Below are positions 1-64,000 of a stretch of DNA of 64,000 nucleotides, one piece after another. Every line of letters starts with the position of its first letter. Positions within the stretch are counted from its first letter, which is position 1. A program made the position numbers and the translations under genes. Under the pieces are notes generated by a model. It searched no databases and was not told where the DNA came from. It was given only the letters and a program-made list of their open reading frames with translations. This DNA is from Macrostomum lignano (Eukaryota), in NCBI GenBank assembly GCA_002269645.1, contig NIVC01001160.1, positions 127,372 to 191,371 on the forward strand, written 5' to 3'.

Positions 1-63
1 GGATGTTCGCGGCCCAACGATGCGGTTATTTTTAGGCTGGGGACGCCTGGCTGTCTGGTTCTG

Positions 64-270
64 CTAGTTCTGCTGGTCACTCTTGGTGCTGAGCAGGTAC
101 CTGATAAACATCTGGGAGCAGTCTTTTCCCCAGCGGAGACTGTTGGCGGCGCGATGCTGGCGGTAGTCATGGTCGAATCGGACCACCCGGTGCACTGGGA
201 ATCGGTCGAAAAGCTCAGCCACTTGGATTTTGTACCGGGCGTAGTCCTTGGCTTGTTCCACCGCGGCTCC
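64..270 (-). CDS. Possible terminal coding exon of an unidentified gene (QAKDYARYKIQVAELFDRFPVHRVVRFDHDYRQH...)
   Basis: GC-rich open frame ending in a stop at 64. No family recognised and splice boundaries not resolved. Confidence 0.25.
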   Translation of the reverse strand, partial: GAAVEQAKDYARYKIQVAELFDRFPVHRVVRFDHDYRQHRAANSLRWGKDCSQMFIRYLLSTKSDQQN

Positions 271-1749
271 GCCCCCACACCCCCGCAAGGGGGCTTCGCC
301 CCCTTGACCCCTCTCTGTGCACTCACTCAAATTTATGATGCAACTTAATAGTCAATCGACAATGGGATTCCAACACGCCGACTCGTGCGTCAATGGCAGA
401 ATCGTGCGTCAATTTTGCCATTGACACACTCATCGGCGTGCAGGAATCATTCATTCTTGAGTTGTTTGGCTGTTAGATTGTCAGCGCGGAGCATATTGGC
501 AGTGAGATATCGATATCTTTGGTAGCCAAAAAAATTTTTTGCCAAGCATGCCAACGCTGAGGGCAGAGCACGCGAATAAAAGGACCAGCGCGACCCCAAC
601 CCCCACCACCCCACACCACGCACACCGCACCCACCCCCACCCAGCGGGCAGAGGCACCGGCCCGGTCAGCTAAAACCGATTACAGAGCCAGTAAAACCGG
701 CCCTGAAATCGCAACATAATATTTGACTGGATTATTATCAATTGCGAATTGATTAAAATAAACTCGATCCTAGCGGGCGCTACATCGATATCGTCCATTA
801 CTAATCGATCTAAATTCGTCACACCAAGTTGCTGTTCTGACGTGTAAGCAAAAAACCTGACCTTCTCTTTATTGTAACTCATTTCAGTATTTCACTCATT
901 TTACCTATAGAAAAGTATGGCAGACAACTCAAAAACAGAAAGACAACTACTAACTTTAGACACCAGTAAAATTCTTTTAAACCACGGCTCTGGTTTTTTA
1001 CCATTAATTATATAGGCTTCACGTTCTACCTGATAGATTCTTTTAAGTATTCGACTGAGAGCCCAAACTTTACATAGCTGCTTGGCCCATATACATGAGT
1101 GTGTGTGTAATTTTTCATTCATTTATATACCGCAGTTTAGAAGTTACCTTGGGGGGGGACTAATTACTTTTGGAACACCAGAGTATTTTGAATTTTTACG
1201 TGACACAGTATTCTGAATGAAGGTGAGACAGAAGACTAATTAATTGAATAAGGTTCGCAGCCACTGGCGGTGGCTACTTACAAAGATGGCACTTCATCAA
1301 AAAAGGGTTGTTTCACGGCCACGGGAGCAAGAAGGTGTGCAGTTCGTATAAGTGCTCATCAAGATAGACTTTCGACCGTATAAATAATGTGAAACAAAAA
1401 CCCGGCAGAGTAAGAGCTAAAAGCAATCCCTTGACTCGTACATTAATTTGAATATTTGCAGACATGGAACACTATTAAATAACAACAAAGAAACATTCGA
1501 AACAAAACGAGTTCATCACGCAATTTATGTGGCGACAATTTCAGCTCCCCTTTTCGAGGCTATCCGCTGAGCTTATAAGAAAATTTTCCTCACAAGAAGC
1601 TCCCATATGCGCATTATTGAATAAACCTAAACTAAACTATATCATGTCATTTTATAAATAATGAGGTATCGGGGCTCCCAAATAGGCATATTACATGCAT
1701 ACAGCCAGCAAGCTATCTAAAGAAAAAGTTAAGTCTGTTGAGTTCATAA

Positions 1750-2167
1750 ATCCATGCAGTCTCAGCTCCACGGGGTGACTCAATCCATGCAGTCTCAGCT
1801 CCACTGGGTGACTCAATCCATGCAGTCTCAGCTCCACTGGGTGACTCAATCCATGCAGTCTCAGCTCCACGGGTTGACTCAATCCATGCAGTCTCAGCTC
1901 CACGGAGTGACTCAATCCATGCAGTCTCAGCTCCACTGGGTGACTCAATCCATGCAGTCTCAGCTCCACGGGGTGACTCAATCCATGCAGTCTCAGCTCC
2001 ACGGGTGACTCAATCCATGCAGTCTCAGCTCCACGGGTGACTCAATCCATGCAGTCTCAGCTCCACGGGGTGACTCAATCCATGCAGTCTCAGCTCCACG
2101 GGTTGACTCAATCCATGCAGTCTCAGCTCCACGGGGTGACTCAATCCATGCAGTCTCAGCTCCACGG
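1750..2167. repeat. 33-bp minisatellite (TCCATGCAGTCTCAGCTCCACGGGGTGACTCAA), about 12-13 copies
   Basis: Direct tandem periodicity; explains ORFs 1691-2002, 1754-2008 and 2037-2225. Confidence 0.95.
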
Positions 2168-2185
2168 ATTAACTCCCCCCCGTCA

Positions 2186-3420
2186 TCACTGGCGAATCAA
2201 GCATTCGAAGTTCTTCATCGAGTAGAACAGCGTCAGCTCCAGGCCAGCGTCGTGCAGATAATAGTACATTCCTCCGCCTGAAAATGCGGCTGGTGGCACC
2301 AGGTACACTCCGTTGGGGTTGATGAAATTGCACCAGCCGAACCACCAACCAGCTGACCTGTCATGGGCGCAGCTGCCCTCAGGCCAGTTGTCATTGTCAG
2401 CATCCGGCGTGCTGAACTGCCAGTTGTTCGGTGACCAGTCCCAATCAGTTCGCTGTCCGACACTCGACCTGCTCGCGTCCAACGGTCCCATCGAGCACCT
2501 GTACTTGTCAGTCGCTGGGCCAACAGAGAACGGAGCATTCTCAGCCCAGTACCAGGTGCCGTTCCAGTCGCTGAACTCCCAGCGGACTCTCCACCCTCCA
2601 GTGGCGGTGAGCTGGTGCAGCTGCTCCAGCCCCATCCAGTAGTTGAGACTCTCGCCCTGACCGAATCCATTGACGTATTCCGACCAGCCACGGTTGAAGC
2701 TGACGGAGCCGTCGACTCTGCGCTGGAACGTCGTCCAGCAGGTCTCCGACGGCTCTTTGATCTGCAGTTTGAGAGACAGGACGATTCATCAGTCAGCGAC
2801 CCAAGTCTCAGCTCACTCACCCACAGCATCATCAGCAGACTCAGCTCACTCACGCACAGCACCGGCAGACTCAGCTCACTCACCCACAGCAACAGCAGAC
2901 TCAGCTTACTCACCCACAGCACCGGCAGACTCAGCTCACTCACCCACAGCATCATTAGCAGACTCAGCTCACTCACCCACAGCATCGGCAGACTCAGCTC
3001 ACTCACTCACAGCACCGGCAGACTCAGCTCACTCACCCACAGCATCATCAGCAGACTCAGCTCACTCACCCACAGCAACGGCAGACTCAGCTCACTCACC
3101 CACAGCATCGGCAGACTCAGGTCGCTCTCATGCCGGCACTTCCTGCAGCCGTCCTGGCCACCTCGGTCGCACACCAGCAGGTCGCAGCCGCCCGATGCAG
3201 CGTCGAAGGAGGCCGCGTGAGCCCCGGCCGCCGCAGCGCTGCTGACGCAGTGCGTCTCGCCTTGAGCTCGGATCGATTTGAGCAGCCGGTACTCGGAGAC
3301 GTCACCTCGGAGCTGCTTCCAGGTCGTGACGGCCTGGGCTGAGACGGCCGGCAGGGCGAGCAGGGCGCCACAGCCGAAGGCAGTCCAAAACAGCAACGCA
3401 ACTGACTGCAGAATTCTCAT
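2186..3420 (-). CDS. Secreted fibrinogen-related domain (FReD) protein with N-terminal PAN/apple-like segment; 2 exons (3420-3100, 2761-2186), about 298 aa
   Basis: Exon 1 opens with signal peptide MRILQSVALLFWTAFGCGALLALPAVSAQA and ends TGG|GTGAGT (phase 0). Acceptor ...CTCTCAAACTGCAG| at 2762. Exon 2 reads IKEPSETCWTTFQRRVDGSVSFNRGWSEYVNGFG...YWMGLEQLHQLT...FSTPDADND...CA...GWWF..C...NPNG, the canonical fibrinogen C-terminal motifs. Confidence 0.9.
2806..3120 (-). repeat. 30/33-bp minisatellite in the FReD intron; the unit copies the exon 1 end plus the donor site
   Basis: Minus-strand unit CTGAGTCTGCCGATGCTGTGG|GTGAGTGAG, about 10 copies. Confidence 0.92.
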
Positions 3421-3901
3421 TCTGACTGGCGGTGAAAGCATCGAATCGGTGATGGGGATTCTGCAGACAGGGGGTGCTAAAAGTCTCATTTGATGGGTTT
3501 TTGTCTTTTTATAAACTGCCTTCGCTTTGTCAGCGATGCCTCCGAGCTGCATGAAGAAGTTGGCCAGCATCTCTTGTGCCTCATCGTCATTGTCATCATC
3601 TTCATGGGGTATTGTCGTTTACAAGAAATGGATCACTTCCGGTTCTATCGTAGTCATATTGTTGTATTGACTTTTACGTAGCTTTCTACTAGGGGAAGTT
3701 TCCGTGTGTCAATCGTGACCTAAGTTGGCCAGCAAGTCTCAGTTGTTGGGGTTAACCTGAGCTTTTCTTGTGTGAATTTTGCTCAGAAACAAATGGAGTC
3801 TGTTTTTCAGTCGGATATAGCATTATGCATATTTGCCTTGTGTGCAAACAGTGCAGTGTGGAGCTACAGGTCAATGGGAGATTTCCTTAGTTTGCATGCA
3901 G

Positions 3902-3904
3902 ACT

Positions 3905-3937
<33 letters not shown>

Positions 3938-3950
3938 GACTAACTAACTG

Positions 3951-4009
<59 letters not shown>

Positions 4010-4040
4010 GACTAACTAACTAACTAACTAACTAACTAAC

Positions 4041-4083
<43 letters not shown>

Positions 4084-4157
4084 AACTAACTAACAACTAA
4101 CTAACTAACTAACAACTAACTAACAACTAACTAAAAACTAACTAACAACTAACTAAC

Positions 4158-4189
<32 letters not shown>

Positions 4190-4219
4190 TACTAACTGAC
4201 TAACTAATTAACTAACTAA
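3902..4219. repeat. (CTAA)n / (TTAG)n microsatellite
   Basis: About 320 bp of near-perfect tetramer repeat. Confidence 0.97.
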
Positions 4220-4414
4220 GCAAGTAACTGAATAACCAAACATTTAATAATTTAAAGACTCGATATATCTAAGCAATATAAACTGGAGGCGCCGTTCGCT
4301 CTTCAAAGAAATGCACCATTACCCACGCAGACAATTTTGATCCGAGTTTATCGAACAGCGTACTGAGAGAAAAAAAACAATAAAAAGTGTCACGTGACTC
4401 TCGCAGCAGCGGAG

Positions 4415-5080
4415 TCAATCGGTGCAGAGGCCGAATCGACCAACAACGGGGTCGAAACCGATGCAGTAGAGACCCTCGCAGCAGTCTGCGCGGCGCCTGC
4501 ACACGTTGCCAAGGCCGTTGCACTGCCGGCTGCAGCCCGCCGCCTCCCTCGGAGCTGCGCGAAGGGGAGCGGCGATTGTGTGAGCTCTTAAAGATAATGG
4601 TAGTCAGAATTTACGTCTGGGAAAGATCACATCTGTCTGCTGGGGATCACATCTGTCTGCTGGGGATCACATCTGTCTGCTGGGGATCACATCTGTCTGC
4701 TGGGGATCACATCTGTCTGCTGGGGATCACATCTGTATGATATAGGTCAAATTTGTCTGGGTGGAGGTCAAATTTGTCTGGTGATGGTCACATCTGTCTT
4801 GTGAGAGTCACATCTGTCTGGGTGGAGGTCACATCTGTCTGGGTGGAGGTCACATCTGTCTGGTGGAGGTCACATCTTTTCGGTATAGGTTACATCTGTT
4901 TGGTGAGGATCACATCTGTCTTTAGGATGTCACATCTCTCAGATCACATCTGTTTGGATAAGGTCACATCTGTCGGAGGTGAAACAGGTGCCATTTGGTC
5001 AGAAACTACAAATTCACTTTTTACTCACCCATGAGCAAAGAGGCAAAAAGTACCAACAAGAGAAAGCCAATCTGCCACAT
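4415..5080 (-). CDS. Secreted inhibitor-cystine-knot (conotoxin/knottin-like) prepropeptide, 73 aa; exons 5080-5029 and 4584-4415
   Basis: Manual translation: MWQIGFLLLVLFASLLMA HTIAAPLRAAPREAAGCSR QCNGLGNVCRRRADCCEGLYCIGFDPVVGRFGLCTD*. Exon 1 ends ATG G|GTGAGT (phase 1) and joins ...TTTAAGAG|CT. Cys spacing C-x6-C-x5-CC-x4-C-x12-C. Confidence 0.85.
4618..4975. repeat. About 20-bp tandem repeat (GGGATCACATCTGTCTGCTG, degenerating to GGAGGTCACATCTGTCTGGGT) in the knottin-1 intron
   Basis: Direct periodicity. Confidence 0.9.
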
Positions 5081-5307
5081 CGCGCTTTGTCGGTCAGCTC
5101 AGCGTCAGCTTTTCAAATATCGCTCAACGTTTTAAATAATGCTCCTACTTGTCCTTAACAAATTCCCATGCGACTTTGATTCAGTTTGCTGCTGTGGCCA
5201 TAGACAGTGTTGACTTGTTTAGATTTCTATAGTTGCTCCTCAGGCCTGGCAACTTGCGTGTCTTCAGGCTTAGGTAATTTTTGCAGCTTTTGAGTATCTT
5301 CTTTTAA

Positions 5308-6271
5308 ATGTCAACCAACACACCAGGTCGCTATCTGAGACTTGTAATCTTTCTTGCTCTGCACACAGGTCAGTCAGTTATACTTTGTTTAATAATACCA
5401 CTTTCATGAACTTTGTATTATTACGGGGGTGGGGGGCGCAGCCCAGAGGTCCAGTGCGGTGCTCTGATGTGCCAGCGGCCCAGGCTCGATTCCAAGTGTA
5501 GTCGCCTTAATTTGGGCCTGAATTGGAATCTCTGCTCGGCTCTGCTCGTGCAATTAACGCCCTTTGAGGGCCGACCCTCAAGGAAGTGGGAAGTGTACAT
5601 GCCGAAACGATAAATTAAGTCAGGGCCGCTGTGCACTCCTGTGTGAGTGTGTGCCTGTGCGTGTGACTGCGTACGTGCACACAGCCCCTGCCTCTATCAA
5701 TACATACATGCACGCCTGTTCCAACTGTGTAAAATACAAAAACAACTGTACGCAGGCTGCAGCCACCCTGGCGCAACGCCTTCGGAGGCATCGACCCACA
5801 GCCAGCGCTGGGGCAATTCTGCTCATTCAGCTGACTCCTGAGCACACTCAAGAGCGCCAATAACTGTACTCAGGCACGCACTCGTGCACACGCTCACACA
5901 GGGTGCACATCAAATCGTTAGAAAGTCAAAATCCTGGTAGGAATCGAACCAGGAGTCGTGGCGCGAGACTCAGAGTTGCTCTTCCCAGCCCGTGTTCAAC
6001 TCAGTATGCCCAGCAATCCACTACCTTCCCAGCAGCTCCCGGAATCCTGGGCAGCCGACCCTGTGGAAAGGGCGGCGACCCCTGCACCACCGGCCCGGAC
6101 TGCTGCTCGGGCGCCTGCGACGCCAACCCCGCGTTTCCTTTCGGCTACTGCATTCACGGCTCGACCGCGGCAGCCAAATCCGGCAGAAGTTCCGGTTTGC
6201 AAGTCAGCCAGCGTGTCACCATGCTAACACTGGCCTGCCTGTTGCTGGTGCGAGTGGGCCGAAATTTGTAA
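5308..6271 (+). CDS. Inhibitor-cystine-knot (conotoxin-like) peptide with C-terminal hydrophobic tail (possible GPI signal); exons 5308-5368 and 6033(or 6036)-6271
   Basis: Exon 1 MSTNTPGRYLRLVIFLALHT+G|GTCAGT (phase 1). NAGNAG acceptor ...CCTTCCCAG|CAG|. Exon 2 APGILGSRPCGKGGDPCTTGPDCCSGACDANPAFPFGYCIHGSTAAAKSGRSSGLQVSQRVTMLTLACLLLVRVGRNL*. Spacing C-x6-C-x5-CC-x3-C-x10-C. The exon 1 assignment is inferred. Confidence 0.78.
5450..5677 (+). repeat. Dispersed repeat of about 230 bp, copy A (second copy at 23051-23286)
   Basis: Shares GATTCCAAGTGYAGTCRCCTTAATTTGGG, AAGTGTACATG and the identical CACTCCTGTGTGAGTGTGTGCCTGTGCGTGTGACTGCGTACGT with copy B. Confidence 0.8.
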
Positions 6272-6574
6272 TTTGCAGTTCATACAAATATTATTCGTAA
6301 TATCATTAGCTGTCTGTCAGCATTCCTTCCGCTGGGAAGACAGCAAAAATGAAATACATTATTTTTAAATAAACTACGAGTACATAGTCATAGGCTTTGA
6401 CCTCGTAAAGGCACCATTGTTGATTTCTTGAAGAACATGACGATTAGGGCAAAAAAGCATCCCCAATGTGCTTTGGCTCAAAAAGCAACAGAGCAACCCC
6501 ATGAGCCACAGATTTGCATCAATTCCTGTATGAACTTTTGACATCTTAGCAATCCTCCCCGAGCCAGTTATGTT

Positions 6575-7792
6575 TGACGTGACCCTTCTTTTATTTGAAA
6601 TGACGCTTCTTTTGTTTGACATCGGGCTTCTTTTGTTTGACATGACGTGTGTTTTAAGTTTTACATGACGTGTCTATTTTTACATGACGTGTCTATTTAT
6701 TACATGACGCTTCTTATATATGTTTTACATGACGTGTCCTTTATGTTTGACATGACGCGTCTTTTATGTTTTACATGACGTATCTTTTATGTTTGACATG
6801 ACGCGTGTTTTATGTTTAACATGTCGTGTCTTTTATGTTTAACATGTCGTGTCTTTTATTTTTGACATGACGCGTCTTTTATGTTTAACATGTCGTGTCT
6901 TTTATTTTTGACATGACGTATCTTTTATGTTTGACATGACGCGTCTTTTATGTTTTACATGACGTGTCTTTTATGTTTGACATGACGCGTCTTTTATGTT
7001 TGACATGACGCGTCCTTTATGTTTTACATGACTCGTCTTTTATGTTTGACATGACGCGTCTTTTATGTTTGACATGACGTGTCTTTATGTTTGACATGAC
7101 GTATCTTTTATGTTTGACATGACGCCTCCTTTATGTTTTACATGACTCGTCTTTTATGTTTGACATGACGCGTCTTTTATGTTTGACATGACGCGTCTTT
7201 TATGTTTAACATGTCGTGTCTTTTATTTTTGACATGACGTATCTTTTATGTTTGACATGACGCGTCTTTTATGTTTTACATGACGCGTCTTTTTTTGTTT
7301 AACATGTCGTGTCTTTTATTTTTGACATGACGTATCTTTTATGTTTGACATGACGCGTCTTTTATGTTTTACATGACGCGTCTTTAATGTTTGACATGAC
7401 GCGTCCTTTATGTTTTACATGACTCGTCTTTTATGTTTGACATGACGTGTCTTTATATTTGACATGACGCGTCTTTTATGTTTGACATGACGCGTCTTTT
7501 ATGTTTAACATTTCGTGTCTTTTATTTTTGACATGACGTATCTTTTATGTTTGACATGACGCGTGTTTTATGTTTTACATGACGCGTCTTTTATGTTTAA
7601 CATGTCATGTCTTTTATTTTTGACATGACGTATCTTTTATGTTTGACATGATGCGTCTTTTATGTTTTACATAACGTGTCTTTTATGTTTGACATGACGC
7701 GTCTTTTATGTTTGACATGACGCGTCTTTTATGTTTGACATGACGCGTCTTTAATGTTTGACATGACGCGTCTTTTATGTTTGACATGACGC
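6575..7792. repeat. About 23-bp AT-rich minisatellite (TTTTATGTTTGACATGACGCGTC)
   Basis: About 1.2 kb of direct periodicity. Confidence 0.95.
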
Positions 7793-8244
7793 CAAACTCC
7801 AAATATAAAATATATGCACCAATGAAATGAAAATTCAGAACTTCAATGTGAGTTCACGCATCAAATCAAGGCGTTGATTGAAACTCCTGATTTATGATAA
7901 ATGAGGGAGATTTCTGGCAGCAAGATCTCTTCAATTGCTACAAAAGTCGCCACAACTGACAAGCAAGTTGAATGAAGGGTCGCCCAATGAGCACAGGCAG
8001 TGCAAGGATCACTGAGCCTGGAATCTGGACTGTCTACCTGTACATAGGATTGTTTAGCGGATTGGGAAGAAATCAAATTTAAACAGTGTAATTTGAATCG
8101 GGATATTTTGGTTGGCAAACCAAATTTAAATCCATTATACGAAATAAAAATTTTGAACTAAAGTCGTTCTCTCCATATAGTGATACCCGACTGTATGCTC
8201 AGATGTGATGCAAGTAGCTATTTAGAAACAAAATGCACTAGTTA

Positions 8245-8405
8245 GTTACTGCAACTACAACTGCAACTGCAACTGTAACTGTAACTGTAACTGCAACTGC
8301 AACTGTAACTGCTACTGTTAATGCAACTCTAACTGCAACTGCAACTGCAACTGTAACTGCTACTGTTAATGCAACTCTAACTGCAACTGCAACTGCAACT
8401 GCACT
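8245..8405. repeat. (ACTGYA)n hexamer satellite, left block
   Basis: Same unit as 10444-13039. Confidence 0.9.
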
Positions 8406-10443
8406 TGACTTACTTGACTTAGCTGCACGGGGCTCCGTGCGTCCGGAAACAGCGAGGAGGCGTTGCTGCCCATTTCGCTAGCCCCTGGCGACCACGGGCA
8501 GCTAGTGCTGCGGTGTCGCGCAGGGAGTTCCGGTGGCGCCGATGTCCGCAGCGTGGTCCCCCTCCGGAGGGTCCAGGAGGTGGACTGCCGCTCGCCCAGT
8601 AGCCCTTAGGTAGCGGACGAGCTGGCAGAGATTCTCGGGCCTGAAAACGTCGGAGAGGTCCGGGTTTGGGCCGAGGTGGGTGAGCCTGTCCTGAGTAAAG
8701 GCGGGGCATTCACAGATAAAGTGCTCCGCATTCTCGACACCGGAGAGGCAGAATGGGCATTCCTCACTGCGGATTTTTCCCTGGAGGTAGCGATGCCTGG
8801 CAAAACAGCCATGACCCGAGAGGGCCATGGTCACCGCCCTGATGTCCCTGCGGTTGAGTCCAAGCAGGGCCCTGTGGAGGGCGGGGGAGAACAGGGGACA
8901 GCCGCGCGGGATTCCCGGCAGTCTGGGGCGTAAGGCCACATTTCCTTGTGCTTTGAGCCACCCACTGGTTGATCCGAGTGGTGACAACGGCGGTGGGGGT
9001 GGGGGCCACGGGCAGAGGACCAGTAAAAGAACCGGTTGGGCCATCCTTGGCCAGGCGATCGGCCAACTCATTGCCGGGGTGGTCCGAGTGCCCTGGGATC
9101 CACCTTAGGGACACCTTGTTGGAGGCGCCTAAGCGGTTGAGCTGCCCGATGCAGTCAAGGACTGTACGCGAGCAGGTGGTGGTGCGCTCAAGGGCGTGAA
9201 TAGCAGATTCACTGTCCGAGTGGAGGGTAATTTCCTTCCCCAGACGCGCTGATTGTACAGCTCCATGGCACAGGAGCAGATGGCGAGAACTTCGTTCTGG
9301 AAGACGGTGGAGCAGGTGCCGGTGTGCTGGGAGAAGGTCGCCACAGTTCTCCCTCCAGACACGATGCAGTAGCCGTAGCCAGGGGCGGAGTTGATTTGGG
9401 TCTTGTCAGTGAAGCAGTGGATTTCACGGGATTTCCAGTTGTCCCTTGCTTCATGACGTGGTGGAATGCTGTTTTGAATTTGAGCGGAGAGCAGAGCGTG
9501 GACGGGATTCCGTCCGAGAGGGTCAGCAGGCCTCCCGCTGCTTCCAGGTCTCGCATGCTGAGGTCGCCGTGCGGCCATAGGTTCCGCTTTCTAAAGGCGA
9601 ACTGCTTCTGGATTTGGACACCCGCGTCAAGTAGACGGCGGGTGGTCTTCATTGCCTCCTTTCTGACAAAGAGGTCGAGGGGGGAATGTCCATGAAGGAG
9701 TTCATCCCAGCGAAGGGCGTAGAGGGAGCCGCGCTCATGATAGCTCGACAAGCGCGGCCTTGCACCCTATTTAGAGCCTCAAGAACCCCTTTCACCTCTA
9801 GAGCACTGTTCCAAATGAAGCCGGCGAAGATGGCCGGTCTAACAATGGCAGTGTAAATCCACCAGAGGCGGCGGGGGGTGAGGCCCCAGGTGGCGCCGAA
9901 AGCTCTGCGGATCTGCGCGAGAGTCGCGAGGGCTTTGCGGGCTTTGGATTGGACGTGCGGAGTCCAACTCAACCTGTGGTCGAGGGTGACACCCAGACAT
10001 CTGGTTTGTTTCTCCATGGCAACGGGTTTGCCATAGAGGGAGAGCGGTTCGATCCTCCAGTTTCGGCGACTGGTGAACATAATAGCCACGGTTTTAGACT
10101 CAGAGAACCTGAGACCGCAGCTATGTGCCCAGCGCTCGGCACGGTGGATGAAGGCTTGAAGGAGGTCCCTGAGGACCGCGGGTGATGGTCCAGCCACAGT
10201 GGCGGTAACATCGTCCGCATAGCCGACCATCTGAACCGGGTCCGGATGCGGGCTGCAGAGCAGCTCGTCCATGGCTAAATTCCAGAGGATCGGGCTGAGG
10301 ACTCCACCTTGCGGTTCGCCTTTCTGGACCTCCACAGAGCGGGAGTGTCCCAGGAGGTGCGAGGTGGCAGTACGATGGGAGACCATGTACATGATCCAGT
10401 GGATAAGGTGCTCGTGCGTGCCCCGGGATTCCAGGGATTCCAC
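8406..10443 (-). mobile_element. 5'-truncated, frameshifted non-LTR retrotransposon with RT + RNase H + C-terminal CCHC (LOA/R1/I-group-like)
   Basis: RT motifs PQGGVLSPILWN, VGYADD, RCLGVTLD. RNase H motifs [31 protein letters not shown]. Zn finger CPFC...ENAEHFICEC. These are split over several frames. Confidence 0.88.
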
Positions 10444-13039
10444 TTTAACTGGAACTGTAACTTCAAGTGAAACTGCAACTGCAACTGCAACTGTAACTGT
10501 AACTGCAACTTCAAGTGCAACTTCAACTGCAACTGCAACTGTAACTGCAACTGTAAATGCAACTGTAACTGCAACTGTAACTGTAACTGCAACTGCAACT
10601 TCAATTGCAACTTCAACTGCAACTTCAAGTGCAAGTGCAACTGCAACTGCAACTGCAACTGTAACTGTAACTGTAACTGTAACTGCAACTTCAAGTGCAA
10701 CTGCAACTGCAACTGTAACTGTAACTGTAACTGCAACTTCAAGTGCAAGTGCAACTGCAACTGCAACTGCAACTGTAACTGTAACTGTAACTGTAACTGC
10801 AACTTCAAGTGCAAGTGCAACTGCAACTGCAACTGCAACTGTAACTGTAACTGCAACTTCAAGTGCAAGTGCAACTGTAACTGCAACTGTAACTGTAACT
10901 GTAACTGCAACTTCAAGTGCAAGTGCAACTGCAACTGCAACTGCAACTGTAACTGCAACTGCAACTGTAACTGTAACTGTAACTTCAAGTGCAACTGCAA
11001 CTGCAACTGCAACTGTAACTGTAACTGCAACTTCAAGTGCAACTGCAACTGCAACTGCAACTGTAACTGTAACTGCAACTGCAACTGTAACTGCAACTTC
11101 AATTGCAACTTCAACTGCAACTGCAACTGTAACTGTAACTGCAACTGCAACTGCAACTGTAACTGTAACTGTAACTTCAAGTGCAACTGCAACTGCAACT
11201 GCAACTGTAACTGTAACTGCAACTGCAACTGCAACTGCAATTGCAACTGTAACTGTAACTGTAACTTCAACTGCAACTGTAACTGCAACTTCAATTGCAA
11301 CTTCAACTGCAACTGCAACTGTAACTGTAACTGCAACTGCAACTGCAACTGTAACTGTAACTGTAACTTCAAGTGCAACTGCAACTGCAACTGCAACTGT
11401 AACTGTAACTGCAACTGCAACTGCAACTGCAATTGCAACTGTAACTGTAACTGTAACTTCAAGTGCAACTGCTACTGCAACTGCAACTGTAACTGTAACT
11501 GCAACTTCAAGTGCAAGTGCAACTGCAACTGCAACTGCAACTGTAACTGTAACTGCAACTTCAAGTGCAAGTGCAACTGCAACTGCAACTGCAACTGTAA
11601 CTGTAACTGTAACTTCAAGTGCAACTGCAACTGCAACTGCAACTGTAACTGTAACTGCAACTTCAAGTGCAACTGCAACTGCAACTGCAACTGTAACTGT
11701 AACTGCAACTTCAAGTGCAAGTGCAACTGCAACTGCAACTGCAACTGTAACTGCAACTGTAACTGTAACTGCAACTGCAACTGCAACTGTAACTGTAACT
11801 GTAACTTCAAGTGCAACTGCAACTGCAACTGCAACTGTAACTGTAACTGCAACTTCAAGTGCAAGTGCAACTGCAACTGCAACTGCAACTGTAACTGTAA
11901 CTGTAACTTCAAGTGCAACTGCAACTGCAACTGCAACTGTAACTGTAACTGCAACTTCAAGTGCAACTGCAACTGCAACTGCAACTGTAACTGTAACTGC
12001 AACTTCAAGTGCAAGTGCAAGTGCAACTGCAACTGCAACTGTAACTGTAACTGCAACTTCAAGTGCAAGTGCAACTGCAACTGCAACTGCAACTGTAACT
12101 GCAACTGTAACTGTAACTGCAACTTCAACTGCAACTGCAACTGTAACTGTAACTTCAAGTGCAACTGCAACTGCAACTGCAACTGTAACTGTAACTGCAA
12201 CTTCAAGTGCAACTGCAACTGCAACTGTAACTGTAACTGCAACTTCAAGTGCAACTGCAACTGCAACTGTAACTGTAACTGTAACTGCAACTGCAACTGT
12301 AACTGCAACTGTAACTGCAACTGTAACTGTAACTGCAACTTCAATTGCAACTTCAACTGCAACTGCAACTGCAACTGTAACTGCAACTGTAAATGCAACT
12401 GCAACTGCAACTGTAACTGTAACTGCAACTGTAACTGTAACTGCAACTGCAACTGTAACTGCAACTGTAACTGTAACTGCAACTTCAATTGCAACTTCAA
12501 CTGCAACTGCAACTGTAACTGTAACTGCAACTGTAACTGTAACTGCAACTGCAACTGTAACTGCAACTGTAACTGTAACTGCAACTTCAATTGCAACTTC
12601 AACTGCAACTGTAACTGTAACTGTAACTGTAACTGCAACTGCAACTGCAACTGTAACTGCAACTGTAACTGCAACTGCAACTGCAACTGCAACTGCAATT
12701 GCAATTGCAACTTCAATTGCAACTTCAACTGCAACTTCAACTGTAACTGTAACTGCAATTGCAATTGCAACTTCAACTGCAACTTCAACTGCAACTGTAA
12801 CTGTAACTGTAACTGTAACTGCAACTGCAACTGCAACTGTAACTGCAACTGTAACTGCAACTGCAACTGCAACTGCAACTGCAATTGCAATTGCAACTTC
12901 AATTGCAACTTCAACTGCAACTGTAACTGCAACTGCAACTGCAACTGCAACTGCAATTGCAATTGCAACTTCAATTGCAACTTCAACTGCAACTGCAACT
13001 GCAACTGTAACTTTAACTGCAACTTCAAGTGCAACTGCA
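10444..13039. repeat. 2.6-kb (ACTGCA/ACTGTA/ACTTCAAGTGCA)n hexamer satellite
   Basis: Direct periodicity; produces the spurious TATATV, VAVAV and LQLQ ORFs. Confidence 0.97.
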
Positions 13040-13073
13040 ATCGCTTCATTCTGCGATCGCATAGAGGCCTGAT

Positions 13074-13282
13074 CAGGGACAACTAAAACACTCGGGACGC
13101 GAAACAAGCCAAATCATGGTGAAAAAAGTTGGGGGCTCGTTTGAAAGCAGTGTCCTATGGCCATCCAACTAGCATGAACTTTCAATGCATGAAAAACTGG
13201 GCGCCCATAGACTTAAACGAGTCCTTAACTTTTTTCACCATGATTTGGCTTGTTCCCGTCCCGAGTTTTTTAGTTGTCCCTG
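13074..13282. mobile_element. hAT-type MITE, 209 bp
   Basis: About 60-bp TIRs beginning CAGGGACAACTAAAA; perfect 8-bp TSD GGCCTGAT at 13066-13073 and 13283-13290. Confidence 0.9.
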
Positions 13283-13627
13283 GGCCTGATTAGAATATGT
13301 GCAAAAAATTACCAAAGAACTGCGCACCTTTCCACACAAGTTTCCACTCCGTATTCTATAGCTGCAGAAGTCCATGGACTGGAGGCGGGAGAGAGCGGCA
13401 CGCACGCAGAGAGAGAGAGAGAGACGGAGCCACAGAACCGCAGGCGCTTATTTCTTGCCGTACACATGCCAGCGCAGTGGGGGGAGGCCGCGGTCAAACG
13501 CCGCTCTCATATAGCCACTAGCATTTAAAGGCAGGCATTTTTAAGCGCCATTAAAGCAAAAAAGCAACAGACCCATTGCAGACTCGAACGAACGTATTAA
13601 AAGCATGCATTCGAATGTTGTGCAGCC

Positions 13628-16600
13628 ATGAGCCAGCATCTGCGCCAAGCCGAAGAGTCCGACATCGAGGCGCACGTCGCCGCTTTCAATGCCAGATGTC
13701 GGTCGGACTCCGAGCGAGTCCAGCTGATCAAAACTGCAAACGGCTTGGCCTGCAGCGGCCAGCTGAGGCTGCACTGGGACGTGTGGGGCTGCCTGGCTCT
13801 GCTGGAGAGCGACGGCTCAAAGCCGCTGAATGGGCACTACGCGTATCTGGGCGATCTGGGCGATCGAGCGTTGGACGGCGCAGCGACAGAGGAGGACAAA
13901 CCCGACCAGGAGCTGCAGGAGGATCAGGTTGCTGAGGATGGCGAGGAGGTCAGCGGATTGTCACTCTTTTATGGTGTATTCTGCCACTCTCTCAGTCTAA
14001 TCTGCCACTCTCTCAGTCCAATCTGCCACTCTCCCAGTCTAATCTGCTACTCTCCCAGTCAAATCTGCCACTCTCCCAGTCTAATCTGCCACTCTCCCAG
14101 TCAAATCTGCCACTCTCTCAGTCCAATCTGCCACTCTCCCAGTCAAATCTGCCACTCTCCCAGTCTAATCTGCCACTCTCCCAGTCTAATCTGCCACTCT
14201 CCCAGTCAAATCTGCCACTCTCTCAGTCTAATCTGCCACTCTCCCAGTCAAATCTGCCACTCTCCCAGTCTAATCTGCCACTCTCCCAGTCTAATCTGCC
14301 ATTCTCCCAGTCTAATCTGCCACTCTCCCAGTCTAATCTGCCACTCTCCCAGTCTAATCTGCCACTCTCCCAGTCTAATCTGCCATTCTCCCAGTCTAAT
14401 CTGCCACTCTCCCAGTCTAATCTGCCACTCTCCCAGTCTAATCTGCCACTCTCCCAGTCTAATCTGCCACTCTCCCAGTCTAATCTGCCATTCTCCCAGT
14501 CTAATCTGCCACTCTCCCAGTCTAATCTGCCACTCTCCCAGTCTAATCTGCCACTCTCACAGTCTAATCTGCCACTCTCCCAGTCTAATCTGCCACTCTC
14601 ACAGTCTAATCTGCCACTCTCCCAGTCTAATCTGCCACTCTCTCAGTCTAATCTGCCACTCTCCCAGTCTAATCTGCTACTCTCCCAGTCAAATCTGCCA
14701 CTCTCTCAGTCTAATCTGCCACTCTCCCAGTCAAATCTGCCACTCTCTCAGTCTAATCTGCTACTCTCTCAGTCTAATCTGCCACTCTCCCAGTCTAATT
14801 TGCCACTCTCTCAGTCTAATCTGCCATTCTCTCAGTTTAATCTGCCATTCTCTCGGTCTAATCTGCCATTCTCTCAGTCTAAGTTGCTCTATCCTCTAAG
14901 TCTACAGTAGTCTACTCTATCCTACATAGTCTACTTTAAGACTACTAGAAGCCACTACACTCTTCACTCTTCACTTTTTTTATCTTACTAGATTCAGCAA
15001 GGCCCATTGTGCCTTACATATTACATTTTAAACTAATCTTTATAATACATGTAGTTCCTAGGCCTCACCCAGCCCAAACTTTCCTTTAGAAATAATAAGT
15101 ATAGCAATCTACATGTGTTTAGCTTTGTAGCTTAGCCTTCTAAACTGAACTTTATATTTGCATCTGAAGTTCTAATTTCAGAATTAAGTGCTGGTATTAT
15201 AAGCAGAGCAGCAGAAACCTCTGGAGCTTGCGTCATGGTCTTTGACAGTGTTGGTCAGTTGTTTTGAAACTAATCAGTGGTCCCTAGAAGGAGTCCAGGA
15301 GCTTGTGACCAAGGCAAAGTTAAAGCAAGGTGTCTCTGGTTCGGTTCGGGTTGAGTGAATTGCGTATTTCCCTGATTCCCTGATTCCCCGATGTCCCTGA
15401 CACCCAGTTTGACGCCTCCTTATACCCAGTTTGACGCCTCCTGACACCCAGTTTGACGCCTCCTTATACCCAGTTTGACGCCTCCTGACACCCAGTTTGA
15501 CGCCTCCTGACACCCAGTTTGACGCCTCCTTATACCCAGTTTGACGCCTCTGACACCCAGTTTGACGCCTCCTTACACCCAGTTTGACGCCTCCTGACAC
15601 CCAGTTTGACGCCTCCTGACACCCAGTTTGACGCCTCCTTATACCCAGTTTGACGCCTCCTTATATCCAGTTTGACGCCTCCTGACACCCAGTTTGACGC
15701 CTCCTGACGCCCAGTTTGACGCCTCCTTATACCCAGTTTGACGCCTCCTTATATCCAGTTTGACGCCTCCTGACACCCAGTTTGACGCCTCCTGACACCC
15801 AGTTTGACGCCCCCTGTGAGACCATATTGAAAGATGGCTGCTGACGCCCGTGTCCACCCGCTCCGCACCGCAGGCTTTCGCTGGCGTCAGACTTCGTCGC
15901 CGACGCAGGCGTCAGAAAATTCCGGCCAATTGGCGCCGCTCGGTGAACGGGCACGCATTCAGGGGGCCGAGCTCGGTGCTGCCGGACGCTGGCCAGAGTG
16001 TGCAGGTGCTGGCGGATATTGGCGACCGGGTGCATCAGGTGAGGCTTCACCGTCATCTTAATTTTCTATCCTAACGATCTCGTAGAACGTTTCGTATGGC
16101 CCTTGAAAATCGGCAACGAACGATTCAAACAACGCGATAAATTATCTAGCAGCTTATCCGGGGTTATGGAGTGATTTGCGCATTCATATATGACCTAAGC
16201 TCGCGCGACATTAAGCTTTAAGGTCATTCAAAATAGTCGGCACAAGAAATAAATGAAGTGGAATATGTTACACCTTTAAGTCACACGCAGACAGATAGCA
16301 TATAAGTCGAATTTAAATAAATGAAATGAATGAAAATAAACAACTGATGAACTCCCAGCAGGTGATTTCAATTAGTAGTGAGCAGGTGTCAGAACCACAC
16401 TATGACGCTCTCAACTCCTTGAAGTGCTGTCCCGTTCAAAATGTCACCATGATAAGAACCGAGCTAAATAGTAATTGCAAGCAACTCATTAGTGACCCTA
16501 GCGACTCTTGTGACTTTTTAACGACTCAAACGACTGAAATGCAACGGAGAGGCGGCTCTAGAGTCTCGAGTGCAACAACGGGAGTTGTAAAATCGTATAA

Positions 16601-17293
16601 GAGTTGCGAAAAGTTCATTCAAGAAGCGTTGTTTTAGCCTTCTACTAACTCAAGTAGACTAAATAGAGTTGTTATTCGAGCGTAATTACGAGATGCGCAA
16701 ACTCGATTTGCGATTCCGATTCATAAATGACGCAGATGCGTTTTGGACGCAACTCAGTAGCTCTGCAGCGGCTCTACGGCCCTAGAGTCACGATAGAAGC
16801 GCCTATAGAGTTGTTTCAAAGTCGCAGACAATAAAAAAGCCTCGAATTGACTCTGCCCAAACTAATATGCCACCGAACGCACTGTGCCCAGGTGATCGGG
16901 CACCTGTTCGCCAAGTATATGATCCGCCAACCGCCCGAGGCTTACTGCATCGCTGTGCTGACCTCCGACGGCTGGGAGTTGACTCTGTCGCCTCTTGACT
17001 GCCCGCTCCGGGTGCGCCTGTCGCTGGGCCCTGACGAGTCCCGGTCGGGGAAGCTGCTGGTCCGCGAGGCCGGCCGCCTCGGTCCCAGGGGCAGCATCCT
17101 GCAGCTGGCCAGCCTGCCCACTCCCATGCTGCACCACCTGCTGGACAGCCTGACCCAGGAGGAGGAGGCGGAGATCGCCGCCACCAAAGCCTGCTTCCGG
17201 TGGGCCAAGGCGGCCATGGAGACGGCGCTGCGGCAGAGGCGAGACGGCTCGACAGTTGCCACTTTGAGGAGAGAGCACGCGTCACACCTGTAG
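13628..17293 (+). CDS. RASSF2/4: Ras association domain family protein (RASSF2/4-like; RA + SARAH domains); exons 13628-13948, 15874-16038, 16892-17293, about 295 aa
   Basis: All junctions are phase 0 GT-AG. Motifs: WRRSVNGHAF (cf. RFSINGHFY), VIGHLFAKY...PLRVRLSLGPDE (RA domain), LPTPMLHHLLDSLTQEEEAEI...F (SARAH). Start codon is uncertain because an acceptor-like TGCAG lies just before the ATG. Confidence 0.85.
13980..14880 (+). repeat. 21-bp minisatellite (TCTAATCTGCCACTCTCCCAG), about 43 copies, in RASSF intron 1
   Basis: Direct periodicity; explains the HSPSLIC tail of ORF 13628-14899. Confidence 0.96.
15398..15812. repeat. 22/23-bp minisatellite (GACACCCAGTTTGACGCCTCCT / TTATACCCAGTTTGACGCCTCC)
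   Basis: Direct periodicity. Confidence 0.95.
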
Positions 17294-17394
17294 ACCTTGG
17301 GTAGAGCAGCGATTTAGGCTATAGTTCATTATTTAATCTTTTTGAAGCGTCTTCTCTGGGTTACACATGCTCGATTTACTTCCTAAAGAGGTGT

Positions 17395-18018
17395 CACGCG
17401 GATTCTCCCTCTCCAAGGTCAGTCATGCTCAGATACCCCCTTCCCCCAGGTCGGTCATGCTCAAATTTTTCCTTTTCCAAGGTCTATCATGCTCAGCTTC
17501 CCCCTTTCCCAAAATCACTCATGCTCAGATTCCCCTTCCTCAAGGTCAGTCATGCTCAGATTCCCCCTTCCCCCAAGGTCAGTCGTGCTCAGATTCCCCC
17601 TTCCCCAAGGTCAGTCATGCTCAGATTCCCCCTTCCCTAAGGTCACTAATTCCCAGATTCCCCCTTCCCCAAGGTCGATCATGCTCAGCTTCCCCCTTTC
17701 CCAAAATCACTCATGCTCAGATTCCCCTTCCTCAAGGTCAGTCATGCTCAGATTCTCCCTTCCCCAAGGTCAGTCATGCTCAGATTCCCCCTTCCCTAGG
17801 GTCACTAATTCTCAGATTCCCCCTTCCTCAAGGTCAGTCATGCTCAGATTCCCCCTTCCCCAAGGTCAGTCATGCTCAGATTCCCTGTTCCCCAAGGTCA
17901 CCCGAGCTCAGATTCCCTGTTCCCCAAGGTCACCCGTGCTCAGATTCTCACTTCCCCAAGGTCACCCGTGCTCAGATTCTCACTTCCCCAAGGTCATCCC
18001 GTGCTCAGATTCTCACTT
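17395..18018. repeat. About 31-33-bp minisatellite (CCAAGGTCAGTCATGCTCAGATTCCCCCTTCC)
   Basis: Direct periodicity 3' of RASSF. Confidence 0.9.
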
Positions 18019-18714
18019 CTTCGAGGACATCAAAGCGTTGATAAGATTGTCACAACTAGCATAAAAATAGATTAAAACATGCACTGCTGCAATACTACTA
18101 CATACAATGACTCAATGCTCCCTTTGAAAGCCTGCTCATCCAAACCCTTACAAAATAAGCCCTCAATTTTTGCTCCCGTAACCGGAAAATACAATTAAAG
18201 ATGGTGAGCAGTTCATCATGTTACCAGAAATATTTTTATCAGGTTTTCAACTCAGCAGGTTTAAATGCCTTCATTAGAGCTCAATCTGAACTTGTCGCAC
18301 AAACTTGCGAGCTGGTTACACTACTGCAAGTAGCAAAATGAGGGACCTGCTTCATTCCAAAACCCAATGATTGTTATCGCACTAGAAATTTCTAAGAAAT
18401 CGCCAATAAATCGGTAAAAATGTGCTCCTGCAGGCTGAATCTGTTTGCTTAACGGATGTTGTAAATAGCTACCCAATATTACTAACGATTATGCTTTACT
18501 ATGGCTTATAAATACATGTAACCATGCAGTCAACTATAATCAATTTTTTTGAAACCAATAAGGCGATATTATTGAACTTGCCTTACTGTATTGGTATTCA
18601 GCCATGAAGTGACGTCACAGAGCTTTTGCGAAAATAACTTTTTTGTCTTGTAGCTTTTCCTGACGTTTGTCAGGTTTAGCGTTTGGGACTTTTTGGCTCT
18701 GTATACGAGCTAGA

Positions 18715-19362
18715 TCTGGGTATGTACGATTTGGGTCTGTAAGATTTGAGTCTGTAAGATTTGAGTCTGTATAGATCTGGGTCTGTAAGGTCTGGGTCTG
18801 TATAGATTTGGGTCTGTAACATTTAAGTCTATAGATTTGGGTCTGTAACATTTAAGTGTATAGATTTGGGTCTGTAACATTTAAGTGTATAGATTTGGGT
18901 CTGTAACATTTAAGTGTATAGATTTGGGTCTGTAAGATTTGGGTCTAGAAGATTTGGGTCTGTAAGATTTGGGTCTTTAAGATTTGAGTCTGTATAGATT
19001 TGGGTCTTTAAGATTTGAGTCTGTATAGATTTGAGTCTGTAAGATTTGAGTCTATAGATCTGGGTCTGTAAGACTTAAGTCTATAGATTCGGGTCTGTAT
19101 AGATTGGGTCTGTATAGATTGGGTCTGTATAGATTCGGGTCTGTATAGATTCGGGTCTGTATAGATTAGGTCTGTATAGATTGGGTCTGTATAGACTGGG
19201 TCTGTATAGATTTGGGTCTGTATAGATTAGGTCTGTATAGATTGGGTCTGTATAGACTGGGTCTGTATAGATTTGGGTCTGTATAGATTCGGGTCTTTAT
19301 AGATTGGGTCTGTATAGATTGGGTCTGTATAGATTCGGGTCTGTATAGATTGGGTCTGTATA
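18715..19362. repeat. 15/16-bp minisatellite (GGGTCTGTATAGATT)
   Basis: Direct periodicity. Confidence 0.93.
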
Positions 19363-19699
19363 TAGACATCGGCAGACACTGCATGATTATTTAAACTTGC
19401 CCAATACGAGCTATGCACTTTCTAACTTTTCCTTCAAGCTGTTCAGGAGCTATTTCAAGTATTTCATATTTGCATTCGCCATTTGCGAGTTATAAATCTT
19501 AAGTGCAGCTTACACACTCTGGCTTACAGGCTCGACAGGAGAACATCTGGAGGGCATCTGATGTGGCAAAAATGCATGCATATGCTTCTGAGGCTTGGTC
19601 AGCTGACTCCAGTTTCGCATATTTGACTGTGATGGATAGAGGCTGCAGAGTGAAGCAGTAATGTCTCCCGTGTATTGATGTAATAACTCGCTCTCATCT

Positions 19700-22165
19700 C
19701 ACTCGCTGCATCTATTCTCTCTCATGCTCCTCTGATCTATTATCTTTCCTGTCTCCCCCTCTCTGATCTATTCTCACTCCTGTCTCTCCCTCTCTGATCT
19801 ATTCTCTCTTCTGTCTCCCCCTCTCTGATCTATTCTCTCTCCGGTCTCTCCCTCTCTGATCTATTCTCTCTTCTGTCTCCCCCTCTCTGATCTATTCTCT
19901 CTCCGGTCTCTCCCTCTCTGAACTATTCTCTTTCCTGTCTCCCCCTCTCTGATCTATTCTCTCTTCTGCCTCTCCCTCTCTGATCTATTATCACTCCTGT
20001 CTCTCCCTCTCTGATCTATTCTCTCTTCTGTCTCCCCCTCTCTGATCTATTCTCTCTCCGGTCTCTCCCTCTCTGATCTATTCTCTCTTCTGTCTCCCCC
20101 TCTCTGATCTATTCTCTCTCCTGTCTCTCCCTCTCTGATCTATTCTCTCTTCTGTCTCCCACTCTCTGATCTATTCTCTCTGAGCTCTCTCCCTCACTCA
20201 CTCTCTTTCTAATCTATTCTCTCTTCTGCCTCTCCCTCTCTGATCTATTCTCACTCCTGTCTCTCCCTCTCGGATCTATTCTCTCTCCTGTCTCTCCCTC
20301 TCTGATCTATTCTCTCTCCGGTCTCTCCCTCTCTGAACTATTCTCTTTCCTGTCTCCCCCTCTCTGAACTATTCTCTTTCCTGCCTCTCCCTCTCTGATC
20401 TATTCTCTCTCCTGTGTCTCCCTCTCTGATCTATTCTCACTCCTGTCTCTCCCTCTCTGATCTATTCTCTCTTCTGTCTCTCCCTCTCTGATCTATTCTC
20501 TCTCCGGTCTCTCCCTCTCTGATCTATTCTCTCCTCTGTCTTCCCCTCTCTGATCTATTCTCTCTCCTGTCTCTCCCTCTCTGATCTATTCTCTTTCCTG
20601 TCTCCCCCTCTCTGATCTATTCTCTCTTCTGCCTCTCCCTCTCTGATCTATTCTCCCTCCTGTCTCTCCCTCTCTGATCTATTCTCTCTCCGGTCTCTCC
20701 CTCTCTGATCTATTCTCTCTTCTGTCTCCCCCTCTCTGATCTATTCTCTCTCCTGTCTCTCCCTCTCTGATCTATTCTCTCTTCTGTCTCCCACTCTCTG
20801 ATCTATTCTCTCTGAGCTCTCTCCCTCACTCACTCTCTTTCTAATCTATTCTCTCTTCTGCCTCTCCCTCTCTGATCTATTCTCTCTCCTGTCTCTCCCT
20901 CTCTGATCTATTCTCTCTCGGGTCTCTCCCTCTCTGAACTATTCTCTTTCCTGTCTCCCCCTCTCTGATCTATTCTCTCTTCTGCCTCTCCCTCTCTGAT
21001 CTATTCTCACTCCTGTCTCTCCCTCTCTGATCTATTCTCTCTTCTGTCTCCCCCTCTCTGATCTATTCTCTCTCCGGTCTCTCCCTCTCTGATCTATTCT
21101 CTCTTCTGTCTTCCCCTCTCTGATCTATTCTCTCTCCTGTGTCTCCCTCTCTGATCTATTCTTTCTCCTGTGTCTCCCTCTGATCTATTCTCTCTCCGGT
21201 CTCTCCCTCTCTGATCTATTCTCTCTTCTGTCTTCCCCTCTCTGATCTATTCTCCCTCCTGTGTCTCCCTCTCTGATCTATTCTCTCTTCTGTCTCCCAC
21301 TCTCTGATCTATTCTCTCTGAGCTCTCTCCCTCACTCTCTTTCTAATCTATTCTCTCTTCTGCCTCTCCCTCTCTGATCTATTCTCACTCCTGTCTCTCC
21401 CTCTCGGATCTATTCTCTCTCCTGTCTCTCCCTCTCTGATCTATTCTTTCTCCGGTCTCTCCCTCTCTGAACTATTCTCTTTCCTGTCTCCCCCTCTCTG
21501 ATCTATTCTCACTCCTGCCTCTCCCTCTCTGATCTATTCTCACTCCTGTTTCTCCCTCTCTGATCTATTCTCTCTTCTGTCTCCCCCTCTCTGATCTATT
21601 CTCTCTCCTGTCTCTCCCTCTCTGATCTATTCTCTCTTCTGTCTTCCCCTCTCTGATCTATTCTCTCTCCTGTGTCTCCCTCTCTGATCTATTCTCTCTC
21701 CTGTGTCTCCCTCTGATCTATTCTCTCTCCTGTGTCTCCCTCTCTGATCTATTCTCTCTCCTGTGTCTCCCTCTCTGATCTATTCTCTCTCCTGTCTCTC
21801 CCTCTCTGATCTATTCTCTCTTCTGTCTTCCCCTCTCTGATCTATTCTCTCTTCTGTCTTCCCCTCTCTGATCTATTCTCTCTCCTGTGTCTCCCTCTCT
21901 GATCTATTCTCTCTTCTGTCTTCCCCTCTCTGATCTATTCTCTCTCCTGTGTCTCCCTCTCTGATCTATTCTCTCTCCTGTCTCTCCCTCTCTGATCTAT
22001 TCTCTCTTCTGTCTTCCCCTCTCTGATCTATTCTCTCTCCTGTGTCTCCCTCTCTGATCTATTCTCTCTCCTGTGTCTCCCTCTGATCTATTCTCTCTCC
22101 TGTGTCTCCCTCTCTGATCTATTCTCTCTCCTGTGTCTCCCTCTCTGATCTATTCTCTCTCCGGT
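19700..22165. repeat. About 31-bp CT-rich satellite (CTCTCTGATCTATTCTCTCTCCTGTCTCTCC), about 2.4 kb
   Basis: Direct periodicity with variant units. Confidence 0.95.
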
Positions 22166-22679
22166 CTCCCATCTCTGTTTATTTATCCTAATGTTGAAAC
22201 GTGAACATCAAAATTGTAGTGGGCAATATGGGATGCTAAAACTTAATACGAAGCAGTTTTCCATCTTTCTAACCAGTTCGTACAGGATAGCTGTGTTTTT
22301 ATCTGCTAGCATTACATAATCAAACGTATTTTTATCTCGAATGGAATGCACACCGAGCGCTAGTATAATTTACCTTTTGCTTCCACTAATGCCATAAAGT
22401 CTCAGAATGCACCAACAACTGGGGGAACTGGGGGAACGCGTTCCAATGTCGATCTGCAGTCACGCAGTATCCAGGGCCCCGGCTGGGGACATTCCCACGG
22501 ATATTTTTCCTTGCACTGCAGGAATGATTGAGGATCTGACCAATGCAACCAAACAAGCGCAAAAGAGGGGATATTTAAACAGGGAACTGTCTCCCCTCCT
22601 ACTGGAGCCTTTGGTGCCAATTCATTCTGGTTCTGCGCAGTTGCAGTGCAGCTCGACCCCCCGCCAGAGAAAAACTGCA

Positions 22680-25634
22680 ATGGAAAACGCCGCCCTGTTT
22701 GGCAAATGGGAGAGCTACAAAAGCGATAATTTGGACGTATTCTTTGAGAAGCTGGGTGAGTTGCATGCCTGTTCCTGCAAGCTGCATCCTGGATGCTATG
22801 TGATACATGTACATGAACGTATTGTGCATGTATTGTACACAATACAAGAGCTCTGCATACTGAATGCTATAGGATACATGTGCGCGCAAATTGTACGTAA
22901 TACGACGTACATTAATACAAGCTGCATACTCGCAACACATTTTACATACTACACTCAGAGCAAGTGACAGCCAACTGCCCCTCACATTTTACATACTACA
23001 CTCAGAGCAAGCAACAGCCAACTCCCCCGTCACATAGAAACTGCTCAGTAGTCCAGCGCGGCGTTTTACTTGGCAGCGACCCAGGCTTGATTCCAAGTGC
23101 AGTCACCTTAATTTGGGGCTAAATTGGATATCTCGGCTTGGCTCTGCTCGTATAATTAACCTTGTTAACCACATGGGCCAATTTCCCAAGGCACAGTGAA
23201 GTGTACATGGCCTAACGATAAATACAGTTAGGGCCGCTGTACACTCCTGTGTGAGTGTGTGCCTGTGCGTGTGACTGCGTACGTATCCGCGCGCTTGTGT
23301 GCCTGCTCAGGGGTAGTCGGGCAGCTTATGCCTCTCGCCGATAGTGTGACAATGTTGCAAACATAATGCAAACTATGAATTATGAACTAAATTTAGAGTA
23401 CTAATGTGTAAATGATTGAGGCCATATTTCTGTACATGCCTCATTTACCTGTAGAATTGCACACGGAATAGTTAAGTACAATTTCAGGACATTTTTTAGC
23501 AAAGCAACACTGAAAGGTCGCCCGCCCCAATATTGCAGGCATGGGCTGGCTGCAGCAGAAAATAGGCCCAAAGCTGACTTCAACCCTGTTGCTTGAGAAG
23601 CTGAGCGACTCCGAGTTGAAGCTGTCAGTCAGCTCGTTGGGCTTTCACGATGAGACCATCTTTAAGGTGGACGGCATTGTGCAGTGGTCTGGCGGCGCCA
23701 AAGAGATGCACGATGTGAGTTGGATAAGATTTATGATCAAGGCCGGGTCATGACCCGGATCGTGACCTCAACCTGCATGACATCCCAGCAGCATGACCTT
23801 CCAACCTAATGACACCCCAGCAGCATGACCCTCCAGCCTATGCCACCCCAGCAGCATAACCCTCCACCTGCATGACACCCCAGCAGCATGACCCTCCACC
23901 TGCATGACACCCCAGCAGCATGACCCTCCACCTGCATGACACCCCAGCAGCATGACCCTCCAGCCTAATGACACCCCAGCAGCATGACCCTCCAGCCTAA
24001 TGACACCCCAGCAGCATGACCCTCCACCTGCATGACACCCCAGCAGCATGACCCTCCACCTGCATGACACCCCAGCAGCATGACCCTCCACCTGCATGAC
24101 ACCCCAGCAGCATGACCCTCCACCTGCATGACACCCCAGCAGCATGACCCTCCACCTGCATGACACCCCAGCAGCATGATCCTCCACCTGCATGACACCC
24201 CAGCAGCATGACCCTCCACCTGCATGACACCCCAGCAGCATGACCCTCCACCTGCATGACACCCCAGCATGATCAGATCCTCCCAAAATGAAGAATCTGC
24301 CACTCTGCGGCTTCAGGCGCTGACCAAATGGGAGGACGGCAAGCTGGTGATTTACACGGGGCCGCTGAATTCGGCCAGCGCTGACGATGTCAAAGCCAAT
24401 TCGAAGGTGAAAATTGTACGCGAAATCACCGGCGACGGAGAACTGCTTATGGTGAGTGCAATGCACATGTACATGTATACAATTGTACATGCTGCGTTAA
24501 CCATTTGGAAGCCAAAGGCCTGCACCGCAGGCCATACCGAAACGGCCCAAAAACCCTGAGATTGAAAAATGGCTATGGAATCAAAAACCATCTCCCAGTC
24601 ACTAAAGCAAGTGCCCAGTATGGCCTGCTGTGCAGGTCATGACTGATTTAAAGAAGTCCATTATGCATTTCCATTATGTTTTCACTCAAATATTAAAGGT
24701 CTGATCGCACCTCACGAAGCCCTGACCCGGAGCAGCCACTAACTTTTCTTGCAATTCTTATGGGATTCCACGATTATTTCGAACAGTTCCGGTGAGCACG
24801 GTCTTTTTGTTAAACAAGTAGATGGCCAATCTGTGTGACGTAAACCAACTGTCCGTGTATATGTGGTATCCTTCACTCAGTCACTTTTTCATCTCGGCAA
24901 CACAGCATGGTTTAAGAGCAGACAGTCCAGCAGGAAACTCTTCCTTGCCAGTTTCTGCACTCTCCTGCTGGAACTCCTTGACTGCCAGCCACATTCGCTC
25001 ATTGGTCCATGTGACAAGACTGGTGAGAAACTCTTTAGTCAGGAAGATGGATAAAAATTCTTTCACACTTTCGTCTGGGTTTTCTGGTATAAAGATGCTT
25101 GGATTAATGGTCGAAAACCCTCGGAGTTCCGGCACCCGTCGTGGTCAAACGAGTTGTCATTTCCAGGGGCTACTTCAACACATTTCGCGGTCGCCTTATC
25201 TGATCAGTTTCTCTGATCAGTTTCTGGATCCATGCTTTCCGACTCCGTTTCTGACTCAAAAACCGTCGAGTCATGGCTTGATAAAGCGTCTTCCGAATCG
25301 GAATCGAGTCCCAGTCTGCGCAAGGCGTCACTTTTAGCTGTCCTTTTCGGCCGCGTAGAAGCCATTTGTGGGTAGGAAGGTTTGAACAGGAGCTATCAGA
25401 AAAACTCTGTGGTATATTTTACTTTACTTCTGGGCTTCTAGAGTGTGCACTCGACTCAGCAAAAAAGACAAATTTGTCTATGGACTGCTCTGCAGGCCTT
25501 TGGGCTTTTAAGCCATCTTACAGAACCAAGCTTGGGCGCGAAGTGGTTAAGGTAAATTTAACCTATTTTTCTCTTTGCAGACGATAATCCACCCGGAAGT
25601 GACGGCAACTCGTCACTACAAAAAGAAGAATTAA
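22680..25634 (+). CDS. FABP: Fatty acid-binding protein (FABP/lipocalin-like); exons 22680-22755, 23539-23714, 24317-24451, 25581-25634
   Basis: MENAALFGKWESYKSDNLDVFFEKLG|MGWLQQKIG...FKVDG|ALTKWEDGKLV...IVREITGDGELLM|TIIHPEVTATRHYKKKN*. Intron phases 1,0,0 give the 4-exon layout typical of FABP genes. Confidence 0.9.
23051..23286 (+). repeat. Dispersed repeat of about 230 bp, copy B
   Basis: See 5450-5677. Confidence 0.8.
23770..24270. repeat. 32-bp minisatellite (CCTGCATGACACCCCAGCAGCATGACCCTCCA) in FABP intron 2
   Basis: Direct periodicity. Confidence 0.95.
24501..25546 (-). mobile_element. Internally deleted piggyBac-like DNA transposon in FABP intron 3
   Basis: Flanked by TTAA (24497-24500, 25547-25550) with imperfect TIRs TTAA-CCAYTTSG. 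Minus strand carries an acidic N-terminus (DSDSEDALSSHDS...ETESES) fused to YHIYTDSWFTSHRLA...LTGTVRNNRGIP, a PGBD catalytic-region motif. Confidence 0.8.
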
Positions 25635-26253
25635 TGAAAATAATTGAGCATTAGCGGATCGCGGATTATGGATTATATTGGACTCGATGTTTAGCTTTAT
25701 AATAGCTATATTTATATTCACAGAATCTGCTTGCTTCGCTAATGATATATAGAAAATAGAAGACACCATGATTGTCACGAACTATATTGGATTTGGTACA
25801 TGTATATGATGAATATAGAGTGACTTTGTGAGCCAGCTTTCTGTTTCAGTACATGCAGTACGTAACACGTACTGCACATCTTATGTACATTTGACGCAGT
25901 ACAACTTGTACATATACATATAATGCTTATAATAATTACGACGTAACAGCTCGTATTCAAAAATTTTATTAGCTCTGAGAGAGACAGAAATTAAAGGTAA
26001 TACTGTGGCGGTCACGCCACACGCGCGTACGCGCTCCAGCAGCCACCCCAACCCCGGCCGGGGTCAGGCCGGCGCTATGTGCACGGTCGCTGTGCGTTGA
26101 TTGGCTGCCCAGTGTACACCGCTGGCCTATATAACTTTAGACTTTTGTCTCGCGCGCCTCCACCCTGCTACTTCCAAATAAACTTTACGTGGCTCAACTC
26201 GCCACATTGGTGAGCCCGACTCTCAACCGCCTGTTTGAGAATAACTCCTCAGT

Positions 26254-26946
26254 ATGTCAACTGAGTCTGCGGTGGCCCTCAAGCTGCCCACGTTCTGGGC
26301 CAGCCAGCCTCGCGCCTGGTTCATCCAGGCAGAGGCGCAATTCGTCTTCCGCAACATCACGCAAGACGCTACCAAGTACTTTCACCTCGTAGCCGCGCTG
26401 GACCAGCAGTCAGCCGATCGCCTGCTGGACGTGCTTGAGACACCGCCGGCTGAGAACAAGTACGATTCTCTCAAGGCCCGCCTCCTCGGCACATTCGGCC
26501 TGACGCAGCAACAGCGTGCCAGCCGGCTGCTCAACCTGGCCGGCCTCGGTGACCGCCGCCCGTCCAAGCTCATGGACGAGATGCTGGCCCTGCTCGGCAA
26601 CCACCGGCCCTGCATGCTCTTCGAGGAGCTTTTTCGCCAGCAGATGCCGGCAGACATTCGCATGGCACTCGTCTCCGCGGATTTCGCTGACCCGCGCGCA
26701 GTTGCGCGACTCGCGGATGAACTCTGGGCGAGCCCGGCACAGCCCGTGGCCACCGCCACCCTGCCGCCAGAGCACCCGCCGGTAGTTGCTGCCACCGCCC
26801 GCCCAGCTCGCGCCAAGCCGCAGCAGCACCAGCCGAGGGAGGCCGACGGCCCCATCTGTTTCTTCCACCGGAAGTTCGGCGCCAAGGCCCGGCGTTGCGA
26901 GCCGCCCTGCCAGTTCTCGGGAAACGGACCGGCCGGCCGTCAGTGA
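26254..26946 (+). CDS. gag: Gag of the CsRn1-like element
   Basis: [23 protein letters not shown]-terminus; CHCC finger [18 protein letters not shown]. Confidence 0.93.
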
Positions 26947-29900
26947 ACGTTTCGACGGCCGGCAGCAACAACCTCCTGCTCATCCCCGACGTAGCCACGG
27001 GCCGGCGCTTCTTGGTCGACACCGGCGCTGAGGTGAGCATTTTTCCTGTCTCGGGGGCAGACGCCCGCTCGCATACACCCGGCCCGCCGCTTTTCGCGGC
27101 CAACGGCAGCCCGATCCGCACGTTCGGCAGCCGGACACTGACGCTCGACCTCGGCGTCAAGGCCTGCACCTGGCCGTTCATCCTGGCCGAGGTGTCACGG
27201 CCGTTGATCGGCGCGGACTTCCTGCGGCACCACGGCCTACTGGTGGACATGCCGAACCGCCGTCTGCTCGACACTAGCTCGCTGTCCAGCGCCCACCTGC
27301 TGCTCGGGTCCGGCCCGGCACCTCAGCTCGCCGCCGCCGTCGCTGGGGACCCGTACAGCCAGCTGCTCGCGGAGTTCCCGTCGCTGACGGAGCCGAGTTT
27401 CCAGAAAGCCCGGCCGCTCCACGGGGTCCAACATCATATTCCTACGACGGGCCCCCCTGTCCACGCCCGGGCGCGCCGCCTGCCGCCTGACAAGCTGGCG
27501 GTGGCCAAGGAGGAATTCCGCAACCTGGAGCAGCTGGGCATCGTGCGGCGGTCCTGCAGCCCCTGGTCGTCGCCGCTGCACATGGTGCCAAAGGCCTCCG
27601 GGGGTTGGCGGCCCTGCGGCGATTTCCGGCGGCTCAACGACGCCACGGTGCCCGACCGCTACCCGGTGCCGCACATTCAGGACTTTTCTGCGCGGCGGTC
27701 CGGGTGCAACATTTTCTCCAAGATCGACCTGGTGCGGGGCTACCACCAGATCCCGGTTGCCGAGGCCGACATCGCCAAGACGGCCGTCATCACGCCATTC
27801 GGCCTGTTCGAGTTTCTCCGGATGCCATTCGGACTCAAAAACGCCGCCCAGGCCTTCCAACGGCTGATTGACACGGTCTGTCAGGGCTTGGACTTCGTGT
27901 TCGCCTATATCGACGACTTCCTAGTGGCGAGCAGCGGCCCTCAGCAGCATCTGGAGCACCTGCGCACGCTGTTCCAGCGCCTGGCAGACAACGGCCTCCT
28001 CATCAATCCAGCCAAGTGCCAGTTTGGCCGCAGCGAAATCGACTTTCTAGGCCACCTCATCAACAGCCGGGGCGCCATGCCGCTGCCAGACAAAGTCGAA
28101 GCCATCGCCCGATTCGCTCCGCCCGCGACCTTCAAGGGCCTGCAAGAGTTCGCCGGCATGGTGAACTTCTATCACCGGTTCGTGCCGCGGGCCGCCCAGT
28201 TGCTGCGCCCCATCTACGGCGCCCTGGCCAGCAAGGACAAGATCGTTCAGTGGACACCGGAGCTGACGGACGCCTTCAACAGCACGAAGCAGGCCCTGGT
28301 TGACGCGACCATGCTTGCGCACCCGGAGCCCGACGCCCCAACGGCGCTGACGGTCGACGCCTCGGACACCGCCATCGGGGCGGTTCTGGAGCAGCGTGTC
28401 GGCGAGACCTGGCGGCCACTCGCTTTCTTCAGCCGCCAACTGCGGCCGGCTGAACAAAAGTACAGCGCTTTCGACCGGGAGTTACTCGCTCTCTATCTGG
28501 CCACGCGGCATTTCCGCTACTTTTTGGAAGGCCGCATCTTCACCGCCTACACCGACCACAAACCCCTGGTCGCGGCCATGGCCAAGTTGTCGGATCCCTG
28601 GTCAGCGCGCCAGCAGCGGCACCTCGCATACGTGTCGGAGTTCACCACCGACATCCGGCACGTGGCAGGCAAGGACAATCCGGTGGCCGACGCCCTGTCC
28701 CGCTGCACCGTCACCTCTGTGCAGCCGCTGCTCCCCGGCATCGACTACGCGGCCCTGGCACGCGCGCAGCTAGTGGACGATCCCGCGCTCGCCGGCACCG
28801 GCCTGCGGCTCGAGCGCGTGATGTTGCGTCCCGGCCTGGAGGTCATCTGCGACACCGTGACCGGCCGCCCGCGCCCGCTGGTGCCCACCGACTTCCGCCG
28901 CGCCGTTTTCGACGCAGTCCACGGCCTGGCGCACCCGTCCGTACGCAGTACGCGGCGCCTGGTGTCCGAGAAGTTCGTGTGGCCGGGAATCAACAGGGAC
29001 GTCGGCCAATGGGCTCGCAGCTGCATCGCCTGCCAGACGGCCAAGGTGCAGCGCCACGTGACCGCCCCGCCCGCCAGCATCCCGGTGCCCAGCAGCCGTT
29101 TCGCGCACGTCCACATCGACCTTGTCGGACCGCTGCCGCAGTCCCGCGGCTTCACGCACCTGCTGACCGTAGTCGACAGGTTCTCCCGCTGGCCGGAAGC
29201 TTTCCCCTTGGCCGACACTTCCGCTGCCTCCTGCGCGTCCGCTTTCATCGCCGGTTGGATCGCCCGCTTCGGCGTGCCCAGTGACGTCACGTCCGACCGC
29301 GGCTCCCAGTTCACCTCCGGGCTATGGGCCAACGTGTCGCGGCTGCTGGGCGTGCAGCTGCACCACACCACCGCTTTTCACCCACAGGCTAACGGCCTGG
29401 TGGAACGCTTCCACCGCCAGCTCAAGGCATCCCTGATGGCGCGCCTGACCGGACCGACTTGGACCGACGAGCTGCCCTGGGCGTTGCTCGGCATCCGCAC
29501 GGCTCCCAAGGAGGACATCGGCGCCTCCTCGGCCGAGCTGGTCTACGGCGCCCCGCTGACGGTACCGGGAGAATGCCTGCAGGCCGCGCCACCCGAGGGC
29601 TCTTACGACCAGTTCCTGGCCCGGTTACGCAGCGCGGTGCAGTCGTTCCGGCCGCCTCCAACCTCGCGACATGGCCGCGTCGCTGCCTACGTGCCTGCTG
29701 CCCTGGAGTCCTGCACGCACGTCTTCATCCGCCGCGACGGCCACCGGCCATCTCTGCAGCGGCCGTACTTCGGGCCCTTCCAGGTCCTTGAGCGCGGCGA
29801 CAAGACCTTCCGCCTCGACCTGGGCACGCGGCAGGATCACGTGGCAGTGGACAGACTCAAGCCTGCGGCGCTCGATCCCGGCGAGGCGATTCCGGCTCCG

Positions 29901-30107
29901 GCTCTGCGGCCACGAGGCCGCCCCCGCCTGGACGGCCGGCCACAACTGCCACGTGGTGGAGACCCTCCGGTCGCAGCTGCGCACCCGCAAGCGCCACCGG
30001 GGCTCCCACCAACGCGCCTCCCACCGGTGCAAGCGACCCGGCCTCCAGCGTCTGGTCGCCGCCAGCTTCCGCCTCGCCGGTGCCGCCCGACGCGGTTTCG
30101 GTCCTAG
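26919..30107 (+). CDS. pol: Pol (PR-RT-RNase H-integrase) expressed by -1 frameshift
   Basis: Slippery heptamer G GGA AAC at 26919-26925. Motifs FLVDTGA, YIDD, DAS..., H-LAHP...[18 protein letters not shown]. Frame is uninterrupted. Confidence 0.95.
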
Positions 30108-30491
30108 GCCAGCGCTGGGGGGAGCCATGTGGCGGTCACGCCACACGCGCGTACGCGCTCCAGCAGCCACCCCAACCCCGGCCGGGGTCAGGCCGGCGCT
30201 ATGTGCACGGTCGCTGTGCGTTGATTGGCTGCCCAGTGTACACCGCTGGCCTATATAACTTTAGACTTTTGTCTCGCGCGCCTTCACCCTGCTACTTCCA
30301 AATAAACTTTACGTGGCTCAACTCGCCACAATACCATAGATATATCTTCAAGTTGGTGATGCATACTTAGTTCCATCGTAGACTGCGCACACCCGAGAAA
30401 AATTCTGAATACTTACATCTAAATGATACTTACTACATCCAGTTGTCCCTGGAAAAAATTCTCAGAATAGGCCGAAGCATAAAATTCTTAC

Positions 30492-32179
30492 GGGTGCACG
30501 ACAATTTGACTGCCACAATTTGACTGCCGACAAAATGACTGCGAACAAAATGACTGCGGTCAAAATGACTGCCGACAATTTGACTGCGGACAAAATGACT
30601 GCCGACAAAATGACTGCCGACAATTTGACTGCCAACAAAATGACTGCCGACAAAATGACTGCCAACAAAATGACTGCCGACAATATGACTGCGGCAATTT
30701 GACTGCCAGCAAAATGACTGCGGCAATTTAACTGCCGAGCAATATGACTGCGGCAATTTGACTGCCAGCAATATGACTGCGGACAATTTGACTGCCGAGC
30801 AATATGACTGCGGCAATTTGACTGCGGTCAATTTGACTGCGGACAATTTGACTGCCGAGCAATTTGACTGCCAGCGAAATGACTGCCGAGCAATTTGACT
30901 GCCTCAAATACTACACGTACACCCTCTTTATATATGTATTGATCGTATTTATGCAGGACTAAAAATTCGTTCTTTACGAGTAACGATAGCTCGTACAAGC
31001 TACATTTGCCTTTCAGCAATACATGCATGTGTTATGACGAATGTTCAAACGGATCAAAAGTAAAAGTAAAGTTCAAAAGTAAAGATGAGAGGGGGATGAG
31101 AGAGCAAAGATGAGTCAGAGAGTGAACACGATGTATGAGAGGAGAGAGGAGAGCGCAGAGAGAGAAGAGAAAAGACAAGAGAAGGAGAGAGTATAGAAGA
31201 AAGAAGAGAAGAAAAGAAAAGGGAAGAAAGGAGAAAGGAAAGAGAGGAGTCAAAAGAGGGGAAAGAGAAGAGTACAGAGGAGAGAGGTGAGAGAACATAC
31301 CAGTATAAGAGAGTAAATATGACAGATGAGAGAGGGGAGATGAGAGAGCAGAGACGAGAGAGAAGTGAGAAAACAGAAGAGAAGATAGAAGGTTCAAAGG
31401 ATGCAAGGAACATTGGGATCGAGAGGCAGAAGTAGAGGCCAGAGTTTTTCTGACATTCTGCGCCGCACCCCAGCCAACAATATCAATAGTTTGCCTCCAA
31501 TCCTAATTTTACACGAATGTAATCTATGTTACAGTATGTTTAACTCTAATAATAAAAGTTTTTGCTTGAGTTTAACTTCAGATTTTAGAATATATGCAAA
31601 ATACGAGAGTAGTTCCTAAGATTGGAATTCCCATTTCCCACTGTTCAAAATCCGCGGGTTTCAACAGCTGTTACAGCTTGTTGTATAAAGGTTATGTGTT
31701 CTGTTCTGCATCATTCTAGCTCGTAAATACAATATTTCACTACATGCATAGACTTAAAAGGGTTGACAGAGTGCTAAACTTTAGGAGCATCATTTTTCCG
31801 GCAGTCATTTCGCTGGCAGTCAAATTGCTCGGCAGTCAAATTGTCCGCAGTCAAATTGACCGCAGTCAAATTTCCGCAGTCATTTTGTCGGCAGTCAAAT
31901 TGCCGCAGTCATATTGTCGGCAGTCAAATTTCCGCAGTCATTTTGTCGGCAGTCATTTTGTTGGCAGTCATTTTGTCGGCAGTCATTTTGTCCGCAGTCA
32001 AATTGTCGGCAGTCATTTTGTCCGCAGTCATTTTGTTCGCAGTCATTTTGTCCGCAGTCATTTTGTTCGCAGTCATTTTGTCGGCAGTCAAATTGCTCGG
32101 CAGTCAAATTGTCGGCAGTCAAATTGACCGCAGTCAAATTGTGGCAGTCAAATTGTGGCAGTCAATTGTCGTAGACCCC
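30492..32179. mobile_element. Non-autonomous foldback/Mutator-like element with long modular TIRs
   Basis: Termini GGGTGCACGACAATTTGACTGC and its reverse complement. About 400-bp arms built of 15-bp tandem units (AAATGACTGCCGACA) at 30500-30905 and inverted at 31795-32165. TSD ATTCTTAC on both sides. GA-rich non-coding interior. Confidence 0.85.
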
Positions 32180-34858
32180 ATTCTTACACATATATTGTGT
32201 GCATCTTTGTACATGTAGAGGAGACTTGCGCATAAGTTGTCATTATGGTCCCATAAGAAATCGGTGTGTTTTGAAAATATTTCATTAAATCTGAAGCCGT
32301 AGCTACTACCCCCTGTTTGTGAGTAATATTAAATTTGATATCGGGCTTTGTACATGTGTACTTGATAGCTCGTACATGTTATAAAAGCTTTCTGACAAAA
32401 AGACACATTTCGATTTTTTGATCATTTGAGTTATGGGGCTACCCCTAATGTACATGTACACGCAGCTGCTCAACTTTTGCTGGTCAACTTTTTAAATGTA
32501 CTGATGGTGTCCATTTTTACACTGTACGCTGGAAAAACTTCGGAGGATAGACTGGAAGCCGTTCATTGTGTAGCTTATTAGTTTTATTTATTCAGTCTGT
32601 ATTTCAACCAATAAAAAACTTTAAACCAAAAAAGGCATTTAACTGCGTAAAAGGTAGGTACAATATAATTTTGTTAAGAGCTACTTTGCTAAAATATACT
32701 AGCGTTTTTTACCTTTAACGTACGAGCGTATTAACCTTTAACTTATTAATAACGCGACGACTATTTACTCTAAGATTTCAAACGGTGATCAATTGCACAA
32801 GTTGTACATTCATCCCGATTAGGCATTTTGTTTAATTCTGAACTTTGCAAGCCTAAAACTGTTTAGGCCTACACTGCCACATGTGTGCATTGCTATGCTT
32901 TTGGTACAGAATGAATGTCAATCATTTAATCAGTAAAATGGTATTTAACTACGAGGGAGGGGCCTAGGCTTAGCCGCCTAGGCCTATGAACACTGTTTAT
33001 TTGCTTTACCTTTGGCTTTAAGTAGCTTTATAAAGAAGCTACTGCCTACTTAAAGGTAGAGTTGTTGAAGATCTGCAACAGCAGACTGCAGAGCAGACTA
33101 GTGAGGGGCGAGGGCCTATATATTTAAATTAGGTCTTTGACTAGACTAGGCCTACTTATATGCCATGGCCATATCACTATCAGGGATCAGGCCATAGGCA
33201 TAGGCCTAGTCTTTAGTTTGGAAGGTGACATGTACACCAGGATTTCCTGGCGTACAACAAGGGTCTTACCATTTTTCAGTGTACATCAGGATATATCTAG
33301 GCATACATGACATAGCAGATACATTGTGTCAAATGACAGTTTTTTATATTGGCACACAAACCTGGCACACAAATGAGGTCTCAACTCTTGTCATTTTTTG
33401 CCTCTGGAATTGAACCTGGTAGGCCTATACATTAATACACAATCCAAACTATGGCCCATAGTCAATTCAGCATTGATGATGTAGGCCTTATTATCTCAAT
33501 ATCTACATTAGAAAAAACTTTCTTTGTTTATGCCAATAGATGGCTCACCTAATCTAGATATCAGTAGGCTAAGCCTATATGTAGATACCCTGCATTGTGC
33601 TATCTGCACTAAAAATTAGAGTCAAATATATTTCTGTTTTGTGTGGGAAGATTTTCTATAAAATGATAAAATAACATTATCCTCATAGTGTGGATTAGAG
33701 CTAGAGGTAAGTTAGGGCCTATTGACATTTTCCCTAACTAAGATTAAGAAAAGATGCCTACCTAGAGTTGTAGTCTAGCATGTCTAGACTTTACTATAAA
33801 TAGCTAAGTAGATAAGCCTAGGTAAGCCTAGGTAAGAATAAGATAAAAAGGAATTTTAAGCTAATTCAATTTGATATTAATATTAATAACCTCTTTAAAT
33901 GTTCTATAGAGCCAATTTCAATGCAATATAAACCCATGTTAAATGTTAATATTTTTCAAATTTGAAATCAGTGCATAACCTTAAATTTATGTACTAGTGT
34001 TATGCCTTTATCATAGTATACTCGAATGTTCTTTCAATGTAATAACTGTATATTCGAATCTTTCTTAGAAACTGAATCTACGCGAACGCCAAATAATAGT
34101 TTGTTTTAATGCGCGAAATAAATTGGAGAATTATTTTTTGTTTTAATCGTATGTGGGGAAAATCACTATATATAGGAGCGGTTTTGCGACAAATATACTC
34201 TAACTGTCTTTTACTCGTGAGCAAATAATTGCGAACAGAATAAGCAGTTCAATCTAAACCATTTCAAAGTCTTTGAGCTAAATAGCGACTTATTTATTTG
34301 CAAAACCTGTGAAACGATTCTAAGAAATTTGCTAAGAGAAGGGAATTGGGACTAATTCTTGGAGATATACCAAGAGAGGCGCCGTGACCCTCTAGTCTCG
34401 GTGAACGCCCGATTAGGACTATACACTAATACATATACCAGTACTAGACCGCTCAGGCCATAAGCTACTAGAACGCTACCAGAAAGCAAGCCATAAGCTA
34501 CCAGAAACGCTACTAAGAACGCTACCAGAAACGCTACTAAGAACGCTACCCAGAAATATTTAAATGAAATTCTAAGAAATAGTTAGGGAGTAAAAGCAAG
34601 TATAATCAGGATAACTGTAGTTGGCAAATCGGTGGGATTAAAATTGATAAAGTAAGAGGTGAAAGGCCTGTAACAACTTTGGTAGCAGCTCGTAGGATAT
34701 TTAATAAACACTAATAGTTAGAAGTTTAGAAAGACAGAGCCAAAAAGACCTGTCACAGCTGGTGGCAGCGATAAGGATTAGAGAAACGGCGCGAACTCTT
34801 AAAGCTAGATTCAGAAGAATTCCGAAGAATAATTTGAAAAGTTTTTCGTAGAGAAAAG

Positions 34859-35862
34859 ATGAATCAGAATCAGGCTAATGACGCCATCGCCATGCTGGCA
34901 GAAGAATTGCGAAACCGACTAGAGATAGGGCCGATGAGACACGTTAAGATTCAGAAATTCACACCTACGCAAGACATTCGGATCTGGCTAACAGCCTTCG
35001 ATCAGCGCTGTGAAGTAGAAGGATAGATGAGGAACATAGGAAGCAGGAATTGCTAGCTAATCTGGACCTGTCCACTGCATTCGCAGCGGTACAGCGCCTA
35101 AATCTGCCCGAGGATCTTGAATACGAAGAGTTCAAAGAGCGACTGATTGAGCGATTCGGAAGAATCGGTAGTTCCGCAGAATTCAGAGAGGAGTTTCGTG
35201 GAAGAATGCAAGGCAGAAATGAGCCTGTAGAGACTTTCGCAGACTGTTTGATCGAGCTGGCATCGCGTGCATTTCCGAATATGACGGTTGAGCAAAGGGA
35301 AGAAGAAATTGTTGAGCAATTCATCAAGGGAATCAGAATTCCGTCAGAGACCCGTGAGAAGCTAATCTTTGCGCAGCCAGGCAATTTACAAGAGGCTAGA
35401 AGAATGCTAAGAAGGATGGAGGCTGCGTGGAACATGTCTCACAAGAATGTCAACATGAGAATGGCCAAAGGCGAAGGCGAGAGTGAGCAGAAGGCAGATC
35501 AGGAGAAGCTTGAGGACATCATCAAGAAGCAGAGAGCAGAGTTAGAGCAACAGAAGAAGGCGATTGAGGAGCTGATGGAAGAGAAGAGAGCTAGCCGTCA
35601 GCAGTATCATCCGCAGAATCAATATCAAACGTACGCTCAGGTCGCTGGACCGCCGCAGCAGCCGAGATATCGGCCGCAGCAGCAGCAGCAGCAGCAGCCA
35701 GTATGGCGCGGTCAGCCTCAGTTCAACAGGCAGCCACAGCAACAGCAGCAGCCTCGAGCCTGCTACAATTGCGGGAAGCTTGGCCACATGGCGAGGAATT
35801 GCCAGAGCGCTAGGCCAAACGGTCAGCGAGTGATGAACTACCAGAAGCAGCAGGGAAACTGA
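34859..35862 (+). pseudogene. gag: Gag (one -1 frameshift near 35025) with CYNCGKLGHMARNC zinc knuckle and Q-rich tract
   Basis: MNQNQANDAIAMLAEEL...RCEVEG, shift to IDEEHRKQELLANL...; ends CAG GGA AAC TGA. Confidence 0.8.
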
Positions 35863-36710
35863 GTAGCGAGGGCCGCTTTGCGAGGCCACGTCCCTCTAGC
35901 AACAATTATCGCGAATTTCAGGCCTCTGAATTTGTAAATAATGCGTATCGAAGTAATGCCAGACAGTATAGTAACAGCAGAACGCATGCCGAATTCAATA
36001 AATTTCACAGAAAACCAAATAAAAATTTTGCACCTCGTGTACATACGCCGCTTGCACCTAGTCATGCGTCTGCCAGCCACAGTAGGCCGAATAATAAAGT
36101 ACAAAGTACAGTAATTCCGAATGAGCATTCGAAGAAAGAATTCGAAGAAGATACGGAGAGAAAAGGACGAGAAGCAGTCGTCAATGGAATGCTAAGAAAC
36201 CGAAAGGTCTACTTCCTGCTAGACACAGGAGCTGGACATAATTTCCTAAGCAAGAGTACTTGGAAAAAGATGTTCAGAAGTGATGAAATCGAGTTGACTA
36301 CTAGAAGAGTGACTACGTTTGACGGATCAAGTGTGCGAATTGAAGGAGAAGTCAGAACGAAAATACGATTCGGAGAGATAGAGATTAAGACAGAGTTCCT
36401 GCTGTGCAATCACGAGTGTGACGACATACTCGGGATGGAGTTCTTCATGAACTTCTGCGACAGCATCAGCCTTTCCAGAGGAATGCTTGTATTAAAAGAA
36501 GGGACCTGCATCCCAATTCAGTTTACAAAATTACCCGTACGGGTTTGCCGAATCTACAGCCATAACAGCGTGACTATACCAGCGAATAGCGCTCTTCGAA
36601 TTCCAATTAGATGACTAAAGGATCAGAAGCTAACTATGGAACGCCAATGGTCATTGACACCATTGGAGGCAAGTGACTACGAAGAAAATTCCTTAGAGAT
36701 GATTCCTACT
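35853..36710 (+). pseudogene. pol: Pol N-terminus/aspartic protease (-1 frame after G GGA AAC; in-frame stop at 36612-36614)
   Basis: The -1 frame is open from 35853 through VYFLLDTGAGHNF...DDILGMEF. Confidence 0.78.
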
Positions 36711-37327
36711 NNNNNNNNNNNNNNNNNNNNNNNNNNNNNNNNNNNNNNNNNNNNNNNNNNNNNNNNNNNNNNNNNNNNNNNNNNNNNNNNNNNNNNNNNN
36801 NNNNNNNNNNNNNNNNNNNNNNNNNNNNNNNNNNNNNNNNNNNNNNNNNNNNNNNNNNNNNNNNNNNNNNNNNNNNNNNNNNNNNNNNNNNNNNNNNNNN
36901 NNNNNNNNNNNNNNNNNNNNNNNNNNNNNNNNNNNNNNNNNNNNNNNNNNNNNNNNNNNNNNNNNNNNNNNNNNNNNNNNNNNNNNNNNNNNNNNNNNNN
37001 NNNNNNNNNNNNNNNNNNNNNNNNNNNNNNNNNNNNNNNNNNNNNNNNNNNNNNNNNNNNNNNNNNNNNNNNNNNNNNNNNNNNNNNNNNNNNNNNNNNN
37101 NNNNNNNNNNNNNNNNNNNNNNNNNNNNNNNNNNNNNNNNNNNNNNNNNNNNNNNNNNNNNNNNNNNNNNNNNNNNNNNNNNNNNNNNNNNNNNNNNNNN
37201 NNNNNNNNNNNNNNNNNNNNNNNNNNNNNNNNNNNNNNNNNNNNNNNNNNNNNNNNNNNNNNNNNNNNNNNNNNNNNNNNNNNNNNNNNNNNNNNNNNNN
37301 NNNNNNNNNNNNNNNNNNNNNNNNNNC
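36711..37327. other. Assembly gap (N run)
   Basis: Run of n characters. Confidence 1.
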
Positions 37328-37574
37328 TTAATTGTAGATAGGGTAATTGAGAACAAAGGTAATTGAGTACATCACGTTTTTTGAAACCATTAATTCTTGC
37401 AATTGCCATTCATTGAGATGTGATTACATGTGCATGTACTCAGACTGTCTCAGAAACCTGTGCACTAGCAAATTTTAATTAAGAATCGATTATATTGGCC
37501 TTGAAAATCTTCGATTAAAGTGCAAAAACTATTCTGAGCACAAATAGTGTTTCGCCAAAAACCCGAGATGATTA

Positions 37575-39420
37575 GCCATCAGAAAATTCTTCGCTACGGA
37601 TTTTCCCTGGAAGTGGCGATGCCTGGCAAACAGCCATGACCCGAAAGGGCCATGGTCACCGCCCTGATGTCCCTGCGGTTGAGTCCAAGCAGGGCCCTGT
37701 GGAGGGTGGGGGAAGGACATGGGACAGCCGCGCGGGATTGCTGGCAGTCTGGGGCGTAAGACCACCTTTCCTTGTGGTTTGAGCCACCCACTGGTTGATC
37801 CGAGTAGTGACAACGGCGGTGGGGGTGGGGGCCACAGGCAGGGACCAGTAAAAGAACCGGTCGGGCCATCCTTGGCCAGGCAATCGGCCAACTCATTGCC
37901 TGGGTGGCCCGAGTGCCCGGGATCCACCTTAGGGACACCTTGTTAGAGGCGTCTAAGCGGTTGAGCTGCCCGATTGCAGTCAAGGACTGTACGCGAGCAG
38001 GTGGTGGTGCGCTCAAGGGCGTGGATCGCCGTTTCACTGTCCGAGTGGAGGGTAATTTCCTTCCCCCAGACGCGCTGATTGTACAGCTCCATGGCACAGG
38101 AGCAGATGGCGAGAACTTCGTTCTGGAAGACGGTGGAGTAGGTGCCGGTGTGCTGGGAGAAGGTCGCCACAGTTCTCCCTCCAGACACGATGCAGCAGCC
38201 GTAGCCAGAGGCGGAGTTGATTTGGGACCCGTCAGTGAAGCAGTGGATTTCATGGGATTTCCAGTTGTCCCTTGCTTCATGACGTGGTGGAATGCTGGTT
38301 TTGAATTTGAGCGGAGAGCAGAGCGTGGACGGGATTCCGTCCGAGAGGGTCAGCAGGCCTCCTGCTGCTTCCAGGTCTCACAGGCTGAGGTCGCCGTGCG
38401 GCCGGAGGTTCCGCTTTCTGAAGGCGAACTGCTTCTGGATAACGACCCCGCGTCAAGCAGACGGCGGGTGGTCTTCATTGCCTCCCCTCTGACAGAGGTC
38501 AAGGGGAAATGTCCAGGAAGGAGTTCATGCCAGCAAAAAGCGTAGAGGGAGCCGCGCTCGTGATCAGTGCCGAAGCATATATGGCTGAGTCCACCTCCGA
38601 CGGGTAATTACGAGCTAAAATTGAAATAATTCATTCATTTGTACATGTAGCTGGCGCATCGAATAATTTTTAGTTTAATTAGCAATGCACACTTGCTCAA
38701 AGCTCGACAAGCGCGGCCTTGCACCCTGTTAAGAGCTTCAAGAACCCCTTTCACCCCAAGGGCACTGTTCCAGATGAAGCCGACGAAGATGGCCGGTCTA
38801 ACAATGGCAGTGTAAATCCACCAGAGGCTGCGGGGGGTGAGGCCCCAGGTGGCGCCGAAAGCTCTGCGGGTCTGCGCGATAGTAGCGAGAGCTTTGCGGG
38901 CTTTGGTTTGGACGTGTGGGGTCCAGCTCAACCTGTGGTCGAGAGTGAGGCCCAGACATCTGGTTTGTTTCTCCATGGCAACGGGTTTGCCATAGAGGGA
39001 GAGCGGTTCGATCCTCCAGTTTCGGCGGCAGGTGAACACGATAGCGACGGTTTTAGACTTAGAGAACCTGAGACCGCAGCCGTGTGCCCAGCGCTCGGCA
39101 CGGTAAATGAAGGCTTGGAGGAGGTCTCTGAGAAACGTGGGTGATGGTCAAGCCACAGTGGCGGTAACATCGTCCACGTAACCGACCTGAACCGGATCCG
39201 GATACGGGCTGCAGAGCAGCTCGTCCATGATCGACCAAGTTCCAGAGAATCGGCGTGAGGACTATACCTTTCGGTCCGCCTTTCTGGCCCTCCACAGGGC
39301 GGGAGTGTCCCAGGAGGTGCGAGGTGGCAGTACAATGGGAGACCATGTACATGATCCAGCAGGTGAGATGCTCGTTGAAAGCACCATCAATGTTGAGGAA
39401 AAGCAAGAGCGCGTATCCCC
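37575..39420 (-). mobile_element. Second decayed copy of the RT+RNase H non-LTR element seen at 8406-10443
   Basis: Colinear high similarity ([40 protein letters not shown]). Many frameshifts and an insertion of about 135 bp near 38565-38700. Confidence 0.87.
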
Positions 39421-39438
39421 TTCCAAACAAAAACATGG

Positions 39439-42400
39439 ATGCACATTTATTGGGCTTCAAAAAACAGCTCAACCCGGCAACCCTGCTCGCAGAGCTTGCT
39501 CCGGCCTGAGCTCGGCGCCTACTCGCCGGCCAGCAACCTGTCGCAAAACGACGTCATTCGAGCGCGCCAACGCGCTGGCGAGCCGATCGTCAACCTGGGA
39601 TTCGGCCAGTCGCCCTTCCCCATACCACAGCCTGCCGTGGACAGCCTCCGGCAGCACGCAGCCGACGGTCGCTACCTGCCAGCCTGCGGCATCCCGGAGC
39701 TTCGCCAGGCCGTGTCGGAATTTCACCGCCGGCTCGACCAGCTCGATCCGGACATTTTCACGCCCGATGGCGTGGTTTGCGGGCCGGGCAGCAAAGAGCT
39801 GATCTTCCTCATCATGACGGTGTTCCGCGGCACGGTGTACATCGGGGCTCCCAGCTGGACCACCTACCGGCCGCAGACTCTGCTGAGCGGCCGGTCCTGC
39901 GTGACGCTCGGCTTGTCCGCCGCGGACAGTTGGAAAATAACACCGGAAATTATTGGCGCCAATTTGACTGGCGACCCGCGCCGGTTGTTGGTCCTGGCCA
40001 ACCCGGATAACCCTACGGGACAGGTGTACAGCGAGTGAGTCACTTTGGTATAACCCTACGGGACAGGTGTACAGCGAGTGAGTGAGTGAGTCACTCTGGT
40101 AACCCTACGGGACAGGTGTACAGCGAGTGAGTCACTCTAGTAACCCTACGGGACAGTTGTACAGCGAGTGAGTCACTCTAGTAACCCTACGGGACAGTTG
40201 TACAGCGAGTGAGTCACTCTAGTAACCCTACGGGACAGTTGTACAGCGAGTGAGTCACTCTAGTAACCCTACGGGACAGGTGTACAGCGAGTGAGTCACT
40301 CTGGTAAATCCTACGGGACAGGTGTACAGCGAGTGAGTGAGTGAGTCACTCTGGTAACCCTACGGGACAGGTGTACAGCGAGTGAGTCACTCTGGTAAAT
40401 CCTACGGGACAGGTGTACAGCGAGTGAGTGAGTGAGTCACTCTAGTAACCCTACGGGACAGGTGTACAGCGAGTGAGTCACTCTGGTAAATCCTACGGGA
40501 CAGGTGTACAGCGAGTGAGCGAGTGAGTCACTCTGGTAACCCTACGGGACAGGTGTACAGCGAGTGAGTCACTCTAGTAACCCTACGGGACAGGTGTACA
40601 GCGAGTGAGTCACTCTGGTAAATCCTACGGGACAGGTGTACAGCGAGTGAGTGAGTGAGTCACTCTGGTAACCCTACGGGACAGGTGTACAGCGAGTGAG
40701 TGAGTGAGTCACTCTGGTAACCCTACGGGACAGGTGTACAGCGAGTGAGTGAGTGAGTGAGTCACTCTGATAACCCTACGGGACAGGTGTACAGCGAGTG
40801 AGTGAGTGAGTGAGTCACTCTGGTAACCCTACGGGACAGTTGTAAAGCGAGTGAGTCACTCTAGTAACCCTACGGGACAGGTGTACAGCGAGTGAGTCAC
40901 TCTGGTAACCCTACGGGGCAGGTGTACAGAGAGTGAGTCACTCTGGTAACCCTACGGGGCAGGTGTACAGAGAGTGAGTCACTCTGGTAACCCTACGGGG
41001 CAGGTGTACAGAGAGTGAGTCACTCTGGTAACCCTACGGGGCAGGTGTACAGAGAGTGAGTCACTCTGGTAACCCTACGGGGCAGGTGTACAGAGAGTGA
41101 GTCACTCTGGTAACCCTACGGGGCAGGTGTACAGAGAGTGAGTCACTCTGGTAACCCTACGGGGCAGGTGTACAGAGAGTGAGTCACTCTGGTAACCCTA
41201 CGGGGCAGGTGTACAGAGAGTGAGTCACTCTGGTAACCCTACGGGGCAGGTGTACAGAGAGTGAGTCACTCTGGTAACCCTACGGGGCAGGTGTACAGAG
41301 AGTGAGTCACTCTGGTAACCCTACGGGGCAGGTGTACAGAGAGTGAGTCACTCTGGTAACCCTACGGGGCAGGTGTACAGAGAGTGAGTCAACCCTGCAG
41401 GACAGGTGTCTCATAGGTGGGTGTTGATTGTGACCCACCCTCAGCAGCTGATCCCCTTTCACCCCACGCAGCTCTGAACTGGCAGCCCTGGCGGAGTTCC
41501 TTCGTCGCGAACGGTTCATCGTAGTCTCGGACGAGATCTACGCCAGGCTGAACTTCTCGCTGAGCCACCGCAGCCTCGCACGGCTGTACCCCGAGGGCTG
41601 CATCGTCACCAGCGGCCTGTCGAAATGGGCCGGCGCTGGTGGTTGGCGCCTCGGGTACGCGCTATTTCCGCGCCCACTAGAATCGTTTAGACGCGCGGTG
41701 GCCAGCGCCGCCACGCACACCTATTCCTGCTGCGCCGCTCCGGTGCAACACGCGGCTCTGGCGTTGCTAGGCAACCCCGAGGAGACGGCCAAGCATTCGA
41801 ATAGGAGCGCCAGAATTTTGGCGGCGCTGGCCAGGCACTGTGAACGGCGCCTGACCGAGGCTGGCGCCGTTGTGGCGCCTGCCGGAGGCGGTTTCTACCT
41901 GCTGCCGGATTTCGAGGTTGGTTTTTTGTTTAAATATCCTTTCAGAATTAACAATTGCAGATTCTTACTTTTCTACTTACAATAGAGCAGCAAGAAAAAG
42001 TTGTAGGAAATTGAGTATAGAAGATACACGGGCTTTCGGGATTTGACGCCAATACGTTTGTACAGCCACCAAAGGATGTTTAAGTACGCCGGCAGCCGCC
42101 ACCCGTCACGCGTACAAAGTACATCCAGGGAAGCTCAATCGTGTTAATTAATAATTAATAATTAACTCCTAGTTGCTATGAGCAAAAGTTTAAAGGCACC
42201 TCTAGCCATGGCCGGTCTAAAGCGTACCGTACTCTATGCAAGGTACATGTATATATTGAAAAGCCCAGAGGAATCTGGAGCGGGGAATTTCTCGTAGGGG
42301 TATTCTTTTGTCCAGAGTGCGAGGTTGCATGGCCTTCCTGACTATCTCCGGTGATAAGCAGAGATGACGCTGATAATTTACATGTACATGTAAATACCAC

Positions 42401-43099
42401 AAAGGTGTGAACGATTCAGTTTAAGACTACTGAGAAAAGTAGACGAATAAAGATTTGGAACGTAAAATCTCCCAGAAAGCCAAAAAACGTCGGCAAAAAA
42501 AATTCCCGCAAAAGGAGAGTCTGACAGTCTGTAACACTGGCTAGTGTCGAGTACACAAGCTCTTCTAGCACATTATATTGAGACTTGTATAAGCAGTAAA
42601 TTAAAGGCTACGCTCGGAATATTCAAGTCTTTTACTCATAGTAGGCAAAATCTATCTCTTTAATTGCCATTTCTGTGGATAATTCCATTCCTACTCTTGC
42701 GTATCTACTCACGAGTCACCAGTAGACAGAAAACTAACAGAAGTATTGAAACAAACATAAAAAATAAAGGTCGCTCGCGAGGGCCTTCGTCGGCTTCTTG
42801 GCAGCGCGTCGAAGGAGCCGACCGGCGCCGCCATGTGCGAGCGAATTCTGTCCGACATCGGGGTGGCGCTCATGCCGGCCGGCCCGGCCTTTCTCCGGCC
42901 GGAAAGCGAGCTCACCGTTCGCTTGTGCTTCGTCGAATTCGATGGAGCCGCGGCGCTGCAGGCGGTGCGCGAACTGGAGCTGGAGGAGGCTGACAACAGC
43001 GCGCCGCTTCCCGACGACTTCGCGGCGAAGTACTGCGAGCCAACTTATTCGGCTGTTGTGAGACTGGCCGACTGGCTGAGGTCTGTGCAGCAAGCCTGA
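39439..43099 (+). CDS. Class I/II PLP-dependent (aspartate-aminotransferase-like) aminotransferase; exons ~39439/39493-40034, 41472-41916, 42770-43099
   Basis: VNLGFGQSPFP, GPGSKELIF, NPDNPTGQVYS|D, VSDEIY, TSGLSKWAGAGGWRLG (PLP Lys), GGFYLLPDF|, VRLCFVEFDG. Intron phases 2 and 0 fit. The 5' start is uncertain. Confidence 0.9.
40008..41391 (+). repeat. About 41-bp minisatellite copying the aminotransferase exon end plus donor (TAACCCTACGGGACAGGTGTACAGCGA|GTGAGTCACTCTGG), about 30 copies
   Basis: The first unit is the coding sequence NPTGQVYS; later units repeat it inside the intron. Confidence 0.96.
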
Positions 43100-43604
43100 G
43101 CTGCCGAGCTTTTTGACTGCATGCAGATTTACGTGCAATCTGACTGCGTGATAAAGGAATTATCTGCTTAAATGTAGCAACAGTAATTAAAAACTTATGA
43201 TCAACTTTATGATTTACTTAAATTATGTGCAATATATAAACTGTTTGCTTGAACAGTTTCACAACCGATGCACAAGACATGACATGAGGTGGCAGCCCAC
43301 AAAGCTCATTTCTAAAGTTCATCTGCACTCTGTTTACTTGTTTTCTCTTCCTCTCTGGTTCAATCTTGTTATTCTTATCTCTCTCCCTCGCTGCCTTCTG
43401 ATTGGCTCTTCAATCTCGCCTGATTTTGTTAGTCGCGCTCGCTCAACTCCGTTTTATCTTGCACTCTTCTCCCCCCCGCTAGTTTATTGACATAAATATA
43501 TTCCAGCCCTGAGCCCCTCTGTCTGTCTGGTTCTTAAACTCTAACACAATGCTCGCATTTTTATATATTGCTATTTTTTCACCAGAGAAAATAGGGTGGC
43601 AGTG

Positions 43605-44330
43605 GCAGCCTACAGATGCGCAGAGGAAATGGGGTGGCAGCCCACAGAGGCACAGGGGAAATGGGGTGGCAGCCCACAGAGTTGCAGGGGAAATGGGTGA
43701 CAGCTCACAGAGGCACAGGGGAAATGGGGTGGCAGCCCACAGAGGCACAGGGGAAATGGGGTGGCAGCCCACAGAGTTGCAGGGGAAATGGGTGACAGCT
43801 CACAGAGGCACAGGGGAAATGGGGTGACAGCTCACAGAGGCACAGGGGAAATGAGGTGGCAGCTCACAGAGGCACAGGGGAAATGGGGTGGCAGCCCACA
43901 GAGTTGCAGGGGAAATGGGTGACAGCTCACAGAGGCACAGGGGAAATGGGGTGGCAGCCCACAGAGGCACAGGGGAAATGGGGTGGCAGCCCACAGAGTT
44001 GCAGGGGAAATGGGTGACAGCTCACAGAGGCACAGGGGAAATGGGGTGGCAGCCCACAGAGTTGCAGGGGAAATGGGTGACAGCTCACAGAGGCACAGGG
44101 GAAATGGGGTGGCAGCCCACAGAGGCACAGGGGAAATGGGGTGGCAGCCCACAGAGTTGCAGGGGAAATGGGTGACAGCTCACAGAGGCACAGGGGAAAT
44201 GGGGTGGCAGCCCACAGAGTTGCAGGGGAAATGGGTGACAGCTCACAGAGGCACAGGGGAAATGGGGTGGCAGCTCACAGAGACACTGGGGAAATGGGGT
44301 GGCAGCCTACAGAGGCACTGGGGAAATGGG
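43605..44330. repeat. 31/32-bp G-rich minisatellite (GGGGAAATGGGGTGGCAGCCCACAGAGGCACA)
   Basis: Direct periodicity. Confidence 0.95.
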
Positions 44331-45869
44331 GAGGCATTTTACTTCAAAAAAACAAGATCAGTTCGAGCGCAAAAATTTGAAAGTCAATTTGGTGTTTTAC
44401 AAATAAAAATGTTACTATTGTTATGGCATTCAACGAGCAGTCAGAAATTTTTAGTCAAAATTTCACTCTCCTTGAAATACACACTGCGGTTTTATTATTA
44501 CGATTCACATTCATATTTGTTGGAACCAGAAGGCTTTTACGAACCGGAATACGCATTGTCAGCGAGTGCAACTGCTTTGGACTTTGCAGACTTGCCTCAG
44601 CTTTTCACAGGTTGAACCTTGAAATAAATAAAACTGCTTTAAATAATCAAAAATACGGTAAGCAATTAACAAGAGTAAATAATAGACAGGGTGAATAAGA
44701 AAAGAGGCTGACGACAAAAAGCAAAAGTCACGTTTTAAAAATAAGAAAACATAACGAAAAAAATGTTTATTTAGAAACATAGAAAGCGGGTGTGATCGGG
44801 CAGTTAGTCTATTTATGCAAGATATACGCTCATATTTATTAACTGGGATAATACAAAAATGGATCAATCTCAAGTCAATCGTGGATTATTATAATATATA
44901 ATTAACTTCTAAATTTCCCATGAATATAATAGGCAAAGAATGGTCAAAATAATTATATGCTTATCTAATATGTAAAAAGGATACATCCAGGTTGTTTAAG
45001 TGCTACATTGACTACTGAATAAGTAGTAAACAATTGTGCCTTATTGCTACGACCGTATTTGAAATTTCTATTACGAGAAAAGACCGGTTGACAATTATGC
45101 TTTCTATCTATTCTAATATTATCATCACTTTGACCAAGTCATAAAAATTGTAGGATAACCTTGGCATTCTATTATTAAAATTCAAAAACATTACTAACGA
45201 GTAGGGTGTTACTAGTGTTATTATTGACAACTTTCGGATTTTATATAATTAAAGCCAAGATAAGGTCAGGTGTTTTTTGATAAGAGATAATCACGTGGTA
45301 TGTTTGGCAGCAATTGATGTACATTAAGACAGACAATGTACACTATAGCTTGACCCACACGACGACCCCCGCTTACGTAGAATGGGCCTACTACCCTTCA
45401 AAACCCTGCAGTAAACTCCATTAGAACTCGCAGGCCCGTGAAGATGGACAATAAAATGGAATTCTAGAAGCTAGAGCCCCACCACCCCAAACAACCCCGC
45501 AGTAAAATTGGTAGCCCCTCGCTGGCTCGTGAAAATCAATAGAATGGAATGTGCGTCGAAGACCACATCTCCACCCCAAAAAACAAAATCAATTAGCCCC
45601 GAGGGGTTGACTAAAGCAAGATATCTAACTACTGAATCGAAAGTAGTTTGATGGCATATCTAATTTTAGACTTGCTAATGTTTAATCCAAGCCACGCTAC
45701 TGTAAGTAGCTTAATGCGTAATAAACTGCTACTTCTCCTCCAACACAGACATATTTCAGTGGAGAAGCAGTAGTGCTAGGGTCAAATCATATGCCTAAAT
45801 CTATATACGAAGAATGAGCCTTAAGAACTAAACTTAGTATCTGATATAGCAAAGTGTCAGCATGTCCTC

Positions 45870-48800
45870 TCAGTCCGAAGGCCTTGGCTCGGCATTCTTT
45901 CTAGTGAATTCTTCGGCATTTTTCATAAATTTTTTCTTGTCGCGAAGGAACTCCTCGGCGAGGTCACCGCGCAGCGGATTCTCGGGCTCCGGATCGTGGA
46001 CCATGGCAATCAGGGCTTGCACAACTAGGCGGGGTTGACGATGCGATGGCGTGATTTTAATAATAAGATATTTTAATGATTTGATGGGGAATGATGCCTA
46101 CCTGATGTATTAGAAGGGTTCTGAGTTTTCTAACCGATCTTATTTGTGATAAAAATTCTGTAATTATCTTAGATCCCAATTCTGTAATTATCTTAGATCC
46201 CAATTCTGTAATTATCTTAGATCCCAATTCTGTTATTATCTTAGATCCCAATTCTGAATATTCTCTTATTCACTCACCTTGCTCTGTCTTGGTGGCCGGC
46301 TTCCAATTCTCTGGATTAATAATTGGCAAGCACACCTGGCCTTTCTCGTCAACATTGGGATGATAAATCTTTGTTTTAAATGTAACCTTTGGCGGCTTGA
46401 ACGGATACTCCACAGGGAAGTCAATGTTGATGCGGAACGCGCCTTTGTTGTACGGGGGATTTTCCGGCACTATGAGGCCGCTCCAAGCCAGGATGTTGTT
46501 CTCGCTGGCTTGCACATCCCGGAATACTCGCTGGAGAGCCTCCGACTTGGTGATGTCGGCCAACTCCTGACAGATCCAACATAGATTTTTATTGAAGCGT
46601 ATAGCAATTTGTTGTTACTGCCAGCAAGCAAAACTGATGGATAAAACATTCAATAAACATATGAACTACTTTGAGTAACACTGGGACTTTTATCTACCCC
46701 TGTCAGCTACGTCTACTAACCTGTGATCTAGCCCTAGTAACCCCTGTCAGCTACCCCTACTAACCCTGCGATCTAACCCAAGTAACCATGTGATCTACCC
46801 TAGTAACAAGTGTGATCTACCCTAGTAACAAATGTGATCTACCATAGTAACAAATGTGATCTACCCTAGTAACAAATGTGATCTACCCTAGTAACCATGT
46901 GATCTACCCTAGTAACCATGTGATCTACCAATATGGTCTAGAGAAGGCTAATGACATAAACTTATTTGTTTTTGTACAAGTATACACTGAGTCTGCTGCT
47001 GTTTCTAAAAATTTCTGCTTGTCTTATTAATGAGAGCAATATTTTATTGAACTCATTGTACACAGCAAAGATAGGCACATAAATTTTAATGAGTGGGCTT
47101 TCTGAACTGCAGAAAAGGAGTACTTTAATGGTACATAGGTGCTATCTTGTGGCAATTTTTTCCCAATATCAGTGCCCAGCCTAACTGTGCAGGGGTCATT
47201 TGTATATGCCAGAATTTTCTGGCATATGTAACCTTCTAGAGTCTAGGTAGGCCTACACACTTTTTTACATATTTTCATTGCTATATATTGAAAGCAAGTG
47301 CTACATAAATGTCACTCAACTATACATTTCAATGTTGAGTTATATAATAGGCCTATAAAGAAAACTAGTTTACTTCTATTTTAATTTTTGAAATTCACAA
47401 ATTTGTTATACTTTTTGCACTTTTTTGGTCTTGCTATCTTCTCTAATTACCAATGTAATTAATGTAATTAATTAAATATAGCAAAGAGAAGATAGCAAAC
47501 TCATTCATCATTGTTGTTGTTTGTTATTTCAGTGTAGTTGATATAGTGTATATAGTATTTCCTATAGTCTATGTATGTATGTCTACACTTAATAAAAAGT
47601 AAAATCTACTCTTTCTTAGAAAATGAACATTTCAAATTTCTGCTAGCTTTGTTTAACTATTGTTTGTGAATAATATTTTACAAATAACATTTGTTTTAAA
47701 TTATGTTTTGACTAAGCCTAATTTAAATAGAAAGCCAAAAGAGACAAGTTAAAATAACAGATTTTACAAAAAAGAGTACAAGATTACAAGAAGTTTATTT
47801 AGGTTAATGATTGTGTATTATTATTGCTCATTTTACTTGTTAACTAGCTTGTAAGTTAAATAATTTTATTATTTCTAACATTACAAATTGTTTATATTTA
47901 AATAATTGGAAACAACATGGGTTTTATAAAAAAATGTTGAAATAACTATATTCTTTTGTGTAGCAAGTTCCTCAAATATTTAACAGAACTACATGCATTT
48001 CTGCGATAATATTGCAAGCTATTAGCATATAAAGTAGCAAAAGTATAAAAGCTTTACTACAGTATTGGAGCTGGCAAAAAGTTTAGTACTTTAAATTTAA
48101 AGGGTCTTTTAAATACTATTTTTACTGTCAGACTAACAACTACTGCCATTTCTTTTAAACCAGAAAACCAAGTTACTGGGATTAAATGTAGTGGCTGTTG
48201 TAAGCAACCATGGCTTCTGATTCTGAATTGCCTCTTCAAAGTCTGCTGCCAATTTGGTTCCAAAGGCGCTGCTGACCAGCCAATTGAACACTATCAGACA
48301 TATCCCATACAGCTGTAATGGTGGAGACAGATTAGCATAAAGCTGCAGTGATTTGTGGAGCAGCTGGCGGCAGGCATTTCCTTCTATCATGCCACCTCTA
48401 TAATTAGCTCAGATAATGCCATGCTGATAAGCCTATTTGAATGCACAATTTGTACCCCAAGCTTTGTTGAGCTTGTCCAGCAGTCAGTTGCTGACTCTAA
48501 GGAGCAGGTGCAGCTTAGGTGACAGCAGAAGCATCAAAACTTTGTCATCATTATCTGGTAGCAGTGCCATGTTGACACGATTTTTAAAGTTCTTTGCCTT
48601 TGTATGAACTTGGCCAGCTGCTTGGAACTGCTGAGCAAACTGCCAAATTCTTGGTTCTTGGTACACCATTTTCTATAAGAGGAGCCAGAGCTTTGCAATA
48701 GGGGCAGCAGTATGCAGGAATGAGGTTGCAATCCATAGATAATGTTTGCAACTTTCATATCTGCAGTGACTGGGATTTGAAGTTTGTTGAAAGTGATTGC

Positions 48801-51800
48801 CTTGAGCAGAGCCTGAGGAGCCTCAGGAACATTGTTGACAATTGCAAGCAACAGGATCTTTTTAACACCAGTGTCACAGAATTTCCTGCTGGTGGCTCCT
48901 CAAGTTCCAATTTTGGGTTTTGTGTTAGAGCTAATTATTGAAATGCAAACTTTAAAAAATCTGCCAGCACCATAGAGACCCAGCAAACAGTGAAAGTCAT
49001 TTAAACTGCATTGCTAAGCAACATGTGCAATGAGTTTGACCGAGTCATTGCAGACAATAGTCAGGTGGCAAATAGTGTTGGCTGTGGCGGTAGTTGAGGT
49101 TAGCTCTAAGAACTGGAGATTCTAGATGTTGAAGTAATATTCCAATGCTCAATCTTGCTATACCAAGATTTTCTTCAAGTTTGACTCAACTGCACAAGAT
49201 GAGCTTGCACTAGAATGAAGCACTTGAATGGCCTGTAGCACTTGATTATTGCTCAGATTCAGAGTTGTTTTCAAGTGCATCATAGTGTCCATCCTTGTTA
49301 GAGGAAAGCTTGCACTGCTGTTTTGAGCAACATGCATAGCAACTCAAATTGGATGGCCACCTCAATGTCTGGCTAGAGTGATCAAATTCAAATCTGACAT
49401 CAACCCAGCCATCTTTTAGGCAATATTTGCTGGCCAGCATCTCCCTTGTCCTTGGACTGACTGTTTGCTTGATGTTAGTCACCTTGGCTATCAAGTTGCA
49501 TTTGTACTGTTTGCCATGCCCAACTGGAGAATGACAGTATAAGCAGGAAAGCATAGCCATTGCTCCTTCAGCTGGTGCTAAGGATCTTTCACATGGTTGA
49601 CCAGGTGGGGCTCAAGCAGGACCTGTTGTATAAGGCATCTTTGGATCACTGCCTTTGTGGTGATTGCCACAAGCCATTTTGCATAGTTGGCAGTTGCAAT
49701 CTGGTCTGCTTCTGGTGGCTAGAGGCAGACTTTTCATGTTGGCTATTATCTTCTCGTAATCTGGTCACAATGGCAGAGCACAAGGCATCAGACTTCTTAG
49801 TGACAATAAAATGTGCCTGCAGCCCTGGCAAACTCCTTCAGGTAGAAAGTGCCACACTGCCTCATAGTCCTAAAACAAGTTGGCTACTAGGGGTCAGACA
49901 GGATCCTGATCCCGATCCCAAAAACTCAGGATCCCAAAGAAAATTGGGATCCCAATCCCGACAACTTTAATTTTGGGAATTGGGATAGGCTAATGTCATT
50001 TTTGTTTTTTTTCTGCAGAGTAGAAGTTTTTGCCATAGTCATTTTACTAGAGATATTTAAGTGAAACAAATTGTTTAAACTATCGTTTCAAGCCCCTTGC
50101 CAAAGAAGTCAAGCTACTGTTACTTCAATATCATGGCAACACGATATAACAAGGTAAGTCAAATGGTTTATTCAAGTGCTGACTGTTTTGAGTTAGTACT
50201 AGTTTCAGTCGAATTTGTATTTGTTATAGGTAGGCATAGAATTTTTTTGTTAGCAATATTGCCAGAAAAAATATTCACGGAAATAAAACATTCTATGTCA
50301 CTATGCACTACCACAATATATGCTATTACTTAAATACTTATTACACTTCATTGGATTTAATTTCGCGGCTTTACGTGCTTATTATTTTCTATTAAATGCT
50401 ATCTTATCTAGACCACTTACAGTCTTCAGCTGCACTGTAAGATCCCTTCATAATTTTTAATACATTTTATATGTACATGTATGTAATGGTACATTACGAT
50501 TTCTATTCCAAATTTCAAAATTTGGAAGCATCTAAAAAATCGCTAAATATATACTAATTTTTGCTACATATACATGTATTTCATTTTGCATAAGCAGTAA
50601 ATCGAATGTAAAAAGTGAGTATTGGTCATACTAAACTTTGTTTTTCTGCATTTTGATTTTGGAAAATTTCAATTTTGAGTTTGGAAAGTTAACAAATTTT
50701 GATTTCGAGGAAACTGCTCTTTCGGGACATCTCTAATAATCCTAAAGCGCAGGAAAATAATTTGACTCTATTCTAAAGCGCGCATCTGTGGGTTTTCAAC
50801 ATTTATTCCAATAGGGATGATAGGCATAGGCCTACTACTAATAAATACTATTGGATTCATTAGTCATCAATATTTTATGGCACAACCACAATACAAAAAT
50901 TCCAGTATTAGAATTTAGTTTCATTTAGAATTTTATTTGATTTGAATTTGATTAGCCTAGGACTGAATTTTTAATTTAAGAACATTTTCTATCAATGAAA
51001 AAATTGTTTAATTCATCAGATTATTGATTATATTAAAAATATTATGAAAAAAGTAACATTTGATTATTGATTTAATTATGAACTTGTAATTTACATTTAA
51101 TTAGTAATATTATGTAAATGTAAATTATGCATATATGCAAACAAGAAATGTTATAAAAGTTATAATATATATTTTATTGATTGCCTCATTTATGTTGGTC
51201 CAGTGGACCAGTCCTATGGGGTATGGACTAGTCTAATAGTTAGTTATTGGACATTGGTATTAGTATTGGTACTAATTCTAATTTCTAACATTCATAACAT
51301 AAGAATTAGGATACAAATGTATTGTTTACCTAGGCATATAGTGGGTATACAATATACATGTATGTATGATATGGATGGACTTTGGGAGTTTGGGTATGGT
51401 ATTTGTATCCATATGGAGTTCATTTGCCCCTATCCCGAATCCCGATCCCGATCCCGATTTTTTTTCAATCCCGATCCTGACCGATCCCGTCCAACCCCTA
51501 TTGGCTACCACAGATTCAAAATTAGAGCAAGAAAAAATCAGTGCAAAAGCTTGTTTCAAGCAGAGTAGGCACAAACTTTGCCTGTTCTTATTATGAGTTT
51601 TTTTGTTGTTGGCATTGTGGACAGTACAAGCTATGCAAATAAGCTTATTCAGTTCAGGCACTCACTTGTTTTAGATTAGATAGAACTAGATCAGACCTTT
51701 ATAAGTAAATTGAGCAGCATGATAACCAAAAAATAGTTAATGCACCTGGCAGAAATATTACAAAGCTAAGATACTAACTATAAGATACTATTGATAAGAT

Positions 51801-53021
51801 ACTAACTATTATTACAAGTATACTATTGATAAATTTCTCTTTATGGCTGCAATTGAAAGGCATAAGCTATTTGCTATGCAGTGTTTTATTGCTCAAGCAG
51901 ATATAGGCAATATTTATTCCCAAAGTCCTTTGTGGTCTATTCATAATTATCATTTAATAAGCAAAAATCCTATTAGAGCTAGTGTTCCACCGTAGCCGTA
52001 GCTATGGCTATAGGATCCTATGGCAAATACAGTAAAATAGATGCCTATGGCAGCTATAGATACACCTACAGTAGCTAGCTGCTATGATGGCTATGACTAC
52101 AGAAATATGGTAGTTGCTGTCACATTCCATAGATTCCTATAGCCATAGTTATTAATGTTAAAAATTGAAAAAAATATTAGAAACAGGTAGAGCAAAACAA
52201 AGATACTTTTAGTAAACTGTATTATTAACCTAGAAACTTATAAAATATACTTTAAAAAGGTATAATAAAACACTAGCAAACTCTAATTTTTATTAATGTA
52301 AAAAAGTTTAGCATTAGTACTTTCAGTAACGATTAAGTATTGTTGGTCTGAAAAAAGATGAAATATAATCTTACAAAGGCAATTGAGTGTTTCTTTTATT
52401 TTCTAATTTAATTTGCAGTTGTTTAAGCACTAAGTTATCATCTAGATTTAAGATATTTTATTTTTTAGACTTTTTGTTAAAACTACAGCTAGGCCTATGG
52501 CTATGGCCATGGGAACTATGGGAATATAGTAATTTTGGGGTCCCTATGGCTACGGAATACAGAGAATTGGAATAAGCCATAGTTTTGCTTATGGCTACAG
52601 CTATGGTACATGGACCCTCCTTACGGCGGAACACTAATTAGACGTTAGAGCAATAAAATATTTTGTTTTAAAGTGTACTGAAACATATATTACTAAATAG
52701 TGCCATACACAGCAAAGATAGGCATATGAATTTTAATGAGTGCACTTTCCAAACTACAGAAAAGGAGTAGTTTAATAGTATATAGGTGCTGTCTTGTGGC
52801 AATTTTTCCCCAATATCAGTGCCCAGCCTAACTATGAAAGGCCTTTTAGAGTTAAGTCAAAGTAATTTAACTTGTGTAGTTTAATTTAAATTATATAGAT
52901 CATAGATCACAAGCAGAGCCTAAACAGTAGGCCCTAAACCTATACTACATATACAATATAAATATTATAGGCCCAGGGGCCCCATGCCTACCTTTTGGAG
53001 ACGTCGTGTAGATGCACCCAT
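45870..53021 (-). CDS. UBE2L3: Ubiquitin-conjugating enzyme E2 L3 (UbcH7); exons 53021-52992, 46566-46278, 46024-45870, 157 aa
   Basis: [10 protein letters not shown]|ELADI...[57 protein letters not shown]|[26 protein letters not shown]...; phases 0 and 1 with GT-AG. Confidence 0.95.
46140..46260. repeat. 24-bp tandem repeat (CTTAGATCCCAATTCTGTAATTAT), about 5 copies
   Basis: Direct periodicity in UBE2L3 intron 2. Confidence 0.85.
46695..46930. repeat. About 21-bp tandem repeat (ATGTGATCTACCCTAGTAACA)
   Basis: Direct periodicity. Confidence 0.85.
48050..49879 (-). pseudogene. Decayed DNA-transposon transposase (tentatively Transib/Chapaev-like) in UBE2L3 intron 1
   Basis: Stop-riddled minus frames retain [77 protein letters not shown] and EGNACRQLL. 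Family assignment is from memory of motif style only. Confidence 0.5.
49888..51500. mobile_element. Non-autonomous hAT-type element, about 1.6 kb
   Basis: TIRs TAGGGGTCAGACAGGATC / TAGGGGTTGGACGGGATC (reverse complement) with subterminal ATCCCG repeats. Perfect 8-bp TSD TTGGCTAC at 49880-49887 and 51501-51508. Confidence 0.85.
51980..52636. mobile_element. hAT-like MITE with CTATGGCTA subterminal repeats
   Basis: TIR TAGTGTTCCRCCGTA; imperfect 8-bp TSD ATTAGAGC/ATTAGACG. Confidence 0.7.
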
Positions 53022-53544
53022 TTATTGTTTTTATGTAGGCTAGTTATAGCTAGATTATATTTAAAAAATTAAGCAACCACGCTATTAGTATTAGATCGGA
53101 AAAATCGGAAGCACAGTTGTGGCACTACGATTTTATAATCCGCGAAATATGTGTAATAAGCCTATCTTATTTATTATTGTAACTGAAAAGGAAACTGTCC
53201 AAGGGGAAGCAAATTTTTCGAGGCGAGAATTTCGTATATCCACTAAATCGAATTACAACGTTTTTATACACTTTATATTGTGATAATCGTATCATTAACT
53301 TTGTTTGTGTTTTAGTTACGGTTCATTAATTACTCCTTGTCCTGTTACCAGTCCTGTTGCCCCTGAAAGTCATACAATAATAACACAATTTTGTTTAACT
53401 ACTTTTTACCCTTCGGCAATATTTAAATTAGATCCTTTTTGTTCCAACGGGGATCCACTCCGCAGATGATGAGCATGCAGACCAAGAAGGATGAGATATT
53501 TTTAACATTGCTAGTAGATTCCTAGCAGTCCTATTAGTAGGTTG

Positions 53545-53641
53545 GCTATAATTTTCAGTTGGCTATAATTTTCAGTTAGCTATAATTTTCAGTTGGCTAT
53601 AATTTTCAGTTGGCTATAATTTTCAGTTGGCTATAATTTTC
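53545..53641. repeat. 17-bp tandem repeat (GTTGGCTATAATTTTCA), about 5-6 copies
   Basis: Direct periodicity. Confidence 0.9.
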
Positions 53642-53649
53642 ACGCCCAA

Positions 53650-56600
53650 CAATGCGTAAAGATGAGTCAATAGGGCCAGGTGCCAACGGTGTCGCCGTCA
53701 ACTTGACGGAGCGGCAAACAAAGATGGCGACCTACAGAGGACGGCGGCCGAGTGTGCATGGCTCCGAAACGCCGAGCACACGCTTTAATGCCCAGCGCAA
53801 TGCACTGCGCACCATGCTGCCCGCCGGCTCCACCAGGACTCGCGGCCTGCCCAGCCGGAGCCTGCTAGAGGATTGGACACATTATCCTTGCCAGTCCCCC
53901 GCACTGCACCAGCTAGCAGAACAATCGAGACAACCAAAGAAAGTCAAAACCAGTTTGATAACTGCACAAGACTTGCTACCTTCAACGCACGAACGCTCAC
54001 TGCCCCCTGGAGACTGCACGAGCTAACCAAGCTGGCAAAGAGCATGAACATCTCCATTCTGGCTGTCCAACAACACCGCAGGAGCACCGAAGAGTGCGCT
54101 GATCCAGGCCTTGGCTGCAGCAGTTCCGAGCCGCCCCAGCCTCAGCCCAGGGTTCTGGAGGCTTCGGGTTTCTGCTGTCACCTGGTGCCTCAAGGGCCCT
54201 TCTGAATGTGAGCTTCCCAACCGACCGCCTTGGCATTGCCTCTTTTGGCACGAAGGACTTCATGTAATCTGCGTCTACGCCCCCACAGCCCCACGCACAG
54301 CTACTGATCTTACCGAGACTGAGTCAATGTATGACCACCTGGGATCACTCATCGACTCGGTTCCTGATCGCGACCAGCTTTTTGTGGCTGGAGACTTCAA
54401 CGCGCCACTGTCCCCTGATTGCCGCCTGGTAAAGAACAACTGCGGCTCCACCAACACTAACTCGGACTTCCTGTCAACTTTCATTCACTCTCAAGACCTG
54501 ATTGCAGCCAATGGTGTCATGCGGCAGCGGTACAACAAGCTGCCCACCTTCTTCGGCCCAAATGGACGGACCACGCCATCAGATCTCGACTGCGCAAAGT
54601 GGTCAATATCCGCCCCAGCTGCGTGAGGTCCGACCATTCTCTGCTGGCCTGCGACATCAACTGCCGATGGAAAAAGTACAAGGCTGGCCCACCGCACCTC
54701 CTCTGGGCAGATCTGAGAAACCCAGACACGCGCAGTGCGTTCACTGAAAAGCTGTAAAATGCTCTCCGGCCCTGAATGAATCGGCGGACACCTTCACCAG
54801 AGCTATTGAGGAAGCTGTCTCGATCCTACCAAAACGAAAACCGCACCAACCAAAAGCCCTCTGGGACTCCGACGAGGAGATCTTCATCGCTAGGCGCGAC
54901 GTGCAAAGAACAACCGCAGTCTTTGGCCAAGACAGTGAGCAGGCTGAAACAGCCCGGGCCCAACTACGCGACACGCATGCCCGGAGGACCGAAGCCTTTG
55001 TCCAGGAGACTGTTGCTGAAATTCAACTAGCAACAGACAACTGCCGGCACACAGCGGCCTGGCGCGCCATCAACCGCCTGACTGGCAGGAAGCAGAGGGC
55101 CAATGCCGCTGTAGGTGCTGAGTCCATACACCATCGCAAAGCCCTGCTGGCCACTCACTACCACAATGTGCTCAACGCTCCACCACCCTCTGCTGATTTG
55201 CTGCCGATCGAAAACTTTACCCCGGCTGAGCCCTCGACTTTCAACTCCGGCCCGCTGACTGCCTACGAGGTGAACCGAGTGCTCAAGACCATGAGCCCCG
55301 CCGCTGCCGCCGGAGTAAATGGCATTCCACCCAGGATGCTCAAGCTGCCGGAGCTGACACAGGACATCACGACTTTGCTCAACAAGCACTGTCCGCTTGG
55401 AGGCAACCCAGATGCTACTGCTGCTGACAACTGGCGCACCTCTAAGATCGTCTCCATCCCCAAGAAGGGCGCATCCACCAGTCTGGACAACCAACGCGGC
55501 ATCGCTCTGGAATGCACTCTGGCTAAGCTGCTCAATGCTATACTGCGTAATCGGCTGCTGCCTGGCCACAACCAAATGATCCTGAGCCTCCAAAGTGGCT
55601 TCAGGCCCGGCCGCTCGACAACAGAGCAGATTGCAGCCCTTCGAGCAGTCGTCGAGGCCGGTAAAACTCACCAACGAGCTGTGTCAATTGTTTTTGCGGA
55701 CTTCCGCAAAGCTTTTGACTCAGTGTGCCGGCGCGCGATCGCGTGGCTGCTCGAGCACTATGGCGTCCCCCCGGCTCTTATCTCTACAGTGATGGACCTC
55801 TACAACAACAGCAAAGCCTTTGTCCAAACCAGCGATGGCCCAACTGAGGACTTCTGCACCAGCTCCGGAGTCCTCCAAGTCCAAGGTGACACGTTGGCCC
55901 CACTGCTCTTTATCCTTGTCGTCGACTACGTGCTGCGCCGAAGCCTCACAGAGGAGGACAGTTACCTGCTGGCGTCACGTCGGAGCTCCCGCCGCGGTGC
56001 TGCCCCGTTGCCGCCCTCGCGTACGCCGACGACATCGCCCTGCTGTGCCGCAGTCCGACTGCCGCCCAGAGAGCGCTCTCAAGACTCTATGAGGAGAGCG
56101 CCCGAGTCGGATTGCAAATCAACGCACGCAAGACGGAGGTGCTGCACGTGGGCACCGATGCAGCACCAATCCTAACCCTTCCAGATGGGCAAGTCATTTC
56201 AGTCTGCAGAGACTTCCGGTACCTGGGCTCCCTCGTGAGGAGCCCTGACTCCATCATCGCTGACCGGAGGTCACAGGCCTGGCGCGCGGCTCATCTCCTC
56301 AGGGAGGTCTTCAGCTCAGCTGCCAACGACGACCTGAAGAAGCCACCCTCCAGCGGCGCCGGCTAATGCTCGTCGGCCACTGCCTCCGCAGCTACGGCAG
56401 AGGGGCGCTCACCTTGCTGCATCAGCCAACCGAGCGTCTCCGACGGGGCCAAGGCCGGGCCGCCACGCTAGAGTCTGACCTACAAGCCATTAACCTGACC
56501 CCACAATCTGTCACAAACTTCTTCCTTCTCGTCTCTCCTGCGAGCGCGTGTGCGCAAGACGCCTACCATAATCTTTGCGTCCTTATATATATATATAGTA
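53650..56600 (+). mobile_element. Decayed RTE-like LINE (APE endonuclease + RT) ending in (TA)n
   Basis: ATFNARTL, VICVYAPT, VAGDFNA, SDHSLL (APE). QRGIAL, QSGFRPGRST, FADFRKAFDSV, QGDTLAPLLF, AYADDI, FRYLGS (RT). Multiple frameshifts. Confidence 0.88.
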
Positions 56601-57949
56601 GATTCCGAAGGCCAATAGGCTTATTTGCATGTTTGAAGATAAAGATTCATATGCAAAAAAGTTTTAAAAGCATGGCGTCGGTTCAAAACAAATTGTATTA
56701 TCATATACTTGAACTTTGCGCTTGCATTAACTACCCGTTCTGGGGCAACAAGAAAGTTGCTCTACTGAGCTATGAACAAACCCCCCGAAAACACCACAGA
56801 AGGGCTGCAGGGGACGACCAGTCACGGCCAAGATTGAGTTTTACGAGTAATTTCATTGTACATGTAACATATGGTAGTACGAATTGCGACATGTACATGT
56901 ATAGTCGTAAATTTTTGTTTTTTTGTGGTCGTAAAAGCCTAAATTTAAAAACGCTTTGGCTTTGGAAAATGAAAAAAAACAGTAGGTCTTGGCAGTTCTC
57001 TGTGAAGTACATGTAGCCAGCCCATAGCTCGTGAGAACTGCACGTTAGAATTGCTGAAAGCGATCAGCAGTCTTCAGGTTAATAATTTAAAATTTAAACA
57101 CATAAATTTAAATAGAAATGGTGTAATTTTTGAATTTCCTAAACGACAATTGAATCTACATGCATACCAAGGTTACACACACGCATAATAAATTGGGACC
57201 AACCTAATTAGTGCAATTCGCTATTTAACTATTATTTATCGTGTGTGCGGAATACAAATTATCTGGCAGAGCAAAAGTATCTAGCAAAATTCAGAGCCAG
57301 CTGGAGTGAAGGACGAGAATTCGTCCATCCCATTTGGCCGTCGGGAAAAAAATTTTTATTTAGCTGCTTAGCTCTCACTTCCCATCCATGATGCGGCATG
57401 TAGTTTTTCTTCCCTATTATGTCGTCCTCGTATATAGAATATCCCAATGCACGGCCAGGCACTAAATACCCTCATCAGATCCTGTTCTTCGCATATTTTC
57501 AGCCCGCAGCCACGGGAGTGGAGGAGGGAGGCTGCATAAGCTTGGAAAGAAGACTATACTGAGCGCGCTTCTGTGTGTCCCAAATCCCATTGCCCCTGCG
57601 CTTGGATGGACGGGCGCTGCAGAAGCCTCAGGCAGCCCTGCCCTCGCGTGCCGAGGGTGGATTTTGTTTTTCTATGACGACGGGAAGAGATCTCTTGTCA
57701 TGCAAGGCGATGGGGACAGACCGAGAGGAGCTGGAAGGGGAGCAAAGAGAAAGAAGAGAGGCGAGTGTGGGACCTCAAAAGAGAAAAAGGGTTCTCCAGC
57801 ACTGAGGAGCAGCTGATGACTGCAATGGGAGGGACGCGACGGATTGGGCAGATTGAGAGGATTTGGACTCAATCCCCTTCCCCCCGACATATAGAATTAA
57901 GAGAGCGCGGAAAGCAGAGGCTGAGGATCCGCCTGCGAGAGGACAAGCA

Positions 57950-57977
57950 GAGGGAGAGAAAGAGAGAGAGAGAGTGT

Positions 57978-58026
<49 letters not shown>
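57950..58026. repeat. (GA)n microsatellite
   Basis: Dinucleotide run. Confidence 0.95.
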
Positions 58027-58027
<1 letters not shown>

Positions 58028-58100
58028 ACTACACCAGGGCAATAGCTGCCGACTTTTGCGTTCTCAGAGGTGTTTCGTGGAAACTAGGCGTCGTCAGACG

Positions 58101-59342
58101 ATGACGTCGGCAGCGGCTACGTCTACCTCGGGCCATAGGCCCAGCCTCACCCTCATCAGCACCCGCACGGGTCGGCGAACATCCATCCATCACGACACGG
58201 AGTTTGCCGACCGGATGAACGCCTACATTGTCAGCCCGCTCATTCCCCTGCCGAAGCCGCCGCCGCCGCCGCCGCCAGCCCAAGCGAAGCGTCAACGACG
58301 ACGCAATCCGACGCTCGACCGGCTGCTGCAGCCGCCGAAGGACGAATCGTCGGGTGCGTCAAACGGCTCGGCGTCGCAGCAGCTGATCGGGAAGCTGCGC
58401 TCGCTGAAGCTCCGGTTGCAGCGGCACGCATCGCTGCACGGCAGGGGCTGGCCGCCCAGGGACTTCCTGCTCATGCAGGAGGTGGCGGTGAGGTGAGGGC
58501 TTGATTGTGCTTCTCAGTTGTACTTTTATCTCACTCGTTTGATCTTTCGGGCTTCCCGCCTGACAGGAAGGATTCTTGTGCTCTTGTTAAGCCATTAAAA
58601 AATCTTGTCTCATAAGAAATACTCTTGTACAATAGGGATTAAGACATCTTGCCAACACGTGCAACTGAAAGAACTCCTGAACTCCTGCCTGGCAGCAACA
58701 GGACGTCATTTGTTGACGTCAAACCAGGAATGGCTCGTATCCAATATTTGAAACCATTGCTAAGCCGAAGACTCCACCCATTTTGCGCTCCACAGTTCGC
58801 AGTCCTCGCGCGGAGACCAGCAGCAGCAGCAGCAGCAGCACACCCAACAGTCGCCAGGTCAGGACACTCAGCCGGTTGACGGCATCGTCTGTACCGAGAG
58901 CGACATTCGTCGAATTGTTGGCGACCTTCTACTACGCCAGGAGATCGGCAGCAGCGGCAGCGGAGGCGTCGGCGTCGGCGGTAGCAGCGGCAGTCAGTCC
59001 CAGCAGCATCAGCTGATCGGAGTCGTCCCGCTGCCGCCGCCGGAGTCGCCCAGCCGCCGACTGGTGTGCTTCATCGATCCCCGGCGAGATAGGCTGGTGC
59101 CCGACTCAGGCAGCCTGCAGGTGTGCCACAGCTGCCTCAGGCCGCTTCCTGTTGATCAGCAGCGGCAGCAGCAGCCCAAGGAGGTGCTGTTCGACGAGAA
59201 CGGCCAGACCTGGGAGGTGTACGGAGCCGACCTTGACCCCGACCTGCTGGGCCAGGCCATCCAGAACCACCTGGCCGCCAGGCGAAGGCAATCAGCGGAG
59301 ACTGCGGATGAAGCTGCGACTGCTGCAGGAGACGCCGACTGA
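58101..59342 (+). CDS. GPRIN: GPRIN-like protein (GRIN C-terminal domain); exons 58068/58101-58492 and 58796-59342
   Basis: Phase-2 junction AG|GTGAGG ... CCACAG|T. C-terminal PKEVLFDENGQTWEVYGADLDPDLLGQAIQNHL matches the GRIN_C motif (WDE.GMTWEVYGA...EVLG.AIQKHL). Upstream part is low complexity; the start is uncertain. Confidence 0.8.
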
Positions 59343-59467
59343 GAACTGGGAACCGAGTGCGTTCTTGGCTGCTCGACTTACGTTCAGAATCAAAAATAAT
59401 TTTTTTATCTCTGTTACTCCTCACTTAGTAAGACAACTTGTCACGGTTTGTAAAGTGCGATGAACCA

Positions 59468-59800
59468 ACACCTGACTGACCCACTGTCAGTTGATCAGAA
59501 CACTGACCCACACCTGACTGACCCACTGTCAGTTGATCAGAACACTGACCCATTTCCAGTTGATCAGAACACTGACCCACACCTGACTGACCCATTGTCA
59601 GTGGACCAGATCACTGACCCGATGTCTGACTGACCCATTGTCAGTGGACCAGATCACTGACCCGATGCCTGACTGACCCATTGTCAGTGGACCAGATCAC
59701 TGACCCGATGTCTGACTGACCCATTGTCAGTGGACCAGATCACTGACCTATTTCCAGTTGATCAGAACACTGACCCACACCTGACTGACCCCATTGTCAG
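59468..59800. repeat. About 42-bp tandem repeat with internal CTGAC...GTCAG dyad
   Basis: Direct periodicity downstream of the GPRIN stop. Confidence 0.85.
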
Positions 59801-60243
59801 TCAATGCTGAAACAGTCGCACTCTGAAAATAGTATTAATTGATTTACTTGAAATTGAGACCACTTGGAATGCATATTACAAATTTGAGAAAATAAATTTG
59901 GGAAGGTATTGTTCAACTGTGTAGTTGCTTAAAATAAAAGAAGATTACTATAACTGACTAAAAGAGTCTTTTGTATGTGTTTTGCGTACAGAAGTGACTT
60001 CATATTTGGTGTCTTCATAGATCATACTGATTGGATCAAATGGCAAAGTATTGAAATATATTTCTTTAAATAGTCTGCATTTTGTTGACTGACATAGCTA
60101 CTCGTAGATATCAGAGAGGCAAATGAGAGATGCGATCGAGTCACCTTGTTGAACAAAATTATATTCATTTTAAACAAGTCGCAAAAAGTACATTTTTTGT
60201 TAGTTAGTCAAGAGGCTACTGTCTTTGCTGTCTATGTTGTTTT

Positions 60244-60445
60244 GGGTAGTCAGGAGTCTAGTTGGATAGTCAGGAGTCTAGTTGGGTAGTCAGGAGTCTA
60301 GTTGGGTAGTCAGGAGTCTAGTTGGATAGTCAGGAGTCTAGTTGGGTAGTCAGGAGTCTAGTTGGGTAGTCAGGAGTCTAGTTGGATAGTCAGGAGTCTA
60401 GTTGGGTAGTCAGGAGTCTAGTTGGGTAGTCAGGAGTCTAGTTGG
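60244..60445. repeat. 20-bp tandem repeat (GGGTAGTCAGGAGTCTAGTT), about 10 copies
   Basis: Direct periodicity. Confidence 0.95.
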
Positions 60446-61334
60446 CAGCCTAGAATGTCCCGAAGCACGTCACGAAAAAGTAACCAACGCTTGCTACTAA
60501 TAAAGAGTAGTCACATTTGCTTATTATGATACGAATGGTTTAATATTAATCAGCAATAAAATACAACTTTTTGATGATGCGAATCCATGGATCAGATGCG
60601 GTACGGATTGCGGATTAGTGCAGGGCTGACTGCAAAGTCCCTGATAAGCCTGCTGATTGCAGTCACGGAGCTCACTGCTGTTGTCATCATTCTGGGATCG
60701 AATGTGGAACATACATTAATTTTCTGAGGATTTGCGAACCCTCCCAGCTATTCGTACGAGTGCAGAGTATGTTTTTTATCTCAGTGCGAAAATTATGTCC
60801 CAACTTCATGATATCTGCCTGGTATTGAGCTTCAAAATTGTTAATTGAATGAATTGAGATCAGGATCAGGTTGAATGAGATTGAGGGTGGGGTGAGATGA
60901 GATTGAGAGTAGTGTGAGATGGGATTGAGAATGGGGTGACATGAGATTGAGAATTAGATAAAATGAGATTGAGAATGGGACGAGAGGGAAAAGATGATAC
61001 GAGTCTCTTAAACCCAATCTAATTTGTCTAATCTCATTTGTGTGCACCTCACCAATATTAATGCAAGATTATCCAATCGAATGCTCATTAGGTAAATTGC
61101 TCTCTAGGCGAAACGAATTTATCTGAGTTTTGAATCCAAAAAGCCATTCGGCCATCAAATTGGATGACGGATTGCAATCTAGAGACTGGACTCCTCCGCT
61201 GTCAAATATCGGATTGAGATTTTCTCTTCAATAAGATGAGTTGGACGTGCCACACTCAATTGCCAAAGTGAGCCTGATTGTCCATCCCATTTCCAACCTC
61301 TCACATCCCTAGGGTGCCTGCCTCCATCCTTTAT

Positions 61335-61790
61335 CCTGTCCTCTCTCTCTCCCTCTCTACCTCTCTCCGCTCACTGATATACCTCTCTCCCCTCTCTACC
61401 TCTCTCCCCTCTCTACCTCTCTCCCTTCTCTACCTCTCTCCCCTCTCTACCTCTCTCCACTCTCTACCTCTCTCCCCTCTCTACCTCTCTCCCCTCTCTA
61501 CCTCTCTCCCCTCTCTACCTCTCTCCCTCTCTACCTCTCTCCCCTCTCTACCTCTCTCCCCTCTCTACCTCTATCCCCTCACTGATATACCTCTCTCCCC
61601 TCTCTACCTCTCTCCCCTCTCTATCTCTCTCCCTCTCTACCTCTCTCCCTCTCTACCTCTCTCCCCTCTCTACCTCTCTCCCCTCTCTACCTCTCTCCCC
61701 TCTCTACCTCTCTCCCCTCTCTACCTCTCTCCCTCTCTCCCTCTCTCCCCTCTCTCCCTCTCTCCCTCTCTACCTCTCTTTACTCTCCTA
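61335..61790. repeat. CT-rich tandem repeat (CTCTCTACCTCTCTCCC)
   Basis: Polypyrimidine periodicity. Confidence 0.9.
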
Positions 61791-62049
61791 TAGCTTCTCC
61801 GGTCTGCACGACATGCCGCATTGGCAGGGACCAATCCCATTGCATTTCTCCCAATATTAGTCGCCCACTCAGCCAGTCAGCTTGAAGGATTCCAGTCAAT
61901 AAATTGTTCAGGTCGTGGGAAAGAATCCGCAGCCCCAGTGATAAAGTTTTCCGGAATAGAAGCACAACTGATTTCAAACATTACTGTGAAAAGATTGCTC
62001 AACGAGTGCTGAGGAATCGGTAAGTATGAGCTCATTGAGGAATAAATTA

Positions 62050-62726
62050 GAAGGGGGAGAAGAAGGGAGGGAGAGGAGTGAGAGAGAGAGGATAGAGGGG
62101 AGAGAGGGAGAAAGACGGAGGGAGGGAGAGAGGGAGAGTGGGAGAGAGGGATAGAGGAGGGAGGGAGAGAGGGAGAGAGGGAGAGTGGGAGGGAGGGAGA
62201 GAGGGAGAGTGGGAGAGTGGGAGAGTGGGAGAGAGGGAGGGAGGGAGAGAGGAGAGTGGGAGGGAGGGAGAGAGGGAGGAAGGGAGAGAGGGAGAGTGGG
62301 AGAGTGGGAGAGAGGGAGAGTGGGAGAGTGGGAGAGTGGGAGAGAGGGAGGGAGGGAGAGAGGAGAGTGGGAGGGAGGGAGAGAGGGAGGAAGGGAGAGA
62401 GGGAGAGTGGGAGAGTGGGAGAGAGGGAGAGTGGGAGGGAGGGAGAGAGGGAGAGTGGGAGAGAGGGAGAGAGGGAGGGAGGGAGAGAGGGAGAGTGGGA
62501 GAGAGGGAGAGTGGGAGAGAGGGAGAGTGGGAGAGAGGGAGAGTGGGAGAGAGGGAGAGTGGGAGAGAGGGAGAGAGAGATTGAGAGAGGGAGAGAGGGA
62601 GAGAGGGAGAGAGGGAGAGAGGGAGAGAGGGAGAGAGGGAGAGAGGGAGAGAGGGAGAGTAAGAGAGAGGAAGAGAGGGAGAGTGGGAGAGAGGGAGAGA
62701 GGGAGAGAGGGAGAGAGGGAGAGAGA
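62050..62726. repeat. GA-rich tandem repeat (GAGAGTGGGAGAGAGG)
   Basis: Polypurine periodicity. Confidence 0.92.
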
Positions 62727-63217
62727 ATTATCATAGATAATTATGGTTCAGCTGCACAACTCTCAGGCAGCTCATGAGCAGCAAAATGAGAAGGCTGCTA
62801 CAATGGCAAACCGTGCAGATCTCACCGGAAGCCAGCAGTTTTCGCTACAAGAAATGCAGCATAGGCGTCCAGTGAAATCTGCACAGAAACCCTGACAGCG
62901 CTCCCAAGAGTGGGAGAATTCATTACTCGAACTTCCGGTGATTTCAGCCAATGTGCCCTGTCTCAATAATCCATTTTTCTGCTAGTCCATTCTCTCTCTC
63001 TTTCAGAGCGCTGTTAGTACTCGTATATCTTGCCTGTCTCAGTTGGTTTACATAGCCTTGTTTTCACACCAAGTCACGAGGCGCAAGTGGCACAGGTTGG
63101 CTGCAACACTTTATAGTTATTGACCCAGCTAGCATTGTTGCCATGCAATTTAAGAGTGTGAGACAGTTGTTGAACTGTTAATATTTATGAAATACGGAGC
63201 TCTTTATGGGCCAATCT

Positions 63218-64000
63218 GCCTCCCCTCCCCCTCCCTCTCTCTCCTCGCTCCCACTCTCCCCTCTCTCCCTCTCTCCCTCTCTCCCTCTCTCCCCTCCCTC
63301 TCTCCCTCTCTCCCACTCTCCCTCTCTTCCTCTCTCCCTCTCTCCCTCTCTCCCACTCTCCCTCTCTCCCATCTCCCTCTCTCCTCTCTCCCACTCTCCC
63401 TCTCTCCCTCTCTCCCACTCTCCCTCTCTCCCCTCTCTGAATCTCTTCCTCTCTCCCACTCTCCCTCTCTCCCACTCTCCCTCTCTCCCACTCTCCCTCT
63501 CTCCTCTCTCCCCACTCTCCCTCTCTCCCTCTCTTCCTCTCTCTTACTCTCCTTCTCTCCCTCTCTCCCTCTCTCCCTCTCTCCCTCTCTCCGTCTCTCC
63601 CTCTCTCCTCTCTCTCCCACTCTCCCTCTCTCCTCTCTCTCCACACTCTCCCTCTCTCCCACTCTCCCACTCTCCCTTCTACCACTCTCCCTCTCTTCCT
63701 CTCTCTTACTCTCCTTCTCTCCCTCTCTCCCTCTCTCTCTCTCTCCTCCCTCCCTCCCTCTCTCCCACTCTCCCTCTCTCCCTCTCTCCCACTCTCCACT
63801 CTCCCTCTCTCCCCTCTCTCCCACTCTCCTCTCTCCCTCTCCCCACTTCCTCCTCTCCCACTCTCCCACTCTCCCTCTCTCCACTCTCCCACTCTCCCTC
63901 TCTCCCACTCTCCCACTCTCCCTCTCTACCACTCTCCCTCTCTTCCTCTCTCTTACTCTCCTTCTCTCCCTCTCTCCTCTCTCCTCTCTCTCCCTCCTCC
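63218..64000. repeat. CT-rich tandem repeat (CCTCTCTCCCACTCTC), reverse complement of 62050-62726
   Basis: Polypyrimidine periodicity running to the window end. Confidence 0.92.

Follow-up and report, generated by a model that had tools for sequence, protein, structure and literature searches.

At positions 4415-5080 on the minus strand of the window (the whole 64,000-nucleotide stretch of DNA analysed), the exact CDS span of an annotated GenBank gene of Macrostomum lignano, designated K1 here, was found by coordinate comparison. The product is deposited as a hypothetical protein of 63 aa (P0001) that begins with MWQIGFLLLVLFASLLMAPREAAG, under the identical accessions PAA45939.1, PAA71507.1 and PAA92185.1 and as UniProt A0A267FEB7, and its locus tags include BOX15_Mlig018955g1 and Mlig019895g3. 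K1 is a real two-exon gene for a small secreted cystine-knot peptide, catalogued before without having been studied, and a second knottin gene, designated K2, lies head to head with it. The features of the locus are listed below, with a slash marking a splice junction or a cleaved bond.

5029 to 5080, minus strand: K1 exon 1, 52 nt running from ATG to CTC ATG G, coding for MWQIGFLLLVLFASLLM and the first base of Ala18, phase 1, with the hydrophobic signal-peptide core; its ATG at 5080 is the annotated CDS start of P0001.
4555 to 5028, minus strand: K1 intron of the RNA-derived model, 474 nt, phase 1, with the consensus donor G/GTGAGT and the acceptor cgcgCAG/CT.
4627 to 4937, no strand: minisatellite within the K1 intron, 20-nt unit, 15.4 copies.
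4585 to 4588, minus strand: AAGAG (tttaAGAG/); the second AG is the acceptor of the original prediction, with G at -3, and the first AG (4588-4587) would shift the frame.
4555 to 4584, minus strand: 30 nt translated in the original prediction as (A)HTIAAPLRAA, intronic in the annotated model; P0001 lacks these residues.
4555 to 4557, minus strand: CAG acceptor of the deposited model, with C at -3 and pyrimidines at 14/18 upstream positions.
4415 to 4554, minus strand: coding part of K1 exon 2, 140 nt including TGA at 4417-4415, coding for (A)PREAAGCSRQCNGLGNVCRRRADCCEGLYCIGFDPVVGRFGLCTD.
4532 to 4534, minus strand: TGC codon of the seventh cysteine (Cys25 of the 63-aa precursor), aligned with the Gly codon GGC in K2.
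4424 to 4522, minus strand: knottin core from Cys29 to Cys61, C-x6-C-x5-CC-x4-C-x12-C, with RRR in loop 2 (4498-4490).
5081 to 5307, no strand: K1/K2 intergenic region, 227 bp between the divergent genes, with TATTTAAA about 55 nt upstream of the K1 ATG.
5308 to 6271, plus strand: K2 (BOX15_Mlig024669g1-g3; P0005 and P0007), with exon 1 at 5308-5368 and exon 2 from 6033 or 6036 to 6271.

The genome carries K1 in three near-identical copies, on NIVC01001160.1 (window positions 4240-10000, 100% identity), NIVC01000061.1 and NIVC01005179.1. One synonymous base is the sole difference among the three CDSs, and each copy keeps an intact ORF. The near identity of these copies agrees with what was reported for the Mlig_3_7 assembly (GCA_002269645.1), in which 180-312 Mb of sequence is duplicated, the genome having been recently duplicated (PMC5730564). 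The copies are too alike to reveal selection on the peptide or on its seventh cysteine, and no orthologue was found. The Mlig_3_7 annotation was built from RNA-seq alone, by genome-guided assembly with StringTie and TACO, boundary trimming with TBONE and ORF calling with TransDecoder (PMC5730564), and transcription of K1, on which the original prediction depended, is therefore supported. An Rfam scan of the whole window gave no matches.

For exon 2 of K1, two in-frame acceptors are available, namely GAG (4586-4585), which was chosen in the original prediction and would yield a precursor of 73 residues with HTIAAPLRAA after the signal, and CAG (4557-4555), located 30 nt downstream. The deposited protein reads ...SLLMAPREAAGCSR..., by which the 30 nt are skipped and the CAG is used, and the same 63-aa model is annotated at all three loci. 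CTCAC, which resembles a branch point, has its A at 4581, 26 nt upstream of this CAG and downstream of AAGAG, and the CAG acceptor of K1 aligns base for base with the acceptor of K2 (GCAG/CTCC in both). Acceptors with G at -3 are the rarest class. A comparison of the three K1 copies was uninformative for the choice of acceptor, the copies being identical across the 30 nt. Because the annotation was built from RNA-seq, the junction in the deposited protein reflects transcript evidence (PMC5730564). The main product of K1 is the 63-aa precursor, with the junction taken from the deposited model, and the 73-aa isoform made through the upstream GAG acceptor may occur as a minor form. The donor, the phase-1 intron and the knottin frame were recovered; the acceptor of the original prediction was replaced by the CAG, and its reading of positions 4584 to 4555 as coding was not borne out, given that the deposited protein omits them and that the GAG acceptor has G at -3. 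With the CAG acceptor in use, the 19-residue 'pro region' that had been proposed shrinks to nine residues at most (PREAAGCSR), and the 'propeptide' is mostly an artefact that arose because, of the two acceptors in frame, the wrong one had been picked.

An N-terminal signal peptide was recognised by a rule-based test from the hydrophobic core IGFLLLVLFASLLM on exon 1 together with suitable -3/-1 sites. In the 63-aa model, the hydrophobic core is separated from Gln28 by no more than PREAAGCSR, and the residue following Ala18 (LLMA) is Pro19. Pro at +1 is generally incompatible with cleavage by signal peptidase, and the cut is therefore likely to fall not after LLMA but at the next site that agrees with the -3/-1 rule, Ala22-Ala23-Gly24/Cys25 (AAG/CSR), the equivalent site in K2 being Ile-Leu-Gly/Ser-Arg-Pro-Cys. 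The residues from P4 to P1 before Gln28 are G-C-S-R, with no KR/RR, RxxR or Glu-containing quadruplet among them, and at the bond equivalent to Arg27-Gln28 of K1 an Arg-Pro (SR-P-C) is found in K2. Convertases cleave Arg-Pro bonds poorly, so that SR is unlikely to be a conserved convertase processing site. With no dibasic or ExxR site before the knot and nine spacer residues at most, a separate propeptide is doubtful. The pre-pro-mature architecture that had been proposed thus keeps its signal exon and its knottin and loses its distinct pro region, half of which is intronic in the RNA-derived model.

The seventh cysteine, which the original prediction had placed in the propeptide (GCSR), does lie upstream of the knot (TGC at 4534-4532); with the cleavage shifted to AAG/CSR, it would sit on the mature peptide, where it is probably kept. 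As judged from the sequence, the secreted form is most likely Cys25-Asp63, with 39 residues and seven cysteines, for which the computed pI and net charge are about 7.7 and about +0.7, respectively; cleavage after Arg27 followed by pyroglutamate formation is an improbable alternative. In the structural model described below, the seventh cysteine falls in the sole low-confidence stretch (residues 1-10, pLDDT 56), which suggests that it is probably outside the knot and unpaired within the monomer. It may serve for a disulfide-linked dimer or a mixed disulfide, or be lost by N-terminal trimming.

The six-cysteine framework of 36 C-terminal residues and the RRR basic patch of the original prediction were both found as described, at 4522-4424 and 4498-4490, respectively. 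The six cysteines, the adjacent III-IV pair and the loop lengths of K1 are inside the range of the knottin class. By a loose knottin regular expression, three matches were obtained in the window, against 0.055 +/- 0.23 expected from 200 composition-preserving block shuffles; these were K1, K2 and one probable chance match at 62835-62897, which was rejected as a third knottin gene for having neither a signal exon nor a knottin-typical CC spacing. A broader scan for cysteine density in the window gave repeat-derived ORFs only, and no further knottin genes.

Single-sequence prediction with AlphaFold2 gave a mean pLDDT of 80, rising to 86-88 over the core (residues 11-45), with strands at 29-31 and 41-44. 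When the model was compared with the PDB by Foldseek, 30 of the 39 matches were ICK/knottin or Dkk/colipase-type mini-proteins, at TM scores from 0.5 to 0.65; they included psalmotoxin 1, funnel-web and tarantula toxins, a sea-anemone knottin, conotoxin GXIA, draxin and Dickkopf domains, and none was significant (best E 0.24). Non-significant Foldseek E-values are usual for targets of 35-40 residues. Searching of the PDB sequences with phmmer returned ICK toxins and Dkk4 at E from 0.008 to 6, and a designed repeat protein among the matches was set aside as spurious. Among Pfam families, PF07740 (Toxin_12) scored 15.8 bits for the precursor and 18.6 bits (E 0.003) for the 36-aa core, below the gathering score of 21 bits, with the match spanning profile positions 2-21 of 30 and flagged 'weak' in the precomputed results. 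PF04706 (Dickkopf_N) scored 16.1-17.6 bits against a cut-off of 25, over profile positions 24-46 of 51, and K1 with six or seven cysteines falls outside this ten-cysteine domain; PF02950 (conotoxin) scored 10.1 bits against a cut-off of 25.1, and K1 is not placed in that family either. All the sub-threshold Pfam matches of K1 were knottin-type families. On these results, a knottin fold of K1 is likely, and its disulfide connectivity would be I-IV, II-V, III-VI, with III-VI threaded through the ring.

K2 encodes 99 or 98 aa, according to two annotated NAGNAG splice forms. It is 34% identical to K1 and follows it in the signal exon and the phase-1 intron, as well as in the Ala-Pro junction, SRxC, DCCxG and FGxC. 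It differs in having Gly at the place of the seventh cysteine of K1, shorter loops 3 and 4, and a C-terminal extension of 38 residues that contains a hydrophobic helix. The core of K2 was modelled at a pLDDT of about 81 and matched plant, spider, scorpion and insect knottins; past the core, a linker is followed by the predicted hydrophobic helix after a small-residue SSG site, and on this model the tail resembles either a signal for GPI attachment or a short anchor in the membrane. In metaclust, a variant of K2 without the hydrophobic tail was observed. K2 scored 19.5 bits to PF08087, below the gathering score of 24.3 bits, and its UniRef label of 'WAP domain' was not reproduced by Pfam. K1 and K2 together look like an inverted duplication, and the 227-bp region between them would be a shared bidirectional promoter or control region. 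A scan of this region for bacterial-type promoters and terminators was disregarded as meaningless for a eukaryote.

Orthologues of K1 outside M. lignano were found neither by a word-indexed protein search, nor by a knottin-profile search, nor by an exhaustive phmmer search against 1.84 billion representatives. The word-indexed searches, with K1 or the knottin profile as the query, returned only the product of K1 itself. Beyond K1 itself, the exhaustive search gave two tandem-knottin polyproteins, P0002 and P0003 (from ENA and Logan assemblies), at E of 2.5e-6 and 3e-4, which have the motif 'QCNGxGxxC....CCxG' in common with K1. They differ from it in carrying four to five repeated domains per precursor and a much shorter last loop, and the similarity is limited to the cysteine scaffold. 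A further match, P0004, was rejected as a low-complexity repeat.

Compared with the known knottin systems, K1 resembles the spider ICK toxins (Toxin_12, 'ion channel inhibitory toxin', of the huwentoxin/hanatoxin type) in the start of its framework, C-x6-C-x5-CC-x4-C, and in the basic residues that adjoin a hydrophobic loop. These toxins also gave its best sequence similarity in Pfam and the PDB, below the thresholds, and its top structural neighbours psalmotoxin 1, Hc3a, Pmu1a and hanatoxin, by non-significant Foldseek matches. Unlike them, K1 has a last loop of 12 residues, a seventh cysteine and no propeptide with a Glu-containing cleavage quadruplet, and its host is a flatworm without a known venom apparatus. 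The name 'toxin' is applicable to K1 by fold resemblance only. With the cone-snail O-superfamily conotoxins (framework VI/VII; PF02950, PF08087), the C-C-CC-C-C array and a signal peptide on a separate exon are in common, and conotoxin GXIA was one structural match (34 columns, rmsd 0.7 A). The precursors of conotoxins carry a long, conserved pro-region that closes with basic residues, whereas K1 has a spacer of nine residues at most and a single Arg.

Two lineage-restricted families of lophotrochozoans and flatworms were also compared. Mytilus CRP-I is a lineage-restricted lophotrochozoan knottin-like family with its fold inferred from deep-learning models and its function unresolved, and its genes have four exons, a conserved propeptide, an obligatory KR/RR site and the mature peptide wholly on the last exon (PMC10138031). 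K1 is similar to CRP-I in the C-C-CC-C-C array, the lineage restriction, the placement of the mature peptide on the last exon and the derivation of the fold by deep learning; it differs in having two exons and no dibasic site, and no sequence similarity between them was detected. UPF0506 is a platyhelminth-specific knottin-fold family of parasitic flatworms (Schistosoma; the Schistocephalus secretome protein A0A183TDP7), of unknown function, with a double array of 12 cysteines of which the first half is C-x6-C-x7-CC-x4-C-x9-C (PMC8400842). Like UPF0506, K1 is flatworm-restricted, secreted and cysteine-rich; unlike it, K1 has a single cysteine array, and no UPF0506 match was present among its Pfam hits at E <= 10. 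A preprint on planarian toxins (10.1101/2025.01.09.632098) contains no mention of ICK peptides, knottins or Macrostomum.

Exon 1 supplies the signal peptide and, after removal of the phase-1 intron at the CAG, exon 2 supplies a short spacer and one probable ICK domain. For the steps that follow, this course of events is proposed. Signal peptidase would cut after Ala-Ala-Gly24, with Pro19 blocking the cleavage after Ala18, and with no separate propeptide to be removed, the product would have about 39 residues (CSRQC...CTD). Three disulfides would form in the canonical 1-4, 2-5, 3-6 pattern (Cys29-43, 36-48 and 42-61, respectively), and the extra cysteine, at or near the flexible N-terminus, would be free for a dimer or a mixed disulfide. 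The peptide would then function extracellularly, as a binding module that is rigid and resists proteases, with a putative binding face made up of the cluster Arg37-39 and the hydrophobic loop 4 (IGF..VVGRFGL). K1 and K2 would have arisen by an inverted duplication and kept the 227-bp control region in common. The molecular account, that is, a real gene with a 63-aa precursor and a secreted knottin without the long pro-region, is held with good confidence; the biological role is not covered by it.

The rival account of the molecule is that of a venom-style prepropeptide in which a signal of 18 aa is followed by a propeptide of 19 aa that includes the seventh cysteine, and from which cleavage after Arg releases an N-terminally pyroglutamylated toxin of 36 residues and six cysteines. 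Its acceptor, GAG/CT, is in frame and brings in no stop, SLLMA/HT would be an acceptable signal-peptidase site in the 73-aa isoform, Gln right after Arg could cyclise by established chemistry, the 'SR' ahead of the first knot cysteine is common to K1 and K2, and an even number of cysteines in the product is tidy. Against this, HTIAAPLRAA is missing from the RNA-derived deposited protein at all three loci, an AG 2 nt upstream of the acceptor with its G at -3 would break the frame, no KR/RR, RxxR or Glu-containing quadruplet precedes Arg27, and K2 has Arg-Pro at the equivalent bond. No venom apparatus is known in M. lignano, a diatom-feeding free-living marine flatworm, which further weakens this account; we regard it as improbable, and a strict venom function of K1 as unlikely. 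Still less credible is a K1 that is non-functional, either transcribed and untranslated or a decaying ORF that mimics a knottin. It would suit the lack of orthologues, the odd cysteine count and three copies too alike to reveal purifying selection, but the ORF is intact in 3/3 copies, the signal exon and the splice sites are canonical with a gene plan as in K2, the core is confidently modelled by AlphaFold2, and 0.055 such cysteine patterns per window are expected by chance.

As for the role, a defensive or anti-competitor secretion acting on membrane proteins of another organism is our tentative first choice. We infer an order in which defence comes before the antimicrobial and reproductive roles and these before endogenous signalling. 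An antimicrobial role is somewhat unlikely, and a net charge of about 0 to +1 does not favour a classical cationic antimicrobial peptide. By the reproductive explanation, K1 would be a fast-evolving seminal-fluid protein of the prostate gland that is transferred at mating; it is small, secreted, cysteine-rich and lineage-restricted, as are the seminal-fluid candidates of M. lignano (PMC5977470), but its gene identifiers were absent from the supplements of the seminal-fluid screen and of studies on reproduction-related genes, which is weak counter-evidence as the files were partial and mostly used older transcript names, and we consider this role unlikely as well. An endogenous extracellular regulator instead of a weapon, with K1 as a soluble ligand and K2 as a membrane-tethered one (GPI-like or TM-like), both modulating the animal's own channels or receptors in the manner of Dickkopf, agouti-type or Lynx-type mini-proteins, draws on the Dickkopf_N and Dkk/draxin structures among the weak matches, on the predicted C-terminal hydrophobic helix of K2 after the SSG site, and on the divergent promoter region of 227 bp common to both genes. 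However, the Dkk matches are no better than the toxin matches, Dkk domains have 10 cysteines, unlike K1, the tail is absent from the metaclust variant of K2, and signalling ligands are usually conserved while no orthologues were found in other animals; this explanation is doubtful. The identifiers Mlig018955, Mlig019895, Mlig024669, A0A267FEB7 and PAA45939 were absent from the searched texts and supplements of M. lignano papers, where nothing on tissue, expression or function of the gene was found, and no open-access literature that links Macrostomum with knottins was found.

K1 is better described as a signal peptide plus a seven-cysteine knottin than as a toxin-like prepropeptide, and it adds an uncharacterised protein to a familiar class. 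Few mini-protein scaffolds are reused as often as the knottin, which recurs in the venoms of animals, in defence peptides and in drug design; of those in free-living flatworms almost nothing is known. M. lignano is a laboratory model amenable to transgenesis and RNAi, in which the pair of K1 and K2 could readily be localised and knocked down, and could show what role such peptides have in an animal without venom. As a speculative and very unlikely extension, a head-to-head lineage-specific knottin pair under one short control region, with a soluble K1 (its unpaired N-terminal cysteine making a dimer possible) and a K2 tethered in a GPI-like manner, could use the ICK scaffold as an endogenous or surface-displayed modulator of channels or receptors. 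If true, the pair would correspond, among knottins, to the Lynx-type 'tethered toxins' and might show what a pre-venom state of such peptides looks like.

A minor observation concerns the length of the K1 gene, the spans of which are 666, 686 and 1315 nt across the three genomic copies; the copy number of the intronic minisatellite also varies among them.

The second knottin gene of the window, K2, was located beside K1 in head-to-head orientation, and two repeat arrays were recorded in and near K1, as follows:

3906..4219: (AACT)n microsatellite, about 80 copies, starting about 200 nt beyond the stop codon of K1
4627..4937: 20-nt minisatellite, 15.4 copies, in the K1 intron
5308..6271, plus strand: K2

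K2 was annotated with two NAGNAG splice forms (98 and 99 aa), and its C-terminal extension of 38 residues, with the segments SSG, LQVSQRV and TMLTLACLLLV, was found to terminate in a predicted hydrophobic helix. This tail resembles a GPI-attachment signal or a short membrane anchor. The 'WAP domain' label carried by K2 in UniRef was not reproduced by Pfam.

A spliced variant of K2 was represented by the metaclust protein P0006 (82 aa), whose counterpart in the window lies at 5308..6230 and which was 98% identical to K2 across the knottin. The reading frame of P0006 changes after ...GYCIH and the protein ends in ...CKSASVSPC, by which two extra Cys are gained and the hydrophobic tail of K2 is lost. 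P0006 could be derived from a divergent allele or paralogue, from another Macrostomum or from a sequencing error.

The only detectable remote relatives of K1 were P0002 (273 aa, ENA) and P0003 (242 aa, Logan), both of which are precursors with 4-5 knottin domains in tandem and share the motif 'QCNGxGxxC....CCxG' with K1.

Most of the K1 intron was taken up by the 20-nt minisatellite, and the length of this array is unstable, because the three copies of K1 in the genome have gene spans of 666, 686 and 1315 nt. The (AACT)n microsatellite was of far greater length in another locus, L001.

Repeat-derived or retrotransposon-like ORFs were also recorded in the window:

8226..8318 and 9649..13107 (the latter on both strands): very long ORFs built of short repeats
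26895..30107, plus strand: long ORF with reverse transcriptase, RNase H and integrase domains
35050..35862, plus strand: zinc-knuckle (gag-like) ORF
54901..56175, plus strand: second reverse-transcriptase fragment

The domain set of the ORF at 26895..30107 is typical of a Ty3/gypsy-type LTR retrotransposon, and the GC content of the block holding it was 66-68%. It is almost certain that the short-repeat ORFs, with a maximum of 1152 codons and translations of the form (CN)n and (SC/SY)n, represent satellite DNA rather than genes.

What the first reader, a model, noticed from the sequence alone, without database searches (positions are those of the whole stretch)
5308..6271. Knottin 2 resembles baculovirus conotoxin-like proteins but carries a hydrophobic, GPI-like tail
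Seen: core CGKGGDPCTTGPDCCSGACDANPAFPFGYCIH, then small residues (GSTAAA), a polar spacer and TMLTLACLLLV. From memory, the CCSGAC...F[G/N][F/Y]C signature resembles baculovirus CTL proteins; this was not database-checked. Inference: a cell-surface-anchored knottin. The terminal RVGRNL makes the GPI call imperfect, so a single TM anchor or a cleaved tail is also possible. A NAGNAG acceptor (6031-6035) allows a +/- Ala isoform.
Basis: partly seen in the sequence, partly recalled or inferred. Interest (0 to 1): 0.72.

Follow-up and report, generated by a model that had tools for sequence, protein, structure and literature searches.

The report
Flatworm knottin with GPI-like tail
This is a small, already annotated but uncharacterised gene of the flatworm Macrostomum lignano that encodes a cystine-knot mini-protein followed by an unusual C-terminal tail that fits most, but not all, rules for a lipid (GPI) membrane anchor; the likeness to baculovirus conotoxin-like proteins is only the generic likeness shared by all such knots.

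Summary
Window 5308-6271 (+) is a two-exon gene of Macrostomum lignano (contig NIVC01001160.1; GenBank 'hypothetical protein' BOX15_Mlig024669g1/g2, 99 aa). It encodes an N-terminal hydrophobic leader, an inhibitor-cystine-knot domain (C-x6-C-x5-CC-x3-C-x10-C) and a 38-residue tail. The CAGCAG acceptor is real. GenBank models of identical DNA use both acceptors (98 and 99 aa).

The knot matches solved knottins from spiders, cone snails, plants and a beetle (profile E 2.6e-5). Baculovirus Ctl proteins appear only as non-significant structural matches, and Pfam Conotoxin scores below its cut-off. The CTL likeness is therefore generic, not membership.

The hydrophobic stretch is only 12 residues and is followed by RVGRNL. 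It is too short for a normal transmembrane helix.

The tail has no homologue anywhere. The head-to-head paralogue (Knottin 1, 4415-5080, minus strand) ends two residues after its last Cys. The three genomic copies are too alike to test selection.

Best reading: a secretory knottin carrying a lineage-specific GPI-type signal (about 0.4). The main rival is a soluble knottin with a cleaved or inert extension. Function is unknown and interest is moderate.

The parts
5308..5368 (+). Knottin 2 exon 1 (coding part). It encodes MSTNTPGRYLRLVIFLALHT plus the first base of the next codon. This is the hydrophobic leader and probable signal peptide. The donor is CAG|GTCAGT.
   Evidence: The best 9-residue Kyte-Doolittle window is 2.67 at residues 10-18. 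The AlphaFold model has a helix at 6-21. The product matches the GenBank model exactly.
5369..6032 (+). Phase-1 intron of Knottin 2 (664 nt, or 667 nt with the downstream acceptor). It holds tRNA-like stretches and an inverted repeat.
   Evidence: ARAGORN and Rfam find no RNA gene. The g3 copy differs from the window at only two intron positions.
6030..6035 (+). Tandem CAGCAG (NAGNAG) acceptor. Use of the first or the second AG gives the 99-aa or the 98-aa product, which differ by one Ala.
   Evidence: The g1/g2 models are 99 aa and the g3 model is 98 aa, although the exon and acceptor DNA is identical. The annotation is RNA-seq guided (PMC5730564).
6033..6271 (+). Knottin 2 exon 2 (coding part, stop included).
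6062..6151 (+). Inhibitor-cystine-knot domain, residues C31-C60, with spacing C-x6-C-x5-CC-x3-C-x10-C.
   Evidence: Pfam Toxin_18 E 3.5e-4. Profile against the PDB E 2.6e-5. Knot-only model pLDDT 86. The fold matches are knottins.
6152..6196 (+). Ser/Ala/Gly-rich stalk IHGSTAAAKSGRSSG (residues 61-75). It holds the best candidate GPI attachment triplet, S73-S74-G75. It also holds K69-S-G-R72, a possible convertase and amidation site.
   Evidence: GPI rules are taken from PMC9098846. Model pLDDT is below 50 for residues 67-80.
6197..6214 (+). Polar spacer LQVSQR (residues 76-81).
6215..6250 (+). Hydrophobic stretch VTMLTLACLLLV (residues 82-93, 12 residues, flanked by R81 and R94).
   Evidence: The model has a helix at 78-98. 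The clustering of hydrophobic residues is reached in 0.25% of residue shuffles of the tail.
6251..6271 (+). Terminal RVGRNL plus the stop codon. This is the feature that does not fit a canonical GPI signal.
6368..6373 (+). AATAAA, the probable poly(A) signal, 97 nt after the stop codon. G+C falls from 0.59 in the tail to 0.32 in this flank.
5081..5307 (.). Spacer of 227 bp between the two divergent start codons. It is the presumed shared promoter region of the Knottin 1 / Knottin 2 pair.
   Evidence: The same arrangement is seen in all three genomic copies.
4415..5080 (-). Knottin 1, the paralogue (BOX15_Mlig018955g1, 63 aa). Exon 1 is 5080-5029, the phase-1 intron is 5028-4555 and holds a 20-mer tandem array, and exon 2 is 4554-4415. 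The protein ends two residues after the last Cys and has no tail.
   Evidence: The joined exons equal P0011 exactly. BLASTP against Knottin 2 gives 40% identity over 40 residues, E 1e-5.

Best explanation
Knottin 2 is an expressed two-exon gene of Macrostomum lignano. It is one of a divergent pair of paralogous knottin genes.

Proposed pathway:
1. The leader in exon 1 takes the protein into the ER (inferred).
2. Residues 31-60 fold into an inhibitor cystine knot. This is shown at the level of sequence profile and predicted fold.
3. The last 26 residues act as a GPI-attachment signal. The transamidase cuts after a small residue, S73 of S73-S74-G75, which lies 8 residues before a marginally hydrophobic 12-residue segment. 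It then transfers the peptide to a GPI lipid (inferred).
4. The product would be a knot of about 46 residues held on the outer face of the producing cell by a stalk of about 13 residues. There it could bind a target on the same or a touching membrane. This resembles what GPI-linked Ly6/lynx-type 'prototoxins' do with a different fold (analogy only).

The tail is a lineage-specific addition. The paralogue and all other relatives found lack it. The target and the physiological role are unknown.
For: Gene and product:
- The joined exons equal the GenBank proteins.
- That annotation is built from RNA-seq-guided transcript assemblies (PMC5730564). Transcripts that read through the tail therefore exist.

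Knot:
- The cysteine pattern occurs far more often than in shuffles.
- Pfam Toxin_18 gives E 3.5e-4.
- A profile of the knot and its relatives hits solved knottins at E 2.6e-5.
- The knot-only model has pLDDT 86.
- The best PDB fold matches are all knottins, with TM 0.52-0.63 normalised to the target and rmsd 1.5-3.0 A.

GPI layout, judged against the rules stated in PMC9098846:
- S73 is a small residue.
- G75 is a small residue at +2.
- The spacer S74-R81 is 8 residues.
- A hydrophobic segment follows.

The arrangement is non-random: only 0.14% of residue shuffles of the tail give a hydrophobic run near the C-terminus with a small-residue triplet in register.

The tail has coding-like composition. 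G+C is 0.59 and GC3 is 0.67, against 0.32 just after the stop. All three genomic copies agree on the frame.

The best 19-residue Kyte-Doolittle window in the tail is 1.45, below the classical 1.6 transmembrane threshold. This favours a marginal, GPI-type segment over a membrane span.
Against: - The hydrophobic segment is 12 residues, not 15-20, and it is followed by RVGRNL with two Arg. No dedicated GPI or signal-peptide predictor could be run.
- The leader's hydrophobic core is short (LVIFLAL, 7 residues).
- The tail has no homologue in 1.84 billion representatives or in the word-indexed search.
- The paralogue lacks a tail.
- The three genomic copies differ at only 2 intron positions within the 964-bp gene, so there is no evidence of selection on the tail.
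- A UniParc entry (P0002, 82 aa) carries the same protein with a shifted frame after the knot and no hydrophobic tail. This is either an error of an older assembly or a real variant.
- No natural GPI-linked knottin turned up in the literature search.
Confidence: 0.4

Rival explanations
1. Knottin 2 is a soluble secreted knottin. The C-terminal extension is either a propeptide or a young, functionally inert read-through. A propeptide could be removed at K69-S-G-R72, which after trimming could leave an amidated ...AAAKS end. The hydrophobic stretch would then have no anchoring role.
For: - Almost all known knottins are soluble.
- The paralogue Knottin 1 ends two residues after its last Cys.
- The tail has no homologue anywhere.
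- The hydrophobic run is short and is followed by charged residues.
- K-x-x-R followed by a preceding Gly fits the general convertase and amidation pattern. This rests on established knowledge of peptide processing and was not tested here.
- A database variant (P0002) lacks the tail.
Against: - The segregation of hydrophobic residues into one block near the C-terminus, with a small-residue triplet in register, is rare in shuffles at 0.14-0.25%.
- The tail keeps coding-like G+C and the frame is identical in all three copies.
- KSGR is not a classical dibasic site.
Confidence: 0.35
2. Knottin 2 is a type I single-pass membrane protein. The segment V82-V93 spans the bilayer and RVGRNL is a very short cytoplasmic tail, with R94 and R97 following the positive-inside rule.
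For: - Arg residues flank the hydrophobic block on both sides.
- AlphaFold models residues 78-98 as one helix.
- The positive residues after the block resemble a stop-transfer signal (inference).
Against: - Only 12 uncharged residues lie between R81 and R94, about 18 A as a helix.
- The best 19-residue Kyte-Doolittle window is 1.45, below 1.6.
- Model pLDDT for this part is only about 64-67.
Confidence: 0.12
3. The mature mRNA usually omits the tail. Either the donor-like site CAA|GTCAGC at 6203 splices to an unannotated downstream exon, or the annotated reading frame of the tail is an assembly artefact, as the frame-shifted database entry P0002 might suggest.
For: - GTCAG at 6203 has the same core as the exon-1 donor GTCAGT.
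- P0002 reads a different frame after the knot.
Against: - All three copies in the Illumina-polished Mlig_3_7 assembly have identical exon sequence.
- All three RNA-guided models end at the same stop.
- An AATAAA lies 97 nt downstream of it.
- P0002 needs two separate frame changes within about 15 nt.
Confidence: 0.08

Closest known systems
Inhibitor-cystine-knot (ICK) peptides of framework C-C-CC-C-C. Examples are the spider venom peptides U3-SYTX-Sth1a/h (PDB 5fzv, 5fzw), kappa-conotoxin PVIIA, omega-atracotoxin, plant bidentatide and the beetle antifungal ALO3 (1q3j).
   Same: - Six Cys with the same framework and similar loop lengths.
- A Gly two residues before the last Cys.
- An N-terminal leader.
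- The profile built on the knot matches these peptides at E 2.6e-5 to 0.03.
- The predicted fold superposes on solved knottins at rmsd 1.5-3.0 A.
   Different: - Those peptides end at or just after the last Cys, or carry a short amidation signal. Knottin 2 has 38 further residues that include a hydrophobic block.
- No Pfam toxin family is reached at its curated cut-off.
- The host is a diatom-feeding free-living flatworm and not a venomous animal. The diet is from general knowledge.
Baculovirus conotoxin-like proteins (Ctl-1/Ctl-2; Pfam Conotoxin PF02950).
   Same: - The same knot framework.
- Four Ctl proteins are among the 17 best matches in the viral structure library, with 37-44% identity over 27-35 columns and TM 0.50-0.62 normalised to the query.
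   Different: - The matches are not significant (E 1.1-4.2).
- PF02950 scores 15-17 bits against a cut-off of 25.1.
- A scan of viral contigs found no relative.
- Cellular knottins match better.
- To my knowledge Ctl proteins are short secreted proteins without a hydrophobic C-terminal tail.
Knottin 1 of the same locus (BOX15_Mlig018955g1, window 4415-5080, minus strand).
   Same: - A true paralogue, with 40% identity across the leader and the first half of the knot (E 1e-5).
- The same two-exon structure, with a phase-1 intron at the same place and the same ...CAG|CTCC acceptor context.
- The pair is divergent, with start codons 227 bp apart.
   Different: - It has seven Cys, one extra before the knot.
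- The last loop is longer.
- It has no C-terminal extension.
GPI-anchored Ly6/uPAR 'prototoxins' such as lynx1, and engineered GPI-tethered conotoxins or spider toxins ('tethered toxins').
   Same: If the GPI reading is right, the architecture is the same: signal peptide, small disulfide-rich toxin-like domain, short stalk, then GPI signal. Tethered-toxin constructs built on knottins are in use (for example PMC9191634, found).
   Different: - Ly6 proteins have the three-finger fold and are not knots.
- Tethered knottins are man-made.
- No natural GPI-linked knottin was found in the literature search.
- Anchoring of Knottin 2 is not shown.
Multi-repeat knottin precursors found by the exhaustive search. 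They are P0004 (ENA metagenome, 4 repeats), a 'putative phenoloxidase inhibitor' of the midge Corethrella (P0005), a Crucibulum laeve protein (P0007) and a Thermomicrobiales protein (P0008).
   Same: - These are the nearest sequences outside M. lignano, at 37-49% identity over the knot and E 6e-8 to 1.5e-4.
- P0004 shares the motifs GG-x-PC, CCSG-x-C and PFGYC.
   Different: - They are tandem arrays of 4-5 knots and none has this tail.
- They are spread over insects, fungi and bacteria, so the likeness may be convergent.
- P0008 is anchored differently, by an LPGTG sortase-type motif plus a membrane segment.

Membership tests
Inhibitor cystine knot (knottin) | Six Cys in the framework C-C-CC-C-C with loop lengths in the usual range. 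| tested here: met
   The spacing is C-x6-C-x5-CC-x3-C-x10-C at 6062-6151. The pattern occurs 3 times in the window against 0.07 in shuffles.
Inhibitor cystine knot (knottin) | Sequence-profile similarity to established knottin families. | tested here: inconclusive
   Pfam Toxin_18 gives 21.0 bits (E 3.5e-4), below its 24.3 cut-off. Conotoxin, Toxin_21 and Conotoxin_I2 are weaker. A profile of the knot plus relatives hits solved knottins at E 2.6e-5.
Inhibitor cystine knot (knottin) | Knottin fold: a small triple-stranded sheet tied by three disulfides. | tested here: met
   The knot-only model has pLDDT 86 with short strands. The top 5 of 7 PDB matches, and 6 of 7 overall, are knottins, with TM 0.52-0.63 normalised to the target. 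Foldseek E-values are not significant for so small a domain.
Inhibitor cystine knot (knottin) | Disulfide connectivity I-IV, II-V, III-VI, with the third bond threading the ring. | not testable with these tools
   Model coordinates are not returned. Mass spectrometry or NMR of the native peptide would be needed.
Baculovirus conotoxin-like proteins / Pfam Conotoxin PF02950 | Score at or above the curated family cut-off. | tested here: not met
   The scores are 17.0 and 15.4 bits against a cut-off of 25.1.
Baculovirus conotoxin-like proteins / Pfam Conotoxin PF02950 | Specific structural or sequence closeness to viral Ctl beyond that to other knottins. | tested here: not met
   Ctl proteins appear at ranks 4, 5, 10 and 13 with E 1.1-4.2. 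Spider, cone-snail and plant peptides score better in sequence searches. No relative was found in viral contigs.
GPI-anchored proteins (C-terminal signal as summarised in PMC9098846) | N-terminal signal peptide. | tested here: inconclusive
   There is a hydrophobic leader, with a 9-residue Kyte-Doolittle window of 2.67 and a model helix at 6-21. Its core is only 7 residues long and no signal-peptide predictor was available.
GPI-anchored proteins (C-terminal signal as summarised in PMC9098846) | Small residue at the attachment site and a small residue at +2. | tested here: met
   S73-S74-G75 fits, with G71-R72-S73 as an alternative.
GPI-anchored proteins (C-terminal signal as summarised in PMC9098846) | Hydrophilic spacer of about 8-12 residues. 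| tested here: met
S74-R81 is 8 residues, or 10 residues counted from G71.
GPI-anchored proteins (C-terminal signal as summarised in PMC9098846) | Hydrophobic tail of 15-20 residues that ends the protein. | tested here: not met
   The hydrophobic run is 12 residues (V82-V93) and is followed by RVGRNL with two Arg.
GPI-anchored proteins (C-terminal signal as summarised in PMC9098846) | Anchor actually attached. | not testable with these tools
   This needs analysis of the native protein.
Single-pass transmembrane proteins | Hydrophobic span of about 18-21 residues. | tested here: not met
   There are 12 residues between R81 and R94. The best 19-residue Kyte-Doolittle mean is 1.45, below 1.6.
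WAP four-disulfide-core domain (the automatic UniProt name of this protein) | Eight Cys forming four disulfides, and a match to the WAP profile. | tested here: not met
   The domain has six Cys. No WAP family appears in the Pfam scan even at E up to 10. The name is seen.

The most novel reading that the evidence does not exclude
Knottin 2 would be a natural GPI-tethered inhibitor-cystine-knot peptide. In that case a flatworm has independently arrived at the 'tethered toxin' architecture, which is otherwise known in nature only for the three-finger Ly6/lynx fold and for knots only as a laboratory design. The peptide would act as a membrane-bound, cell-autonomous modulator of a channel or receptor. 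The untethered paralogue next door, driven from the same 227-bp divergent promoter region, would be the diffusible counterpart.
Probability: 0.25. Interest if true: 0.6.

Novelty: new variant of a known kind. Interest (0 to 1): 0.38.

Why it matters
Knottins are among the most widespread toxin, defence and signalling scaffolds, but I found no description of them in flatworms. If the tail is a working GPI signal, this would be the first natural membrane-tethered knottin. It would be a knot-fold counterpart of the Ly6 'prototoxins', in an animal that has transgenesis and expression resources. If the tail is inert, the gene is one more orphan cysteine-rich secreted peptide. In that case the useful outcomes are corrections: the 'WAP domain' auto-name is wrong, and the CTL likeness is generic.

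Tried and rejected
- **Word-indexed protein searches.** I searched with the whole protein, with a knot profile and with the tail alone. They returned only the gene's own copies, the frame-shifted entry P0002 and Knottin 1. The tail search found nothing.
- **Profile-based locus search.** The single-protein scan of viral contigs found no relative.
- **Fold search with the full-length model.** Against viral structures it gave only noise, because the leader and tail helices dominate. I repeated it with the knot alone.
- **Selection test on the tail.** The three genomic copies are identical in the exons and differ at only 2 intron positions within the 964-bp gene (3 substitutions and 2 indels over the aligned 1.2 kb), so they carry no information.
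- **Expression data.** The gene identifiers Mlig024669 and Mlig018955 occur neither in the searchable full texts nor in the held supplements of five M. lignano papers.
- **tRNA or SINE in the intron.** This idea is not supported. ARAGORN and Rfam find no tRNA or RNA family in the window.
I rejected it in favour of SSG on spacing grounds.
- **WAP domain.** Rejected.
- **Third pattern hit.** The hit at 62835-62897 (minus strand) lies within 100-170 bp of simple-repeat arrays and has no leader exon. I treat it as chance.
Full report
**1. Where we are**

The window is the last 64 kb of contig NIVC01001160.1 (positions 127372-191371) of the Macrostomum lignano assembly GCA_002269645.1. Locus L002, fetched through the encoded protein, is 100% identical to window 1-16271. 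M. lignano is a free-living flatworm. Its DV1 genome is rich in tandem repeats and carries large recent duplications (PMC5730564). That fits the many tandem arrays in the window and the three near-identical copies of this locus.

**2. The observation**

- Exon 1 runs from the ATG at 5308 to 5368 and ends in phase 1 before GTCAGT.
- Exon 2 starts after either AG of CAGCAG (6030-6035) and runs to the stop at 6269-6271.
- Joined as they stand, the exons give 99 or 98 residues without a stop.
- The products are exactly GenBank PAA45940.1/PAA71506.1 (BOX15_Mlig024669g1/g2, 99 aa) and PAA92186.1 (g3, 98 aa), all named 'hypothetical protein'.
- Across 1.2 kb the g3 copy differs from the window at two intron positions and a few flanking ones, and nowhere in the exons or at the acceptor.
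- The 98-aa and 99-aa models therefore differ only in which AG the annotators' transcripts used. The annotation was derived from RNA-seq-guided transcript assemblies. This is indirect evidence that the gene is expressed, that transcripts read through the tail, and that both NAGNAG forms occur.
- The knot lies at 6062-6151 and the tail segments lie as listed under parts.
- A loose knottin pattern is found three times in the window, against 0.07 expected from shuffles.

**3. The neighbour**

On the minus strand, 227 bp from the start codon of Knottin 2, begins Knottin 1.

- Its exon 1 is 5080-5029 (MWQIGFLLLVLFASLLM plus one base, donor GTGAGT).
- Its intron contains a 20-mer tandem array.
- Its exon 2 is 4554-4415.
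- The joined product equals GenBank BOX15_Mlig018955g1, 63 aa.
- The two proteins are 40% identical over the leader and the first half of the knot (E 1e-5).
- They share the phase-1 intron position and the CAG|CTCC acceptor context, so they are paralogues in a divergent pair.
- Knottin 1 has an extra seventh Cys and ends two residues after the last Cys.
- The pair is present in all three genomic copies.

**4. What the knot is**

- Pfam gives only sub-threshold hits: Toxin_18 (conotoxin O-superfamily) at 21 bits against 24.3, Conotoxin PF02950 at 15-17 against 25.1, and Toxin_21.
- Against solved structures, the single sequence is closest to two Scytodes spider venom peptides (E 0.015-0.034) and to the beetle antifungal ALO3 (E 0.16).
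- The exhaustive HMMER search of 1.84 billion representatives found the gene's own copies plus five multi-repeat knottin proteins (E 6e-8 to 1.5e-4). These come from a metagenome, a midge ('putative phenoloxidase inhibitor'), a bird's-nest fungus and a Thermomicrobiales bacterium.
- A profile of Knottin 2, Knottin 1 and those repeats (A2) hits solved knottins of spiders, cone snails, plants and insects, with a best E of 2.6e-5.
- AlphaFold on the knot alone gives pLDDT 86.
- The best PDB fold matches of the full model are all knottins except one Dickkopf cysteine-rich domain. They include a spinach trypsin inhibitor, Magi4, robustoxin, maurocalcin and psalmotoxin, with rmsd 1.5-3.0 A over 32-37 columns.
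- I conclude that it is an inhibitor-cystine-knot peptide. The disulfide connectivity itself could not be checked.

**5. The baculovirus CTL lead**

- With the knot-only model, the viral structure library returns four baculovirus Ctl proteins among 17 matches. They have 37-44% identity over 27-35 columns and TM 0.50-0.62 normalised to the query, but E-values of 1.1-4.2.
- Giant-virus and iridovirus proteins rank above them.
- A scan of viral contigs found no relative.
Knottin 2 is nevertheless no closer to Ctl than to any other C-C-CC-C-C knot. It is not a member of that family and there is no sign of a viral origin.
- The signature ending G-[F/Y]-C is a general feature. The Gly two residues before the last Cys is conserved in at least 70% of the aligned relatives.

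**6. The tail**

After the last Cys come 39 residues. I compared them with the rules stated in PMC9098846: a small attachment residue, a small residue at +2, a hydrophilic spacer of 8-12 residues and a hydrophobic tail of 15-20 residues.

- The best register is S73 (site), G75 (+2), spacer S74-R81 (8 residues), then V82-V93.
- Three rules are met. The fourth is not: the hydrophobic block has 12 residues and is followed by RVGRNL.
- A membrane span is unlikely, because only 12 uncharged residues lie between two Arg and the best 19-residue hydropathy mean is 1.45.
- The layout is not what the tail's own composition gives by chance, at 0.14-0.25% of shuffles.
- The tail has coding-like G+C (0.59, GC3 0.67), while the sequence after the stop drops to 0.32. 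The tail therefore does not look like freshly recruited 3' UTR.
- From memory and not checked here, GPI signals placed internally or followed by extra residues can still be processed. Marginal hydrophobicity is typical of such signals.

Against the GPI reading:

- No homologue of the tail exists in any database searched.
- The paralogue has no tail.
- The copies are too alike for a selection test.
- One UniParc entry (P0002) has the same protein with the frame changed twice just after the knot, ending without a hydrophobic block. I think this most likely reflects indel errors of an older assembly, because all three copies of the polished assembly agree. I cannot prove it.
- A donor-like CAA|GTCAGC at 6203 could in principle remove the tail. 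No annotated model uses it, and an AATAAA follows the stop by 97 nt.

**7. Verdict**

- Shown: an expressed, annotated but undescribed flatworm knottin gene, one of a divergent paralogous pair, with a NAGNAG acceptor and a unique C-terminal extension.
- Inferred: entry into the secretory pathway.
- Inferred with about 0.4 confidence: processing of the extension as a GPI signal at S73.
- Main rival, at about 0.35: a soluble knottin whose extension is cleaved (possibly at KSGR, leaving an amidated end) or inert.
- Lesser rivals: a true membrane span (0.12) and loss of the tail by splicing or an assembly artefact (0.08).
- The function of the knot (channel or receptor ligand, protease or phenoloxidase inhibitor, antimicrobial) cannot be told from sequence. 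Its net charge is about -1, which does not favour a classical cationic antimicrobial peptide.
- UniProt's automatic name 'WAP domain-containing protein' is not supported.
- I found no paper describing flatworm knottins or a natural GPI-linked knottin. The architecture would be a new variant of a known kind if the anchor is real.

Noticed in passing
window 26895-30107 (+): One long ORF of 1070 aa carries reverse transcriptase, RNase H, integrase zinc-binding and integrase core domains. It is the pol region of a Ty3/Gypsy-type LTR retrotransposon and lies in the G+C-rich block at 26-30 kb (GC 0.66-0.68). I only noted it and did not examine its intactness or its ends.
   Followed up: partly
window 54901-56175 (+) and 35050-35862 (+): A second ORF with a partial reverse-transcriptase domain lies at 54901-56175. 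An ORF with a CCHC zinc knuckle (gag-like) lies at 35050-35862, near the assembly gap of N at 36711-37326.
   Followed up: no
window 3906-4219, 4627-4937, 6568-7792, 10447-13040, 19730-22177 and many more: The window is packed with tandem arrays. The knottin pair is boxed in by (AACT)x80 on the 3' side of Knottin 1, a 20-mer x15 inside the Knottin 1 intron, and a 23-mer x54 on the 3' side of Knottin 2. (AACTGC)x432 at 10447-13040 produces long spurious ORFs on both strands.
   Followed up: no
window 5369-6032 (Knottin 2 intron): There are stretches that look like tRNA arms (about 5425-5500, and in reverse about 5937-5995). There is also a 37-nt inverted repeat at 5638-5674 / 5866-5902. ARAGORN and Rfam find nothing. 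This may be a decayed tRNA-derived SINE or MITE.
   Followed up: partly
window 5274-5286: A polypyrimidine-AG motif (TAATTTTTGCAG) lies 21 nt upstream of the Knottin 2 start codon. It could be a spliced-leader trans-splice acceptor, since 38.8% of M. lignano genes are trans-spliced (PMC5730564). This was not tested.
   Followed up: no
window 13628 onward (+); L002 18321-20964: The next annotated gene downstream encodes a 295-aa product with a Ras-association (RA) domain. Its first ORF overlaps a 21-mer tandem array at 13980-14882.
   Followed up: no
protein P0008 (Thermomicrobiales MAG, HET9659116.1), not in the window: A bacterial protein has a twin-arginine-like leader, four tandem knottin-like repeats, an LPGTG sortase-type motif and a C-terminal membrane segment. 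It would be a wall-anchored array of knots in a bacterium.
   Followed up: no
protein P0004 (ENA metagenome contig of 3.7 kb), not in the window: This is the closest non-Macrostomum relative of the knot (41% identity, E 6e-8). It is a 399-aa precursor with four knots separated by acidic spacers, from an unidentified organism.
   Followed up: no
window 62835-62897 (-): This is the third match to the loose cysteine pattern. It lies 100-170 bp outside the simple-repeat arrays at 62064-62725 and 63231-64000 and has no leader exon. I take it as a chance match.
   Followed up: partly
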